Below are positions 1 to 64,000 of a stretch of 64,000 nt of DNA, one piece after another (positions within the stretch are counted from its first letter, which is position 1; every line of letters begins with the position of its first letter). Both the position numbers and the translations under genes were made by a program. Location: positions 1 to 64,000 of IMG/VR virus record IMGVR_UViG_3300037189_011323; one strand, 5' to 3'. The notes under the pieces were generated by a model. The model was not told the origin of the DNA and ran no database searches. It was given only the letters and a program-made list of their open reading frames with translations. Origin of the DNA: an uncultured virus (IMG/VR IMGVR_UViG_3300037189_011323). Taxonomy: Duplodnaviria > Heunggongvirae > Uroviricota > Caudoviricetes.

Positions 1-812
1 ACAACAGCCCAGTTACCTGCACCACGACGAGTGCGTTGTGCAATTAGGTTAGCAGCACGGTTGATAAGAACAGCTAGAGCAGCATGTTCGTCACCAACGA
101 ATGTTGCAGTACCACTTACAGTAGCTTGGTTGTAAGTAAATTCTTGTGCAGCCAATGAACGTAGGCTGTAAAGGATTTCCTGATCAATTTCAGCAGTGAT
201 TTCTTGTGCGAGAGCAGCCATGATTTCTGCTTCAATGTCAAGACCATGCATAGCCTGTGCATCTTGAGCAGCTTCAAAAGTCCAGCGTGCGCTTAACTTA
301 CGAGTCTTTGCTTCAACAGGTTGCTTTAGGATTTGAACATTGAGCTTACGACCTGGTGTACCTTCCATAGCAGCAGTGAAACCAGCCTTACCGTCAGTGC
401 TGTTAACACCTGGTGCAGTTCCAGAATAACCACTTGCAATCTTAAATGGTGAAAGTGCTTCATCATTAAGAGCAACGTCAGTACCAGCCTGACCGCTTGC
501 AGTTGATGTGAATGTTTCAGCATAACGTACACGAAGAGTGTGGATCTGTGCAACAGGTCCAGTCATTGGTTGAACACCAACGATTTCGTTTGCAATAACA
601 GTTGGCATAACACGGCGGATAACAGGGAGGATAACACGGTTAAGTGTTGCAATGTTACCAGCTGCAGTTGCACCAGCACTTGCGCTTTCAGCAAGATACT
701 TCTTAGTATTTTCGAGCACCATGCTCATTGTTGTACGACGATTACCGCTTAGACCTTCCAACAGGGCTGTCTTGGTTTCGTCCCAACGACTTTCAATTAA
801 TTCTTGTGACAT
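1..812 (-). CDS. gp23: Major capsid protein, T4 gp23-like (runs off the left edge of the window)
   Basis: Not in the ORF track; translated by hand. ATG at 812 with GGAG upstream. Reads MSQELIESRW...RRVMPTVIANEIVGVQPMTGPVAQI...VEAKTRKLSARWTFEAAQDAQAMHGLDIEAE, which are hallmark gp23 motifs. Confidence 0.96.
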   Translation of the reverse strand, partial: MSQELIESRWDETKTALLEGLSGNRRTTMSMVLENTKKYLAESASAGATAAGNIATLNRVILPVIRRVMPTVIANEIVGVQPMTGPVAQIHTLRVRYAETFTSTASGQAGTDVALNDEALSPFKIASGYSGTAPGVNSTDGKAGFTAAMEGTPGRKLNVQILKQPVEAKTRKLSARWTFEAAQDAQAMHGLDIEAEIMAALAQEITAEIDQEILYSLRSLAAQEFTYNQATVSGTATFVGDEHAALAVLINRAANLIAQRTRRGAGNWAV

Positions 813-836
813 AGGGTCTTCTCCAAATTTGTATTA

Positions 837-1934
837 TCACTTTAGACCAGCAAGACGCTTCATTTCAATTATGTTTGAAGTTTCTTTCTGTTCAGTTTTA
901 ACAGCACGATCACCTGTAACTTCTTTCTTGCTTTCAACGATAGTTTGCTTTGTAGCTTCTACCTTTGGAGCATTGCCTTCCATTACTGGGTTTAAGTACT
1001 TTTTGTATGCTGCGTCGAGTTTTTCTGTTGGGACTGATTCCAGCAGTTGTGACATCACAGCGGCTTTGTCTTTGCTAAGAGGACTTAGCAATTCGTTGAG
1101 TTTACCGTTACGAGCAATGCTTTCATTGATTTTACGGATTTCTACTTCTTTTGCCTTAACTTCAGTCAACGCACGTTCTTCGGCATCACGTGATTCACTG
1201 ATTTGACGAGCCATTAGCTCGATCTTACCAGTAAGTTTCTTGATGTCTGCACGTTCGTTAAGGTAGCTTGCGCCAAACTCAGTTGCAAAGGCTTCAAAAA
1301 TCTTACGACCGAAGTTGTTTTCCTTGGCTTCCTGAATATCTGTTTTGAGTTGGTTTAATTCTGTACGTAGATGATTTGTAACTGTGCCTTCTACAAGTGC
1401 ACTTGCTTTTTTTACGAAACTATCACGAAGTGATTCAAGTTTCTTACGACCTTCGGTTACAACTGCAACCTTAGTGCGAGCAAGATCCATCTTGTCTGCT
1501 GCAAATTCTGCAATCTCAGCTTGTAAGTTTTCAGCAACGAATGCTTCTAACTTACTGATTGCATTTTGCATATTGGCACGATCACCACGAAGTTCAGCAA
1601 CTTCACTTGCAAGTGATTCACTTAGATAAGCATCAAAATTACGAGCCTTATCCATCATTTGCTTTGTGAATTTTACACGGTCTTCGCTAACCATTTCACG
1701 TTCAGCACGAATTTTTGACAATTCGTCTGTAAGTGATTCGTTAACCATCTTGTCCAGAGCCTCAACCATATTAGCACGGTCGTGTTCATAACGACTAGCC
1801 ATTTCCTCACGAATTTCATCACGAATCTGTCCACGTGCTTCTTCAAGTTTCACATTCCATGCTTCTTCAAGTTGCTTACGTGTATCTTCGTTCAGAAGTC
1901 CGCTTTCTAGTAATGGTTTTAGAGCTTCGAACAT
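837..1934 (-). CDS. gp22: Prohead scaffolding/core protein, gp22-like
   Basis: 365-aa charged coiled-coil protein between the protease and capsid genes; GRKIFEAFA motif; AGGAG RBS. Confidence 0.8.
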   Translation of the reverse strand: MFEALKPLLESGLLNEDTRKQLEEAWNVKLEEARGQIRDEIREEMASRYEHDRANMVEALDKMVNESLTDELSKIRAEREMVSEDRVKFTKQMMDKARNFDAYLSESLASEVAELRGDRANMQNAISKLEAFVAENLQAEIAEFAADKMDLARTKVAVVTEGRKKLESLRDSFVKKASALVEGTVTNHLRTELNQLKTDIQEAKENNFGRKIFEAFATEFGASYLNERADIKKLTGKIELMARQISESRDAEERALTEVKAKEVEIRKINESIARNGKLNELLSPLSKDKAAVMSQLLESVPTEKLDAAYKKYLNPVMEGNAPKVEATKQTIVESKKEVTGDRAVKTEQKETSNIIEMKRLAGLK

Positions 1935-1949
1935 TAATTTCTCCTGAAC

Positions 1950-2573
1950 TTATATTTTTAATTCATCAATAAATTTAGCAAGTTCTTGCTTAAGATATTT
2001 TTGAACTCGTTGATCTTGATTTAAATCTTTAGCCATTTCCAAAATGCGATGACCACCGTTCATATTCATTAGTCCTTCATAGACTGCTGTTGGGTAGGCA
2101 TTAGGTGCACTTGGCTGTGCTACAATATCAACAGTAACGATATCAAAATCGCTTACTGCACCGTCGTTTTCGTTTACATTACCACTTCCACGACTACTTA
2201 CTCCTAGTTTGACACCACTTTCTAACATGGTGCGAACTAAATTGCCCATTGGAGTAGGCAAAATCTTCATCTTACCATAACCGTTCGGTCCATCTAACCA
2301 CATTTCTGTAATCATATGACTTACACGATCAAGGTTAATGCGTAAGTTTGTTGGGTGATCTACTTCACCCAACACACTATAACCTGTTCTAATTTGCTTA
2401 TTGAGTGTTTCAATAGCACGACTAATTTCATTAACGGGATAAACACGTTGATTTGCGTTCTTTACACCACCTTGGATGCAAATGCCCTTCATATAAAGGT
2501 TTTTGCCTTCATCAGTTGATGTTTCCATCTTTGCTTGGTCGTAACTAAGATTTTCAATAAGCAAATTATTCAT
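1950..2573 (-). CDS. gp21: Prohead maturation protease, gp21-like
   Basis: Motifs KNANQRVYP, LGEVDHP, GVSSRGSG and DIVAQPSAPNA. Confidence 0.95.
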   Translation of the reverse strand: MNNLLIENLSYDQAKMETSTDEGKNLYMKGICIQGGVKNANQRVYPVNEISRAIETLNKQIRTGYSVLGEVDHPTNLRINLDRVSHMITEMWLDGPNGYGKMKILPTPMGNLVRTMLESGVKLGVSSRGSGNVNENDGAVSDFDIVTVDIVAQPSAPNAYPTAVYEGLMNMNGGHRILEMAKDLNQDQRVQKYLKQELAKFIDELKI

Positions 2574-2587
2574 AACTTTTCTTTACC

Positions 2588-3445
2588 TTACTTTGGAAGA
2601 TTACTCTTCTTGTTTACATTTGGACCACCGCCAGTTGCAAACTTGCCTTCTGCACTTTGTGGCTTCTTGGCATTTGAGAAACCTTTCTTGCCAGCGTCAC
2701 CACCTGGTGCATTAAGGAACTTACCACTGTGTGGGAAATTACCTGACTTTGGACTAGTATATTGCTTGCCATTTGGATCTACTTGTTCACTCTTTTGAGC
2801 AATATTCTTTGCAGTGCCACCCATGTCGTTCTTGCCAGCAACAACGCTCTTTGGATTTGTTTCACCAGTTTTTACGAATTCACCAGTGCCAGCACCTACT
2901 GTAGCACCATTTGGCTTTGCGCCAAACTCGCCCTTGTATGGTTCGCCAACTTTTTCAACATATTCACGAACTACGCCTTCTTCAGCGTGTTCTGGTTCTT
3001 CTTTTTCTTGTGCCATTAGCTTTTCAAATTCAGCCTTAAGGTCGTCAAGAGCATCTTCAAGGTCCATTACACGATCTTCAACGTCACCTGCTTCACCAGC
3101 TTCGTCGCCCATGTCCATGTCATCACTGTCCATGCCCATGTCATCGTCTGCACCGTCCATACCGTCATGATCTGCTTCAATATCGTGCATCATGTCATCG
3201 GTTTGGTCCATGCTCATGTCGTCACCAGCTTCTTCCATGCCGAAGTTTTCTTCAACTGAATCTTCTTCAACTGCTTCTTCGTCCATGTCTTCTGCTTCAT
3301 CAACGCCTTCTTCCATTTCTTCTGCAACGATTTCGTTGTAGATGTCACGGCTTTTTGCTACAACAAGGTTATGAAATAATTCTTTTGCCTTGTCTTGTTC
3401 ATCATTAATGATGTATTCTATAAGTTGTTCGTACTGACTACGCAT
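2588..3445 (-). CDS. Highly acidic head-assembly/prohead core protein (hypothetical)
   Basis: 285 aa with a D/E/M-rich first half and G/K-rich tail; located in the head module; AGGAG RBS and late promoter upstream. Confidence 0.6.
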   Translation of the reverse strand: MRSQYEQLIEYIINDEQDKAKELFHNLVVAKSRDIYNEIVAEEMEEGVDEAEDMDEEAVEEDSVEENFGMEEAGDDMSMDQTDDMMHDIEADHDGMDGADDDMGMDSDDMDMGDEAGEAGDVEDRVMDLEDALDDLKAEFEKLMAQEKEEPEHAEEGVVREYVEKVGEPYKGEFGAKPNGATVGAGTGEFVKTGETNPKSVVAGKNDMGGTAKNIAQKSEQVDPNGKQYTSPKSGNFPHSGKFLNAPGGDAGKKGFSNAKKPQSAEGKFATGGGPNVNKKSNLPK

Positions 3446-3547
3446 ATAAAAAACTCCTGTGGAATTATATCCTGTGATTATATTTAAACTATGGTTATAA
3501 TAAGTGCCTGAAATAGCCGTATTTTTGAATTTTTTGTGAAAAATAAA

Positions 3548-3772
3548 TTATAAGCCTGGTTGGCCGCTACTTGGCGCACCATATTGTTGGCGCACTAACT
3601 TGATTTTTTCAACATATTCGACCGTGCGCTGGTCATTCATTTTACGTAATTGGTTAATTTGAGCAAGTGTTAGTCGTGTTTTACGCAAATCATGAATCTT
3701 ATCTACACTATTATCACGTGATAGATCTTGATAGGCTCCATTATTTGCATTAAACATTTCACTTAAAAACAT
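3548..3772 (-). CDS. Small head-module protein (hypothetical)
   Basis: 74 aa (RKTRLTLAQINQLRKM); GGAG RBS and CTAAATA promoter upstream. Confidence 0.6.
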   Translation of the reverse strand: MFLSEMFNANNGAYQDLSRDNSVDKIHDLRKTRLTLAQINQLRKMNDQRTVEYVEKIKLVRQQYGAPSSGQPGL

Positions 3773-3796
3773 AACTGCTCCACTTTTTATTTAGGT

Positions 3797-5584
3797 TTAT
3801 GCGCCACCTAGCGCCGCACCAGCAGTTTGTCCACCTGCAGCACCGCCGCCAGCACCACCTGTTGGACTTGGAACACCAGCCGCACCAACTTCACCACCTA
3901 TTGGCGGTGCACCTGGTCCACCTAGTCCACCACCTTGTTCTGCAGCTTGTATATCGCTTACGGTTTCAAGGTCAGTGCTTATTGCACCTGGTGTAACACC
4001 AACTGTTCGTAGATCAGCACCCTGAATCATACCCTTTGGTTGCTCTGTGCCACGTTCTTCATGCCACATCTTATCGTTTTCAGCAAGTTCCATATCACTC
4101 AAACCAAGATATTTCTTTAACATAAAGCGTTTACTCAAGTAATCAGTTTGGTTAATTTGTGTAAATGCAGTAATACGACCAGCATTTAACTCAAGTTCAC
4201 GATATGCTGCAAAATTTTGTGGTTCAGTAAATTTAATTTCAAACAAGCTATTATCAAGGTTGAAACCACGATGTTTTAAAAACATCTTAAATTCTGTATC
4301 AAACTTTGGACTTATATAACGCTGCAATCTCTTGCAATATTCATTAAAACGATGTTCTTGTATAAGTGCAGTAGTTACCTTACCATCAACAAATGCACGA
4401 TCACTGTCTTCTGGACCAGTTGGTAGATAAGAACTTGGAATACGAAGACTACGATACATCTTGTTTTGGAAATAACGCAAGTCATCAATTTCACCAAGAT
4501 TTTGACCACCAGGTAGAACTTCTACTGATGAGCCACGACCTTCTGCACTTTGTGGAAAGAAAAAATCTTCATTCATACTCATTGGATTATATGAAGCATC
4601 CATTAAGTTAGAACCACCACCACTTTGTGTTGGTATTCTGCGTTGATTAATTTCATTCTTTACACGTTCAACAAATTGCATTGCAAGATGTGCTGGCATG
4701 TTGCCAACATCAATCTTAAACATTCTGCGTTCTGGTGCACGACTAATACGATAGATAAGAATTGCATCTTCAAGTAATTCTTTTTGCTTGAATACTTTAA
4801 AGATTGCTTCAAATATACTAACACCAAATGGCCAGTTGACATCTAAACCTTCAGTTAGACTTAAATGAACAATATGTTCTGCACCAACAGGAAATTCATT
4901 GTTACCAGCACCGAAACGTGTATTTGGTGAAAATACTTCACCACCTGCTGTATAAGAACGACTACCGCCCATATAAGGAGCAAAGGCATAACTGTCATTT
5001 GGACCAGGTGGACGAGTAATAGTATTATTCTGTAGATTTGGATTTAAATCACGAATATAATAAATTTCAGGTTCTTTACCTTTAGATTCATTAACAATAA
5101 CCTTGCTAACACGGTTCATTTCAGTCCAAAACCACTTATAAGTTTCTGGATCACGAACAAACACTTGGTCACCATACTTTAATGTGTTACGGAAAATCTT
5201 AAAGATACGCTGTTCAAAGTCTTGTAATTTACACCAAGCCTTTAACTGTTCTTTTAGAATCATTACTTCATTTTCAGTAGCTTCTTCATTAAAATGAACA
5301 TTAAATGGTGTATGTGTTTCTTCACTACGTTGTGTACAGAACTCACTTAAAATATCAAGTGCGCTGTTGGCTTCACTATCTAAATCCATATTTTCATATT
5401 GAGTATAACGATCAATACGATTTGGGTGACCGCTATAAACATCTGGCAACATGCTTTGATAGTTACGATATGCGGCGTTTGCTTGTGAACCAAGATAATT
5501 GTAACTGCTATAATCTGTTACACTACCGTTTACAGGGCTATATGAACCATCACTTACAATACGCCAATGCTTTTTCCAACCCAT
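3797..5584 (-). CDS. gp20: Portal protein, gp20-like
   Basis: Motifs LLEDAILIYRISRAPERRMFKIDVGNMP, EDFFFP and LPGGQNLGEIDDLRYF; G/A/P-rich C-terminal tail. Confidence 0.96.
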   Translation of the reverse strand: MGWKKHWRIVSDGSYSPVNGSVTDYSSYNYLGSQANAAYRNYQSMLPDVYSGHPNRIDRYTQYENMDLDSEANSALDILSEFCTQRSEETHTPFNVHFNEEATENEVMILKEQLKAWCKLQDFEQRIFKIFRNTLKYGDQVFVRDPETYKWFWTEMNRVSKVIVNESKGKEPEIYYIRDLNPNLQNNTITRPPGPNDSYAFAPYMGGSRSYTAGGEVFSPNTRFGAGNNEFPVGAEHIVHLSLTEGLDVNWPFGVSIFEAIFKVFKQKELLEDAILIYRISRAPERRMFKIDVGNMPAHLAMQFVERVKNEINQRRIPTQSGGGSNLMDASYNPMSMNEDFFFPQSAEGRGSSVEVLPGGQNLGEIDDLRYFQNKMYRSLRIPSSYLPTGPEDSDRAFVDGKVTTALIQEHRFNEYCKRLQRYISPKFDTEFKMFLKHRGFNLDNSLFEIKFTEPQNFAAYRELELNAGRITAFTQINQTDYLSKRFMLKKYLGLSDMELAENDKMWHEERGTEQPKGMIQGADLRTVGVTPGAISTDLETVSDIQAAEQGGGLGGPGAPPIGGEVGAAGVPSPTGGAGGGAAGGQTAGAALGGA

Positions 5585-5633
5585 TTGTGAAATCCTTGTA
5601 GAATATTTATGGATATATGCGGTGTTTTAATTA

Positions 5634-7967
5634 TTATGCTACACGCACACTAGTGCGTTCAGTATGACTGCTGATATCATCAAGTAAACTTATCATGTCA
5701 TCAAACTTGGAATTTAAAGCTGTAAGCAATTCATCACTCATATTTCTTGTATTCATTGCGGTTGGTATTTGTTCTTTAACTGTTTGTGCACTTTTTGCAG
5801 CATCAGTTAATAATTCTGTTAAGTTTTCTGGTAATACTGCTTCTGTTCCGTGCAGCATCGCAAGGTATCCAGATTTTGGTCCAGAAGCAATTCCGCCATT
5901 GTCTAATGGTGGTAATCCGTAACTTCGACGTATATCATTAACCGCAGCATCACTGACGCTAGTCATACTTGCAGGTTGCTGATTTGGTTGTGTGTTATTA
6001 CCACTGTTCATGAACCAATCTGGCATATCAATTCTTGACCTTGTATCAGATTGTATTGCCTGTGTTCTTGCAAGCATATTTCGGTCAGATTGAGCCAACC
6101 GTTCACCCATTCTTCTTATTTCAGCCCTATTTTCATCTTCGCTTATATTACCAACAAAACCACCCGCACCAGTAATACCTGATTCAGTAAACTTTCTTAT
6201 TAAACCAACAATTGCTTCGGTAACATTCTTAAATGCCCATGCAGTATTTTCTAAAACTTTACTATCAAGCATTGTTTCTTGAATTTGTTTAGCCATATCA
6301 CGACCAGCATTTGCTGCTAATATTAATTGTGTATCAAGTTGTGCTGAAGTAGCTTTTTGTTTTTCTACTGCTTGTTCAGCTGCGGTTATTGATTCTTGCG
6401 TTACACGATTTCTTTCTTGTAGTTCACCCTTATACGCTTCTCTTAAATCTTGGACTAATCCAGTAACACCAGCCATACCAGCACGAGCTAAATCAGTGCT
6501 TGCGATTATGTCTGCTTTCATGGCACTACCCAAATCAGCATTTATTCTTCGCATACTTGCGCCATCTAACGTGCCGTCTTGAAAATTTTGCATTGCACGA
6601 TTAATACTTTCACCAAAACCAGCCATATTAGACATCATATATGCACTTGCTGGTGTAATTGCTTGCCCAAATACCACAGTTTCCATGAATGCTTTACGTT
6701 GTGCAACACTCATATTCTCCATTGCGGCGATGGTGCCTAAACGTGTTTTCTCATCCATGCCAGCAAGTTTCTGCTGAAAGGCAACTTCGTTTGTTTGATC
6801 ACGAACTTCTTGTTCACGGCGTTTTGCATCTTCACCAGTAATAGCACTTATAATGCGTAAATTCTCTGCATACTTGGATGTTTGCTGTGCAACTTCTTCA
6901 TTACTACTTGTAAGACTGCCACCACTTTGACGCATTAAACCCATAGTATCAGCAATTAAACCTGCTTGTTCTCTAAATGTAAATCCAAGTTTTTGTAACT
7001 CAAGACTTACACCACTTTTACGCATGGTAGTTCCAACATCACCCATACGTTTAGCGGCTTCAGTACTGCTTATACCCAACAATGATAAATTTTGTGTGTT
7101 TGCTTTAACAACTTCTGCAAATTCAGGTAGTGTCAAGTTTAATGCTAAACCAGCGTTAGCCATATCACGTATACCACCCGCAAATACTAAACCTGCACTA
7201 TTGATTAAATTAAAATTAGTATAAAGTTTATCTAATTCACTTGTTAATATCGGAATTGCAGTTTGTGCCAGTTTATCTGCGGCTTCACTTGCACTATTAA
7301 GAAAAATTCCCAATCCTTTTGCCGCTATACCAACACCAGCAGTAATAATGCCACCTATACCAGCACCCAATGCTGCAACAACTGGTGCCGCCGCCATTGC
7401 CGCATCACCAAATGTAGATAAAGCATTACCAGCTACACTTGTTGTTTTAAACAATACGCTTGCCGCCGCCGCTGTAGTAGTGCCAGCCATTCTTATGTCA
7501 GTTTCACCACCTTGATATGCTTTTACAAGTGATAATGAATTTGTATAAAGTGAACTTAAAATTGTTGTTCCGCCTTGTATTGCACCATTAAACTTTACAA
7601 GTTGTGAGTTTAATGACATTACAACGTTATTTGCATAACCTTGATTACGAATATACAAATCAAATTTTGCTTTAAACTCTGGCGGAACTACTTCTTTAAC
7701 TCTATCATTAAGTGCTTGTAATTGTAACTGTGTTTCACGTGCAGTCAATCTGCCTTTGCGTTGTTCAGACAGTATTTGCTGTTCTTCACGTTGACGTTCA
7801 CGCATTAAACGTTTATAAGATTCATTAGTATCTTTTGTAGTTTTATTAGTTTCTGTTAATTTTAATTTCAATGCTTCTGTAGCAAGATCTAATCCGCTGA
7901 ACTTTGTTGTTACATTTTTAAGTGCTTCATTAAAAGCAGCTAATTCGGCATCGCTTATTTCAGCCAT
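5634..7967 (-). CDS. Tape-measure-like protein
   Basis: 777 aa, alpha-helical and A/G-rich, with a hydrophobic segment and C-terminal GGIASGPKSGY..LHGTEAVLP motif typical of tape measure C-termini. Confidence 0.7.
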   Translation of the reverse strand: MAEISDAELAAFNEALKNVTTKFSGLDLATEALKLKLTETNKTTKDTNESYKRLMRERQREEQQILSEQRKGRLTARETQLQLQALNDRVKEVVPPEFKAKFDLYIRNQGYANNVVMSLNSQLVKFNGAIQGGTTILSSLYTNSLSLVKAYQGGETDIRMAGTTTAAAASVLFKTTSVAGNALSTFGDAAMAAAPVVAALGAGIGGIITAGVGIAAKGLGIFLNSASEAADKLAQTAIPILTSELDKLYTNFNLINSAGLVFAGGIRDMANAGLALNLTLPEFAEVVKANTQNLSLLGISSTEAAKRMGDVGTTMRKSGVSLELQKLGFTFREQAGLIADTMGLMRQSGGSLTSSNEEVAQQTSKYAENLRIISAITGEDAKRREQEVRDQTNEVAFQQKLAGMDEKTRLGTIAAMENMSVAQRKAFMETVVFGQAITPASAYMMSNMAGFGESINRAMQNFQDGTLDGASMRRINADLGSAMKADIIASTDLARAGMAGVTGLVQDLREAYKGELQERNRVTQESITAAEQAVEKQKATSAQLDTQLILAANAGRDMAKQIQETMLDSKVLENTAWAFKNVTEAIVGLIRKFTESGITGAGGFVGNISEDENRAEIRRMGERLAQSDRNMLARTQAIQSDTRSRIDMPDWFMNSGNNTQPNQQPASMTSVSDAAVNDIRRSYGLPPLDNGGIASGPKSGYLAMLHGTEAVLPENLTELLTDAAKSAQTVKEQIPTAMNTRNMSDELLTALNSKFDDMISLLDDISSHTERTSVRVA

Positions 7968-8033
7968 TAAATTTCATCCATTTTTTTCTAACTGTAAATA
8001 ATACTGTCAATTATTATTTATGGAACTCAAAAA

Positions 8034-8876
8034 ATGCAAAATTCAAATCCACTTGCTAAACATTTTCGTCAGCCAGCAGTATTTCTTAAACTGCCTAGTG
8101 GTGGAAAATATTGGGCACCAGATAGTTTAGACCTTCCACCAAATGGTGAAGTAGGTATTATGCCAATGACAGCCAAGGATGAAATACTATTACGCACACC
8201 AGATGCACTTATGAATGGTCAAGGTGTAGTAAATGTAATACAAAGCTGTGTGCCTGCTATTAAAAATGCTTGGGCAATGCCAACTATAGATGTTGATGCA
8301 CTTCTTATTGCTATACGTATTGCAACTTATGGTGAAACCATGGAAATGGATAGTAAATGTCCTAAATGTGAAGCAGAAAGCCGCCATGGATTAGATTTAA
8401 GTAGAGTTCTATTTGGCGTTAGAGCACCAAATTATAATCAAATTGTAGAAATAGATGGATTAAAGATTAAGTTTAAACCACTTAACTATGTGCAAAGCAC
8501 TAAAAATAACATTGCTGGATTCGAAGAACAAAAGATTATACAGTTATTAAACAATGAAAACATTGATCCAGATACACGCAAAGCACAGTTTGATATGCAT
8601 CTACAAAATATTATCAAAAGTAATATAACTTTGTTGAGTGGTGCCACAGAAAGTATTACTACTGAAGACGGAACTATTGTTACTAATCCAGAGTTTATAT
8701 CACAATTCTACGATAATACTAACAACCATATTATTAAAACTGTTCAAGCAAAATTAAGAGAATTTGCTGATACAGCACAATTACCACCTACACGTGTGCA
8801 ATGTGAAGCATGTGATAACGAATATAATGTTAATGTAACTTTTGATTACGCAAATTTTTTCGAGCCACTATCTTAA
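8034..8876 (+). CDS. gp26: gp26-like baseplate hub/tail assembly chaperone with two CxxC pairs
   Basis: LKLPSGG, PMTAKDEILL, D.LLIAIRIATYGE, CPKC and CEAC; ends just after a slippery A AAT TTT TTC run. Confidence 0.75.
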   Translation: MQNSNPLAKHFRQPAVFLKLPSGGKYWAPDSLDLPPNGEVGIMPMTAKDEILLRTPDALMNGQGVVNVIQSCVPAIKNAWAMPTIDVDALLIAIRIATYGETMEMDSKCPKCEAESRHGLDLSRVLFGVRAPNYNQIVEIDGLKIKFKPLNYVQSTKNNIAGFEEQKIIQLLNNENIDPDTRKAQFDMHLQNIIKSNITLLSGATESITTEDGTIVTNPEFISQFYDNTNNHIIKTVQAKLREFADTAQLPPTRVQCEACDNEYNVNVTFDYANFFEPLS

Positions 8877-9091
8877 CTCTCACCCAAGAAGAATTATTGA
8901 AGTTAGTGGCGGATTATGAGGGTGAAGTAAAGAGTATTAAAAAGAATATTCTTAAAATGTGTTGGTATATGCGTGGTGGTGTCACTTATGACGAACTCAT
9001 GGATATGAGCGTAACTGAACGTAACATTATCGGTAGCATTATTGAAGAAAACTTGGAAACTACTAAAAAGTCAGGTATGGCTTTCTTCTGA
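8852..9091 (+). CDS. Downstream chaperone segment (gp51/GT-like), probably expressed by -1 frameshift from the gp26-like gene
   Basis: The -1 frame is open from 8846 to 9091 with no ATG before codon M at ~8957 and no RBS (the track uses a TTG at 8897). Encodes CWYMRGGVTYDELMDMSVTER. Confidence 0.65.
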   Translation, partial: KFFRATILTLTQEELLKLVADYEGEVKSIKKNILKMCWYMRGGVTYDELMDMSVTERNIIGSIIEENLETTKKSGMAFF

Positions 9092-9100
9092 TCAGTTTTA

Positions 9101-9160
9101 AGATGCCTACGGCATCTGTTCAGGGACTATCGTCCCTTCACTTTCTTTCTTTCTTTCATT
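9101..9160 (+). terminator. Tandem hairpins plus a pyrimidine tract; likely terminator of the gp26/gp51-like unit
   Basis: AGATGCC-tac-GGCATCT (9101-9117) and AGGGAC-tatc-GTCCCT (9122-9137), followed by (CTTT)4. Confidence 0.55.
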
Positions 9161-9179
9161 TCTCTTCTAAGATTTAATA

Positions 9180-9525
9180 TTAGTTTCATTTAGACTGGAT
9201 TTTGGACATAGATTTCCTTAAGCAGGAAATCCATATCCAAACAGCTTCATTTGAGCTATCATAAGGACATTAGCAAACGGAACTTGAAACCAAGTGGGGC
9301 GGTTAGCCTGTACCCCTTCACATCCTGTAGATTTTACCAACGGACCTACTATAAACCCTTGCTAACGAACTTATATTAGTAGAGGTTGCTTTTTCTCAGA
9401 GCCTCAATCATTTAGCCTAACGTTTGGCCAAACGATTCCATCATAGCAATGTCGGGGTGCTACCAACCTTCAGTTAATACCTATTTGTGGATATGCTGCC
9501 TAAATTGCCTGTGAGCCAAAGGTGA
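9180..9525 (-). ncRNA. Candidate large structured non-coding RNA (family not recognised)
   Basis: No ORF. At least 8 stems; mismatches in the long stems resolve as G-U pairs on the minus strand; a loop has a complementary downstream partner (pseudoknot). Confidence 0.6.
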
Positions 9526-9554
9526 GTTATAATCTATATATCGTAAAATTAAAA

Positions 9555-10112
9555 TTACCAGAGATTTTCTTCAAAGCCTAATTGTATTGCTATTCGTGTT
9601 TCTGGAATGTTTTCTACACTGTGTGGTACAAAAGCATTCAACAGTGTCCATTTATACAATGGAACTACAATACTGTCAATTTCTTTTACCTGGTCATACT
9701 CTAATTGTAGCCCACGTGAAAGATTAATAGAACTGTCAATTGCCTCGTAAAAAACAGTTCTATGATGTTCTCCGCCTGTTTGTATCAAATACATTAGTGT
9801 GTATTTTCTTGTTCTGTCAATATGCGGAGCAACCATACTACCCCGCACTACTGTTGTTTGAGCCAAACTACAGCCATTAAACTTATCACTTATATTAGTT
9901 TTAATCCAATCAAATAGCTGTGGATGCAGTGATTGTTTATGAAATCTTTTGTTTTGCTCCTCTATATCATTACGAACTATAGTTCTGTCCATGTATGGTA
10001 TAGTTGGATTTTGAACATAAGGATCAAATATATCTTGCGAAGTATAATTTAAAGTTAGATCAATTAACTGTGTTGGAACACTTGGTAAATTGTCTAATAT
10101 CTTGTAATGCAT
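9555..10112 (-). CDS. Putative 2OG-Fe(II)/cupin-type dioxygenase
   Basis: HxD (APHID), distal His (VPHSVEN) and Arg (RIAIQ), the facial-triad pattern of the DSBH fold; TAATG-coupled to the upstream gene. Confidence 0.6.
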   Translation of the reverse strand: MHYKILDNLPSVPTQLIDLTLNYTSQDIFDPYVQNPTIPYMDRTIVRNDIEEQNKRFHKQSLHPQLFDWIKTNISDKFNGCSLAQTTVVRGSMVAPHIDRTRKYTLMYLIQTGGEHHRTVFYEAIDSSINLSRGLQLEYDQVKEIDSIVVPLYKWTLLNAFVPHSVENIPETRIAIQLGFEENLW

Positions 10113-10966
10113 TACTCACCCCTAATACTTTTAATAATTTTTATAAATTTGTTTTCACTTGTAATTTCTATTCTACCAAATTCATTAACAAAATCTTTCC
10201 AAGATTGGTTATTACGAATTGTCTTGATTTGATTGTTTATATTTTGAATTTGTTCTTGAGATAAGTTGGCACCAACTAAAACTATACTATCTTGCAATAG
10301 TGGTAGATCCACAGCCTTTGGTAGCAATTTATATACGCTTGGTATTGTGACACCATCTTTAACAATATCACTTTCACTACCACTAAACAAACAATTTACT
10401 TTGTCTAAATTTTTACCTAACCATTCACTATCAACAAGAGTATAATCAAATTCATTGCCTAGAATTACTTCTCTAGCCTTACCACTATTGCCTACAATTA
10501 CAATATTTGCACTGTCTCCATTAGGAAACGCACCTATGATTTTTTGAATTATATTATTGCTTGCTGTGGTAATTGCAATGTTTTTGCGAGTAGTCTTATC
10601 TAAGAAATTCTGCATTCCTAAATTAGTTTTATCTTTGCGATAACAAAGACTGTAACTATAATAGTATAGTTCTTGGATCACTTTAACATTATCACTATAT
10701 GTTAGTTTACAAGCATCATCAACTACACCCCAACTACCTGTAAGATAAACTAATGGTTGTTTTTCATTCTCAATTGCATTTTTAACAACTGCACAATTTG
10801 GTAGAGCATTTATGGTATTTTTGATACCAGATTTTTCCTGTATTTCTTGTAGTATTGTTGCAGTTTTACCAGTAACTCCACCTGGTGGAACGCCAACTGT
10901 AATATCAAAAGCATATGCATTTGATGCAAATAAAACTGCAAATAATGTTGTAATATATCGTATCAT
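10112..10966 (-). CDS. TctC/Bug-like extracytoplasmic substrate-binding protein
   Basis: Real start is probably ATG 10966 (AAGGAG RBS). Signal peptide ends ANAYA-like (SNAYA), then ITVGVPPGGVT, resembling the Bug/TctC PxxxGG motif; adjacent to tctA. Confidence 0.6.
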   Translation of the reverse strand: MIRYITTLFAVLFASNAYAFDITVGVPPGGVTGKTATILQEIQEKSGIKNTINALPNCAVVKNAIENEKQPLVYLTGSWGVVDDACKLTYSDNVKVIQELYYYSYSLCYRKDKTNLGMQNFLDKTTRKNIAITTASNNIIQKIIGAFPNGDSANIVIVGNSGKAREVILGNEFDYTLVDSEWLGKNLDKVNCLFSGSESDIVKDGVTIPSVYKLLPKAVDLPLLQDSIVLVGANLSQEQIQNINNQIKTIRNNQSWKDFVNEFGRIEITSENKFIKIIKSIRGE

Positions 10967-10976
10967 TCTATTCTCC

Positions 10977-12278
10977 TTAAAAATATAAATTATACACAAT
11001 GTGTATAACTGAATCAAATTGTTGCGCCAGCAAAAACCCTAATACTAGTGGTAATAAGTCATGTCGTCGTAACAAAAACCCAATCGGTGCAAAAATTGCA
11101 CTACAAATCAAATAAAAAGAAAGTTGATTTGTATTATACCCCATTTGAAATACTGCAAATAATAACAAAACTATACTTAAAGTATTAAAAAGTCTTAATC
11201 TTTTAACCATTGCTTTAACTAAACTTGCAGCAAGCGGCCAACTGCAAACAAACCCAATTATATTTGCGAATCCAAAAATAGCAAATATCCACCAAAAATT
11301 ATTAACCAACCAATCATAACTGTAATTTAAACCACGAGTAGATGTAATATCATATAGTAGATATTCACTTGCATTTATTGGTATCGCAAAACAAAACAAT
11401 GGAATAAAACTAGCAACCAATCCACTGTTATGTGCACTATCACTAGAAACCAAACCACGTATATCACCATCTTTGTTATATGTTTTACGATTAACAAACT
11501 TTTCAACAGCCCATGCAAAATTACTGCTAATAGTAATACCCAACGAAGGTATAAAACCACAAACAAAACCAATTATACTACCTCGCATAAAAGTATAAGG
11601 ATTTATATCAATAATGTATTTTTTGCTTTTTATGTTAACTAGATTTTTGATTTGTGCTGATGACGATAACATCATGGGTAAACTATATAGAAACACTAAT
11701 ATAATAATAGTAGGTATACCGCCATATAGATAAGGAATATCAAAGGTGGCGAATTGTTGTTTTGTTACTGGATCATACCCTACTTTACCTATAAAATAAC
11801 CACTTACCAAAAATACCGCAGATAATAATATATTTTTACTAGTGAATATAGTAATAAGGTAAGTTAACAATAATATACAAAACTGTAGTTTGAAATTGTA
11901 TAAAACAGAGTAATTGTTACCTATCCAAAAAATGCTACAAGCTAATATGACTGCTACAATACTACCTAAAAAACTTGCCATAGCGCCACTGCCTAATGCA
12001 GTATTAGCTTGACCACGTAGTGTTAACGCATATCCTTCTTTGACACTTGGTAAACTAGTAGTTTCAGTTGGTATACCAAGTATTGTTGCACTAGCACCAC
12101 CAAAATACTGTGTACATGTAACCATACCAATATAAAAACTTAAAACATTATGTGGGTCTAAATCAATTAATAGTGGATAAAACAATACCATAGCCAAACT
12201 GTTATGTAAGCCAGGCATAATTCCAACAAATAAACCAGTTGCGCACCCTAATAATGCAAAAAGTATTATTTCACTCAC
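10977..12278 (-). CDS. tctA: Tripartite tricarboxylate transporter large permease, TctA family
   Basis: Multi-TM protein with GIMPGL, YFGG.SATILGIP, EGYAL..RGQA, G..PSLG and SDSAHNS motifs. Confidence 0.85.
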   Translation of the reverse strand: MSEIILFALLGCATGLFVGIMPGLHNSLAMVLFYPLLIDLDPHNVLSFYIGMVTCTQYFGGASATILGIPTETTSLPSVKEGYALTLRGQANTALGSGAMASFLGSIVAVILACSIFWIGNNYSVLYNFKLQFCILLLTYLITIFTSKNILLSAVFLVSGYFIGKVGYDPVTKQQFATFDIPYLYGGIPTIIILVFLYSLPMMLSSSAQIKNLVNIKSKKYIIDINPYTFMRGSIIGFVCGFIPSLGITISSNFAWAVEKFVNRKTYNKDGDIRGLVSSDSAHNSGLVASFIPLFCFAIPINASEYLLYDITSTRGLNYSYDWLVNNFWWIFAIFGFANIIGFVCSWPLAASLVKAMVKRLRLFNTLSIVLLLFAVFQMGYNTNQLSFYLICSAIFAPIGFLLRRHDLLPLVLGFLLAQQFDSVIHIVYNLYF

Positions 12279-13368
12279 CTAACAAATACCTTTTGCTCCA
12301 TGTTCCAACTAAACCGTTGTGTATATTGTTTCCATTTATAAAATATGGATCAACATTATTTGAAATCCATTCTAAACCTGTAAAATATTCCGTAGCAAAA
12401 TCACTGTTACTATCCCATATCCACCGATTCTTTTCTTTTAATATTGATTTTTCTTTTCCTAAACTAAAAGTTTTATCACTCCAATATGGATAACATGCGG
12501 CACGTACCGCAGAAAAATATTCGCCACCATTGAAATTACCATCATTATTGAAGTTTTTTTCTATAAATTCAAGTGTATAAGTTTTATTAATATAATTTTT
12601 CACTAAGTGTGATTGTTTTATTGTTACTAATGGCGAGTCAGGACTTACATAAAAAGGTTCTAAACTTATTGGTGATATTGAATTATAACTATTTCCAAAA
12701 TTATAAGCATTAGTTACATCTAAAAAAGCACTATACCAAACACCATTTTCAAACCAAATTCGTGGTTTTTCTAATCCAATTATTACACCTACTTTATTTT
12801 TTTCACTCTTCTTTAACCAATCACTATTTTCAAAAATTAATTTTGGTTTACATAGTTGTTCTAGTGATAGTGATGGTTCACTTGTCATAAACCACTCTAT
12901 ATTTGGCATTATACCTTTTTCAAATTGTGGTTTCATATCCATTTTTGAAACTTTTATACCATTAATGATAATGATTGAGTTAAGCAATTCACTACCAGCA
13001 TTTAAAACTTCACTGTTTGCTAAATTGTTTTGTAAATCATAACTGCTATACCAATAAGCAACTTCATCTATTTTAATATTATTTTTGAGAAATACTTTAA
13101 GTGCATTACTGCTATCGCTGCCACCGCTATAAAGTAAAATAAGATAATCATACTTTTGACGCAGCTGTAATGCTCGTTCCATGTATAAATCTTCAATATT
13201 TGATTGCGGTTCATTTTTCCAATCATGACTACCAAAAATATTATCATGGTAATAAAAACGTATATCATAGCTGTTTCGTGATTGCGCCTCTATAATAGTC
13301 TGTAGTTTGTTATAATAAATGTGTTGATTGTCTAACAACCAATGACCAAACTGTGCTGCATTACTCAT
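12271..13368 (-). CDS. PP-loop (adenine nucleotide alpha-hydrolase-like) protein
   Basis: YDYLILLYSGGSDS carries the SGGxDS PP-loop. Start reassigned to ATG 13368, just after a sigma70-type promoter. Confidence 0.6.
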   Translation of the reverse strand: MSNAAQFGHWLLDNQHIYYNKLQTIIEAQSRNSYDIRFYYHDNIFGSHDWKNEPQSNIEDLYMERALQLRQKYDYLILLYSGGSDSSNALKVFLKNNIKIDEVAYWYSSYDLQNNLANSEVLNAGSELLNSIIIINGIKVSKMDMKPQFEKGIMPNIEWFMTSEPSLSLEQLCKPKLIFENSDWLKKSEKNKVGVIIGLEKPRIWFENGVWYSAFLDVTNAYNFGNSYNSISPISLEPFYVSPDSPLVTIKQSHLVKNYINKTYTLEFIEKNFNNDGNFNGGEYFSAVRAACYPYWSDKTFSLGKEKSILKEKNRWIWDSNSDFATEYFTGLEWISNNVDPYFINGNNIHNGLVGTWSKRYLLGE

Positions 13369-13373
13369 AAAAA

Positions 13374-13402
13374 ACCTTAACAAAAAAATATATATAAGTC
13401 AA
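13374..13402 (-). promoter_or_regulatory. Sigma70-type promoter of the accessory operon (leaderless)
   Basis: TTGACT-17 nt-TAAGGT with TGn extension, 5 nt before ATG 13368. Confidence 0.65.
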
Positions 13403-13409
13403 TTTTTGT

Positions 13410-13512
13410 TAGCAGTTTACTGCATACAGCACGGCGTCTCTTGGCTCTAACCAGATAAAAGGATCACTATCCTTTGCGTCGTTTTTATTGCTGACGCCAC
13501 TATGTGGCGTTA
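13410..13512. other. Compact GC-rich structured intergenic element
   Basis: Stems AAAGGAT/ATCCTTT, ACGCCAC/GTGGCGT, CAGC/GCTG and ACGGCGT/GCGTCGT within ~100 nt. Confidence 0.45.
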
Positions 13513-13524
13513 CGAAATTATTTA

Positions 13525-14040
13525 TTATGCACAAGCAAGTGCTACAAAATCTTTATTCAATGACCAAAAACGATCATAATCCATAATTGCCCAACGAATA
13601 TCTTTATACTGATATAGCATATGATATTCTACAAACAGCGGCACATCATAATGTTGGTCAAATTCCAATGCTACAAACTTGCCTTTACGGTTAAACTTCA
13701 TAAACAATATATTAAAGTCACCTTCATCAGCAACATCCATAAGCTGATCTATCCAACCATCTAATTGTTTACAACTACCGCTGAATAGTTGATGAAATGG
13801 AAAGTCACCATAGTTTTTACATTCGCAATTAAACTTTGGAAAACTTTGCCCAGGTATAATATCACCTTTGAATGATCTTATTTGACCTTCATGTAATATT
13901 TCTTTACGTTTTGTATTAGCACCGCCAATATAAGCACCACTATTAGGAACACGGATAAATGGTTCACCATATAATTCTGTTAGGTGTTTGGCAACTTCAC
14001 GTTCCCAACTATTGCCTTTTGTTTTACTTTTACTGGTCAT
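13525..14040 (-). CDS. Holliday junction resolvase, Hjc-like PD-(D/E)xK nuclease
   Basis: KGNSWEREVA, RVPNSGA, GDII and ECKN; directly downstream of gp46. Confidence 0.8.
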   Translation of the reverse strand: MTSKSKTKGNSWEREVAKHLTELYGEPFIRVPNSGAYIGGANTKRKEILHEGQIRSFKGDIIPGQSFPKFNCECKNYGDFPFHQLFSGSCKQLDGWIDQLMDVADEGDFNILFMKFNRKGKFVALEFDQHYDVPLFVEYHMLYQYKDIRWAIMDYDRFWSLNKDFVALACA

Positions 14041-15809
14041 ACTGTAGTTATGTCGCTTCCATAACTAGTAAAACCATTTTCTTTTGTTACAGTAAGAATA
14101 TTATTAACACGGCCACTTAATTCTTCACGATGTGATACAAGGAAAATACTCTTGCCACGCTCACGTGTCATACGTTTAAGAATAGCCAAACTGTTTTCAA
14201 CACCACTGGCATCCATACCACTATCAATCAATTCATCAATAAACAACAAATTAATATTTTGGTATAGATTTTCCCAAACATCACGAAACGCCCAACTTAG
14301 TGAAAGAATAAGACGATTGCGTTCACCACGTGATAAGTTATCAAAATCAAGGTCACGACCAAGTTCAGTAATTTCTACAGATAGGTCATTAATAAACTTA
14401 ACTTCATGTGGTAATCCAATAGAACTCAAGTATGCGCCAAGTCTGCTATTAAGATAGTTAAGGTTCTGATCAATAATCTTCTTACGAACAAAACTATCTT
14501 TGCTTACGAGCATTTTAAGTAAGAACTCTTGGTGTTCTTGCATTTGTGTGAGATTATTAATAGTATCCCAACTAATTTCAACCAGTGCAGTGCTTTCCAT
14601 ATCACCAATTTGTTCACTATATGGATCAGTTTCTGTTGCTTTCTTTTCTAACGTGACCGCAAGATTGTCAACCGTGCTACGATGTTCAAGTGCTTGTTCT
14701 AACGTGTCATATATTACAGTGGGTGCATCACCAATATCTGCAAATTGTTCAAGCACAGCCATGTGTTCCCAACGTTGTGTTTCATTTGACAGTATTTGTG
14801 CTACGCTTTCACCAAGTAGTTTCTTTTTAGACTCAATCATTTTTTCTTGATTACTATCATGTAACTCACCACCACAAGCATAACAACGGTGATCTTTGAG
14901 TTGTGCTATTTCTTGAGTAAGTTTATCACGTGTGCGTTCTTCTTTTGCATTAGCAGCATCAATACTTGCAATCCATTTCTTGGCTTGGTCACGCCTCTTT
15001 ACACCTTCATGGTATAGAGCAAGCGCACGATGATTAGCAATTTCTTCATCAATATCAATAGCAACAAGATCACGTAGGTGTTTTTCTAGCGTAAGAACAT
15101 CTTCTTCGTGTTTAGTATGCCATAGTTTTTGACGTTTTTTTAAATTTTCAATTTGTTCTGCAATACGCAGATTAGCATCTTGCTGTGCCTTAATACGAAT
15201 CTTTTCTTCTGTAATAGCATCTTTGGTTGATTTAATTTGGCTTTTAAGTTGTTCAGCCTTTTCACTTAAGATTGTAACACCAAGCAACTGCTCAATAATT
15301 TGGCGTTGGTCATTGGCTCGCATTGCCAAGAATGGTTCTGTATAAGTGTTGAGTGCCACAACATGCTTGAACATGTCATGTGTCATACCAAGCAGTCGTT
15401 CAATGTCACCTTGTGTTTCACGGCTGTCACCTTGGCTATCATCTACATAATCAGTTTGTTCATTGCCATTAATATATAATTTAGTAAACGTAGGTTTTCT
15501 GCCACGTTCAATGCGATAATCTACCCCACCAACTTCAAAGTCAACCGTAACAACCATGTTCTTGGCATTGGTTTTGTTAATAAGGTTATCTTTCTTGATA
15601 TTAGTAAGGGCTTGACCGTAGAGACCATAACTCAAAGCATTTATAATGGTTGTCTTACCTGTTCCATTACGTGCTCCAGTATCATCACCTCCTAAATCCA
15701 AGTTCTCTCCGAGTACAAGAGTTAGGTCACTACGGTCAAAGTGTACAGCTTGGGTCGCATTACCCACGCTCATAAAGTTTTTAGCGGTAAGACTTTTAAG
15801 TTTCAACAT
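14037..15809 (-). CDS. gp46: Recombination endonuclease ATPase subunit, gp46/SbcC/Rad50-like
   Basis: Walker A NGTGKT, coiled coil with CYAC zinc hook, LSRGE signature and LLFIDE Walker B. Confidence 0.95.
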   Translation of the reverse strand: MLKLKSLTAKNFMSVGNATQAVHFDRSDLTLVLGENLDLGGDDTGARNGTGKTTIINALSYGLYGQALTNIKKDNLINKTNAKNMVVTVDFEVGGVDYRIERGRKPTFTKLYINGNEQTDYVDDSQGDSRETQGDIERLLGMTHDMFKHVVALNTYTEPFLAMRANDQRQIIEQLLGVTILSEKAEQLKSQIKSTKDAITEEKIRIKAQQDANLRIAEQIENLKKRQKLWHTKHEEDVLTLEKHLRDLVAIDIDEEIANHRALALYHEGVKRRDQAKKWIASIDAANAKEERTRDKLTQEIAQLKDHRCYACGGELHDSNQEKMIESKKKLLGESVAQILSNETQRWEHMAVLEQFADIGDAPTVIYDTLEQALEHRSTVDNLAVTLEKKATETDPYSEQIGDMESTALVEISWDTINNLTQMQEHQEFLLKMLVSKDSFVRKKIIDQNLNYLNSRLGAYLSSIGLPHEVKFINDLSVEITELGRDLDFDNLSRGERNRLILSLSWAFRDVWENLYQNINLLFIDELIDSGMDASGVENSLAILKRMTRERGKSIFLVSHREELSGRVNNILTVTKENGFTSYGSDITTV

Positions 15810-15815
15810 ATTATT

Positions 15816-15844
15816 ACCATATCACAATTAAAGGCTATTGTAAA
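15816..15844 (-). promoter_or_regulatory. Sigma70-type promoter of gp46 (leaderless)
   Basis: TTTACA-17 nt-TATGGT with TGn extension, 6 nt before ATG 15809. Confidence 0.5.
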
Positions 15845-16841
15845 TTTCCATCAACAACTTGGTGTCATAGTGTTGTGTATCAAGATTTTGTATTTGATTT
15901 AACACAATCTGGTCAACTGACTCAAACTTAACATCACCAAGTGTATCTTCACGTAGCACTTCACCACGTTGTTGTATAAGACTTAATTCACGAACAGCAA
16001 ATGTTTTAACCATTTCTTCTTTAATAAATGTTGCTTCTTCATAAGAAATGTTAATATCAATGTTTACACGTGCATAGGTTTTATCATTTAAATGTTTGTC
16101 TGCTTCATCAATAAGTTGTGATAGTGTAAGAACTCTATAGCGTGGAGCATCAGCCCAATTATGATAAACTGGTTCGGCACCCCAAGTTAAAATCATTGCA
16201 CCACGAGCATCGTCCCAAGCATCAGCATAATTATGAGGAAAGGCGTTGCCAATATAATGTATGTTGCCCTTACGCTGACGTTTATGAAAATGTCCTGTAA
16301 AAACCGTTCCAACATTTGAAAACTCCTCACTATTTAATCCTCCGTGGTCAGGCATTTCTACCATTGCATTCATAAGAAACTGCGGTAATTCAAAATGACC
16401 CATAACATAGCGTGACTTAATCTTACGCATATTTTTATGTTCTTCACCAATCAACCATGGCACAAAGGTAACATCACCTTCGGTATGTTGGTCCATAATT
16501 AATTCAATATTTTTAAACTTTTCAATATAACGAATACTTGTTATGGTTCGTCTGTCTTTGTGATAAAGATCATGGTTACCAGGAATAAAAAGTACACGTG
16601 TGCCAATATTATTAAGGCGTTCAAGAATCCGTATTGAATGATCCATAGTATTAATATTAAGACTATTCCGTGTATCATGAAAATCTCCAAGAAACAGCAC
16701 TGTGTCACATTCTTGAGTTTTAACTAGATCCAAGAACCAATCTATATAACGATCACAATCGTTTAAGAACAGTTGACTGTTCTGTTTGTACCCAAGGTGT
16801 AGGTCGGTAAAAACCGCAGCTTTTTTGAACAGATTAGACAT
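15828..16841 (-). CDS. gp47: Recombination endonuclease nuclease subunit, gp47/SbcD/Mre11-like
   Basis: Metallophosphoesterase motifs DLH, GDFHD, GNHD, GHF and GHFH. Confidence 0.95.
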   Translation of the reverse strand: MSNLFKKAAVFTDLHLGYKQNSQLFLNDCDRYIDWFLDLVKTQECDTVLFLGDFHDTRNSLNINTMDHSIRILERLNNIGTRVLFIPGNHDLYHKDRRTITSIRYIEKFKNIELIMDQHTEGDVTFVPWLIGEEHKNMRKIKSRYVMGHFELPQFLMNAMVEMPDHGGLNSEEFSNVGTVFTGHFHKRQRKGNIHYIGNAFPHNYADAWDDARGAMILTWGAEPVYHNWADAPRYRVLTLSQLIDEADKHLNDKTYARVNIDINISYEEATFIKEEMVKTFAVRELSLIQQRGEVLREDTLGDVKFESVDQIVLNQIQNLDTQHYDTKLLMEIYNSL

Positions 16842-16847
16842 ATTACT

Positions 16848-16876
16848 AACCTAACAGTTTAGTGTTTAGTTGTCAA
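16848..16876 (-). promoter_or_regulatory. Sigma70-type promoter of gp47 (leaderless)
   Basis: TTGACA-17 nt-TAGGTT with TGn extension, 6 nt before ATG 16841. Confidence 0.65.
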
Positions 16877-16878
16877 TA

Positions 16879-17727
16879 TTAATCATTAAAACCAAAATCA
16901 CCACCGCTACCGCCGCCTCTTATGGCGTTGTCTGTTTGACGGGTATAACTTGGATTAAGTCCATTTGCTTCAAGGATGTCGTCACGTAAATGTTGATTTC
17001 TCTTCTCAACATTAAGGACTCTAGTAAAACTATTGGTAATAGTAGCAGTATAATAAGCAAAAGGATTATTAGATTTGCTTTCGTCAAATTGCAACCCTAC
17101 CTGTGATAACTGTAACAATGCTTGGCTTCGCATTTCATCATTATATGTATAACCACGCCAGTTGCCTTTACTACCATACCGTTCACATAGCTTGATAAAC
17201 ATACGTGCTAGATTATTGGTAATCTTGCCATGGTCACGATTAAAGCAACCATTCTCTAGTCCACCCTCCCAATGTGATTTACCACAGCATATAAGTTCAC
17301 CTGCTTCATTATATCTATAATGTTGGAATGGTGGGAAGTTTACTTTGACGTGGTGGTCAGCAGTTGTCTTAAGACTTTTCTTTCTGCCAGGTGCCAATGG
17401 AATATGATCCCATGTAGTGATTCTAAAAATTACTTCTGTTTTTGGAATTGCTTGCCAATCAACTGTATGTTGGTCTAATTTTGTTTTCTTACCATCAACG
17501 TTTGATGCTTCCCATGCTTGCTTTGCCAACCTATCAGCACGTGCACGTTTGGCTTCTGCAACAGTCTTCTGATTAATTTTAGTAATACTTGGAAGAATCA
17601 AATCATAAACACAATCTTCGGGTGTTAAAAATTCACAGTAAGTATTTTTACTTCTAGCAATTTCTTTAAGAAGTTCTTTATTTGTAAGATATGGAGTTCT
17701 TTTGGTTGGTGTTTTTGTTATTGTCAT
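16879..17727 (-). CDS. gp55: Late-transcription sigma factor, gp55-like
   Basis: YLTNKELL, NWRGYTYNDEM and FDESKSNNPFAYYT motifs; adjacent to gp47 as in T4-like phages. Confidence 0.85.
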   Translation of the reverse strand: MTITKTPTKRTPYLTNKELLKEIARSKNTYCEFLTPEDCVYDLILPSITKINQKTVAEAKRARADRLAKQAWEASNVDGKKTKLDQHTVDWQAIPKTEVIFRITTWDHIPLAPGRKKSLKTTADHHVKVNFPPFQHYRYNEAGELICCGKSHWEGGLENGCFNRDHGKITNNLARMFIKLCERYGSKGNWRGYTYNDEMRSQALLQLSQVGLQFDESKSNNPFAYYTATITNSFTRVLNVEKRNQHLRDDILEANGLNPSYTRQTDNAIRGGGSGGDFGFND

Positions 17728-17757
17728 GACTCAATTATATATGGTTATTTTAATAAA

Positions 17758-17764
17758 ATAAATA
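17758..17764 (+). promoter_or_regulatory. Late promoter (ATAAATA) of the baseplate operon
   Basis: Resembles the T4 late promoter TATAAATA. The same core occurs at 3481(-), 3788(-), 5604(-), 7994(+), 8015(-), 13519(-), 26175(+), 26595(+), 44736(+), 46344(+), 48015(+) and 49653(+). Confidence 0.7.
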
Positions 17765-17786
17765 TTTTTGTTGAGAATTTTTTCAT

Positions 17787-18833
17787 ATGGCATCATTATT
17801 TAATTTCGCACCGCAAAACTATTATACTAGAACACCTGGATACAATCAAAATCCAGCTACTTTCTATAATCCTGGTGAATTACAACCTACTGGTTATGGC
17901 AGACAACCTGATGTTGCTGGTTATCTTGGCTATGGTGCAGCTGTTGGTGCACTTACAGTTGGAACACAAGGTTATAGATTACCTACACAAAACTTTTACA
18001 ATTATGGTGTTAACAATCCTGGTTTGTTTGGTGCACAAACACTTAAAACAAGTGTAAAAGATGTTGCAATTAATGCTGCTCTTACAGGGTTAGTGTATGG
18101 ATTAACTGGTGGACCATCTACTGATCCTACTAACGGTCGCTTAAGTGGTACTGGTGTACAACAAGGTGCTACACCACGACAATTGTTACCAACACAAACA
18201 CCAAGAACCAATCCAGATGATGGTAAAGAAGATCGTGTTGTAATATATGACCAAACTGGTAGATTCATTGGTCAAAGTGATATCTTCAAACCACTTAAGA
18301 ATACTGGTGGTGTGTTATTTCCATATACTCCAACTATTCAAGTTGGTCATAAAGCAAGTTATGAAATGATGCAACTTGTGCATACCAATTATCCTACACC
18401 AGCTTATCAACACAGTGCTATTGAGAATATATCTATACAAGCATTGTTTACAGCAAATTATCGTGCAGAGGCAGAATATATTATTGCTATGATGCATTTC
18501 TTTCGCACTGCTACAAAGATGTTTTATGGTCAAGATCAATTAGCTGGCACACCGCCACCTATTTTATTTCTTGATGGTTATGGTCCATACACGTTTGATC
18601 ATATACCAGTTGTAATCACAAGTTTTGATTATACACTACCTAATGATGTTGATTATATAAGTTGCACTATTATGAATGAGCGTCAAAAAGTTCCTACAAC
18701 TCTTAATGTAAGTTTAAGTCTTGTCCCAACTTACAGTCGTAATAAAGTTAGTAATGAGTTTGGTTTGGTTAATTATAGTCAAGGCACACTTAAAACAAGT
18801 GGTCGTGGTAATCGCAGCGGAGGATGGATCTAA
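17787..18833 (+). CDS. Baseplate/tail-tube initiator-like protein (gp48/gp54-like)
   Basis: GVLFPYTPTIQ, PPPILFLDGYG and IPVVITSFDYTLP; first gene of the baseplate operon. Confidence 0.55.
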   Translation: MASLFNFAPQNYYTRTPGYNQNPATFYNPGELQPTGYGRQPDVAGYLGYGAAVGALTVGTQGYRLPTQNFYNYGVNNPGLFGAQTLKTSVKDVAINAALTGLVYGLTGGPSTDPTNGRLSGTGVQQGATPRQLLPTQTPRTNPDDGKEDRVVIYDQTGRFIGQSDIFKPLKNTGGVLFPYTPTIQVGHKASYEMMQLVHTNYPTPAYQHSAIENISIQALFTANYRAEAEYIIAMMHFFRTATKMFYGQDQLAGTPPPILFLDGYGPYTFDHIPVVITSFDYTLPNDVDYISCTIMNERQKVPTTLNVSLSLVPTYSRNKVSNEFGLVNYSQGTLKTSGRGNRSGGWI

Positions 18834-19147
18834 TGGCAAGCACACCAAATTATCCTGCCGCAAGTTCTTATTATGGCACACCAAGTTTTGATAATAATCA
18901 GTTTCTTGATTTGTTAAATTATCGTGCAATACCTAAATTGGTTGATGATATTCTTTTTACTATACCGCCACAATATGAATATCGTCCAGACTTGTTAGCA
19001 TTTGACCTTTATGGAGACCCTACACTTTGGTGGGTATTTGCTGTGCGTAATCCTAATACACTTATTGATCCGCTTTGGGATTTTGTCGCTAATGCAGTAA
19101 TATATTTGCCAAAAAAAGCCACGCTACAGAACGCATTGGGTATCTAA
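18833..19147 (+). CDS. gp53: Baseplate wedge protein, gp53-like (LysM-like)
   Basis: YRPDLLAFDLYGDPTLWWVF motif. Start probably ATG 18833 (TAATG overlap, GGAGG upstream). Confidence 0.8.
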   Translation: MASTPNYPAASSYYGTPSFDNNQFLDLLNYRAIPKLVDDILFTIPPQYEYRPDLLAFDLYGDPTLWWVFAVRNPNTLIDPLWDFVANAVIYLPKKATLQNALGI

Positions 19148-22100
19148 ATGGCATCAAATTTGACCAAAGATCAACAATTAAGTGCTGCCAATGCTCAATA
19201 CAAGAATTGGGTTAATCAACAGATTGCCGCCAATGGTGGTTATTATCCAACTATAGACCAAATTAACCAATATAAAGCAAGTGTTCTTAATACAGGATTG
19301 TATCCTGATTTAGATATAGGTGTTGCACCACCACCGCCTGGTGTAGATGTAAACATAGCACCAAGTCAATTTTTTATTGTAGGGCAAGATGCATTAAATG
19401 CAGATCGTGGTAGTGGTTATAGCGGTAATCCAATCTTTACAGGTGGTATAAGTGATAACACAACATTAGAACAATTTACAGCTGCGCAAGATGCTTATGG
19501 TAGTGCACTACAAGCACAACAAGATGCGCTGGCACGTAGTAGTGCCGCAGAAGCACAAGCCGCACAAAATGCACTTGCAGCCGCACAAGCACGTGTAAAG
19601 GCATTAGAAGCGCAATTAGCGGCTGATAGTCCAATGGACCCTACTCTAACAAGCAGTGCACAAGTACAAGCTGCAAGTAGTGCCGCAAATCAACGCAGTG
19701 GTCAAGAGATTTCACCAACTGGTGCAGTTACTGATCCAACTACTCTTGCTGAACAATACAGTCAGTATCGTAGTGGTGGAACTGTTATTCAAAATAGCAC
19801 ACCTGCAAGTAATCCTGATAGACAAGCACAATTAGACCGTATTAATGATTCTTACACTGCAACAAGCAGTGGTAGCGGAACTGATGTAACAGCCCAAACA
19901 CCATCTACAAATAATCAAAATATAGAAAATTTTAATCGTGATAGACTTACTGATGCAACAGAAGTATCAGCTGCACCATTAAATAAAACTAATAGTGCAG
20001 CAGAGGATAATCCACAAAATGGTGCTACAACAGGTAGCAGCGATAGTAGGGTTTATACTGACCAACAAGTAAATGGTATGCGTGGACGTGGATTGCCTGA
20101 TAAAAATCCAAGTGGTTCAGATGCAGCAACAAACGGTAGTAATAGCGTAAGCATATTAAAAAGTGGCAAAGCATATGATGAAGGTGTAAATGGTGGTAAT
20201 CAAAGCACTGCCGCACCTACTGGTGGTAATGCTTCACGCACAAATAAATTACACAATTATGTCAACTACACTTATAGATTAAGTTTATATGCGATACCTA
20301 GAGAAACAGTAAACTCTATATTTGCAAGTAGCACTACACCAACAAATCAACAAATACTTGCAAACAGTGTTTGGATTTGTAGTGATAGTGGACAAGGACA
20401 AAACAAACGTGATGCTAATTTTCCTGTTGATTTAACAATTGATAATCTTGAATTAGAAACAATAGTAAATGCTAATAATAGCAGAACTCGTGCAACTGAT
20501 GTAATAAAACTTAAGTTTGATATTATTGAACCATATACTGTTAATTTTCTTGGTAGACTTATGAAGTTAAGTGCCAAAGTAAATCCAAATGGTAATTGGA
20601 GCACAATGTTCTTTGTATTGAAAATAGAATTTATGGGATATACAGATAACGGTCAACCAATTATTCCTAGTGGTGGCGGTGATACAATTCCAAATACTAC
20701 AAAGTTTATTCCATTTACAATGATTAACATGAAGTTTAATGTTACAAGTAGTGGTGGAAAGTATCACATTGATGGTATTCCTGTTAATGCTCTTGCGCTT
20801 ACTGCACTTGATAATCAAATACCATTCCACGTAGAAGTAAGTGGACAAAACATAAATGATTTATTTAACGAAGGATTACAAAGCACAACTAAATCAACTG
20901 CAACTGGTGGAGCAGCAAGAGAACAAAATACTGTTACAACACAAAATACAGTTAATGGTAACAATACTACTGTAACTAAAGGTCTTGCAAAAGCACTTAA
21001 TGCAAATGAAGAACAAAAGGTAAGTCAAAATACTCAAGGTAAACCAAACACTTATGCATTTGATTTCCAAGATCATTTACCAAGTGCAAAGATAGTTGAT
21101 CCAGAACAATACTTTAAGATTCAAGGAGTACCTGGCGTAAAAGGTAAAGACCAAAAAGAAATTGACCAAGGTAAGGTTGGTTCACTTGTAGCTGATTTAC
21201 AAAAAGGTGTATTTCGTGCAAATCCAGGTACTCGTATCACAGATTTTATTTCAAGTGTGTTATCAGTAAGCACATATATGACAGACCAATACAAAGATGA
21301 TGGTAGTAATAATACAGCACCACTTAAAACTTGGAAGATTACTCCTGTAGTTCAGTTTAATGATATTGATCCTAAAACAAATTTTTATGCACGTGATATA
21401 ACTTATGTTGTGCGAGAATATACAACTTATGGTCAAGATGCGCCTAACTTTGGTCAAGCACGTGTGCAAAATAATCGTATTGTGAAAACCTACAAATACA
21501 TTTATAGCGGTAATAATCAAGATGTGCTAGATGCAAGCATTGATTTTCAAATGGCTTTCTTTGAATTAAAAAATGGTGTGCCAATGAACTATATTGATCG
21601 TGATGGTTTAACACCTGGTGCAGCACAGGCACAAACTGTAAGCCAAAGTCCATCAACAATAAAGCGATTCTTTATGCCACGCTATCAATATACTAATGGT
21701 CTTGCTAATCGCCAAAACACTGGTCCAACTACTATTGATTTGAAAAGCATTGGTGTTCAAGAATTAATGGAAAAATTATTTGATAATCGTGGTGATATGA
21801 TTACACTTGACATTACAATTGTTGGTGATCCAGATTGGATAAGTCAAGATTATCCACTTATGCATCCAACTCTTGTTGGCAATGATGCTTACTTACAAAA
21901 TGGCAGTATTAATTACAGTAATGCTGTTTATTTTAATTTTTATTTTGCAACACCTAATACAGATTATAATGATGTTACTGGTATATTTGATGATAGAAAT
22001 AATTACAGCGAATTTAGTGGAATCTATCAAGTTGTAAGTGTAAAGAGTAATTTTAGTAATGGTAGATTCACACAAAAATTAACTAACTTCCGTGTTCGTA

Positions 22101-22378
22101 ATCAAGAAGAAGTTCAGAGCAGTGCTATACGTAATGATAGTGTAAATCCAAATGCTCCAACCTCAAGTAACAATGCAGGTGCTGCACCACTAGAAAAAGC
22201 TACTAACAGTATAACTATTCCACCTGATCCAAGATTGAATATTCCAACAGGAACTAATGCACCATCTAATAATCAACCAATTTATAATGTTACTGATCCA
22301 CGTGTAGGATTACCGCCACCAAGTAATAATTACAATGAAGACGCAGCTATACGAAACTACTATTTGGGAGTTGATTAA
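19148..22378 (+). CDS. Baseplate hub protein (gp27/tail-D-like) with a long low-complexity N-terminus
   Basis: C-terminal ITIVGDP and FSGIYQVVSVKSNFSNGRFTQKL motifs; lies between gp53 and gp5. Confidence 0.6.
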   Translation: MASNLTKDQQLSAANAQYKNWVNQQIAANGGYYPTIDQINQYKASVLNTGLYPDLDIGVAPPPPGVDVNIAPSQFFIVGQDALNADRGSGYSGNPIFTGGISDNTTLEQFTAAQDAYGSALQAQQDALARSSAAEAQAAQNALAAAQARVKALEAQLAADSPMDPTLTSSAQVQAASSAANQRSGQEISPTGAVTDPTTLAEQYSQYRSGGTVIQNSTPASNPDRQAQLDRINDSYTATSSGSGTDVTAQTPSTNNQNIENFNRDRLTDATEVSAAPLNKTNSAAEDNPQNGATTGSSDSRVYTDQQVNGMRGRGLPDKNPSGSDAATNGSNSVSILKSGKAYDEGVNGGNQSTAAPTGGNASRTNKLHNYVNYTYRLSLYAIPRETVNSIFASSTTPTNQQILANSVWICSDSGQGQNKRDANFPVDLTIDNLELETIVNANNSRTRATDVIKLKFDIIEPYTVNFLGRLMKLSAKVNPNGNWSTMFFVLKIEFMGYTDNGQPIIPSGGGDTIPNTTKFIPFTMINMKFNVTSSGGKYHIDGIPVNALALTALDNQIPFHVEVSGQNINDLFNEGLQSTTKSTATGGAAREQNTVTTQNTVNGNNTTVTKGLAKALNANEEQKVSQNTQGKPNTYAFDFQDHLPSAKIVDPEQYFKIQGVPGVKGKDQKEIDQGKVGSLVADLQKGVFRANPGTRITDFISSVLSVSTYMTDQYKDDGSNNTAPLKTWKITPVVQFNDIDPKTNFYARDITYVVREYTTYGQDAPNFGQARVQNNRIVKTYKYIYSGNNQDVLDASIDFQMAFFELKNGVPMNYIDRDGLTPGAAQAQTVSQSPSTIKRFFMPRYQYTNGLANRQNTGPTTIDLKSIGVQELMEKLFDNRGDMITLDITIVGDPDWISQDYPLMHPTLVGNDAYLQNGSINYSNAVYFNFYFATPNTDYNDVTGIFDDRNNYSEFSGIYQVVSVKSNFSNGRFTQKLTNFRVRNQEEVQSSAIRNDSVNPNAPTSSNNAGAAPLEKATNSITIPPDPRLNIPTGTNAPSNNQPIYNVTDPRVGLPPPSNNYNEDAAIRNYYLGVD

Positions 22379-22380
22379 TA

Positions 22381-25300
22381 ATGACTTGGTTTACAGAACA
22401 AGAAACTAGTAAAACAGCACCAAATACAAAATCAGAAGCCTCTGCTGGTAATCGTATTAATCCTGGTCCTTATATTGGTATTGTTAAAAACGTTGTTGAC
22501 CCACTGTATAGTGGTAGATTACAAGTTTATATTCCAGATTTAGGTGGTGATGAAACTGACCCCACCAGTTACAAAAGCATGATGTATGCGACACCATTCT
22601 ATGGTCGCACTAATATTCAAGATGGCAGTAGCTTTGCTGGTAGTCCACACAGTTATGGTATGTGGTTTGTGCCACCTGATATTGATAATAAAGTGCTATG
22701 TATATTTGCTAACGGTGATCCTGCAAAAGGTTATTGGTTTGCTTGTATTCCAGATTGGCCAGCACTACACATGGTTCCTGGCATAAGTGGTCCAGTTGAT
22801 GGTAGTAGTCCTGCACCAGTAGTAGATCATTTTGATAATAAAGATAATCCAAGTAACTTATCTAGTGTACGAACACTTGACAGATATATTCATGAATATC
22901 AACAGAAAACTTGGGAAGACCAAGGATTATTACAAGACCCAGATCGTGGACCTGGTCGCAGTAGCGCACAACGTGAAACACCAAGTGGTGTGTTTGGTAT
23001 ATCTACACCTGGTCGTCCAATACTAGATGAAGACCCACAACTTTATCCTGACAATCTTGGCTTTACAAGTGGTGGTGTAAAGCAAAAAACACCTGGTCAA
23101 CTTATGGGTGTAATGGGTCGTAAGGGCGGTCATACACTTGTTATGGATGATGGCGATGCCAATGGCAATAACCAAATGTTCCGTATTCGCAGTGCCGCTG
23201 GTCATATGATATTAATGAATGACACCAAAGAGTTTCTTTATATTATTAACAGTAAAGGCACTGCTTGGGTTGAAATGGATGCTAAAGGTAGCATTAATGT
23301 TTATGCTGAAAGCCAGATGAATATATTTGCTAAAGATAGCTTTAGTCTTGAGTCAAGTGGTGCTATAAAAATAAAAGGTAAGACAGTTGATATTCTTGCA
23401 GAGAATGGATTAAGTTTACAAGGTGCTGATGTTAACGTATTAGGAAGTGGTAGCACAAAGATTGCTGGTAAACAGAACCTACACCTACACAGTAAAAAGA
23501 ATACCTATCTTACTGGTGAATCATGTATACAAATTAAAGCAGATGGGCATATTGATCTTAAAGCTAGTTGTCATACTATTAATACTGCTGATGCAACTAA
23601 AGCTACTGAAGCGGCTGAAGTTAAAAATAAACCAACAAATATGCCACAGCATGAACCAAGAAATAAAGGTGCTGGTAGTTTAACAGCAAGTCCAACACCT
23701 AATGCTAAAAACAATGCAGCTACTAATCCAAATAATCCTTATGGTCAAGGTAATAACTTTGGCAGTGGTGGTGCACAACCAAATTATGGTCCACAAACTA
23801 ATAATGTTCAACCAGTTGTTTATAACAGTGGACCACAAGGTAGTTTACAAGGTCAAGGCAGTGTTTATGGTAGTTATAAACCAGACAATTATAATGGCGG
23901 TGGTATAGATTGGACAGTAGCTGGCACTATCGCTGGTGCTATTGCTGGTATTGCATTTAGTGGTGGTAGTAGTTATAATGTAACAAATGATGCTGATCCA
24001 AAATTAAGTGTTGGTGAAGCACAGAACAATCCAGGCAACTTACCATACAATAATACTGATACATTTGCCGTGGGTTATAATAATAATCTTGCCGTATATG
24101 CAAAACCAGAAGGCGGTATTGCGGCACTTGCATTAGCATTTGATGCACTGAATATAGGTGTAAGCACACGTAGCATTGATCTTATACAAGGTTTCTTAAA
24201 TGCAAAGAGCAATGTAGATCCTAAAGTTATTGATATGACTCGTTATATGCACCAAAATTTAGGTATAGTTGCTGATGATTATGTTGCATTATATGATCCT
24301 AATACACGTATTGGTTGGGTTGCTTATGCAATACAGTATATTCAAGGTAGATTAATTTATAGTTATGACCAAGTAGTGACTGGTTGTGCATTAAGTCTTG
24401 GTATAAGTGTAACAGACTTCTTAATGGGTATTCAACCACTTACTAAACCATGGCAAAACAATAATGGTTATAATCCGCTAAGTGGATTTGTTAATCCTGC
24501 ACAGAATAACAATATTGTTCAGCGTGGTAGCAGTCCGCTACAAACTATTGGCAGTGCAATTGGTGGTGGTTTGATTGGTGGGTTGATTGGTAGCTTTATA
24601 CAAGGCAATCAACGTAGTAATCAAGGTGGTATTGTTGCAGTTACTGATGCTAATTCTGCAAGACGTTATTTGGAAGCTAATCCAAATACACCTAATGGCA
24701 CCGTATTCCAATATCCTGATGGTAGCACATTTACATTAGGCGGTGGCAGCGTAACTTATGTTGATAATGGTGGTTATAATGTAACTAATGTTCAACAATA
24801 TGGTGGACCAACTAATGAAGCTATCGGTTCTGATATTCGCTTTGATGGTATCATTAATAATGGCACACAAGGCAGTGGTGGCTGTGCTACACTAGCGCAA
24901 ACATATGCACCTAATCTTGGTCATACAAGCACTTGGAGTGCTGGTGATAGTATTACTAATGGAACCGCACAACCAGGTGATGTATATGCTACATTTGCAC
25001 CTGGTGGTAGTTATACAGGTCAAAGTGGCACATGTCATACAGTTATCTTTAACAATTACACTTATGATAATAATGGTAATATTAATGGTGCCTATGTTAC
25101 TGAACAATATGTTGGTCAGCCTCCACATACAGCTTTCTATAGTGCATCACGCACTGACAAATATGAAGTATTCCAAAACTTTAAACGTGTTCAAAGTGAT
25201 ACTGCTCCAAGTGGTGCTAACGTAACACAAACACAACAATATAATAATGTTACTGGTCAAAGAACACAACAAAGTTATGCACAAGATAGTAATCCAATTC

Positions 25301-26178
25301 CTCAACCAAGAGACAATACACCAGTCGTAGAAACTTCTGATAGTCGTGATATGAAGTCAACTGCTGTACGTTCACCGATGAATCCAAATGATGCATTTGG
25401 TGATACTATTGCTAATCCTAAAGATACTGCAACTGGTCGTTATTATGATCCACGTACTGGTGAAGTAGTATCAACATACTCTTATAGTGGTGGTGCACCT
25501 GCTGGTGCAAATCCTGGTGATATAGCAACAGGTGGTTATGGTGCACCTGCACCAAACACTGATTTCTATCCTGAAGATTTCTACAGCAGAACAGCAAAAA
25601 ATTATGATACAATTTATGATCCAAGAACTAACGATGTTGTTCAAGTAGAAAAGCCATCACAATCAGCATATTACTATTATGATGATGTCCATCCTGCAAG
25701 TAGTTCAGTTTATAATCCATATGAAGATTCAGCTAATACTGAATTAAAGAATGTAACTCAAAGTTCAACATATTATGAACGTGATTATCTTGACCCAGGT
25801 CAAAACAGAAACAGTGATATAACAACCGAAAGTAATTTTGATGCGGCAAGTAAAGCTGCAAATCTTGGAAGTGATAATAATCTTGGTATTGCGGCACCAG
25901 ATGCGGCTGATGCACCACTGGCTGTAAACAATTATCAAACTACATATGATGTTCGCACAGGTGAAGTTGTTACAGTTGGTAGCAGTGGAACAGCAGTTCA
26001 ACCACCATCTGTATCAAATGTAAATGGTGTACGGCCAGAGTATGATCCATTAACAGGAAAATTAATTAACCAACCAATTACAGGTGCTAATAAACCACCT
26101 GGAACTGGTGGTGCAAACGGTGGACAAAAGACACCACAAGGAAGTTCACAAACAGGAGCAGGCGGTAAGTCCTGTTAA
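22381..26178 (+). CDS. gp5: Baseplate central spike, gp5/VgrG-like, with C-terminal cell-wall enzyme domains
   Basis: DPLYSGRLQVYIP OB-fold start, GMWFVPPD, GHTLVMDD beta-helix, then an NNPGNL domain and a Cys/His amidase-like domain. Confidence 0.8.
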   Translation: MTWFTEQETSKTAPNTKSEASAGNRINPGPYIGIVKNVVDPLYSGRLQVYIPDLGGDETDPTSYKSMMYATPFYGRTNIQDGSSFAGSPHSYGMWFVPPDIDNKVLCIFANGDPAKGYWFACIPDWPALHMVPGISGPVDGSSPAPVVDHFDNKDNPSNLSSVRTLDRYIHEYQQKTWEDQGLLQDPDRGPGRSSAQRETPSGVFGISTPGRPILDEDPQLYPDNLGFTSGGVKQKTPGQLMGVMGRKGGHTLVMDDGDANGNNQMFRIRSAAGHMILMNDTKEFLYIINSKGTAWVEMDAKGSINVYAESQMNIFAKDSFSLESSGAIKIKGKTVDILAENGLSLQGADVNVLGSGSTKIAGKQNLHLHSKKNTYLTGESCIQIKADGHIDLKASCHTINTADATKATEAAEVKNKPTNMPQHEPRNKGAGSLTASPTPNAKNNAATNPNNPYGQGNNFGSGGAQPNYGPQTNNVQPVVYNSGPQGSLQGQGSVYGSYKPDNYNGGGIDWTVAGTIAGAIAGIAFSGGSSYNVTNDADPKLSVGEAQNNPGNLPYNNTDTFAVGYNNNLAVYAKPEGGIAALALAFDALNIGVSTRSIDLIQGFLNAKSNVDPKVIDMTRYMHQNLGIVADDYVALYDPNTRIGWVAYAIQYIQGRLIYSYDQVVTGCALSLGISVTDFLMGIQPLTKPWQNNNGYNPLSGFVNPAQNNNIVQRGSSPLQTIGSAIGGGLIGGLIGSFIQGNQRSNQGGIVAVTDANSARRYLEANPNTPNGTVFQYPDGSTFTLGGGSVTYVDNGGYNVTNVQQYGGPTNEAIGSDIRFDGIINNGTQGSGGCATLAQTYAPNLGHTSTWSAGDSITNGTAQPGDVYATFAPGGSYTGQSGTCHTVIFNNYTYDNNGNINGAYVTEQYVGQPPHTAFYSASRTDKYEVFQNFKRVQSDTAPSGANVTQTQQYNNVTGQRTQQSYAQDSNPIPQPRDNTPVVETSDSRDMKSTAVRSPMNPNDAFGDTIANPKDTATGRYYDPRTGEVVSTYSYSGGAPAGANPGDIATGGYGAPAPNTDFYPEDFYSRTAKNYDTIYDPRTNDVVQVEKPSQSAYYYYDDVHPASSSVYNPYEDSANTELKNVTQSSTYYERDYLDPGQNRNSDITTESNFDAASKAANLGSDNNLGIAAPDAADAPLAVNNYQTTYDVRTGEVVTVGSSGTAVQPPSVSNVNGVRPEYDPLTGKLINQPITGANKPPGTGGANGGQKTPQGSSQTGAGGKSC

Positions 26179-26186
26179 ATATACAC

Positions 26187-26573
26187 ATGGCATTATACAA
26201 AGGCTACAGCAGCGTAAACAGAGATTTTGGTCCATTTGCAATAACTGATAATGATCTTATCATACAGGATTTGCTTAATCATTTAAACATACGCAAAGGT
26301 GAAAAGCTACACAATCCAAATTTTGGAACTATTATTTGGTATCGATTATTTGATCCACTTACACCAGCACTTAAGAATGAAATAAAAGCAGATTTAGATA
26401 GAATTATTTCATATGATCCACGTTTTACGGTTGTAAGTGAAACATTAGTCCAAGAAAGTCCAGATGGTCATGGTTTGGTATTGAGTTTTAGTTTACAGTT
26501 CAGTGGCGGAAACAAGATTGTAGACTTAAGTTTACTGTTCGATAAGAACAGCAGCAAACTTTATGTATTATAA
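26187..26573 (+). CDS. gp25: Baseplate wedge subunit, gp25-like
   Basis: RKGEKLHNPNFGT..W..LFDPL and YDPR motifs. Confidence 0.9.
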   Translation: MALYKGYSSVNRDFGPFAITDNDLIIQDLLNHLNIRKGEKLHNPNFGTIIWYRLFDPLTPALKNEIKADLDRIISYDPRFTVVSETLVQESPDGHGLVLSFSLQFSGGNKIVDLSLLFDKNSSKLYVL

Positions 26574-26616
26574 TAGTAGCATATTATTTTCAAAATAAAT
26601 AATAAGAGGTTTTTAA

Positions 26617-29600
26617 ATGGCTACTAATACTCGTCAAACCAATATATTTGCAGCTGAAGATTGGAAGAAAGTTTATACAACATTCTCCAATGCTGATTTC
26701 CAAAGTTATGATTTTGAAACGCTTCGCAAAGTATTGGTTGATTACATCAAGACTTATTATGCAGAAGATTTCAACGACTTTATTGAAAGCAGTGAGTATG
26801 TAGCACTACTTGATTTGATTGCATTTATGGGACAAAGTGTTGCTTTTCGCACTGACCTTAATGCACGTGAAAACTTTCTTGAAACTGCAGAACGCCGTGA
26901 TAGCGTCCTGAAACTAGCAAAACAATTAAATTATGTTCCAAACCGTAATCGTGCAGCTAATGGATTATTAAAAATTAAATCTGTTAATACTACTGAAAAC
27001 ATTTTTGATGTTAATGGCAGTAACTTAAGTCGTGTAACAGTTAATTGGAATGATGCAAACAATGCGGCTTGGGTAAGCCAGTTCACACAGATTCTTAATG
27101 CGGCTATTACCAAATCTACAAAGATTGGTAAACCATATGCAAGCAAGACTATTAACAATATTCGCACTGAACAATATAACATTGCAGTACCAAATACTAT
27201 ACTTCCAATCTTTGCTTTTAACAGCACAATTAATGATGTTTCAACTAATTTTGAAATTGTGAGCGCAAACATTCTTAACACTGATACTATAAGTGAATAT
27301 GAACCAGGTAGTCGTGGACAATTTGGTATGATTTACCAAAATGATAGTCGTGGTAATGCTTCTTCAAACACTGGATATTTCTTATATTTCAAACAAGGTA
27401 GTTTGAATAGCACTGACTTCCTTATCACAGAAAAGATTGCTAATCGTGTTATTGATGTAGATGTTGCTAATATCAATAACAGTGATATATGGATGTATGA
27501 AATTACTAATGGTGCTATTGGTAATAACTGGACACAGGTTCCAGCTACAAGTAGTAGCAGTGCAATTTATAATTCCACAGCACGTGGTATCCGCACTCTT
27601 TATAGCGTTAATACACGCATCAATGACCAAATATCACTAGTGTTTGGTGATGGTAGCTTTGCAGATATTCCTATTGGTAACTATCGTGTTTACTATCGTG
27701 TAAGCAACGGTTTAACTTACCGTATTACACCGAATGATTTAAACAATGTTACTGTTGCTGTTCCTTATATCAGTAGCACTGGTAAGCCAGAAACACTTAC
27801 AATTACTGCAAGTCTACAGTATACTGTAAGTAATAGTAGTCGTCGTGATTTAACAAATGAAATTAAGATTAAGGCACCACAGTCTTATTACAGTCAAGGT
27901 CGTATGGTAAATGGCGAAGATTACAATACTTTTCCATATACAAGTTATAGTGACATTGTTAAAGTAAAATCTGTAAATCGTTATGCTAGTGGTGTAAGTC
28001 GTGGTTTAGATATTACTGACCCTACTGGCAAATATACTTCTACTGATTTGTATGCACGTGATGGTGCTCTTTATAAAAACCAATACAATCAGTTGCTGAC
28101 TTTTATATATAATAGTCGCAATGATATTATTAATGTTATCAACACACAAATCTTGCCGATTGTTCAAGATTACCCAATGCGGCATTTTTATTTTGAAAAC
28201 TATACGCCAATAGATTTTGCTACATTACAACCAACTACTTGGGAACGTAGCACAGATGATACTACAAGTAGCACAGGTTTCTTTTTAGATCCTGCTGATA
28301 GCACAGATACACCAGTTCAAATTGGCAATAGCACAACAACGTATCGCAAATACTTACAAGTTGGTAGTTTGATTAAATTTACTGCACCAACAGGTTATTA
28401 TTTTGATGCTACAAATACACTTGTATTAGGTAGTCCAAGCCTACGCAGTGATCGCACTTATGTATGGGCAAGTATTCAAAGTATTACAGGTAGTGGTGCA
28501 ACTACTGTATTAGTTGCTGGTCGTAATATTGGTGCTGTTACTATAAGTGAAAGCATACCAACTGGTGCTATCATAAGTTCAGTTTATACACCATTTACAA
28601 CTAATTTCCAATATACTACAATTAATACAATTGTAAACTATATCTTAAACAAAACAGAATTTGCACTTATATATGATTACACTAAAACTGCTGGTGTAAA
28701 CGATCCTTGGACTATTATACCTATTACTAATGTAAATCAAAGTAGTGAATTTAATTTAGGTACACAATATACTACTAATGATAGTAGTTGGTTATTCTTG
28801 TTTACCACTGATACTATAAAATATACTGTAAAATATCGTCAGCTTGATTTTGTATTTGGCAGTCAAAATCAAGTAGCGTTTATTAATACAAATCCACAGA
28901 TTGTTTATGATGCTACTACTAACACACGTGTTCGTGATAACATTCGTTTAACAACAGTTAATAGTGGTTTAAGTAAAGATGTTAATATGAATGTTTACAA
29001 AAACTTTACAACAAGCGATGGTTATAGTGATACAAGTCGTGTATATGTAACATATCCTATAAGCAATACTAATCAGTTGCCAACTGATCCAAGCATTTTT
29101 AGTGAAGCAACTGCTGGCACACCTATATTACTTTTTTACGAGCGTTATAATGATGCACAAAATCTTGTGCGTTATAGATTGTTATCAACAGGAACAATTA
29201 TTGCAACATTTAACACATATAGTGATATTAATTATGTTCGTAACAATTATCCAGTTAGTACAGTGTTTTATGCACTTTTAGATCAACTTTTTTATAGAAT
29301 TGATATTACTAATACTGTCACATATCTTACAAACGTGACTAGTAGTTATCTAGCATACTATGGTCGTCAAGACATGGTATTTGAATATCAACATAATGCA
29401 GAAAATACTCGTCGTCTTGATCCAGCGGCCACAAACTTGATTGACTCTTATATTCTTACACGCAGCTATGATGAAAGCTATCGTAATTATGTTTATGATA
29501 ATACGAACACTGTTGCAAGACCTGCAGATTTAGATACAGTTCAATTAAACAATAGTTATAGTGGATTGTTTAATTATAAGATGATAAGTGATGAAATGAT

Positions 29601-30009
29601 ATTAAATCCTGGTGTTTATAAACTGCTATTCGGAAGTAAGGCTGATGTTCAACTGCGTGCTAATTTTCAAGTTGTTAAAAATAGCAACACTACATTAAGT
29701 GATACAGAAATTAAAACTCGTGTCATAGATGAGATCAACCAATATTTCAGTTTAGATAATTGGGATTTTGGTGACACTTTCTATTTCAGTGAATTAGCTG
29801 GTTATCTTCACAGTAAGTTAAGTAATTACATCAGTAGCATTGTATTAGTTCCTAATGATGCAACAAGTTATTTTGGTAGTCTTTTTGAAATTCGTTGTCA
29901 ACCAAATGAAATTTTCTTAAGTGCTGCAACTGTTGATAATGTAGAAATAGTTCAAAGTGTATTGAGTGGCATTAACAGTGCTGGCATTAATCTGTATCAG
30001 GGATATTAA
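26617..30009 (+). CDS. gp6: Baseplate wedge subunit, gp6-like
   Basis: ENFLETAERRDSVLKLAKQLNY, VFGDG and RMVNGEDY motifs. Confidence 0.88.
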   Translation: MATNTRQTNIFAAEDWKKVYTTFSNADFQSYDFETLRKVLVDYIKTYYAEDFNDFIESSEYVALLDLIAFMGQSVAFRTDLNARENFLETAERRDSVLKLAKQLNYVPNRNRAANGLLKIKSVNTTENIFDVNGSNLSRVTVNWNDANNAAWVSQFTQILNAAITKSTKIGKPYASKTINNIRTEQYNIAVPNTILPIFAFNSTINDVSTNFEIVSANILNTDTISEYEPGSRGQFGMIYQNDSRGNASSNTGYFLYFKQGSLNSTDFLITEKIANRVIDVDVANINNSDIWMYEITNGAIGNNWTQVPATSSSSAIYNSTARGIRTLYSVNTRINDQISLVFGDGSFADIPIGNYRVYYRVSNGLTYRITPNDLNNVTVAVPYISSTGKPETLTITASLQYTVSNSSRRDLTNEIKIKAPQSYYSQGRMVNGEDYNTFPYTSYSDIVKVKSVNRYASGVSRGLDITDPTGKYTSTDLYARDGALYKNQYNQLLTFIYNSRNDIINVINTQILPIVQDYPMRHFYFENYTPIDFATLQPTTWERSTDDTTSSTGFFLDPADSTDTPVQIGNSTTTYRKYLQVGSLIKFTAPTGYYFDATNTLVLGSPSLRSDRTYVWASIQSITGSGATTVLVAGRNIGAVTISESIPTGAIISSVYTPFTTNFQYTTINTIVNYILNKTEFALIYDYTKTAGVNDPWTIIPITNVNQSSEFNLGTQYTTNDSSWLFLFTTDTIKYTVKYRQLDFVFGSQNQVAFINTNPQIVYDATTNTRVRDNIRLTTVNSGLSKDVNMNVYKNFTTSDGYSDTSRVYVTYPISNTNQLPTDPSIFSEATAGTPILLFYERYNDAQNLVRYRLLSTGTIIATFNTYSDINYVRNNYPVSTVFYALLDQLFYRIDITNTVTYLTNVTSSYLAYYGRQDMVFEYQHNAENTRRLDPAATNLIDSYILTRSYDESYRNYVYDNTNTVARPADLDTVQLNNSYSGLFNYKMISDEMILNPGVYKLLFGSKADVQLRANFQVVKNSNTTLSDTEIKTRVIDEINQYFSLDNWDFGDTFYFSELAGYLHSKLSNYISSIVLVPNDATSYFGSLFEIRCQPNEIFLSAATVDNVEIVQSVLSGINSAGINLYQGY

Positions 30010-30012
30010 TAA

Positions 30013-33000
30013 ATGGCAAAACGTAAAAGTGAAAACTTTTTACCACAATCTTTTAGAACATTAAGCAATCGTAGATTTTTAAATGCCACTATAGATCCAC
30101 TTATACAAGAGCCAAGTCTTAAGAAGATGTATGGTTATATTGGACAACAGGACCAAAGTCCTGTGTTTGAAAAAGGTGACTATTACATTAATGAAAACGA
30201 TAGCTATAGTCAGTTCTATCAATTAGAACCAGGTGTAGTAATCAAAAAACGCCAGTATGGAACTAACACTTATAAAGTAGATAATGTTTACAACTATGTT
30301 GATTTATTAAACCAGATTGCAGCTGACGGTGGTATTAACAACAATCATGATAGATTGTTTAGTAATCGTTATTACAGTTATAATGGTTTTATTGACCTTG
30401 ATAAGTTAACAAACTATCGTCAGTATTATTGGGTGCCAGGCGGTCCACTTACAGTTGACGTAACTGCAGAAAATACACTTACACAAAAAGATTTTTATAT
30501 TCACCGTAACAGTTATGTTGCTAATAATCAAACTGAATTACAAAGTGCTGCACTTGGTGCAACTGGTTATAGTGTGGATGGTTACAACAATGTTATTAAT
30601 CCTACACTTACGCTAGTTCGTGGTGGTAGTTATAATTTTTATGTAAATCAAGACACTGACTTCTGGATTCAAACTGAAATTGGTGTAGATGGTGTAAGTA
30701 GTGTACAGAATAATATTTCAACTCGTGATGTATTGGGTGTTTCTAATAATGGAGCAAAAAGTGGAACTATAACATTTACAGTTCCATTAAGCACTGCACA
30801 AGATTATCTTATTAACTATCCAACAATTAGCCAAGCTGTTGATTTAATTGTTGATGATGTTACTTACGAAGAATTACAAGGACAAAATTACGATACATTT
30901 ATTCTATCAAACGGATTAGATGGTGTTCGTGCATTCGATGGAAAGTATATTGTTTTAACAAGCACAACTGGTTGGGGAGATATAGCATCTACACAATGGG
31001 GTGGTGTTTGGCGTATAAATGTAGGCAGTGATCCAGCTGCAGCCAATTATCGTTTAATGAATTTAACATATATTGCAGATTGGACAGTTTTAAACAAAGT
31101 ATTTGTTACTCAAGGTGATGTATATGGTCACGTTTATGCATACAAAGATTTATTTGGTGTTATTCAAAAATTTCCAACATTAAGTGCAGCACAAAGTGTT
31201 CTTTATTATGTTGATGCTACAAATCCTCTTGTGTACGGAACTATTCAGCTTGTTGATCCACAACCAAATAGTTTACTAAATGTTAATGATATACTTGGTC
31301 GTGAAAACTATACAAGTCCAAATGGTGTACAGTTTACAAGTGGACTTAAAGTAAAGTTCACTGGCATTGTCGTGCCTGCTGAATATCAAGGTAATGAATA
31401 TATTGTTGAAGGTGTAGGTAGCAGTATTAAACTTATTAAATATGCTGACCTTGTTACACCAGAAATAATTAATACTAATCTAGGTAGTAGTTTTGGTAAT
31501 AGTCGTGGTTATGATGCTGATGGCACTGGTTTCGATGGAACTACAAATAGTCCAGAACAAAAAGATTATGTAACAATTAATCGTGCTAGTATTGATGGTA
31601 ATAGTTGGAGTCGTAACAATCGTTGGTTCCATCGTGATGTGCTGCAAGCAGCTGCTGATTATAATAATGTAAGTTATAGCTTTGACAGCAATCAACAAGC
31701 AAAGCGTCCTATTATTGAGTTTTTACCTAATATAAAACTTTACAACTATGGAACAAACTATGCTGGCAGTGTCACTTGTATAGACAGTGTTACAACAAGT
31801 GCTTTTGCACAAGTAGAGGGTTTTAACAGTTATGCTGTAAAGACTGATGGTGTTTATAATAGTGATGGTATACAATTATTGAATGGACTGTCAGTTATCT
31901 TTACACAAGAAACTGATCCTGTAAAGCGTGCAACTCTTTATCGTGTGCAGAATAATAAAACACGTGCAAGTGCAACTTATAATATACTAACAAATGCTTT
32001 TACTAACAGTGGTGTAAATTATCTTAACATAAACAATATTGCAAATCTTGCTGTTGGTCAGCATGTTACTGGTAGTGGTATCCCAAACTTTACTACTATT
32101 ACAAGTATTGATACTGTATTTGATCGTGTTTATATAAGCAATAATTTAACACAAGATGTTCCTGCAGGAACTACAATTACATTTGATAACAGTTATGATC
32201 AAATACATCTTGTACCTATTAAAACATTTACCAATGGCGATACTGTTGTTGCTATGGAAGGTGTTGAGAATCAAGGTAATATGTTTTATTACTTGGATGG
32301 TGAGTGGATTCGTTCACAGATTCGTAACAGTCGTCCACAATTTCCACTATTTGATGTCATCGATAAAAATGGTTATAGTTTTGGTGATCAAACAGTTTAT
32401 GCAAGTAGTGACTTTAGTGGTAGTGAACTATTTGGTTATGCAGTAGGAACTGGAACACGTGACAGTGAATTAGGGTTCCCACTTGTTTATAAGAGCATTG
32501 GTAATCTTGGTGACATTGTATTTGAAAACTATTATCAAACTGATACATTTCATTATAGTTTAAATCAAGTTGACCAAGAAGAAAACATTAATCAGGGTTT
32601 TGCAGCGGTTATTGTTGGTTGGAACAACTATACTCTTGCTAATGGTTGGTATCGTGTAAGTGATAAATCTAAACAATACATTACTAAAGTTTTCACTGCA
32701 AATGCAGTTCAACTCAATAATTTTGATCTTGGTGTTGTTTATGATAACAGCTATTATGAAAATAATATATTCGTTTATGTAAATGGTTCACTACAATCAA
32801 ATTCAACATATGCATTACAGACAAGCAGTTTAACAAGTGTAGTTGTTTTTAATCAAGATTTAAATGTAAATGATCGTGTATTTGTTAAAATTTATGGAAC
32901 AAGCACAGTGTACAAAGAAACATACACTATGCCACGCAATCTCACAAACAACAGTGAGAACACAGAATTTACAACTATTACGCTAGGTCAAGTTCGTAAT

Positions 33001-36000
33001 CACTTGATTGAGATTGGTAATAATTTATTAGATTTGGTTGGCGAACCTGCTGGCGCAAATAATTTCCGTGATTTAAACTTTAACTATGTTGGTGGTAAGT
33101 TGTTACAACACAGTGCAAGTATGCGACCAGCTGCACTACTATTTGCAAACCGTGATGTAGATCCAATACAATTCATTCGTTATGCATCTGATAGCTATGG
33201 TATCTTTAAGAATCAGTTATTGAATTATATCAGTAATACAGAGTTTCCAAATCCAACTAATTATCGTGAAAGTTTGGATATGGTATTAGCAGAGTTTAGT
33301 AAAGTGGCAAATATTGGTCAACCATTTTATTATACTGATATGGTTGGATTTGGTACTGATTTTATTAAAAATAGTTATACAGTTGCTAACACAACATATC
33401 GTCGTTATAATTTGACACAAGATTTTGCAGATGACACTAAAGGTTATCGTGCATTGTATGTCTATCTTAATGGTGTGCTATTACTTAAGAATGTAGATTA
33501 TACTATTGGAACAAGAACTATTACTATTAATGATAGTGTTACTCTTGTACGTAATGATAAGATTGAGGTGTATGAATACAATAGCACACAGGGTTGCAAC
33601 ATACCATCAACACCAACTAAACTTGGTATGTATCCAAAGTTTAAGCCTGAAATAGTAACTGATGACACATATGTAACACCAACTCTTGGTATTATCGGTC
33701 ACGATGGTAGCTTTACAAAAGGTTTTGGTGATTACCGTGATAATATTCTATTAGAATTTGAAAAACGTGTGTATAACAATATTACTACTACATATGCTGA
33801 AAACAGTGATGTTGATTTAAGTAGTGTTGTGCCAGGTGCTTTTCGTGTTACTAATTATACAATTGATGAATGGACACAATTACTTGCACCATCATATTTG
33901 CGTTGGGCACATATTAACAACGTTGATATTTTTACTAATTCAACCGTAACAGGTGATCCATTTACATTTAACTATGCAACTGGAACTGACAAATTGTTTG
34001 CAAAACCAGTGCCTGGTTATTGGCGTGGTATCTACAAGTATTTTTATGATACCAATCACCCACATACAAAGCCATGGGAAATGTTAGGTTTTACTCAACG
34101 TCCAACATGGTGGACAAATCGTTATGGACCTGCACCATATACAAGTGAAAATGGTGTGTTGTGGAGCGACCTTGAGGCTGGTTTTGTTTATAGTGGAAAT
34201 CCTAATGATTCATATTATAATACTCGTTACGCAAGACCTGGTCTTACAAGTATTATTCCTGTTGATGAGCATGGTAATTTATTAAATCCAAACCAGTCTG
34301 TATTACTCAATTACGATGCAAATTATGCTGCACAGAATTGGGTAGTTGGAGATCAAAGTCCAGCAGAAACTGCATGGCGTCGTAGCGTAGATTATCCTTT
34401 TGCTGTTATGATGGCCTGGTGTCTCGCAAAACCAGCGGAATGGACTGCATTAAAATACAATACACGAGACCTTGCTTATAATACACTTTTAGAACAGTTT
34501 ATTAATAAAAAATATAACAATCGTCAGTTTGATTTTACTGCTACTGATGATACTGATTTTATACCAGGTTACAATGTTTGGTTGCGTGATTATCTAACAA
34601 ATAATAACCTCGATATTACTGAAAATTGGATTAACGTAGCAAATAATAGCACATTTAATCTTGTATACAAGATGGGTGCTTATACTGATAAGAGTTATCT
34701 TACTATTGTTGCAGACCAAGTAAGTCCACAAAGCACAAACAGTAGTGTTATAATTCCGCAAGAAAACTATCAAGTTAAAGTAACAAAGAGTGCACCAGTT
34801 GCTCGTGCTGTTTATAGTGCAGTTATTGTACAGAAAGTTGTTAATGGTTATCAAGTAAGTGGATTTGACCGTGAGCGTCCATACTTCTTAACCATTCCAA
34901 GTCGTGTAAGCAATAACAACTATACTATCACTGTTGGCACTGAACGTGCTATTGTTTATATGGATAGCAGCGATAATGTATTCAGTTATCCTTATGGTAG
35001 TATCTTTAATACAAAACAACAAGTGGTTGATTTCCTTGTAAGTTATGGTCGTTATCTACAATCACAGGGCTTTACATTCGAGGATGTTTTAGGTGATAAA
35101 ACTACTAAGAGTGATTGGGTATTAGCTTCAAAAGAATTCTTATTCTGGAATCAACAGCAGTGGGGTGACGATACAATTATTTCCTTGACACCTGCGGGCA
35201 CAGATGTTAAGTTTATAAGTACATTTGGTGTTGTTGATACATTATCAAATACAAACAATTATACCAAGGTTGTTAACAGTGATAATGTTACACTAACTGG
35301 TAGTGATTATCGTGTATATCGTGATGATAACTTATTCCAACTTGAATTAAAAAATGCACAAAAAGGCGTGCATCTTATAGACTTGGCGATTATTCAGTAT
35401 GAGCATACACTTATACTTGATAACAACACTGTGTTTAATGATATTTTGTATGATGAGCAAGTTGGTAGCCGACAATTCCGTCTGCGTCTTGATGGAGCAA
35501 AAACAAATGATTGGAATGGTAGTCTTTATGCACCTGGTTTCTTTGTAAATGTAAGTGAAGTTCCGCAATGGGTTGCTTATACTGACTATTATAAGGGTGA
35601 TATTGTTCTATTCAAAAATCAGTATTATGCCGCACAAGATTTTGTACCAGGCACTGCACAATTCAAGAGTAGCAATTGGTATCCAATCAATGGTGATTTA
35701 TTAAGTAAAAACCTTATTCCAAACATGGCAAGTGGTGCTGCACAGTTTATTAATTTCCATGATCCAGATAGCACTGACCTTAACAGTGCTGCTGATTTAT
35801 TGAGTAAAGCCGAAACAGGATTTAGTCCACGTCAATACTTTGCTGATTTAGGGTTGGATAACACAAGCCAATACAAGTTCTACCTTGGTATGGTAAGCCA
35901 AAAAGGAACACAGGCTGTTCTTAATGCATATCTTCGTAACAAACAAAAGCGTATTGATAGTGATATTAAGTTAGTAGAACAATGGGCAATTAAACTTGAT

Positions 36001-39000
36001 AATTATGGTGGTACAAATCAAAACGATAAGTTAGAATTTAATATTGGTAATGCTATAACAATTAATAACCAATATCTATTTGAACTTATTAATCAGACTG
36101 ATCAACGTATCGCTGATACTAATACAGTTAAGCCAAGTGATTTACTTTATAAGCCACGCATTTATACAACAGATATATTTGCAAAAACACAAAACAATAA
36201 AGAAGTTATACCAACTGTTGGACCAGTAAATCCAAATGATGTTGATGCAACTGTATATGATATTAACAAAATTTATAACATAAGTCCACTTAACACTATA
36301 TTAAGTGAAGGCAGTAAAGTATGGATTGCAGCGGATAGTGCTAACCAGTGGGGTGTATATCGTTTAAGTCAAACTGGTCAAGTATTTGTAACTTATATCA
36401 ATCAGATTAGTCCAACTGAATTACAGTTCACGACAAATCTGCCACATAATTTAAGTCAGTATGATTACATTATGTTGAAGAATGGTCGTCTTGCAGCACC
36501 ACAAACTGGTGGTGCAATTACCGATATGAGTGGTTTCTATCGTGTTAAGACTGTTACCAACACAACATTTAATGTGAAGATTGCTGATAATACAACTATC
36601 GGCACGGGTGCACTTAATGCAATTCTTTTTAAACTTATAAATGTTCGTTATACAACTGCTAATGACTTTACAGGCTTTGTTCCTGTTCGTGGTTGGAATA
36701 GCGGTGAAATTGTTTATATTGATGCTGGACCAGATGGTTATAATGTTTTACAGAACAGCAATAGTTGGGTTTATAGTCAAACGAAGAGTCCTGTGTTTAC
36801 AACACCAAGCGACAATTATGGTAGTAGTGTGCGAATTAATTCAACACAAGGTTTTGCTATTGTTGGTGCAAGTGTAAAAAATACAACTGGTAGTGCTTTT
36901 GTTTATGGAAAGCGTGAGGATAATTCATTCCAAGAAATTGGTATTCTAACACCTGATACTGGCGTAACTACGTTTGGTGCTAATGTAGATATTAATGATA
37001 GTAATTTTGCTTTTGTAAGTGCACCTGGTGCATATAAAGGTGTTGTATATACAGCTAATGTAAACAGTCAACAAGTCCAATTAACACAAGCAATTCACTA
37101 TGATAACCTTTATGCTATCAGTGCTGGATTTAGTCAAACAAATAACAATATTTTGTTAACTACAGTTTATAGTTTTGATAGTAATGGTAATATTGCACAA
37201 CAAGCAAGTTATAGTTTAGATAATTTTGCTGTTGGTATGGGAGTAGGTGGTGCTGGTGTAAATGCTGGTACAGTTATTACAAGTATAACAACTAAAGCTC
37301 TTACAAATACTATACAACTTGCTACATCAAATGGTAATAGTAGCATTTTCAGTATTACAACTGGTGACACCGCTACAATATTGCAAGCTAACAATAGTAT
37401 TTTAAAAACACTATATGCAAATATTACAAGTAGCAATTCTAATGTTTATATTGGTAATACTGGACAAAGCATTACTGGGTTATATGCTAATGGTTCACAA
37501 CCAGTATTGGGTAATGGTATTCCTGCTGGTTCATTCATTACAGCAATAAGCAATATTACTGGTTATAAAGTTATTACCTTAAACAATAATGTTTCAATAA
37601 CAAACAAAAGTCTGTTAACATTTGTTCGTAGCAACGCTAACATCGTTCAATCTTCAATATCTAGTATAAGCACAACCGCAAACAATTATTTAATTGTAAG
37701 CGGAGCAACAAGTCTTTATGGTGCAGCTAATGGTTTACCAATTATTGGTGGATATCTTCCTAACAGTAGTGTTATTTCTAACCTTGTCGTCGGACCCGCT
37801 TATAACATTCTTGGTGTAAGTGATAATGTAAATCTAAATGCATCTACAAAGATTGCAGTCTATCCCAATGTTCAACCAACAAGTAATTTTGGTTATAGCA
37901 TAAGTGCAAGTGGTGATGGTAAGTGGTTATATGTTGGTGAACCAACAACAAATAGTGTTTATGTTTACAAATACACTTATGTGAATGCAAATAGCAGTCT
38001 GCGTCAAGGTGATGGAACTCAAACCAGTTTCACTTATCCAACTGGTGCAACTGGTAGTGCAAATGATATTAAAGTTTATGTAAATGGTGTTCTTAAGATA
38101 CCAAACTATCATTATATTAAAACACCTGGTCAAGATATTATTACATTTGATATAGCACCAAGTGCAAGTGATATTATTAATCTTGTTTATGAAGATCACT
38201 ATGCAGAAGTTAATCGTATTGTTACTGATGATCCTGATGCAAGTGGATTTGGAACAAGTGTGAGCACCAACTATGATGGTAGCACAATTGTAATTGGTGC
38301 GGCTAATAGTAGTGTAAACAGTGTAACAACTCTTGCAAATAGTGGTAAAACATATGTATTTGACCGCACAGCAGAAATATTTGTTGCTAATGGTGTTGCA
38401 AAAACTTTCCAATTAAGTAATGCACTTAGTAGTCTTACAACAATTACAACACCTGATTTAATTACACATCCAAGTGTAACAATTGATGGTGTTGACACGG
38501 ATGCGACATTTAATTATGCTACAAACCAAGTTACATTTGCAAATGCACCTGAACGTGGTAGCACTGTTCGTGTTCAAACAAATCAATTTGTTAATACTCT
38601 TATAAGTTATACTGATGTGGGTCAAGAAAACAGTAATTATGGTTCCGCAGTAAAAATAGATCGTGATGGCACGACGGCATTTAGTGGTGCGCCTGGTTAT
38701 GCTACAAGCAGCACACAGAATGGTGCAGTATTTCGTTTAATTAATACTCCAAGAATGTATGGTAATGTAGTTGGTAGTAAAACTGGATTCAGCATTGCTG
38801 CAAATAGCACAATACGAATTAACGATTATCTTGTAACATTTGGTCAAACATTTAGACCACCATATGCTCCAATTTATTACAGCAGCAATGTTGACCAAGT
38901 AATAACAACTATTAATAATGCTGGCATACCATATGTTACTGCTGGTAAAACACCAAACGGTGCTATCTATATTACAAGTAGTGATACTACTGCAATGCCT

Positions 39001-42000
39001 ATGTTAAAACTACGTAACGAAGGCAGTGACATTCTTGGAACATTTGGAATTACACAGTGGAAAACTGTGCAAAAACTTACAAATCCTATTGCACAAGATA
39101 CTGCACGTTTTGGTGAAATACTTGCGCTAAGTCCACATGCCAATAGCATGGTTGTGGGTAGCACATTATCAAATACAAAAACAACAGTTACATTTGATAG
39201 CAAGACTACTACATTCGACCGTTTTGGAACACGTTTCCGTGATACTGTGTATCGCAGTGGTGCCGCTCACCTTTATGAATATCAAGCAGTTGCAAATGAA
39301 GACTATCAAAACTATGGTAGCTTTGCTTATGCAAGTCTTGTTCAAGATCAATTTGCAAATAGCTATGACCGTTATGCAAGTGGTGTAGATATCAGCGATA
39401 ACTTCTTGATGGTTGGTGCACCACATGCACATGTACTTGGTAATCCAGTTGGTGCAATGTATATATACTACAATCAAAATGCGGCTCCTGTGTGGCAAAC
39501 TATACGCAGTGGTGGTATTGATTTTGATAGTCGCAATATTGACCGTGTTTACTTGTATAATAGCACAACTGCAAGATTAATTGCTGAATTACCAGTGCTT
39601 GATTTACCTTACGGTTATCTACCAAATAGCAGTGAAAGTTATATTGATTATACTATTAACTATGATCCTGCTGTTTATAATCAAGCACCAACAACTACAA
39701 GTTTCAGTTTTGATCGTAAAAATGCTTGGGGCAAGCAACAAGTTGGTAAATTGTGGTGGGATATTAACAGTATCAAGTATTATGATAATACACAAGGCGA
39801 TAACGTTAACCGCTTTAATTATTGGGGTCTTGCTTTCCCTAATAGCACAATAAATGTTTATGAATGGATTGAAAGTGATGTTCTACCAAAGAATTACAGT
39901 GGTAGCAGTGTAAACAATACACCACTTTATACAGTTAATGATGTTTATTGTTCTCAAGTTACCGTTGATGAAAAAACTGGACAAGCGGTTACAAAATATT
40001 ATTTCTGGGTTAAGAATAGTATTCTTGCTAACACAAAGCGTCCAAGTGCACGTGAAATACAAACTGCACTTATAAGTCCACGTAACAACAGTGAACCATT
40101 TGCAGCAGTGATTAATAAAAATGCAATCGGTATATTTAATGCACAAAATCTTGTAAGCATTGATACCAATCTTGCCATTGAATATAAGAACACTCTTGAA
40201 CCACAACTTATCCATAGTGAATGGACTATGTTTGACGATGGCACTGACTTGGGCGTTGCTGATGAGTTCTTGAATAAGTTGAATGATAGTTTAACTGGTC
40301 AGGATGTCAGTGGTCGTATTGTTCCAGATTTTAACCTTCCTATTGGTCAAAAGTATGGTATGAGTGTTGATTTGCGTCAGAGTTTATTCAAAGACAATTA
40401 CTATGCACGTATGTTGTTTATTGAAAAGATAAATCAGATTTGCATCAAATATCCAATGGTGTTGACTCGTGTTGATGCTATTGCTCAACTTAACAACATT
40501 GATCCGATTCCCGACTCTACTGAATATACACTTACTGTCAATAACTTAACAGAACTAGGCTATATAAACACTGTAGCCTATCCTATCGGCACACGTGTTC
40601 TTGTAATACAAGATAGCAATAGTTATAACAATGGTTGGAGTTTGTTTACTTTAGTGTTAAATTCAACAAGTTATGCAAGACGTTGGGAATATGTTCGTGT
40701 TCAAACTTATAATGTTAATGATTATTGGACATATGCTGATTGGTATAGCACAAAATACAACCCACAAGCACCATATAACTATACAGTTACAACTGACAAT
40801 GATATTGCTAACCTTCAATTAAATGTAAATGATTTAATTTATGTAACAAATAGTAATAGCGGTGGTTGGAAGTTAGTTCTTGTAAACACTAATGATCTTG
40901 AATTAGTTGCACAACAAAACGCAACTATACAATTCACTTCAAATCTGTATAGTCTTGTTGATGCTGCACAAGGATTCCAAACAAATAGTTTCCAAAGTGT
41001 AGGATTTGATACTGACAGTAATCTTGAATTTAGTGCAATATTTGCTGTGATTCGTGATTATCTTCTTACTAATGAATATCGCAGTGAATATAAAGAAACT
41101 ATTGCACTTCTTATTGATATTGTTGCAAGTCAACATCAACAAACTGATTGGATGATGAAAACAAGTCTTGTTGATTTATATCATCGTGTTCGTGGTTTGG
41201 ATCAGCTACCTGTTTATCTGCCACAACCAGAAAATACAGTAACTGATTTCTTCAATGAAGTTAAACCATTCCATACAAAACTAAAACAATATGTTGCAAG
41301 ATATGATAACAGCAATGATATTGATACAGCATATGCAAGTATTACTGACTTTGACTTGCAACCATATAAGAATGCATTAACTGGCAAGTATCGTAGTCCA
41401 CAATTAGGTAACAGTCTTGATACTGATACTTTGAATAATACAGCAGTGTATCAACCATGGGTAAACAATCACAAATATAGTATTGATCTTGTTACAATGG
41501 TTGATGGTGGTGCTGGTTATGATGGTTCAACTACTGCGGCTGTAATTGGCGATGGAAGTGGTGCTATTGTTAAACCTTATATTCTTAATGGTAGTGTTTA
41601 TACAATTGAAGTTATAAATGCAGGTCAAGATTATACCTATGCTACTGTAGAAATTTATGGTATTGGTGTTGGTGCCAAAGCTGAAGCAGTTTTAGGAAGC
41701 AGTCTTGCACGAAATATTAATGCAACAGTTAAATTTGACCGTAACCAATATTTTAATAATATACAAGATTGGGCGGCTAACACAAGTTATACAATTGATA
41801 CTGTTGTTGTATATAATGCAACACCTTATAGATGTATTACTGCACACACAAGTGGTTCTACATTTGATGCAACCAAGTTCTTGGTATTGATTGTTAAAGT
41901 TTGGTATCCAAAAACTGATTATAATGTTGGTGATATAGTTGTTTATAATAATAGTAGCTATGTTGTTGATACAGCATTTACAAGTGATCTTATATTCAGT

Positions 42001-44709
42001 AGTGCTAACATGTCAAGTTACACTGGCTTCTGGTTAGATAATGCTTGTGACCGTGTATGGGCATATTATGCACCATTAAGCGGTATGGCAGGTCGTGATC
42101 TTGCACAGGTTATGACAGGAATTTACTATCCAGGCAATCAGGTTATTGGACCAGGTTTTAATCAAGTTCCAGGTTATGATGTAACTTATTATGATTATAT
42201 TCCATATGATTATGCAACAAAAGATATTGAAAATGTTTATGATATCTATGGTGTGCAAAGTGAAGATACTATTATTCGTAGCTTGTTCACTGATACTGGT
42301 TTAGGTCTACGTCCAGAAGACATTGATGTTGTTGGTGGTGGATTCATTGATACATATAGTAGTCATGCACCAGAAGAATTGGTACCTGGTCAAATCGTTG
42401 ACACATTAGATATCAAGGTTAATACGCTACCTGATCGTGATGGTGGACCAGATATTATGATCTTCACAAGTAATTATATAGGTAGTGATACATTTAGTTA
42501 CGATCCAGAAATTACTGGTGTAGAATTACCACTTGGTGGTATTGAAAAGTTCTATGTAATTGACCGTGATTTAGGTCCAATTGCTGAAACATATCACTAT
42601 ACTGTTGATTACTATGCTAAAACAATAACTGTTCTTTACACTCCAGCTGCTGGAACATTCTTCTATGTTCTTATGATTGGTAGTAATGGTGTAAATCCAG
42701 TTAATGATCTTGATTTCTATGCTGATGGTGTTCAGACAGATTTTGATATTCCAGATTTTGTTACAACACCAATTCAACAGGCATATGTTAAAATAAATGG
42801 TGCAAAAGTTGATAATTGGAGTTTGGTTGACAAACTTGAAAACGGCAGAACTTTACTTGCTGTAAGATTTGATACTGCACCTGTTGTTAATGACTATGTT
42901 CAAATTCATCTTTACAATGTTGCAGTTGGAACACAAGCATATAGTGAATGGTATGAGCAAACATTTATCATTACAAGTGCAAGTTATCCAATAAACTATA
43001 ACTTTACATTGGATCGTGAAGAATTTTATGTTGAGCCTATAAGTTCATTCCCAATTGTTCGTCTAAATGGTAGTGATTTATTGCCACCACAACAAAGTTA
43101 TTATTTTGGTGATGGTGTAACTACTAATTTCAGTATGACAGATAGTTGGGTTGAAACCATTGCGAATATTGTTGATCCTGAAATCATTGTTGTAGTCGAT
43201 AATGTAACACAGGTTCGTGATCAAGATTATACGGTTTATCATGATCCAACAAATACTGTTACGCCAGTTATACAATTTACAATAGCACCAGCGAGCGGTT
43301 CAAGAATTGTAATAAGTGATAGCAGTCAGTGTGATTTCAAGATTTATGGTAATCAGTTATGGATTAGTCCACAAGTCACAATTACCGATAATAGTAAACT
43401 TACAGTTTTAACTCAAGGCAATCATGATCCAAATGAACAGTATACTAAATTGTTTAGTGGTAGCACAAGTGCGACAAGTGTTATCGATAATGGTCTTGAT
43501 ACAACTGGATTTGATAGTGTTGGTTTTGATAATGAATTGAGCAGTTATATCGGTGCAGTATATTATACTCTTCCACGTGCTGTTACAAACATAAATCAAC
43601 TTTACATTACGCTTAAAGCACCAAATACAACAGGTGGTTTCCCACTATTGCCTTATAGTGACTTTAAATTGGTTACACCATCTATTATTGTGTTGGATAC
43701 TGCACTTAACATTAGTGGAACAAGTGTCATTACTGTTCGTTTATTTGGTGAACCTGTTCGTCAAAATACTCTTGAATTTAGAATATTCAAAGATATGCGT
43801 GAAAATACAAGAATGTATGGGGTAAAGTCAAAGAAAGCTACACTTACTGCTAACTTGACAGCAAATGCAAATTACATTTATGTTGATAATGTTAATTATC
43901 TGCAACAACCAAGCACTACACCTAATAATTCTGGTATTATCTTCATTAATGGCGAACGTATTTCTTACGGAACTATGGACCGTGTAAACAATCGTTTAGG
44001 TAATTTGCGCCGTGGAACTGCTGGCACAGGCACACCTAACTTGATCGTAAAAGGCACAACCATTTATGATAGTAGTAGCACAATGGAAATACCAAATACA
44101 CGTGAAACTTATGTTCAAACACCTGTTGCAACTTATATCAGCAGTGGATTGTTTACAACATATGCTAATACTTACACAAATAATACTATCATTGATAAAA
44201 CCTTACCACTTGTTCCAATTATGAATAACAGTGCAAATGCTGTTGTTCAAGTAAGTGTTGTTAAAAATTCAACAACGCTTGCGGCAAATAGTGATTATGT
44301 AATAAGTGGAAATAGTGTTATTATTAACAGTAATGTTAACTTGGGAACCTTTGCGATTGCAAACATTACTAGTAGTAACGGTAACATTTATATAAGCAAC
44401 ACTTACACAACAGTAAGCAATGCAATGATTGGTCAAACAATAATTGGTGGTAACCTATATCCATCAACTACTATTACCAATGTAAGCAATGCTGCTCCAT
44501 ACATTGTTATTGCGATTAGTAATCCACAAACTGTAAATGCAAATGCTAACATACAGATTCTTGATACAATTACTGTAAACCAAGGTGTATCAAATAAAAT
44601 GTTAGTTGCTGCAAACAGTTATATAAGACAAGGAACACTTATACAGAGCTTTGGAACAAGTTTACAAGACTCAACAAGTGCATATGCAGAGTTTATAAGG
44701 TCACAATAA
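30013..44709 (+). CDS. Giant (4898 aa) baseplate-associated structural protein in the gp7 position
   Basis: Uninterrupted 14.7-kb ORF after gp6, containing FG-GAP-like, CBM5/12-like and other repeats, and a VKPFHTK motif. Confidence 0.75.
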   Translation: MAKRKSENFLPQSFRTLSNRRFLNATIDPLIQEPSLKKMYGYIGQQDQSPVFEKGDYYINENDSYSQFYQLEPGVVIKKRQYGTNTYKVDNVYNYVDLLNQIAADGGINNNHDRLFSNRYYSYNGFIDLDKLTNYRQYYWVPGGPLTVDVTAENTLTQKDFYIHRNSYVANNQTELQSAALGATGYSVDGYNNVINPTLTLVRGGSYNFYVNQDTDFWIQTEIGVDGVSSVQNNISTRDVLGVSNNGAKSGTITFTVPLSTAQDYLINYPTISQAVDLIVDDVTYEELQGQNYDTFILSNGLDGVRAFDGKYIVLTSTTGWGDIASTQWGGVWRINVGSDPAAANYRLMNLTYIADWTVLNKVFVTQGDVYGHVYAYKDLFGVIQKFPTLSAAQSVLYYVDATNPLVYGTIQLVDPQPNSLLNVNDILGRENYTSPNGVQFTSGLKVKFTGIVVPAEYQGNEYIVEGVGSSIKLIKYADLVTPEIINTNLGSSFGNSRGYDADGTGFDGTTNSPEQKDYVTINRASIDGNSWSRNNRWFHRDVLQAAADYNNVSYSFDSNQQAKRPIIEFLPNIKLYNYGTNYAGSVTCIDSVTTSAFAQVEGFNSYAVKTDGVYNSDGIQLLNGLSVIFTQETDPVKRATLYRVQNNKTRASATYNILTNAFTNSGVNYLNINNIANLAVGQHVTGSGIPNFTTITSIDTVFDRVYISNNLTQDVPAGTTITFDNSYDQIHLVPIKTFTNGDTVVAMEGVENQGNMFYYLDGEWIRSQIRNSRPQFPLFDVIDKNGYSFGDQTVYASSDFSGSELFGYAVGTGTRDSELGFPLVYKSIGNLGDIVFENYYQTDTFHYSLNQVDQEENINQGFAAVIVGWNNYTLANGWYRVSDKSKQYITKVFTANAVQLNNFDLGVVYDNSYYENNIFVYVNGSLQSNSTYALQTSSLTSVVVFNQDLNVNDRVFVKIYGTSTVYKETYTMPRNLTNNSENTEFTTITLGQVRNHLIEIGNNLLDLVGEPAGANNFRDLNFNYVGGKLLQHSASMRPAALLFANRDVDPIQFIRYASDSYGIFKNQLLNYISNTEFPNPTNYRESLDMVLAEFSKVANIGQPFYYTDMVGFGTDFIKNSYTVANTTYRRYNLTQDFADDTKGYRALYVYLNGVLLLKNVDYTIGTRTITINDSVTLVRNDKIEVYEYNSTQGCNIPSTPTKLGMYPKFKPEIVTDDTYVTPTLGIIGHDGSFTKGFGDYRDNILLEFEKRVYNNITTTYAENSDVDLSSVVPGAFRVTNYTIDEWTQLLAPSYLRWAHINNVDIFTNSTVTGDPFTFNYATGTDKLFAKPVPGYWRGIYKYFYDTNHPHTKPWEMLGFTQRPTWWTNRYGPAPYTSENGVLWSDLEAGFVYSGNPNDSYYNTRYARPGLTSIIPVDEHGNLLNPNQSVLLNYDANYAAQNWVVGDQSPAETAWRRSVDYPFAVMMAWCLAKPAEWTALKYNTRDLAYNTLLEQFINKKYNNRQFDFTATDDTDFIPGYNVWLRDYLTNNNLDITENWINVANNSTFNLVYKMGAYTDKSYLTIVADQVSPQSTNSSVIIPQENYQVKVTKSAPVARAVYSAVIVQKVVNGYQVSGFDRERPYFLTIPSRVSNNNYTITVGTERAIVYMDSSDNVFSYPYGSIFNTKQQVVDFLVSYGRYLQSQGFTFEDVLGDKTTKSDWVLASKEFLFWNQQQWGDDTIISLTPAGTDVKFISTFGVVDTLSNTNNYTKVVNSDNVTLTGSDYRVYRDDNLFQLELKNAQKGVHLIDLAIIQYEHTLILDNNTVFNDILYDEQVGSRQFRLRLDGAKTNDWNGSLYAPGFFVNVSEVPQWVAYTDYYKGDIVLFKNQYYAAQDFVPGTAQFKSSNWYPINGDLLSKNLIPNMASGAAQFINFHDPDSTDLNSAADLLSKAETGFSPRQYFADLGLDNTSQYKFYLGMVSQKGTQAVLNAYLRNKQKRIDSDIKLVEQWAIKLDNYGGTNQNDKLEFNIGNAITINNQYLFELINQTDQRIADTNTVKPSDLLYKPRIYTTDIFAKTQNNKEVIPTVGPVNPNDVDATVYDINKIYNISPLNTILSEGSKVWIAADSANQWGVYRLSQTGQVFVTYINQISPTELQFTTNLPHNLSQYDYIMLKNGRLAAPQTGGAITDMSGFYRVKTVTNTTFNVKIADNTTIGTGALNAILFKLINVRYTTANDFTGFVPVRGWNSGEIVYIDAGPDGYNVLQNSNSWVYSQTKSPVFTTPSDNYGSSVRINSTQGFAIVGASVKNTTGSAFVYGKREDNSFQEIGILTPDTGVTTFGANVDINDSNFAFVSAPGAYKGVVYTANVNSQQVQLTQAIHYDNLYAISAGFSQTNNNILLTTVYSFDSNGNIAQQASYSLDNFAVGMGVGGAGVNAGTVITSITTKALTNTIQLATSNGNSSIFSITTGDTATILQANNSILKTLYANITSSNSNVYIGNTGQSITGLYANGSQPVLGNGIPAGSFITAISNITGYKVITLNNNVSITNKSLLTFVRSNANIVQSSISSISTTANNYLIVSGATSLYGAANGLPIIGGYLPNSSVISNLVVGPAYNILGVSDNVNLNASTKIAVYPNVQPTSNFGYSISASGDGKWLYVGEPTTNSVYVYKYTYVNANSSLRQGDGTQTSFTYPTGATGSANDIKVYVNGVLKIPNYHYIKTPGQDIITFDIAPSASDIINLVYEDHYAEVNRIVTDDPDASGFGTSVSTNYDGSTIVIGAANSSVNSVTTLANSGKTYVFDRTAEIFVANGVAKTFQLSNALSSLTTITTPDLITHPSVTIDGVDTDATFNYATNQVTFANAPERGSTVRVQTNQFVNTLISYTDVGQENSNYGSAVKIDRDGTTAFSGAPGYATSSTQNGAVFRLINTPRMYGNVVGSKTGFSIAANSTIRINDYLVTFGQTFRPPYAPIYYSSNVDQVITTINNAGIPYVTAGKTPNGAIYITSSDTTAMPMLKLRNEGSDILGTFGITQWKTVQKLTNPIAQDTARFGEILALSPHANSMVVGSTLSNTKTTVTFDSKTTTFDRFGTRFRDTVYRSGAAHLYEYQAVANEDYQNYGSFAYASLVQDQFANSYDRYASGVDISDNFLMVGAPHAHVLGNPVGAMYIYYNQNAAPVWQTIRSGGIDFDSRNIDRVYLYNSTTARLIAELPVLDLPYGYLPNSSESYIDYTINYDPAVYNQAPTTTSFSFDRKNAWGKQQVGKLWWDINSIKYYDNTQGDNVNRFNYWGLAFPNSTINVYEWIESDVLPKNYSGSSVNNTPLYTVNDVYCSQVTVDEKTGQAVTKYYFWVKNSILANTKRPSAREIQTALISPRNNSEPFAAVINKNAIGIFNAQNLVSIDTNLAIEYKNTLEPQLIHSEWTMFDDGTDLGVADEFLNKLNDSLTGQDVSGRIVPDFNLPIGQKYGMSVDLRQSLFKDNYYARMLFIEKINQICIKYPMVLTRVDAIAQLNNIDPIPDSTEYTLTVNNLTELGYINTVAYPIGTRVLVIQDSNSYNNGWSLFTLVLNSTSYARRWEYVRVQTYNVNDYWTYADWYSTKYNPQAPYNYTVTTDNDIANLQLNVNDLIYVTNSNSGGWKLVLVNTNDLELVAQQNATIQFTSNLYSLVDAAQGFQTNSFQSVGFDTDSNLEFSAIFAVIRDYLLTNEYRSEYKETIALLIDIVASQHQQTDWMMKTSLVDLYHRVRGLDQLPVYLPQPENTVTDFFNEVKPFHTKLKQYVARYDNSNDIDTAYASITDFDLQPYKNALTGKYRSPQLGNSLDTDTLNNTAVYQPWVNNHKYSIDLVTMVDGGAGYDGSTTAAVIGDGSGAIVKPYILNGSVYTIEVINAGQDYTYATVEIYGIGVGAKAEAVLGSSLARNINATVKFDRNQYFNNIQDWAANTSYTIDTVVVYNATPYRCITAHTSGSTFDATKFLVLIVKVWYPKTDYNVGDIVVYNNSSYVVDTAFTSDLIFSSANMSSYTGFWLDNACDRVWAYYAPLSGMAGRDLAQVMTGIYYPGNQVIGPGFNQVPGYDVTYYDYIPYDYATKDIENVYDIYGVQSEDTIIRSLFTDTGLGLRPEDIDVVGGGFIDTYSSHAPEELVPGQIVDTLDIKVNTLPDRDGGPDIMIFTSNYIGSDTFSYDPEITGVELPLGGIEKFYVIDRDLGPIAETYHYTVDYYAKTITVLYTPAAGTFFYVLMIGSNGVNPVNDLDFYADGVQTDFDIPDFVTTPIQQAYVKINGAKVDNWSLVDKLENGRTLLAVRFDTAPVVNDYVQIHLYNVAVGTQAYSEWYEQTFIITSASYPINYNFTLDREEFYVEPISSFPIVRLNGSDLLPPQQSYYFGDGVTTNFSMTDSWVETIANIVDPEIIVVVDNVTQVRDQDYTVYHDPTNTVTPVIQFTIAPASGSRIVISDSSQCDFKIYGNQLWISPQVTITDNSKLTVLTQGNHDPNEQYTKLFSGSTSATSVIDNGLDTTGFDSVGFDNELSSYIGAVYYTLPRAVTNINQLYITLKAPNTTGGFPLLPYSDFKLVTPSIIVLDTALNISGTSVITVRLFGEPVRQNTLEFRIFKDMRENTRMYGVKSKKATLTANLTANANYIYVDNVNYLQQPSTTPNNSGIIFINGERISYGTMDRVNNRLGNLRRGTAGTGTPNLIVKGTTIYDSSSTMEIPNTRETYVQTPVATYISSGLFTTYANTYTNNTIIDKTLPLVPIMNNSANAVVQVSVVKNSTTLAANSDYVISGNSVIINSNVNLGTFAIANITSSNGNIYISNTYTTVSNAMIGQTIIGGNLYPSTTITNVSNAAPYIVIAISNPQTVNANANIQILDTITVNQGVSNKMLVAANSYIRQGTLIQSFGTSLQDSTSAYAEFIRSQ

Positions 44710-45395
44710 TGAAAAAACCAGAGCAAATTAAACCAATAAATACATCTACTGGTATAGATAGTGGAAAAAAGAAAATGAATCAGCCTAATGAACGTGGTGG
44801 TATTGCCTTAAGTGGACATATAAAAATATTTGACCCACAAAGTGGTGAAGTATTTGTAAACAAGCGCAATGCTATCCATTATGAAAACTTTAGTTATGCA
44901 CTTGCACAAAGTGTAAGTAATGCACAGCAAGGTTGGATTCATGAAATGGCATTTGGTAATGGTGGAACATCTGTTGATCCTACTGGTGTTATTACATATT
45001 TGCCAACAAATACCACTGGTAGCAATAGTGCACTTTATAACCAAACCTATTACAAAGTTGTAGACAATTATAGCATTTATAATGATGATCCAACACGTAA
45101 TAAGATTGAAATTCGCCACACTGCTGGCACAGTTTACAGTGATATCTTTATCACTTGCACACTTGATTATGGTGAGCCAAGTGGTCAACAGGCATTTGAT
45201 AACACTACAAACTTTAATGATACATTTGTGTTTGACGAACTTGGTATTAAGAGTTGGAATGGTAGCACTGTTGATGCTGGTAACTTATTAACCCATGTCA
45301 TTTTTCACCCAATACAGAAAAGTTTGAATCGTCTTATACAGATTGATTACACTATTCGTGTTCAAACACTAACAAACTTAAGTTCGCAGGTATAA
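44709..45395 (+). CDS. Conserved baseplate/virion structural protein
   Basis: MAFGNGG, FVFDELG and LTHVIFHPIQKS motifs. An internal ATAAATA at 44736 suggests the true start is ATG 44775. Confidence 0.6.
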   Translation: MKKPEQIKPINTSTGIDSGKKKMNQPNERGGIALSGHIKIFDPQSGEVFVNKRNAIHYENFSYALAQSVSNAQQGWIHEMAFGNGGTSVDPTGVITYLPTNTTGSNSALYNQTYYKVVDNYSIYNDDPTRNKIEIRHTAGTVYSDIFITCTLDYGEPSGQQAFDNTTNFNDTFVFDELGIKSWNGSTVDAGNLLTHVIFHPIQKSLNRLIQIDYTIRVQTLTNLSSQV

Positions 45396-45398
45396 CGC

Positions 45399-46340
45399 AT
45401 GACTTTTTATATTAACTATACAAACGGTGCCAATTTAACTGCAATTAGCGATGGTACAATTAATACTACATCAACAAGTTTAACACTTATTGGTAAAAAC
45501 TTTCCGACTTATGGTCAGTTATTAAATCAAAACTTGGTTAGTATGTTAGAAAATTGGGCTAATACAACTAGTCCAAATTATCCACTTGTTGGGCAGTTAT
45601 GGTATGACAGTAATAATAGTGTTATTAAGTATTATCGTGGTGGTGCCGCAAGTAATTATTGGCAAGACGTTGCAAATATACTTTATAGCAGTAGCACACC
45701 AAGCAGCCCACAACAAAATGACTTCTGGTGGGATAGCACAAACCAACAATTAAAGTATTATGATAATCGTAATTGGATTACGATTGGTCCACAAACTACC
45801 AATGACGGCTTAAATCGTGTTAGTGGAACAAATAGTTTTATTATTCAGATCGGTGGTAACAATGTATTCACAGTTGATGCATATGGTCGTGTAAATGCTG
45901 CATATAATCCTGTTGTTCAGGCTTATGGGTTTGCAACAGGCACACCATTCACAGGTAGTGGATTAACTTCTCCGCAAACTATGATTCCTGCAACAGTTTC
46001 AGTAAACGTTGGTAGTTATTTTAATGCTTCAACAGGTATCTTTACTTGTCCAGTAGCAGGAATCTATCAAGTTACGGGAACAGCCATAAGTTTGGGTTAT
46101 AATAGCATACCAGCACCTTATCAAAAGATTGAATGGTGGAAGAATGGCACTACAACATATATTAGTTGTCAGGCACAAAATCCAGCAAGTATTACAAGTG
46201 AAGACTTTGATACACCAATGATTGCCACTGGTTATGTTCAATGTTCTGCGAATGATACACTACAATTCGTTATGGCTGCAAGTGCAAATGGACAAATTGA
46301 CAATAACAACTCAACGTTGAGTATAAGATTAGTTGCTTAA
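45399..46340 (+). CDS. Short tail fibre with C1q-like C-terminal domain
   Basis: Shared fibre N-terminus SLTLIGKN..YG..ENW..GQLWYD; C-terminal FNASTGIFTCPVAGIY is a C1q/TNF-like signature. Confidence 0.65.
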   Translation: MTFYINYTNGANLTAISDGTINTTSTSLTLIGKNFPTYGQLLNQNLVSMLENWANTTSPNYPLVGQLWYDSNNSVIKYYRGGAASNYWQDVANILYSSSTPSSPQQNDFWWDSTNQQLKYYDNRNWITIGPQTTNDGLNRVSGTNSFIIQIGGNNVFTVDAYGRVNAAYNPVVQAYGFATGTPFTGSGLTSPQTMIPATVSVNVGSYFNASTGIFTCPVAGIYQVTGTAISLGYNSIPAPYQKIEWWKNGTTTYISCQAQNPASITSEDFDTPMIATGYVQCSANDTLQFVMAASANGQIDNNNSTLSIRLVA

Positions 46341-46366
46341 CCAATAAATAATATTGGGTAATCAGC

Positions 46367-47995
46367 ATGTCATATAACATTAAAAACTTTTCTCAAACCG
46401 TAACATACACTGTCAACGACAGTACTGCTAATACCAATGCAGTCAGTCTAACGCTTTTGGGTAAAAGTTTACCCAACTATGGAACATACTTTAACCAGAA
46501 CTTTGTTTGGTTAATGGAAAACTTTAGCAGTGATAGTGCCAATCCACCACCATATGCAGTTCAAGGACAATTGTGGTGGGATAGCACTTATAAATTTATG
46601 AATGTTTATGATGGCAGTGCTTGGAAAACCATTTACGGAAATTTAGCAACACTCAATGTTAACGGTGCAGTAAACTTAAGCTCGCTTACATCAACTTCTA
46701 TAGCCGCAAATGCTATAACTGCAAACTCATTAGTTACAACATGGAATGTTGGAATTGGTGGCACACCTGCAAACTATGGCGCAGGTTATACAGATTTATG
46801 GATTGATGGAACAAGTGTTTCACAGATTGATTTGGCTCGTAGTGGAGTTTTAAAAGCATCATTTGTGGCAAATAGTGGTGGTGTGTATTTTGGTACTACT
46901 GGTAGTGCGGCTGCAAGCCTTAATATTATGACTGCTACTGGTGCATATGCCGTAAAAAATCAATTCACATTTAATACATCTGGTGATTTAGTTTCAACAA
47001 ATGGCGGTGAATTTATAGGTTATCATACTGGCGCAATTGGTGCAAATACACCCAATACAGTAGTTGCTACAAGTGTAACAACTAGTAGTGGTGGTCAACA
47101 TATTGGTTACCTAACTGGTGCTATTGGTGCAAATACACCTAACACTGTAGTTGCTACTAGTGTTACTACAAGTAGCGGTGGACAACATATTGGTTACCTA
47201 ACTGGTGCTATTGGTGCTAATACTGCAAATAGTGGTGCATTTACAACAATAACTACAACTAGTGGTGGTCAATTAACTGGTTATCATACTGGTGCAATTG
47301 GTGCAAATACACCCAATACAGTAGTTGCTACAAGTGTAACAACTAGTAGTGGTGGTCAACATATTGGTTATCTGACTGGTGCAATTGGTGCCAATACTGC
47401 AAATACTGGTGCGTTTACAACAATAACATCTACATCACATATTACTCCAACTGGAAATAACACAGCAAATCTTGGAGCAGTAAGCACATTATATGCAAAC
47501 GTTCATGGAACAAATTATTATGTTGCTAATTCAATAATACCTATTTCAAACATTACTGTTGATATTGGTACACCACAAGCAACGTTTGATGCAGTCTATG
47601 CAACTAGCTTTTTTGGAACATCTACTACCGCAAAATACGCTGACTTGGCTGAAAAATACTTACCAGATTCAAATTATGAAATTGGAACAGTTATGATGGT
47701 TGGTGGTAGTGCTGAAGTGACACAGCATGATGGACGCAAAGTTCGTGCGATTGGTGTTATAAGTGAGTATCCAGCATATAAAATGAACGATGGTCAAGTC
47801 GGTGGTGTATATGTTGCACTTAAAGGACGTGTTCCAGTTAAAGTAATTGGGCCAGTAGAAAAAGGTCAAGCTCTTATTGGAACAGCACACGGACTTGCCG
47901 TTGCACAAACTGATGATAGTCAATGGATGTTTGGTATAGCACTTGAAAATCATAATAGTATGACAATTAAGTTAATTGAAGCAGTTATACTTTAA
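46367..47995 (+). CDS. Tail fibre with 29-aa tandem repeats and a C-terminal intramolecular-chaperone (peptidase G2-like) domain
   Basis: Shared fibre N-terminus; five GYxTGAIGANT repeats; YADLAEKY...VALKGRVPVKV C-terminus. Confidence 0.75.
   Translation: MSYNIKNFSQTVTYTVNDSTANTNAVSLTLLGKSLPNYGTYFNQNFVWLMENFSSDSANPPPYAVQGQLWWDSTYKFMNVYDGSAWKTIYGNLATLNVNGAVNLSSLTSTSIAANAITANSLVTTWNVGIGGTPANYGAGYTDLWIDGTSVSQIDLARSGVLKASFVANSGGVYFGTTGSAAASLNIMTATGAYAVKNQFTFNTSGDLVSTNGGEFIGYHTGAIGANTPNTVVATSVTTSSGGQHIGYLTGAIGANTPNTVVATSVTTSSGGQHIGYLTGAIGANTANSGAFTTITTTSGGQLTGYHTGAIGANTPNTVVATSVTTSSGGQHIGYLTGAIGANTANTGAFTTITSTSHITPTGNNTANLGAVSTLYANVHGTNYYVANSIIPISNITVDIGTPQATFDAVYATSFFGTSTTAKYADLAEKYLPDSNYEIGTVMMVGGSAEVTQHDGRKVRAIGVISEYPAYKMNDGQVGGVYVALKGRVPVKVIGPVEKGQALIGTAHGLAVAQTDDSQWMFGIALENHNSMTIKLIEAVIL
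47018..47436 (+). repeat. Five 87-bp in-frame tandem repeats (pattern A-A-B-A-B)
   Basis: Units start at 47018, 47105, 47192, 47279 and 47366. Confidence 0.95.
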
Positions 47996-48042
47996 TGAAG
48001 TAATTCATAAACCGATAAATAATTTAAAACAGGTTTTAAAAC

Positions 48043-49254
48043 ATGTCATATACCTTAACCGTAGTCAACCGCACACCAATTACCATTCAAAATGGTGCAA
48101 CTGATAGTTCAACAAGTTTAACTCTCGTAGGTAAAAATTATCCAAATTATGGTCAAATTATTGAACAAGACTTAATTTATCTTATGCAGAACTTTGCTGG
48201 TGGCTCACAACCTGTAAATCCTGTAACTGGTCAGTTATGGTGGAGCACAACAAGTAATAATCTACAAGTTTATAATGGAACAACTTTTAAAACAATTGGT
48301 GGTGCAACAGTAAGCACAAGTGCACCGACAAGTAGCAGTATTGCTGGTGATCTTTGGTATAAGAGTGATGATGCACAGCTTTATCTTTACAATGGTAGTA
48401 GTTGGTTGCTTATTGGTCCAAATTATACAAGTTCACAGCAACAAACAAATGCTACAGCATTAACAATTACAGATAATACAAGTTCAACTCATACAGTATT
48501 AGCATTTTATGTTGGTAATACACTAACTGGTATTTTAAGTAAAGATGCAACATTCACACCACAAAGTCCAATCACTGGATTTGCAACCATTCTTCCTGGT
48601 TATAATGTTAACTCAACAATTTTTGCTGGTAACATTACAATTAGTGGAACAATTATTCAAAATGCACAACCATATATAACAAGTCTTGGTACACTTACTG
48701 GGTTGACGGTAACAGCACCTATTGTTGGTAGTGTTCTTTATAATGCAAATACTGTTATCTATTCAAGTCAACCTAATATTACAAGTGTAGGAACACTGAC
48801 AAGTTTAACAAGTAGTGGGACTGTTCTTGCACCAAATGTTACATCAACCTTAAATGGTGCTATTGGAACAGCCGCACCAAATGTAGCAACATTTACAAAT
48901 GCTACTGTAAATAATCGCCTTGTTCAAAATGTTTATACTGCTGGAAGTGTGGGTGCAACTTATACAGTTGATTGGAGTGCAAGTAATTTTTATACATTAA
49001 CACTAACTGCAAGCTGCGCACTTACTTTCACTAATCCACCAGCAAGTGGTAAAGAACAAACTTTAACAATTGTTACAACACAAGGTGGTAGTGGTAGTTA
49101 TACATTATCATATCCAGCTGCAGTTCGTTGGGCTAACGGTGTTGCACCAACCTTAACTACAACTGTTTCATACCGTGATGTTCTTCAATTTGTAACATAT
49201 GATGGCGGAACTTCTTATTTGGGTCGTGCAATCTGGTCTAATGTAGCTCCTTGA
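48043..49254 (+). CDS. Tail fibre/baseplate-anchored fibre protein
   Basis: Shared fibre N-terminus, QPNITSVGTLTSL-type repeats and a C-terminal beta-sandwich; very T/S-rich. Confidence 0.7.
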   Translation: MSYTLTVVNRTPITIQNGATDSSTSLTLVGKNYPNYGQIIEQDLIYLMQNFAGGSQPVNPVTGQLWWSTTSNNLQVYNGTTFKTIGGATVSTSAPTSSSIAGDLWYKSDDAQLYLYNGSSWLLIGPNYTSSQQQTNATALTITDNTSSTHTVLAFYVGNTLTGILSKDATFTPQSPITGFATILPGYNVNSTIFAGNITISGTIIQNAQPYITSLGTLTGLTVTAPIVGSVLYNANTVIYSSQPNITSVGTLTSLTSSGTVLAPNVTSTLNGAIGTAAPNVATFTNATVNNRLVQNVYTAGSVGATYTVDWSASNFYTLTLTASCALTFTNPPASGKEQTLTIVTTQGGSGSYTLSYPAAVRWANGVAPTLTTTVSYRDVLQFVTYDGGTSYLGRAIWSNVAP

Positions 49255-49263
49255 GGATAAAAT

Positions 49264-49656
49264 ATGTCTACAATTGCAATACCTTTAGCTAATAAAGACA
49301 AATATGAAAATAACTTGTTAGTTGTTTTAGATGGCATTAATGATGAAATGACTATTTCAAAGAAATCACATGATCCCAAAGTAATTGGTGTAACTACTGA
49401 TTATGACAATGCTGAATTAGGACTTAATGATTTTGGAGAAAATCCACACCGTCTTGTTGCTGTTAGTGGTCGTATTCTTTGCTATGTAAAGGGTCCAATT
49501 GGGTTTGGTGATTGCATTGTTACTAGTGATAAAGAAGGTGTTGGGCAAAAACTTGACCAAACAAAGTATGTTCCAGGTTGTATTATTGGAAAATCACTTA
49601 CCACTATAAAAGATAATAGTGTTGAATTAGTAGAGATGGTGCTGACTACTGCATAA
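49264..49656 (+). CDS. Stand-alone fibre chaperone-like domain (similar to the C-terminus of 46367..47995)
   Basis: KVIGVTT..VAVSGRILCYVKGPIGFGDCIVTS..IIGKSL parallels RAIGVIS..VALKGRVPVKVIGPVEKGQALI..FGIAL. Confidence 0.6.
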   Translation: MSTIAIPLANKDKYENNLLVVLDGINDEMTISKKSHDPKVIGVTTDYDNAELGLNDFGENPHRLVAVSGRILCYVKGPIGFGDCIVTSDKEGVGQKLDQTKYVPGCIIGKSLTTIKDNSVELVEMVLTTA

Positions 49657-49678
49657 ATACCGTTGTGGGAATTTATAA

Positions 49679-50614
49679 ATGACATATGCCAGTGGCGGTA
49701 TAATCCAAGCATCAGATTTTAATACTCGTGTATCTGCAGTTAACGCATTGTGGGGCACTGGTGCTAATGCTAATGGATATGGTCAAGCAAGCACTGTTAC
49801 TACAACTTCTACTGGTACAGTTGTTCCTGCAACTGATTGGGCCACACTTATTGCACGTTTAACTTCTGCAAATCAGCACCAAGTAAACAATACCACTGGT
49901 ATTCCATCACAGCCTACTTCGGGTGGTATTATTACCTATCTTAATACATTAGACAGTGCTATTTCTACAATTAACACAAATAAACTTTCAAGTTTTGCAC
50001 AACAGGCGGCTGCTGCTTTTACAGCGGCACAAACTGCTTCTAGTAGCACTGCATGGACAACAAGTGCACAACGCACATTTACTGCAACTTTTGCTAATGC
50101 AGATGCTGCACGTTACTTTTTTAATTCAAATGGTTATCTGGAAGTTAGTTTTGTCAATAATGCACTCGCTGGTAATAGTAAAAGTGATTATTGGCAAGCA
50201 TTTTTAGCAAATGGTGTAAAACAACATATTTTAAGAGCAAATGCATCTTATTATACTGGAACTGGTTTTACTCCAAATACTAATTTGACTACACAAGGTT
50301 ATTATAACTTAACAAGAGGTCTTGCTACTTTCTTCCAAGTATATGATACTCCAAGTTCTGTTGATTATGTTAACAACTACATGAATATACAGTATGGCAT
50401 TGGTAGTGCACAAAATGCTGGTGGTAATGGAGATAACGGTTCAGTTATCGTTATTAACGTTAATATGTTTGATGCTGCTGGTGACGTGTTAAACGATTCA
50501 GTTACTGGAAATACAGTAGTTCAAGTTCGTCCAGTTTACCCAGAAACAACTTATCTTACAACACAAAGTTGGGGCACTGTCACAATCGCTGCTAACGTCA
50601 ATACTCAAGCATAA
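49679..50614 (+). CDS. Virion structural protein (hypothetical)
   Basis: T/S/A/N-rich; MTYASGGIIQASDFN start and ARYFFN.G motif; late promoter at 49653. Confidence 0.6.
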   Translation: MTYASGGIIQASDFNTRVSAVNALWGTGANANGYGQASTVTTTSTGTVVPATDWATLIARLTSANQHQVNNTTGIPSQPTSGGIITYLNTLDSAISTINTNKLSSFAQQAAAAFTAAQTASSSTAWTTSAQRTFTATFANADAARYFFNSNGYLEVSFVNNALAGNSKSDYWQAFLANGVKQHILRANASYYTGTGFTPNTNLTTQGYYNLTRGLATFFQVYDTPSSVDYVNNYMNIQYGIGSAQNAGGNGDNGSVIVINVNMFDAAGDVLNDSVTGNTVVQVRPVYPETTYLTTQSWGTVTIAANVNTQA

Positions 50615-50615
50615 T

Positions 50616-50644
50616 TTGACTTATTAATATTTTTTTGTTACAAT
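50616..50644 (+). promoter_or_regulatory. Sigma70-type promoter of the glycosyltransferase/radical SAM operon (leaderless)
   Basis: TTGACT-17 nt-TACAAT with TGn extension, 6 nt before ATG 50651. Confidence 0.75.
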
Positions 50645-50650
50645 TTCAAT

Positions 50651-50971
50651 ATGACTCCAGAAGAACTACGTGAACGGGCTATTGACGCCTATAATCGTGA
50701 TTTAGCAAAACAAAACATCCTTACTGCCATGGAATCACGCATGACAGTAAATTATTATGATGGTGTGTTTATTGTTACTCAAGAACTTATTAGTTTTTTA
50801 AATGCTTGGCGTGACGAAGAAATTTATATGCTTGATGCTTATGATACACCAGTAAAAGTAAATGCTCATGTATTATTAATTCGCTGCAAGCAGCGTTGGC
50901 AAGAAGTTATGAATGAATTTGCTGTAGAATACGAAGAATATAAAAAGATTCGTAATGCAAGACAACTCTAA
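50651..50971 (+). CDS. Hypothetical protein, first gene of the modification operon
   Basis: 106-aa ORF directly after the promoter, overlapping the next gene. Confidence 0.7.
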   Translation: MTPEELRERAIDAYNRDLAKQNILTAMESRMTVNYYDGVFIVTQELISFLNAWRDEEIYMLDAYDTPVKVNAHVLLIRCKQRWQEVMNEFAVEYEEYKKIRNARQL

Positions 50972-51707
50972 AGGTTGTATCATATTTGCATACAACACAG
51001 ATAAAATCGATTATTTTAGTCAAGCGGTAGAAGCCGCTGATAGAGTAAATCATTTTCTTGATTTACCAGTTACTATTTTTACAAATGAAGAAAGAGAGTG
51101 TAAACACAATGTTATCATTACTGAAATTCCTCCAAAAAATTACAAACAAAGAAATATTTGGTACAACCGCAGCAGAACTGGAGCGTTTGATCTTACGCCT
51201 TACAGTAAAACACTGGTGATTGATAGTGATTATTTCTTATGCACTGATACATTAAAATATCATATTGAAAGTCAAAAACCATTTTTAATTGCGAATGAAG
51301 TTTATAATCCAGTTAAAGGTGAGAAAACAATTTTTAATATTGGAAAAAGTCATGTTCCTATGATGTGGGCTACTATAATGATATTTGACAAAAGTGATGA
51401 AGCAAAACAAATATTTGAGTTTGCAAAAATTGTTGAAAAACATTATGACTATTATAGTAGGTTATATGGTTTTCATTATTCAAGTATAAGAAACGATTAC
51501 ATTTTTAGTATAGCATGTCACGTAATGGGTGGTTATGGTTCTATATCTTATGCTTTAAAAAATTATCCTATTGTAAATTGCGATAGTCAAACATTTTATG
51601 AAAGTTTAGATAATAACAAACTTGTATACAAATATGCACATGATAAAATATACGGAAATAGATTACAAAATATAGATTTACATCTTATGAATAAAGGTCA
51701 ACTATGA
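50955..51707 (+). CDS. GT-A fold glycosyltransferase-like protein (GT8-like)
   Basis: TPYSKTLVIDSD carries the DxD motif; WATIMIF.K. Confidence 0.65.
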   Translation: MQDNSKGCIIFAYNTDKIDYFSQAVEAADRVNHFLDLPVTIFTNEERECKHNVIITEIPPKNYKQRNIWYNRSRTGAFDLTPYSKTLVIDSDYFLCTDTLKYHIESQKPFLIANEVYNPVKGEKTIFNIGKSHVPMMWATIMIFDKSDEAKQIFEFAKIVEKHYDYYSRLYGFHYSSIRNDYIFSIACHVMGGYGSISYALKNYPIVNCDSQTFYESLDNNKLVYKYAHDKIYGNRLQNIDLHLMNKGQL

Positions 51708-52546
51708 GTTCTGGTTACATATGTATTGCACAAAATAGTGGCGATGTAGATTATTTGCGTATGGCATATCTGCAAGCCTTAAGTTGTAAACTGACACAGA
51801 CAACATATAATAGTTTTAGTGTTATCGTAGATAAAGAAACTGCTGATTGTATAGAACAAAAATACATTGATGTATTTGATAATATTATTGTTATTAAAGA
51901 TGACCTTGCAAAAAATAGTAAAATTAAAATGCAGAACGAGTGTCAGGTTTTCAAGTATAGCCCTTATAAACAAACTATGAAAACCGAAGCAGACATGTTG
52001 TTTACTTCAAACTATGATGAGCTATGGTATGCTTGGAATGTTAGTAAGCAAGTTTTTTGTTCACATGTTTATACATATGACGGTCATTTAATCACAGATC
52101 GCAGTCAGCGTAAGTTGTTTGATGATAGTTTATTACCAAACGTTTATAGTGCTTGGACATATTTTTCATATGACTTGGAATGTAAACAATTTTATGATAC
52201 AATGCGTGTCATTATAGATGATTGGAATTATTACCGTGACAATTATCTTATAAACTGTCGTTATGATGAACCACGAACAGATGAAGTTTATGCACTTGCT
52301 TGTAAAATATTAGATATAAAATATAAAAGCAATGGTTTTGGGTTTGTTCATATGAAACCTAAACTTCAAAGAATTGCAACAAACTCAAGTTGGTCTGAAA
52401 TGCTTTCATTTGAAGTTCATAACGATTTTGCACCAGTTATTGGTGGGTATAAGCAATCTAAACCACTGCATTATGTTGAGAAAACCTTTGTAACAGATGA
52501 ATTATTAGATAGATATGAGTATGAATTTAACAAAAGAAGAAGTTAA
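51704..52546 (+). CDS. GT-A fold glycosyltransferase-like protein (paralogue)
   Basis: SPYKQTMKTEADM (ExD), PNVYSAWTYF and FVHMKP. Confidence 0.6.
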   Translation: MSSGYICIAQNSGDVDYLRMAYLQALSCKLTQTTYNSFSVIVDKETADCIEQKYIDVFDNIIVIKDDLAKNSKIKMQNECQVFKYSPYKQTMKTEADMLFTSNYDELWYAWNVSKQVFCSHVYTYDGHLITDRSQRKLFDDSLLPNVYSAWTYFSYDLECKQFYDTMRVIIDDWNYYRDNYLINCRYDEPRTDEVYALACKILDIKYKSNGFGFVHMKPKLQRIATNSSWSEMLSFEVHNDFAPVIGGYKQSKPLHYVEKTFVTDELLDRYEYEFNKRRS

Positions 52547-52742
52547 GGCTTGGTGGGATGAGTTTGAAAGAGAACTTGGAAAAATGGTAATGCCTTGTGT
52601 TCCTATGCCAGAACCTCCTCCGCCTCCACCTGTTTACAACCCAAGATGGCGGCATGGAAATACTTACTTTACACTTAAGAATGATATGCAATTTGCTGTT
52701 GATAGTTCACATACAAACGCAATGGGCTGGAAATATGAGTAA
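52515..52742 (+). CDS. Small hypothetical protein with a poly-Pro stretch
   Basis: Fills the gap between two operon genes, with overlaps at both ends. Confidence 0.5.
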   Translation: MSMNLTKEEVKAWWDEFERELGKMVMPCVPMPEPPPPPPVYNPRWRHGNTYFTLKNDMQFAVDSSHTNAMGWKYE

Positions 52743-53673
52743 TTTAGTTGATATAAGTGATCTTGATGTAATATTCTTAAGCTATAAAGAAACCAACGCT
52801 GATAGCAATTGGTCTTATGTTCGTAGTTTTGTTCCGTGGGCAAAACGTGTTCATGGTATAGAAGGAAGTGATGCAGCCCACAAAGCTGCCGCATCAAAAA
52901 GTGAAACAGAGAGATTTATTCTTATTGATGGTGATAATCAACCAAACCCAGAATTTTTTAATCAACAATTAAGACTTAATGATGATAATAGTGAATGTGT
53001 ATTTCGTTGGCGTGCAAAAAATCACATTAATGGGTTATGCTATGGTAATGGTGGGTTGAGCAGTTGGACTAAAACTTTTGTTAATAATATGCGAACCCAT
53101 GAAGCAAGTGACGGAAATACAGAAACAGCCGTTGAGTTCTGTTATTTTCAAAATTATTGGGCTATGCATGATGTTTGGAGTATAACATCACCAAATGGTA
53201 GTCCACAACAAGCATGGCAAGCAGGATTTCGTGAAGGTGTTAAACTTTGTCTTGACCGTGGTCGCCGTGTAAATCCAGAAGAATTTGAAAAGGCAACCTG
53301 GTTAGGCAATCGCACAAATCTTGTTATTTGGTGTAGTATCGGTGCTGATGTTGAATATGGCAAATATGCAATGTTGGGTGCTCGTCAAGGTGCTTTTAAA
53401 ACCATGTTCGATGATGATTGGGACTATACAGAAGTTCGTGATTTTGATAAGTTAGAAAATATTTGGAATGATAGTTTAGAATATAACGACAAAGAAAGTG
53501 AAACGTTTGCAAGAATGTTGCGTAAACGTTTAAATCTTGATATAGTGACTTTTAATGCTGAACAAAGTAAATGGTTTAAAAATCATCAACGTACATATCA
53601 AAATATTGATATTATGTTACCAGAAAGAGATGTAGGAAATGTCATCCGAAGTGCTGCTAGACAACTCTGGTGA
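52735..53673 (+). CDS. Glycosyltransferase-like protein (GT-A, DxD)
   Basis: Start reassigned to ATG 52735. DVIFLSY.E, RVHGIEGSDAAH, FILIDGDN and AWQAGFREGVK. Confidence 0.6.
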   Translation: MSNLVDISDLDVIFLSYKETNADSNWSYVRSFVPWAKRVHGIEGSDAAHKAAASKSETERFILIDGDNQPNPEFFNQQLRLNDDNSECVFRWRAKNHINGLCYGNGGLSSWTKTFVNNMRTHEASDGNTETAVEFCYFQNYWAMHDVWSITSPNGSPQQAWQAGFREGVKLCLDRGRRVNPEEFEKATWLGNRTNLVIWCSIGADVEYGKYAMLGARQGAFKTMFDDDWDYTEVRDFDKLENIWNDSLEYNDKESETFARMLRKRLNLDIVTFNAEQSKWFKNHQRTYQNIDIMLPERDVGNVIRSAARQLW

Positions 53674-55078
53674 TACTGCCACAGTTAACGAAGATAACAC
53701 ATTAAAAAGTGATTTTCTAACCGCCGCTGAAAAAATGCAGCAGAAGTTAGGTAATTCACTTTGCCTTTCCAAATGGATGCAAACGAGTTTGCACCTAACA
53801 ACTGGTCATACTAATAGTTGCTACCATCCACCACTACATAGGATAAATGCAGATGATCTCACCGATAACCCCAGTGCACTCCACAACACTGAATTTAAAA
53901 AAACGCAAAGACAGCGAATGCTACTTGGAGAACGCCCAGAAGAATGTAGTTACTGTTGGCGAGTTGAAGCCACAGGAAACTTATCAGATAGACATTACAG
54001 ATCGGGAGAACCTTGGGCTGCTAATAAGTATAATGAGATTCTTATTCAAGACCCCTTAACTTGGAATGTAAATCCAGCTTATGTAGAAGTAAATTTTAGT
54101 AATGTTTGTAACTTACAATGTAGCTATTGTTCGCCACAATTTAGTAGTGCGTGGCAAAAGGAAATAAATGAAAACGGTGCTTATCCTACTTCTAATTCCC
54201 ACAATAGTCCTTCTTACTTTACTACTGATCGTAGAGTTATACCAAACAGGGAAAGTAATGTTTATGTTGATGCGTTCTGGCGATGGTGGCCAGAACTCTA
54301 CCCAAACCTAAAACATTTTCGTATGACAGGCGGTGAACCACTGCTTGACAAAAACACTTATCGTGTATTTGATTATGTATTAGACCATCCTAAAAAAGAT
54401 TTACATCTAAACGTAACAAGTAACTTTAGCCAAGATGAATATGTATTTGAAAAATATCTCACTTATGTAAAGCATATGTGTGGTAATAAAGTGTTAGAGC
54501 ATTTCATGCAGTTTGTCTCTATTGATGGTTATGGTGAACGTGCTGAATATGGTCGTCATGGTCTTGATTTTAAACTTATGCAATCTAACGTTGAGAAGTT
54601 CTTAACAGATATACCAGGTCGTAATAGCGTAACTTTTATCATTACGATGAATGTGCTAAACATCACAAGTCTTAAAGAATTGATGCAATGGATACTTGAA
54701 CTTCGTAACAAATACAATACAACGTATCAACGTGTTTGGTTTGATACTCCAATTCTTCGTGAACCTAAATGGCAATGTGTTGATATACTGCCAGAAAGTT
54801 ATGCTTGGTTCTTACAGAATATTGTTGATTGGATGAAGCCACAGACAGAAACGGTTGATACAAGATTTAATGGTTTTAAAGATTATGAAATAACTAAATT
54901 ACAACGTGTTGTAGATTGGATGCGTGAACATCACCGTGAAGATAATAAAGCTATGGCAGATTTTTATAAATTTTTTGCTGAACATGATAGCCGCCGCAAA
55001 ACTAATTTTTTACAAACCTTTCCAGAAATGGTAGAATGGTGGGATAATTGCAAATATTGGGCAGATAATGCGAAGTAA
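53639..55078 (+). CDS. Radical SAM protein with N-terminal twitch-like Fe-S domain (1 of 5)
   Basis: CNLQCSYC and TGGEP; N-terminal C..KW..SCYH..CSYC. Confidence 0.9.
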   Translation: MSSEVLLDNSGDTATVNEDNTLKSDFLTAAEKMQQKLGNSLCLSKWMQTSLHLTTGHTNSCYHPPLHRINADDLTDNPSALHNTEFKKTQRQRMLLGERPEECSYCWRVEATGNLSDRHYRSGEPWAANKYNEILIQDPLTWNVNPAYVEVNFSNVCNLQCSYCSPQFSSAWQKEINENGAYPTSNSHNSPSYFTTDRRVIPNRESNVYVDAFWRWWPELYPNLKHFRMTGGEPLLDKNTYRVFDYVLDHPKKDLHLNVTSNFSQDEYVFEKYLTYVKHMCGNKVLEHFMQFVSIDGYGERAEYGRHGLDFKLMQSNVEKFLTDIPGRNSVTFIITMNVLNITSLKELMQWILELRNKYNTTYQRVWFDTPILREPKWQCVDILPESYAWFLQNIVDWMKPQTETVDTRFNGFKDYEITKLQRVVDWMREHHREDNKAMADFYKFFAEHDSRRKTNFLQTFPEMVEWWDNCKYWADNAK

Positions 55079-56426
55079 AAAACCAGAAGAATCTTTTTTA
55101 GAATATAAACAACGTGTGTTAGATACAAAAAGTAAATCTTTTTGTGGTGCTAAATGGTATAATGCAACTATATGGCTTGGTAGTGGACAAACGACAAGTT
55201 GTCACCACCCACTTCCGCATACTATACCTGTAAATGAATTAGAAAAAAATCCAAGTGTATTGCATAACACATATCAAAAGAAGACTGAACGTGCAATGAT
55301 GCAACAGGGGGAACGTCCAAAAGGATGTGAATATTGTTGGCGTATTGAGGATAACAGTGATATAGCTATCAGTGACCGTCCTTACAAAAGTATGATATAT
55401 AGTGAAGAAGAATTGAACGAGGCATTTCGTCTACCATTTGATACTGACGTAAATCTTCGCACTTTGGAGATAGCCTTTGATAGAACTTGTAACTTTGCTT
55501 GTAGCTATTGTAATCCCGCTTTTAGTACTACTTGGGTTAAAGACATTAAAGTTAATGGACCATACGTTGACCTTGTTAGCGATGGTCGCAATCATTTTAC
55601 CCATATACATGATTCTTCTCAGCTATATAGTTTCTCTGATACGAATCCATATGTAGAAGCATTCTTTAAATGGTGGGAAACTGACCTATATAAGACACTA
55701 CGTGAATTACGTATAACTGGTGGTGAACCACTTATGAGTGGACATACATGGAAGTTGCTTGATTGGTTTAAAAACAATCGTGGTAAAAGCCGAACGAAAC
55801 TTGCAATTAACAGCAATCTTGGTATTGAACGAGAAAAACTTGTAGAGTTTGTAGATAATATTCGTGAATTGCCACACGTTGAAGTTTATACAAGTTGTGA
55901 AGCATTTAAAGAGCAAGCTGAATATATTCGTGATGGTTTAAATTATTATCAATGGTTTGATAATTTAGTTTACCTACAAAATAGTGGTGCTGTTAAACAA
56001 TTACACGTAATGGCAACTATTAATGGATTATGTTTGCCATCATTACCAAATTTTCTTGAACACATGATGGATTTTAAAATGGGTTATGGTCGTGATAGTT
56101 TAACTGTTACACTTAACATTTTGCGTTTCCCAAGTTTTCAAAGTCCAATTGTAATGCCATATGGTATCAAAGAAGAATGCGCTGTTGCTCTTGAAAAGTT
56201 TTTAGAACGACATGAACATGGAAAATATTTGCATCAAATGGAAATTGAACATGTTAAACGTTTAATTCAATATTTACGTACAACAACAACTCCACATGAA
56301 GGTGCAAGTCACATTGATATTTTAGAAAAAGATTTTAAAAACTTCTATGAACAATACGACAAACGCCGTGGTAAAGATTTTATTGAAACTTTTCCTGATT
56401 TAGAAGATTGGTATAATGGCATATAA
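55068..56426 (+). CDS. Radical SAM protein with N-terminal twitch-like domain (2 of 5)
   Basis: CNFACSYC and TGGEP; N-terminal FCGAKW..SCHH..CEYC. Confidence 0.9.
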   Translation: MRSKKPEESFLEYKQRVLDTKSKSFCGAKWYNATIWLGSGQTTSCHHPLPHTIPVNELEKNPSVLHNTYQKKTERAMMQQGERPKGCEYCWRIEDNSDIAISDRPYKSMIYSEEELNEAFRLPFDTDVNLRTLEIAFDRTCNFACSYCNPAFSTTWVKDIKVNGPYVDLVSDGRNHFTHIHDSSQLYSFSDTNPYVEAFFKWWETDLYKTLRELRITGGEPLMSGHTWKLLDWFKNNRGKSRTKLAINSNLGIEREKLVEFVDNIRELPHVEVYTSCEAFKEQAEYIRDGLNYYQWFDNLVYLQNSGAVKQLHVMATINGLCLPSLPNFLEHMMDFKMGYGRDSLTVTLNILRFPSFQSPIVMPYGIKEECAVALEKFLERHEHGKYLHQMEIEHVKRLIQYLRTTTTPHEGASHIDILEKDFKNFYEQYDKRRGKDFIETFPDLEDWYNGI

Positions 56427-57687
56427 CTATAACGGCAAAGAACCAATTAAAATTGCTGTTGACGATTTAACAGATTCTCAAAAACATTTAATCTTTGAGA
56501 ACAAATCATTTTGTATGTATCCTTGGATTCATCTTCATGCATTTCCAACAGGAGAAGCATATCCGTGTTGTAATACCGAGATGCCTGAACTTGTAGGTAA
56601 CACTCGCCATAATACAATAGAAGAAATTTGGCATGGATCGGCAATGCAAGATGTTCGTAATAAGATGCTTGCTGGTGAACCAGTAAAAGGTTGCAGTCGT
56701 TGTTATGAGCAAGAAGACAATGGTTTTTTCAGTATGCGCATGAGTGCTAATAAACACTTTGGACATCATATTGCACTGACAGACAATCCCACACCGCCAA
56801 TGAAAATGATTTATTGGGATATACGTTTTAGTAATTTATGCAATCTTCGTTGTCGCAGTTGTGGTCATATCTTTAGTTCAAATTGGTATGATGATCAAGT
56901 TAAACTTGCAGGTGAAGAGTGGGGAAAAAATAACAAACGTATCAATTTTGCTGGTCGCAATGAAGATGATATTTGGAATCAGCTTGAACCGCAGATTGAT
57001 AATCTTGAACAAGTATATTTTGCTGGCGGTGAACCACTTATCATGGAAGAACATTACCGTTTGCTTAAAGAACTTATTAAGCGTGGTCGTCACGATGTTC
57101 GTCTCATTTACAATACAAACTTTACACAAACAGTTTATAAGAAAACAAATGTGTTTGAACTTTGGCGTGAGTTTAAAAGTGTAAGTGTTGGAGCAAGTTT
57201 AGACGCAATGGGTAAACACGCCGAGTATATTCGCAAGAATACGGTATGGGCAGATGTTGAACGCAATCGTGAAGAAATGTTAAAGATATGTCCACGTGTA
57301 GATTTTTATATAAGTCCAACATTAAGTGTTATGAATGCATTACACTTACCTACTTTTCATCGTGATTGGGTAGAACGTGGATTTTTAAAACCGCAAGATT
57401 TAAATATTAATATATTGCAAGATCCACCTCATTATCGTATTGATATACTGCCATTTCAATATAAAGTTGATGTGCAAGAACTTTATTTGGAGCATATTGA
57501 TTGGCTTAAACCCCAAGATTACCTGAAACGAGCAACTGCTGGATTTGAAAGTGCAATTAACTTTATGATGGCAGATGATAAGAGTAATTTGCTAGAAAAG
57601 TTTATTACTAAGACAGTTCAACTAGATAAGATACGAAATGAAAATATTTTGGAATCCATTCCAGAAATGAGATTTATTCATGAATAA
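56416..57687 (+). CDS. Radical SAM protein with N-terminal twitch-like domain (3 of 5)
   Basis: CNLRCRSC and AGGEP; N-terminal FCMYPW..PCC..CSRC. Confidence 0.9.
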   Translation: MAYNYNGKEPIKIAVDDLTDSQKHLIFENKSFCMYPWIHLHAFPTGEAYPCCNTEMPELVGNTRHNTIEEIWHGSAMQDVRNKMLAGEPVKGCSRCYEQEDNGFFSMRMSANKHFGHHIALTDNPTPPMKMIYWDIRFSNLCNLRCRSCGHIFSSNWYDDQVKLAGEEWGKNNKRINFAGRNEDDIWNQLEPQIDNLEQVYFAGGEPLIMEEHYRLLKELIKRGRHDVRLIYNTNFTQTVYKKTNVFELWREFKSVSVGASLDAMGKHAEYIRKNTVWADVERNREEMLKICPRVDFYISPTLSVMNALHLPTFHRDWVERGFLKPQDLNINILQDPPHYRIDILPFQYKVDVQELYLEHIDWLKPQDYLKRATAGFESAINFMMADDKSNLLEKFITKTVQLDKIRNENILESIPEMRFIHE

Positions 57688-58843
57688 TTTTTGTGTATTA
57701 CCATTTACTAGTATTGAAGCAGATCCAATGGGTAAATGTAAGGTATGTTGTTTATCAAAAACTACTATACCAAATATTGACCTTAAAACTAATACATTAA
57801 CAGAAGCATTTAACAGTGATTACATGCGTAATTTAAGACAACAATTTTTACAAGATGAAAAACCAAGTGAATGTGAACGTTGTTGGACAGAAGAAGCAAG
57901 TGGACGCACTAGTAAACGTATGCACAGCACTATGCGACTTCAAAAAATTTTGCAAAATAAATCTTTTACTAAAGATACTGATGGTGAACTTATTTTTCTT
58001 GATCTTAAACTTGGAAATATTTGTAATTTGAAGTGTAGAATATGTGGTAGCTTTAGTAGCAGTAAATGGGCACAGGAAGAAATTGATATATTTAAAAATA
58101 ACAATACAGCACGTGAAAATCTTGAAAATGGACGTTGGCCACGTGAAGCAAACAATTTTTGGAAAGATTTAGCAGATTTATTATCAAATACAAAATATTT
58201 TGAATTTACGGGTGGCGAACCATTTCTTATTGACGAACACTTTACATTATTAGAAATTGCAGTCAAGATGGGTTATGCAAAAGATATTGAATTGCATTAC
58301 AATACTAATACTACTACTTTTCCTAAACGTGGTTTAGAATTGTGGCCAAATTTTAAATTGGTTGAAATTGCCCTATCAATTGATGATATGGGTAAGCGGT
58401 TTGAATATCAAAGATTTGGAACAAAATGGGAAACTACTCTTGAAAATTTAGAACGTTTTAGACAATTAAGACAAAACAATAAAAATATAAAGCTACAACT
58501 GTGTTTAACTGTTAATGTACTAAATGTTTACTATCTTGATGAAATTTGTAAATGGATACCAAAACAAAAATTTAATTATGTTTATTTTAACGTATTGCAT
58601 GATGCCTGGTATTTTAGTATCAAACATTTTACTCAACGTGCTAAGGATTTAGTTAATGAAAAATATAAAAATTATACTGGTTTTTACGCTGATGAAATAA
58701 AAAATTTAATAACATTTATGAATCAGGGTGTTAGTAGTGATGGAACTGATTTGGTAAGAATACTTAAGCAAAGTGACATACAGCGTAATCAAAAGTTTAG
58801 CAATTATCATAGTGAGATAGCGGCGGCAATTGGTTATGAATGA
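57680..58843 (+). CDS. Radical SAM protein with N-terminal twitch-like domain (4 of 5)
   Basis: CNLKCRIC and TGGEP; N-terminal FCVLPF..VCC..CERC. Confidence 0.9.
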   Translation: MNNFCVLPFTSIEADPMGKCKVCCLSKTTIPNIDLKTNTLTEAFNSDYMRNLRQQFLQDEKPSECERCWTEEASGRTSKRMHSTMRLQKILQNKSFTKDTDGELIFLDLKLGNICNLKCRICGSFSSSKWAQEEIDIFKNNNTARENLENGRWPREANNFWKDLADLLSNTKYFEFTGGEPFLIDEHFTLLEIAVKMGYAKDIELHYNTNTTTFPKRGLELWPNFKLVEIALSIDDMGKRFEYQRFGTKWETTLENLERFRQLRQNNKNIKLQLCLTVNVLNVYYLDEICKWIPKQKFNYVYFNVLHDAWYFSIKHFTQRAKDLVNEKYKNYTGFYADEIKNLITFMNQGVSSDGTDLVRILKQSDIQRNQKFSNYHSEIAAAIGYE

Positions 58844-60128
58844 TTTTTGTTTGGCACCTTGGACCCACACATATATATCACCACAAGGTGAGCGTAGGTT
58901 ATGCTGTGCATCACGAGAACCCGCACAAAATTTTAAACAGTATATTGACACTGAACACGGAAATGGTGAATTTCAAGCCTTAGCACTAGAGGAATGGTGG
59001 AATGGTGAACATATTAGAAGAATAAGAAAAGAGTGGTTATCTGGAACAATCCCAAAAGAATGTGAAGTATGCGATAAAAAGTTACTTAATACTTCTGTTT
59101 ATCGTGATTACTTTGCTCATCTCTTCGGTCATTTACGGAAGGATATTATTTCTTCTACTGACCATGAAGGTTATACAACCATAGAACCAATATCCTGGGA
59201 TTATCGTTATAGTAATGTATGCAACTTTAAGTGCCGTATGTGTGGTGACATGTTAAGTAGTGCATGGGAAGTTGAAGTGCGTAAAAATGATATGGTTGAC
59301 ATAAAAAATCCAAAGAACTATTGGATGCAACCAAAGAATCGCCATGCTATTCGTGATTTTACTCGTGATGTAGTAATACCAGAATTTCGTGAAGCTATAG
59401 AAAACAAAACTGTGCGTGAAATCTATTGGGTAGGCGGTGAACCACTATTGTATGACGAACACTGGACTTTCATGCGCCGCATCGTTGAATTAGGTTATGC
59501 AGATCAGGTCCGTGTGCGGTATAATACGAATTTAAGTTATACTAAAGATAAAGATGGAACTCTTTGGGATTTATTACACCACTTTCCACATTGGGAAATA
59601 TGTGCAAGTTTAGATGGAACAGGAGATATTGGTGAGTATATTAGAAGTGGTCTTAATTATAATGATTGGTTGGATAATTTTAAACAAGGAATCCAACATC
59701 AGCGACATGTTCGCCAAATGCGTATTGATTTTACTCTTACTTTGCCTGGTTTATATGATCTGGCCAATATTATTAATCTTGTTGATTCTCTTAATGTTTC
59801 CCTATTAAGTAAAGTAGTATTTGCTTTTAGCCCTGATATATTATTAAGTCCATTAGCTTTACCTCGTAATATATTAATACCACTTATAGAAAATATACAA
59901 GAAAATATAAAATCAAAAATAACTTACAGAACTCAAAGTTTGTGGGATGTATTGGAACATCTTAAAACTCGTCAAACTTTTGAAGAAGAATTTCCTGACA
60001 ATTATAAACAAGAGGCAAAACGAGGTAAGGCGCATCTTTTAAAATTGGAATCTATTCGTAAAGATGCTAAAATAAAATTAGAAGATATCTTAACTGGTGA
60101 TACCTTAGATTGGTGGAATAGTATATGA
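58836..60128 (+). CDS. Radical SAM protein with N-terminal twitch-like domain (5 of 5)
   Basis: CNFKCRMC and VGGEP; N-terminal FCLAPW..LCC..CEVC. Start probably ATG 58836. Confidence 0.9.
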   Translation: MNDFCLAPWTHTYISPQGERRLCCASREPAQNFKQYIDTEHGNGEFQALALEEWWNGEHIRRIRKEWLSGTIPKECEVCDKKLLNTSVYRDYFAHLFGHLRKDIISSTDHEGYTTIEPISWDYRYSNVCNFKCRMCGDMLSSAWEVEVRKNDMVDIKNPKNYWMQPKNRHAIRDFTRDVVIPEFREAIENKTVREIYWVGGEPLLYDEHWTFMRRIVELGYADQVRVRYNTNLSYTKDKDGTLWDLLHHFPHWEICASLDGTGDIGEYIRSGLNYNDWLDNFKQGIQHQRHVRQMRIDFTLTLPGLYDLANIINLVDSLNVSLLSKVVFAFSPDILLSPLALPRNILIPLIENIQENIKSKITYRTQSLWDVLEHLKTRQTFEEEFPDNYKQEAKRGKAHLLKLESIRKDAKIKLEDILTGDTLDWWNSI

Positions 60129-61231
60129 ATGTTGTAATGACCCTTCGCAATCCGTTAGACAAAACAGATTTTTTAAATGTTTTTATTGAACCTAATGATA
60201 CCCAACTTGCAAAAGATTGGCAAGCAGCATTGCAGTTTGAGATACAGCGCAACTCTATTTTGGAAAAAAATTATTGTTGGCATGGTTGGCCAAATGGTGC
60301 AAGAAACCTACAATATCTTACTAGCGAATTAAGTCGTCATGCACTTAACATATGGAAGTTTAACGAACTAGGAATCTGGCAAGGTTTAGGACTACCTAAT
60401 ATTAAAATTGAAACTGTTTATACGCCTGAAACAGTTATGCTTCCGCTCACAGATGAACCTGATAGTGGTGGACCAAACCACGATGTTATGAATATAGTGC
60501 ATAATCATTTTGAACATCTGCAAGGAACTGTAGAAAATCTTAGTCCATACTACAAGATTGCACCACCAAATATAAAGTATAGCATAAGACAATTAAACAA
60601 TCTTTGCCATGAGATTGAAACATTATGTTTAAGTTTGCGTAAGCAAAAACACAAACCAGATTGGATTCGTCCTAGCCAGATTACAACCTTTTTAAATGCT
60701 AAAAGATATAATTTAACAGATGAACATCGTAATGGTTTTTTAACAAATGGACATGACCGAAAGTTTGCACATGTTTATATGCATTGGACACAGATTGGCA
60801 AAACATTACTTGAAGTATTTCGTGATGAAGATGCACCACACCTTAATCAAGTAACGTGTGATGCTATAACACATTTACAATATTACAGTGGCGAGTTTGA
60901 TATTGAATGGGGGCGTGATGTTTGTTATGGAAAACATGATTGGCATACACAAGAGATTGATAAGTTCAATGACTGGTTAAAGCGTGAAGGATATGACCCA
61001 AACAATAAATCTTTAAGTCTTGGTTATCTTGAAATTGGTAAGATTGATCTTGAAATGAGTTTTGGAACCACTGACATTTCTACAATATGGGATGTTATGG
61101 GCGACTATCTTGACATATACAGCCTTGAAGTAGATGGAGACCATGCTATCTATGATTATAGTTGGGCTGACGAAAACCATGAACAACGCCAAATTGATTA
61201 TTTGATGCCTGGTTATCGCAGTCATGTTTGA
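60125..61231 (+). CDS. Hypothetical protein of the modification operon
   Basis: 368-aa ORF coupled by ATGA overlap; His-rich motifs (NIVHNHFEHL, LNNLCHEIE). Confidence 0.7.
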   Translation: MNVVMTLRNPLDKTDFLNVFIEPNDTQLAKDWQAALQFEIQRNSILEKNYCWHGWPNGARNLQYLTSELSRHALNIWKFNELGIWQGLGLPNIKIETVYTPETVMLPLTDEPDSGGPNHDVMNIVHNHFEHLQGTVENLSPYYKIAPPNIKYSIRQLNNLCHEIETLCLSLRKQKHKPDWIRPSQITTFLNAKRYNLTDEHRNGFLTNGHDRKFAHVYMHWTQIGKTLLEVFRDEDAPHLNQVTCDAITHLQYYSGEFDIEWGRDVCYGKHDWHTQEIDKFNDWLKREGYDPNNKSLSLGYLEIGKIDLEMSFGTTDISTIWDVMGDYLDIYSLEVDGDHAIYDYSWADENHEQRQIDYLMPGYRSHV

Positions 61232-62759
61232 TATAGTTTGGTATGATTACAGCGATGGTGATATTCAACATTTAATTGCGAAAGCTAAACAAAGTAGCAA
61301 AACAGAATATGTTTGGCTTGCACATCGTCAACTAGATTATGTAAACTTTAATTTTCGTTGGATGCCTAACCGTCATCAACTACAATACAAACACGCTTGG
61401 CCAAGTCATAACAATGCAGAACATTATACTACATGGCTTATACCTGTTTATAATGATAGCGGAATAGTGCATCATGATCAACTCGTACCAACGATTGATA
61501 CAAAATATTATGATACATGTTTGTTGAATACAAATAGTTTTGATAATGCACATACGGTAGATTTTCAAGTTCGTTTAATAACTACCATGCAAACTGCAAT
61601 TGATACCGCAGTTAAAAAATCAACCAAACCTTGGTTGTGGATTATTGCGGATTGTTGTGAGTATGATGGGTTTGATTTTAATTGGTTACCAAATAATCAT
61701 GAGATGAATTATATTCACTGCTGGCCAAGTGGAACATGTGAAAAGGGTGATACATTTTTAATTAATGTTGATGCTTATAAACGAGGTGAACGCAATTATA
61801 ATTTTAATCATGAACCTATCAAACGTAAACGTTGGCCAAGTACAAAGGTTACGCATGATAGTTTGGTACAGGAACTTAATGCAACTCCTAGACTAAATGC
61901 AATTTACACCGTATATTCTTATGTTGGATTTATAGATTATCCAGATGTTTGTCTGTGGGAAAAACGACCTGTGGTTAGTTTAAATCGTAGCAATAGCAGT
62001 TGTCTTGTTCCACGTGATTGTGTTGTAAAAAAAGAAATATACGAATATCCATATCTTATACGTGAAACAAGTTATGGATTTGATCTTGCAATCGATGTTA
62101 TTTTTATTGAGAATGGTGAAAGTTGTGCAAAAGAAAATTATGAAAGATTGAAAAAGTTAGAACCATTGACAAAATACTGTGCTGGTGTAAATGGCAGATT
62201 AGCTGCATATAAAAATGCTGCAAACCAAAGTAACAGTGATTGGTTCATTGCTGTGTTTGCAAAGTGTCATGTGAAAGACAATTTTGACGATTTTGATTGG
62301 CAACCAGATTTTTGGCAAGAACCTAAACATTATATTTTTTATAATCACAATCGTAATAATAATTTGACATATGGACACATGGCACCTATTGCCTACAATA
62401 CAAAACTAATTTTACAAAATACGGGTGGTCTTGATATGACATTGGCGCAAATGCACACCACCGTGCCAATTTGTATAAGTGAAACCTATATTGAAGATGA
62501 TCCATGGTTGACATGGCGAACTGCGTTTCGTGAGGTAATTAAACTACTTCATTATAGTAAGAATAATCCAAGCGTTGAAAATGAATATCGACTATGGTCA
62601 TGGAAAAATATAACAAATGGAAATGATGCTATTTGGCAACAGCGTGGTGTTAAAGATGCAGAAGATTATTATAAAATGTGTGGCGACAATGAAGATGCAC
62701 TAATGTTGACAAGTGAATGGGATTGGTTGCAGGCACATTATTCATCTTTACAAAGATGA
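61224..62759 (+). CDS. Multi-domain glycosyltransferase-like protein
   Basis: Three internal repeats of A..S...W...F.F.W.P. The C-terminal third is homologous to 52735..53673 (DVIFI, GVNG..AA, WRTAFRE). Confidence 0.55.
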   Translation: MFDIVWYDYSDGDIQHLIAKAKQSSKTEYVWLAHRQLDYVNFNFRWMPNRHQLQYKHAWPSHNNAEHYTTWLIPVYNDSGIVHHDQLVPTIDTKYYDTCLLNTNSFDNAHTVDFQVRLITTMQTAIDTAVKKSTKPWLWIIADCCEYDGFDFNWLPNNHEMNYIHCWPSGTCEKGDTFLINVDAYKRGERNYNFNHEPIKRKRWPSTKVTHDSLVQELNATPRLNAIYTVYSYVGFIDYPDVCLWEKRPVVSLNRSNSSCLVPRDCVVKKEIYEYPYLIRETSYGFDLAIDVIFIENGESCAKENYERLKKLEPLTKYCAGVNGRLAAYKNAANQSNSDWFIAVFAKCHVKDNFDDFDWQPDFWQEPKHYIFYNHNRNNNLTYGHMAPIAYNTKLILQNTGGLDMTLAQMHTTVPICISETYIEDDPWLTWRTAFREVIKLLHYSKNNPSVENEYRLWSWKNITNGNDAIWQQRGVKDAEDYYKMCGDNEDALMLTSEWDWLQAHYSSLQR

Positions 62760-63848
62760 AATTACAGTTTGAATAATATAATCAACTTGTTCATCAGTAA
62801 GATGTGTATGACTTGGCAAACTAATTATTTTACCAGATAAAGATTCACTTTTAACACACTGATGTTGATTCCACTGTTTAGCAAATTTTTGAGTATGCAA
62901 TGGATGTTTATAATGACTGCTATAATTTATTTTTGCATTTTTTAAGTAATTGCATGTTTTTTCATAATCGTTGGTTACAATTGGCATAACATACCAATTA
63001 TAGAGATTTTGAAATGCAAATTTTGGAATTTTAATTTGATTGTGATTTGAAAATGCTTCACAATATTTTTTAATTATTTGGACTTTTCTTGTGAAAATTT
63101 TTTCATAATTTTTAATATTTGCTGTAATAAGTGCAGCTTGTATACTTGTTATTCTGGATGTAAATCCAACATTATCAATATTACTATCAAAACCATAAAA
63201 AGATTTACCATTTGAGCAAATTGAATCTAATAATAATGTATCAATTTTGTTAGTGATGATTGCACCACCACCGCCAGCACCCCCAAAATTTTTGTAAGGA
63301 TTAAAACTTATACAAATAGCATCTGCTATAGTTTGATCATAATCTTTTGTTGTTATACTAAAACTCTGTGCAGCATCAATGATAAGTTTTAAATTTCTCT
63401 CGTCACACCATTTCTTTAAATTATAAATGTCACAACCTTGACCATATAAATCAACGACTAAAACAGCACTTACTTCATTAGCATACAAATTATAAACACG
63501 AGTAAGATCATTTAAATCTAACAACCAACTGTCATCAATATCAACAAATGTTGGAATACAATTAGCATTTAAAACAGACTGCGCAGTAGCTGCATATGTC
63601 ATTGTTGGTATTAATATTCTTGAATCTTTTGGAAGATTTAACGATAAGATACCTGCATGTAATGCGGCCGTGCATGTGCTTGTTAATTGCACACTTGCAT
63701 TATTATATAAATTACTAATAAATTTTTTTAATTCAATCTCATGTTGACCACGATAAACTTCACCGTATTCTAAAGTAAATTTTAAATTTTTTAAAATTTC
63801 TTCATTATTGTCTTGATATTGTAAATCCAAATCCGAAAATTTTATCAT
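62748..63848 (-). CDS. DegT/DnrJ/EryC1/StrS PLP-dependent sugar aminotransferase
   Basis: TCTAALH, TYAATA, VDLYGQ, IIDAAQS, SFNPYKNFGGAGGGG (PLP lysine) and ISLPSH. Confidence 0.92.
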   Translation of the reverse strand: MIKFSDLDLQYQDNNEEILKNLKFTLEYGEVYRGQHEIELKKFISNLYNNASVQLTSTCTAALHAGILSLNLPKDSRILIPTMTYAATAQSVLNANCIPTFVDIDDSWLLDLNDLTRVYNLYANEVSAVLVVDLYGQGCDIYNLKKWCDERNLKLIIDAAQSFSITTKDYDQTIADAICISFNPYKNFGGAGGGGAIITNKIDTLLLDSICSNGKSFYGFDSNIDNVGFTSRITSIQAALITANIKNYEKIFTRKVQIIKKYCEAFSNHNQIKIPKFAFQNLYNWYVMPIVTNDYEKTCNYLKNAKINYSSHYKHPLHTQKFAKQWNQHQCVKSESLSGKIISLPSHTHLTDEQVDYIIQTVISSL

Positions 63849-64000
63849 AGTAATATTTTTATACCACTTTCTAAATCAACTTTGGGGGTATAACCAAGAT
63901 ATCTAACAGCAGTGCGTGTATCCATTGCACCACGACGAGGCATGTCCTCTGGTAAATCACGACCACAAATAATTTCACTTTCGCTTTGTGTCAATTCAAC
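63845..64000 (-). CDS. 3' end of a probable NAD-dependent sugar epimerase/dehydratase (partial)
   Basis: Translated by hand: ...MPRRGAMDTRTAVRYLGYTPKVDLESGIKILL*, a typical extended-SDR C-terminus; ATGA overlap with the DegT gene. Confidence 0.65.
   Translation of the reverse strand, partial: VELTQSESEIICGRDLPEDMPRRGAMDTRTAVRYLGYTPKVDLESGIKILL

What the first reader, a model, noticed from the sequence alone, without database searches (positions are those of the whole stretch)
9180..9525. Candidate large pseudoknotted ncRNA on the minus strand of the longest intergenic region
Seen: this is the only ~450-nt gap in a tightly packed genome, and it is full of helices. (a) An 18-bp hairpin, 9201-9218/9224-9241, whose two mismatches both become G-U pairs on the minus strand. 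(b) A stem at 9346-9382 (CUACU, then AUAAGUUC/GGGUUUAU, three G-U pairs on minus) whose loop GUUAGCAA (9359-9366) is complementary to UUGCUAAU at 9269-9276, which suggests a pseudoknot. (c) AGGAUGU (9320-9326) pairing with AUGUCCU (9264-9270), enclosing GGGGU-aca-GG-cuaa-CC-GCCCC and ACUUG-guuu-CAAGU. (d) GAGGCU..AGC-aa-CCUC, GUAGCA..UGCUAU, and a perfect 14-bp palindrome CGTTTGGCCAAACG (9421-9434). The consistent G-U polarity argues for selection on an RNA rather than a DNA cruciform. I cannot match it to tRNA, tmRNA, RNase P, 6S or group I/II intron cores. Inference: an unclassified phage structured RNA (ribozyme, RNP scaffold or regulator).
Basis: partly seen in the sequence, partly recalled or inferred. 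Interest (0 to 1): 0.85.

Follow-up and report, generated by a model that had tools for sequence, protein, structure and literature searches.

The report
New pseudoknotted jumbo-phage RNA family
The gap holds a real, strongly conserved folded RNA gene of about 300 bases that is shared by well over a hundred uncultured giant-phage genomes, fits no catalogued RNA family, and carries two co-evolving identical sequence boxes whose purpose is still unknown.

Summary
Window 9175-9474 (minus strand) encodes a conserved structured RNA. P1, P2, P3, P4, P7, the long hairpin and the pseudoknot carry compensatory changes. G.U outnumbers A.C 195 to 20 in paired cells, which fixes the minus strand. The minus strand folds at z = -4.4, the plus strand at -1.7. 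Rfam 15 gives no match.

The family is large. The core motif hits at least 120 IMG/VR contigs, and a covariance model matches 46 + 70 loci. It was not found in cultured relatives or in prokaryote genomes. The RNA is single-copy in a complete 338-kb RaK2-like jumbo phage, usually convergent with the baseplate-hub gene and next to a variable cargo island.

New here:
- Two boxes flank the 3' hairpin (CUC-core / UCU-core). Their cores are identical within each RNA but differ between lineages: 70/93 own pairs against 13/4810 cross-lineage pairs.
- 9-nt-spaced YAGGCW repeats lie 5' of the core.

Best reading: an autonomous trans-acting RNA that binds a partner through its twin boxes. Function is inferred, not shown. 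Earlier scan reports (e1-6070833, e1-6036128) met this RNA on other DNA.

The parts
9175..9474 (-). Conserved core of the RNA (RNA positions 1-300; position 1 = 9474)
   Evidence: Alignments A2/A3. The covariance model R1 covers 9260-9474 at 244 bits. Related contigs stop resembling the window at 9472 (table 7).
9443..9463 (-). P1 hairpin (GUAGCA / UGCUAU) with the conserved loop CCCCGACAU
   Evidence: Pair CG:14/UA:5. All 6 pairs covary among 45 sequences. The loop is invariant at C20 C21 G22 C24 A25.
9421..9434 (-).
   Evidence: 4 pairs, 2 covary among 19 sequences and 4 of 4 among 45.
9382..9418 (-). Junction AUAGGCUAAAUGAU and P3 (GAGG/CCUC) with the invariant internal loop CUCUGAGAAAAAGCAA. 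This is the most widely conserved part of the family.
   Evidence: P3 is 100% paired and all 4 pairs covary. The motif is kept in the most distant members and hits at least 120 viral contigs.
9346..9379 (-). P4, a 13-bp hairpin whose loop GUUAGCAA (9359-9366) forms the pseudoknot
   Evidence: 11 of 13 pairs and 13 of 13 pairs show compensatory change.
9269..9276 (-). 3' strand of the pseudoknot (UUGCUAAU), pairing with the P4 loop
   Evidence: 8 pairs, 100% standard in 19 of 19 sequences, 2 pairs with changes on both sides. Other complementary sequence pairs occur in distant lineages.
9320..9342 (-). CCGUUGG ... CUACAGGAUGU segment (a and b). Segment a can pair with the P1 loop (96.8% paired, no covariation) or with b (88.5%). 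Segment b can pair with c (9264-9270).
   Evidence: The alternatives are not resolved.
9282..9316 (-). P6 (GGGGU..GG-CUAA-CC..GCCCC, nearly invariant) and P7 (variable hairpin)
   Evidence: P6 is invariant in 19 sequences. P7 covaries at 2 of 5 pairs and 5 of 5.
9243..9257 (-). Box m1 (AGCUCAAAUGAAGCU), possibly the loop of a 3-4 bp mini-hairpin
   Evidence: Identity covariation with m2. The closing pair switches GC:13/AU:9.
9201..9241 (-). P8, the long 17-18 bp hairpin between the two boxes
   Evidence: The G+C-rich top of the stem with a variable loop is kept in all lineages inspected.
9182..9196 (-). Box m2 (AGUCUAAAUGAAACU), 61 nt downstream of m1, with the same variable core
9475..9530 (-). 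5' flank. Three copies of the 9-nt-spaced YAGGCW repeat (UGGCUC, CAGGCA, UAGGCA), then AUAUCC and an A/T-rich stretch. Probably part of the transcript or its control region.
   Evidence: Repeats average 3.65 per 100 nt upstream against 0.43 in control windows, and the modal spacing is 9 nt.
9100..9140 (.). Two conserved hairpins between the RNA and the 64-aa ORF. On the plus strand the second is followed by a T-rich run, so it is a terminator for the hub operon. They may also end the RNA.
   Evidence: Covariation in both hairpins (columns 471-515). A terminator-like site lies at 9122-9137 on the plus strand.

Best explanation
Window 9175-9474 (minus strand), with about 60 nt of 5' flank, is the gene of a previously uncatalogued structured non-coding RNA of a clade of uncultured RaK2-like jumbo myophages.

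Shown:
- It folds into a 5' domain of about 215 nt. This domain has hairpins P1-P4, P6 and P7, an H-type pseudoknot between the P4 loop and a strand 3' of P7, and many invariant unpaired bases.
- A 3' module follows: box m1, a long hairpin P8, then box m2.
- The two boxes begin with fixed CUC and UCU. The core that follows is the same in both boxes of one RNA but differs between lineages.

Inferred:
- The RNA is an autonomous, trans-acting molecule rather than a leader of a particular gene.
- The 5' domain is a rigid scaffold or binding core.
- The twin boxes, and perhaps the YAGGCW repeats, are duplicate recognition sites. They bind two copies of one partner whose specificity co-evolves with the phage lineage. 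That partner could be a dimeric phage or host protein, or a sequence-specific nuclease that the RNA soaks up or that trims it.

The claim that this is a real, selected, structured RNA family I hold at about 0.95. The confidence given below is for the trans-acting, partner-binding mechanism.
For: Structure and selection:
- 94.8% of 1588 cells are paired and 35 of 39 pairs show compensatory change among 45 distinct sequences. Slid controls pair in at most 50.5% of cells.
- The pseudoknot is 100% paired with 2 double changes, and different complementary sequences serve in distant lineages.
- G.U 195 against A.C 20.
- z = -4.41.
- The core is identical in L055, whose hub protein is only 60% identical.

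Autonomy:
- Of 92 unique members, 54 have only a convergent ORF downstream, 16 have none, and only 8 have a same-strand ORF alone.
- The upstream gene varies. It can be a 185-aa ORF, a 370-380-aa ORF, the PDDEXK gene with no cargo at all, or a SegE-like homing endonuclease.
- In the L029 lineage the RNA lies on the hub's strand behind divergently oriented genes, so it needs its own promoter.
- It is single-copy in the complete 338-kb genome.

Twin boxes:
- At least 7 of 8 bases after the anchors are identical in 70 of 93 unique RNAs, against 13 of 4810 cross-lineage pairs. There are 21 distinct 6-nt cores.
- No complementary partner was found inside the RNA or its flanks. In the complete genome the only exact matches to the complement are the RNA locus itself. 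This points to a partner in trans.

Precedent, recalled from the literature and not tested here: lambdoid nutL/nutR boxB sites match within a phage and differ between phages because each binds that phage's own N protein.
Against: - No transcript, 5' end or 3' end is known.
- No sigma-70-like promoter was found on the minus strand upstream.
- The phage's late-promoter motif ATAAATA is absent directly upstream of the RNA. The nearest copy on that strand is at 13525, ahead of the cargo operon. In this window the RNA could therefore be the tail of that operon's transcript.
- No partner protein was identified. The always-adjacent 64-aa ORF also occurs in relatives that lack the RNA.
- Single-base concerted changes between close lineages (A/G/U at one box position) are easier to explain by base pairing with a nucleic acid than by protein recognition.
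- Several mutually exclusive helices (a:b, b:c, c:d, d:e) are each 84-95% paired. That looks like a conformational switch, a feature of cis regulators.
- 22 of 92 members may have a same-strand ORF downstream.
Confidence: 0.4

Rival explanations
1. A cis-acting conformational switch (riboswitch-like sensor or co-transcriptional timer). The 5' domain senses a ligand or factor. A relay of competing helices (P1 loop:a, a:b, b:c, c:d, d:e) then sets whether the 3' module folds. That would control read-through at the convergent junction, giving antisense transcription into the hub genes, or the expression of downstream genes where they exist.
For: - Each alternative helix is well paired: a:P1-loop 96.8%, a:b 88.5%, b:c 84.2%, c:d 94.7%, d:e 86.4%.
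- Segments c and e, and b and d, resemble each other, as competing strands of attenuators do.
- Many unpaired bases are invariant, as in aptamers.
- In L106 and L116 a Shine-Dalgarno-like sequence and an ATG follow m2 within about 20 nt.
- In L029 two same-strand ORFs follow the RNA.
Against: - Most members have no same-strand gene downstream: 54 + 16 of 92.
- P8 is not followed by a U run, so it is not an intrinsic terminator.
- The similarity of c and e can also come from two parallel modules that form together (b:c and d:e), with no switching.
- The identity of m1 and m2 is not explained, because no shared pairing partner was found.
Confidence: 0.2
2. A processed RNA. The two boxes are twin cleavage sites, cut either by the RNA's own 5' domain (a new large ribozyme) or by a sequence-specific endoribonuclease. 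Cutting would release the 61-nt P8 unit. In the manner of a type III antitoxin unit or a phage pseudo-antitoxin, that unit could stay bound to the nuclease and neutralise it.
For: - Two identical sites flank a folded unit at a near-constant spacing: 61 nt in 16 of the 17 clade A/B RNAs and 48-63 nt in most other lineages where the repeat finder picked the m1/m2 pair.
- The fixed anchors CUC and UCU sit next to a lineage-specific core.
- Many cores are A-rich (AAAUGA, AACAAA, AGAUAA), like the sites of known toxin endoribonucleases. That resemblance is recalled, not tested.
- The large conserved 5' domain has a pseudoknot and invariant junctions, as ribozymes do.
Against: - No cleavage evidence exists.
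- Nothing in the RNA is complementary to the boxes, so there is no internal guide sequence.
- No adjacent toxin-like nuclease gene was seen in the 38 loci mapped.
- Only one and a half repeat units are present rather than a tandem array, and the two 27-nt repeats are only about 60% alike outside the core.
- Rfam ribozyme families do not match.
Confidence: 0.15
3. A DNA-level or single-stranded-DNA element, such as a replication origin, a recombination hot spot or a protein-binding site array. The boxes and the YAGGCW repeats would be iterons around a hairpin, and the folding would occur in ssDNA.
For: - The direct repeats have lineage-specific sequence that is identical within a genome and flank an inverted repeat. 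This is the layout of iteron-type origins (recalled).
- 9-nt-spaced repeats lie upstream.
- Cargo genes and a homing endonuclease insert next to the element.
- G.T wobble is tolerated in ssDNA, so strand polarity alone does not prove RNA.
- T4 oriF lies next to genes 25/26 (recalled).
Against: - A 215-nt multi-helix fold with a covarying pseudoknot and 35 of 39 compensated pairs is typical of RNA and unprecedented for a dsDNA-phage DNA site.
- The cumulative GC skew shows no turn at 9.3 kb. Its minimum is near 16-20 kb, where gene orientation flips.
- No HUH/Rep-type gene was seen nearby.
Confidence: 0.06
4. Not functional. The region is a chance-structured intergenic spacer or the remains of, or an unrecognised, small protein gene.
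For: Two short ORFs overlap the region (9218-9340 minus, 40 aa; 9251-9379 plus, 42 aa).
Against: - The element is conserved beyond its neighbouring proteins.
- Substitutions are paired rather than codon-periodic.
- Lengths vary in hairpin loops.
- 0 of 100 shuffles fold as well.
Confidence: 0.01

Closest known systems
Large 'ornate' orphan bacterial and phage ncRNAs (raiA, ROOL, GOLLD, OLE motif RNAs)
   Same: Long (over 200 nt), multi-helix and pseudoknotted, with many invariant unpaired bases. Found by comparative genomics, often in phage or prophage DNA. No consistent downstream gene and unknown biochemical role.
   Different: No match to any of these Rfam families. This RNA is shorter than ROOL, GOLLD and OLE. 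It is tied to a fixed place in a jumbo-myophage backbone rather than to tRNA clusters. It has twin identity-covarying boxes and 5' 9-nt repeats, which are not described for those RNAs (recalled).
Lambdoid nut sites (boxA-boxB) and their N proteins
   Same: A short single-stranded box sits beside a G+C-topped hairpin. Copies within one phage match each other while differing between phages, because they bind that phage's own partner.
   Different: Here both copies lie 61 nt apart in one RNA, flank a single hairpin, and are attached to a 215-nt structured domain. The hairpin loop is not conserved. No N-like protein or downstream terminators were identified. The location is at the end of transcription units, not the start.
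Type III toxin-antitoxin antitoxin RNAs (ToxI, CptI, TenpI) and phage pseudo-ToxI
   Same: A folded RNA unit bounded on both sides by the same short A-rich site. There is precedent for a phage-encoded decoy.
   Different: There is no tandem array of full repeats and no adjacent endoribonuclease gene. The unit is a plain hairpin, not a 36-45-nt pseudoknot repeat, and it is joined to a large extra domain.
Riboswitches with expression platforms
   Same: A conserved pseudoknotted sensor-like domain followed by competing helices.
   Different: At least 70 of 92 members have no same-strand gene downstream. There is no terminator U-run. No known aptamer family matches.
phi29 prohead RNA (pRNA)
   Same: A phage-encoded structured RNA gene in the structural-gene neighbourhood (portal two genes away), acting in trans as part of an RNP.
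   Different: There is no sequence or Rfam match. pRNA multimerises through complementary loops, whereas here the two boxes are identical, not complementary. T4-type packaging is not known to need RNA (recalled).

Membership tests
Any Rfam 15 family (4227 models, incl. RNase P, tmRNA, 6S, SRP, group I/II introns, riboswitches, ROOL, GOLLD, raiA, OLE, HEARO) | Score at or above the family's gathering threshold | tested here: not met
   0 matches in the whole window. With E up to 10 over 8900-9800 there were only 4 chance matches of 15-17 bits to a CRISPR repeat and to miRNA hairpins.
tRNA / tmRNA | tRNA-like domain detectable by ARAGORN (permuted tmRNA included) | tested here: not met
   0 genes in the window.
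Riboswitch / cis-regulatory leader | Lies 5' of a same-strand regulated gene in most members | tested here: not met
   Of 92 unique members, 8 have only a same-strand ORF downstream, 14 are ambiguous, and 70 have none or only a convergent ORF. In the window the next gene is convergent.
Riboswitch / cis-regulatory leader | Expression platform: intrinsic terminator or an RBS-sequestering helix | tested here: not met
   P8 is not followed by a U run. An RBS after m2 was seen only in L106 and L116.
Type III TA antitoxin RNA | Tandem array of full-length repeats followed by a toxin endoribonuclease gene | tested here: not met
   Only a 27-nt partial repeat is present, twice. The neighbours are the hub gene, a 64-aa ORF, a PDDEXK gene, and cargo transporters and enzymes.
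Retron / DRT-type template RNA | A reverse transcriptase encoded with the RNA | tested here: not met
   No PF00078 match in the complete 338-kb genome.
CRISPR mini-array | Near-identical repeats of 24-40 nt around a variable spacer | tested here: not met
   The period of 61 nt fits. But the two repeats are only about 60% alike, and the 'spacer' is a conserved hairpin that pairs with part of the second repeat.
Structured ncRNA (generic criteria: covariation, strand polarity, stability) | Compensatory base changes above controls | tested here: met
   35 of 39 pairs. Covariation score 0.585 against 0.152 shuffled and at most 0.086 slid. On the independent MAFFT alignment, 25 of 74 pairs against 14.8 shuffled, 0 of 500 shuffles as high.

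The most novel reading that the evidence does not exclude
The RNA is the core of a new kind of phage ribonucleoprotein or ribozyme. The 215-nt pseudoknotted domain would be catalytic or would organise a machine. The twin boxes would be programmable, lineage-specific address sequences, read twice by base pairing with a host or phage nucleic acid. They might act as two identical guides, or as two cut or join sites that release or circularise the 61-nt hairpin unit. It would then be a sequence-programmable RNA device of jumbo phages with no described counterpart.
Probability: 0.15. Interest if true: 0.95.

Novelty: categorically new. Interest (0 to 1): 0.8.

Why it matters
Few large structured RNA classes remain to be found. 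Each past one (RNase P, tmRNA, riboswitches, bridge and omega RNAs) opened new biochemistry.

This class has more than a hundred members, a covariation-proven pseudoknotted fold, and a fixed place in the backbone of uncultured giant phages. It is conserved better than the structural proteins beside it.

Its twin boxes obey an identity rule: 21 different cores, always the same in both copies. That signature implies a specific partner still to be discovered, and it gives a direct experimental handle.

The element also marks the hot spot where these phages swap nutrient-uptake and enzyme cargo and where a homing endonuclease sits.

If the partner is a host defence nuclease or a phage assembly factor, the RNA would be a new counter-defence or assembly principle.

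Tried and rejected
- Sequencing runs. No RNA holder is listed. The four runs found (one study) are labelled RNA-Seq but are probably DNA and are held as contigs. They only showed relatives' contigs matching 9096-9472, so they say nothing on expression.
- Named phages. blastn of the window RNA and of two distant members found nothing. The model R1 gave only noise (12 bits or less) around the hub genes of Phosso, Atu_ph07, XaC1 and RaK2. Rfam found nothing there either.
- Prokaryote genomes. The 21-nt P6 motif hit 12 contigs, but R1 matched only the motif itself, so these are chance hits.
- Internal partner for the boxes. None was found from -450 to +400, nor by a column scan using L014 and L004. 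The one complementary column, position 97, is already paired within P4. In the whole 338-kb genome the only exact matches to the complement of the boxes are the RNA locus itself. Box-like copies are not enriched in the window: 10 found, 9.3 expected.
- Reverse-transcription template idea: there is no RT gene.
- The 5' repeats as a coding tripeptide repeat or tmRNA-like tag. Rejected, because TAG-containing units stand in the same phase in several loci.
- Sigma-70 promoter upstream on the minus strand: none found.
- Late promoter: ATAAATA is absent directly upstream of the RNA.
- First automatic test of box identity using predicted hairpin borders. It was weak (own mean 7.4, cross mean 6.0) because the hairpin finder swallowed the boxes. 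It was replaced by the anchor-based test.
- Brute-force helix and mutual-information scans on the MAFFT alignment were too noisy to use alone.
The 3' module is therefore not in the model.
- Literature. Three full-text searches found no description of this RNA. In PMC10690425 I saw passages only. A motif search of its supplements gave 0 hits, but 3 files could not be searched. The RNA may be among that paper's unnamed candidates.

Full report
WHAT IS THERE

The window is part of an uncultured jumbo myophage. The same sequence lies in a complete 338-kb genome with terminal repeats. Its genes include:
- a T4-type portal;
- gp46/gp47-like nucleases;
- a gp26-type baseplate hub at 8034-8876.

The closest cultured relatives by hub protein (30-34% identity) are RaK2-like jumbo phages: Phosso, Atu_ph07, XaC1, RaK2 and 121Q.

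The gap 9092-9554 lies between two convergent units. On the plus strand are the hub gene and a 64-aa ORF. On the minus strand is a 185-aa ORF that ends a four-gene cargo operon with a TctA-family transporter.

CHECK OF THE OBSERVATION

- Stability: the minus strand folds at -130.8 kcal/mol, z = -4.41, and 0 of 100 shuffles fold as well. The plus strand gives z = -1.74.
- Known families: Rfam 15 has no match in the window at gathering thresholds and only chance hairpin matches at E up to 10. ARAGORN finds nothing.

CONSERVATION

Loci fetched through the hub protein (49 loci) show that the intergenic core is about 85% identical in DNA where the hub protein is only 65% identical. In L055 the 215-nt core is identical to the window's although the hub protein is 60% identical.

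Family size:
- A P6 motif search gave 38 viral and 38 metagenome loci.
- A covariance model of the first 215 positions (R1) then matched 46 loci at E of 1e-4 or less, including hub-linked loci with only 34-44% hub identity.
R1 matched 70 of 76 of those tried.

Where it is absent:
- The motif's 12 hits in prokaryote genomes are chance.
- Cultured relatives and the named-phage collection gave nothing.
- The RNA is single-copy in the complete genome.

STRUCTURE

RNA position 1 = window 9474.
- P1: 12-17/27-32, with a conserved loop.
- P2: 41-44/51-54.
- Conserved junction AUAGGCUAAAUGAU.
- P3: 70-73/90-93, around an invariant internal loop.
- P4: 96-108/117-129.
- Pseudoknot: P4 loop 109-116 with 199-206.
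- Conserved CCGUUGG...CUACAGGAUGU segment.
- P6: 159-179, nearly invariant.
- P7: 180-193.
- Box m1: 218-232.
- P8: 234-274.
- Box m2: 279-293.

On a plain MAFFT alignment of 19 sequences, 93.9% of cells pair and 25 of 74 pairs have changes on both sides. The shuffled mean is 14.8, 0 of 500 shuffles reach the observed value, and slid controls pair in at most 42% of cells.

On the model-fitted alignment of 45 distinct sequences, 94.8% of cells pair and 35 of 39 pairs are compensated. This alignment leans toward the model's structure.

The pseudoknot is 100% paired with two double switches. It persists with unrelated complementary sequences in distant lineages, for example 8-9 bp in L023, L036, L106 and L116.

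G.U cells outnumber A.C cells 195 to 20, so the folded strand is the minus strand.

It competes with other pairings of similar quality: a:b, c:d and P1-loop:a.

NEW FEATURES

(i) Twin boxes. m1 (ACUC-core-G) and m2 (AUCU-core-A) flank P8, 61 nt apart in clades A/B (62 in L057).
- After the anchors, at least 7 of 8 bases are identical in 70 of 93 unique RNAs, against 13 of 4810 cross-lineage pairs.
- There are 21 distinct 6-nt cores: AAAUGA, GCAUGA, AGAUAA, GGAUGA, AACAAA and others.
- The repeat extends upstream. The strand after the pseudoknot (c) resembles the 3' strand of P8 (e), giving a bipartite 27-30-nt direct repeat that changes in concert.
- No complementary partner exists in the RNA or its flanks, and in the complete genome the only exact matches to the complement are the RNA locus itself.

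(ii) 5' repeats. The 100 nt upstream of the core carry a mean of 3.65 copies of N[AT]GGC[ATC], against 0.43 in control windows.
- 85% of upstream segments have three or more copies, against 1.4% of controls.
- The modal spacing is 9 nt.
- The array ends in a conserved AUAGYCC element that can pair with the last repeat.
- The same YAGGCU word recurs in the P2/P3 junction and inside P6.

CONTEXT

In 38 loci with 8-kb flanks the order is:
gp47, gp46, PDDEXK gene, [0-6 cargo genes], RNA, then convergent 64-aa ORF and hub, an ORF of about 780 aa, portal.
- Cargo varies: ABC importer parts, TctA, SDR, radical-SAM/SPASM enzymes, methyltransferases and two unknown families.
- In one clade a SegE-like GIY-YIG homing endonuclease sits right upstream of the RNA.
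- Three loci have no cargo at all.
- Of 92 unique members, 54 have only a convergent ORF downstream, 16 have none, 8 have only a same-strand ORF, and 14 have both.
- In the L029 lineage the RNA is on the hub's strand behind divergent genes.

The element therefore behaves as a self-contained gene, not as the leader of one operon.

The phage's late-promoter word ATAAATA has 18 of its 21 genome copies within 60 nt upstream of ORF starts. It is not found directly before the RNA. The nearest copy on that strand, at 13525, heads the cargo operon and a separate conserved leader of about 140 nt.

RELATION TO EARLIER SCAN NOTES

Findings e1-6070833 and e1-6036128 describe cargo operons 'behind' an uncatalogued RNA leader shared by over a hundred contigs. 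Their stretches share short words with this RNA's core.

In this window two RNAs exist:
- a leader at the 5' end of the cargo operon (13384-13520);
- the present RNA at its 3' end.

The present RNA is not a leader of that operon, and it also occurs without it. I could not see which of the two the earlier notes meant.

MECHANISM

Shown: a selected, pseudoknotted fold on the minus strand; twin identity-covarying boxes; 5' repeats; autonomy from neighbouring genes.

Inferred: a trans-acting RNA whose twin boxes bind two copies of one lineage-specific partner (0.4).

Rivals:
- a cis conformational switch (0.2);
- a processed or self-processing RNA with the boxes as cut sites, possibly a nuclease decoy (0.15);
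- a DNA or ssDNA site (0.06);
- no function (0.01).

None of these can be settled without RNA ends, probing and a partner search. The sequencing runs available gave no expression evidence.

VERDICT

The RNA belongs to no catalogued family. It is widespread in one group of uncultured giant phages and has an unusual, well-supported sequence rule that calls for a partner. I found no description in print in three full-text searches. One large catalogue of unnamed phage RNA candidates (PMC10690425) could be searched only in part.

Noticed in passing
window 13384-13525 (minus strand): A late-promoter word ATAAATAA at 13525 is followed by a leader of about 140 nt ahead of the cargo operon. The leader is 82-93% identical in L148, L164 and L158 and 71-76% identical in L165 and L171. 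An analogous but different-looking leader precedes the ABC-importer cassettes in L143 and L157. On its own it folds no better than shuffles (z = -0.86). It is probably the 'RNA leader' of the earlier scan notes and a possible riboswitch for the cargo genes.
   Followed up: partly
whole genome G000 (117 kb), e.g. window 5610, 8021, 13525, 17758, 26595: The word ATAAATA occurs 21 times on both strands. 18 copies lie within 60 nt upstream of ORF starts, usually 22-30 nt before the start codon. It is the likely T4-type late promoter of this phage.
   Followed up: partly
window 9555-13383 (minus strand) and loci L139-L176: A hypervariable cargo island sits between the PDDEXK gene and the RNA. It holds either a TctA-type or an ABC-type transporter, plus SDR, radical-SAM/SPASM enzymes, methyltransferases and two unknown families (370-410 aa and 185-211 aa). 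Three loci have no cargo.
   Followed up: partly
L150, L151, L153, L154, L160 (e.g. L151:1565-2431): A SegE-like GIY-YIG homing endonuclease gene sits immediately upstream of the RNA in one clade. This fits the RNA gene being a conserved homing target or recombination hot spot.
   Followed up: no
window 9100-9140: Two adjacent hairpins after the 64-aa ORF are conserved, with compensatory changes and a conserved GAUAG-type loop and linker, in all 8 sequences aligned. The second is a plus-strand terminator. The strand of selection is ambiguous: 4 G.U cells favour the minus strand and 2 favour the plus strand.
   Followed up: partly
window 30013-44709 (plus strand): A single open reading frame of 4898 aa lies within the structural-gene block. 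It was not examined.
   Followed up: no
L055 against the window: The RNA core is identical to the window's, while the neighbouring hub protein is only 60% identical and the 64-aa ORF 79% identical. This implies either extreme purifying selection or recent exchange of the RNA gene between diverged phages.
   Followed up: no
L177 7224-8237 (Phosso), L179 6981-7772 (XaC1), L180 5862-6225 (RaK2): Cultured relatives have unannotated gaps of 0.4-1 kb at the equivalent place, between the hub gene and the gp46/endonuclease genes. Neither R1 nor Rfam matches there. They might hold unrelated RNAs.
   Followed up: partly
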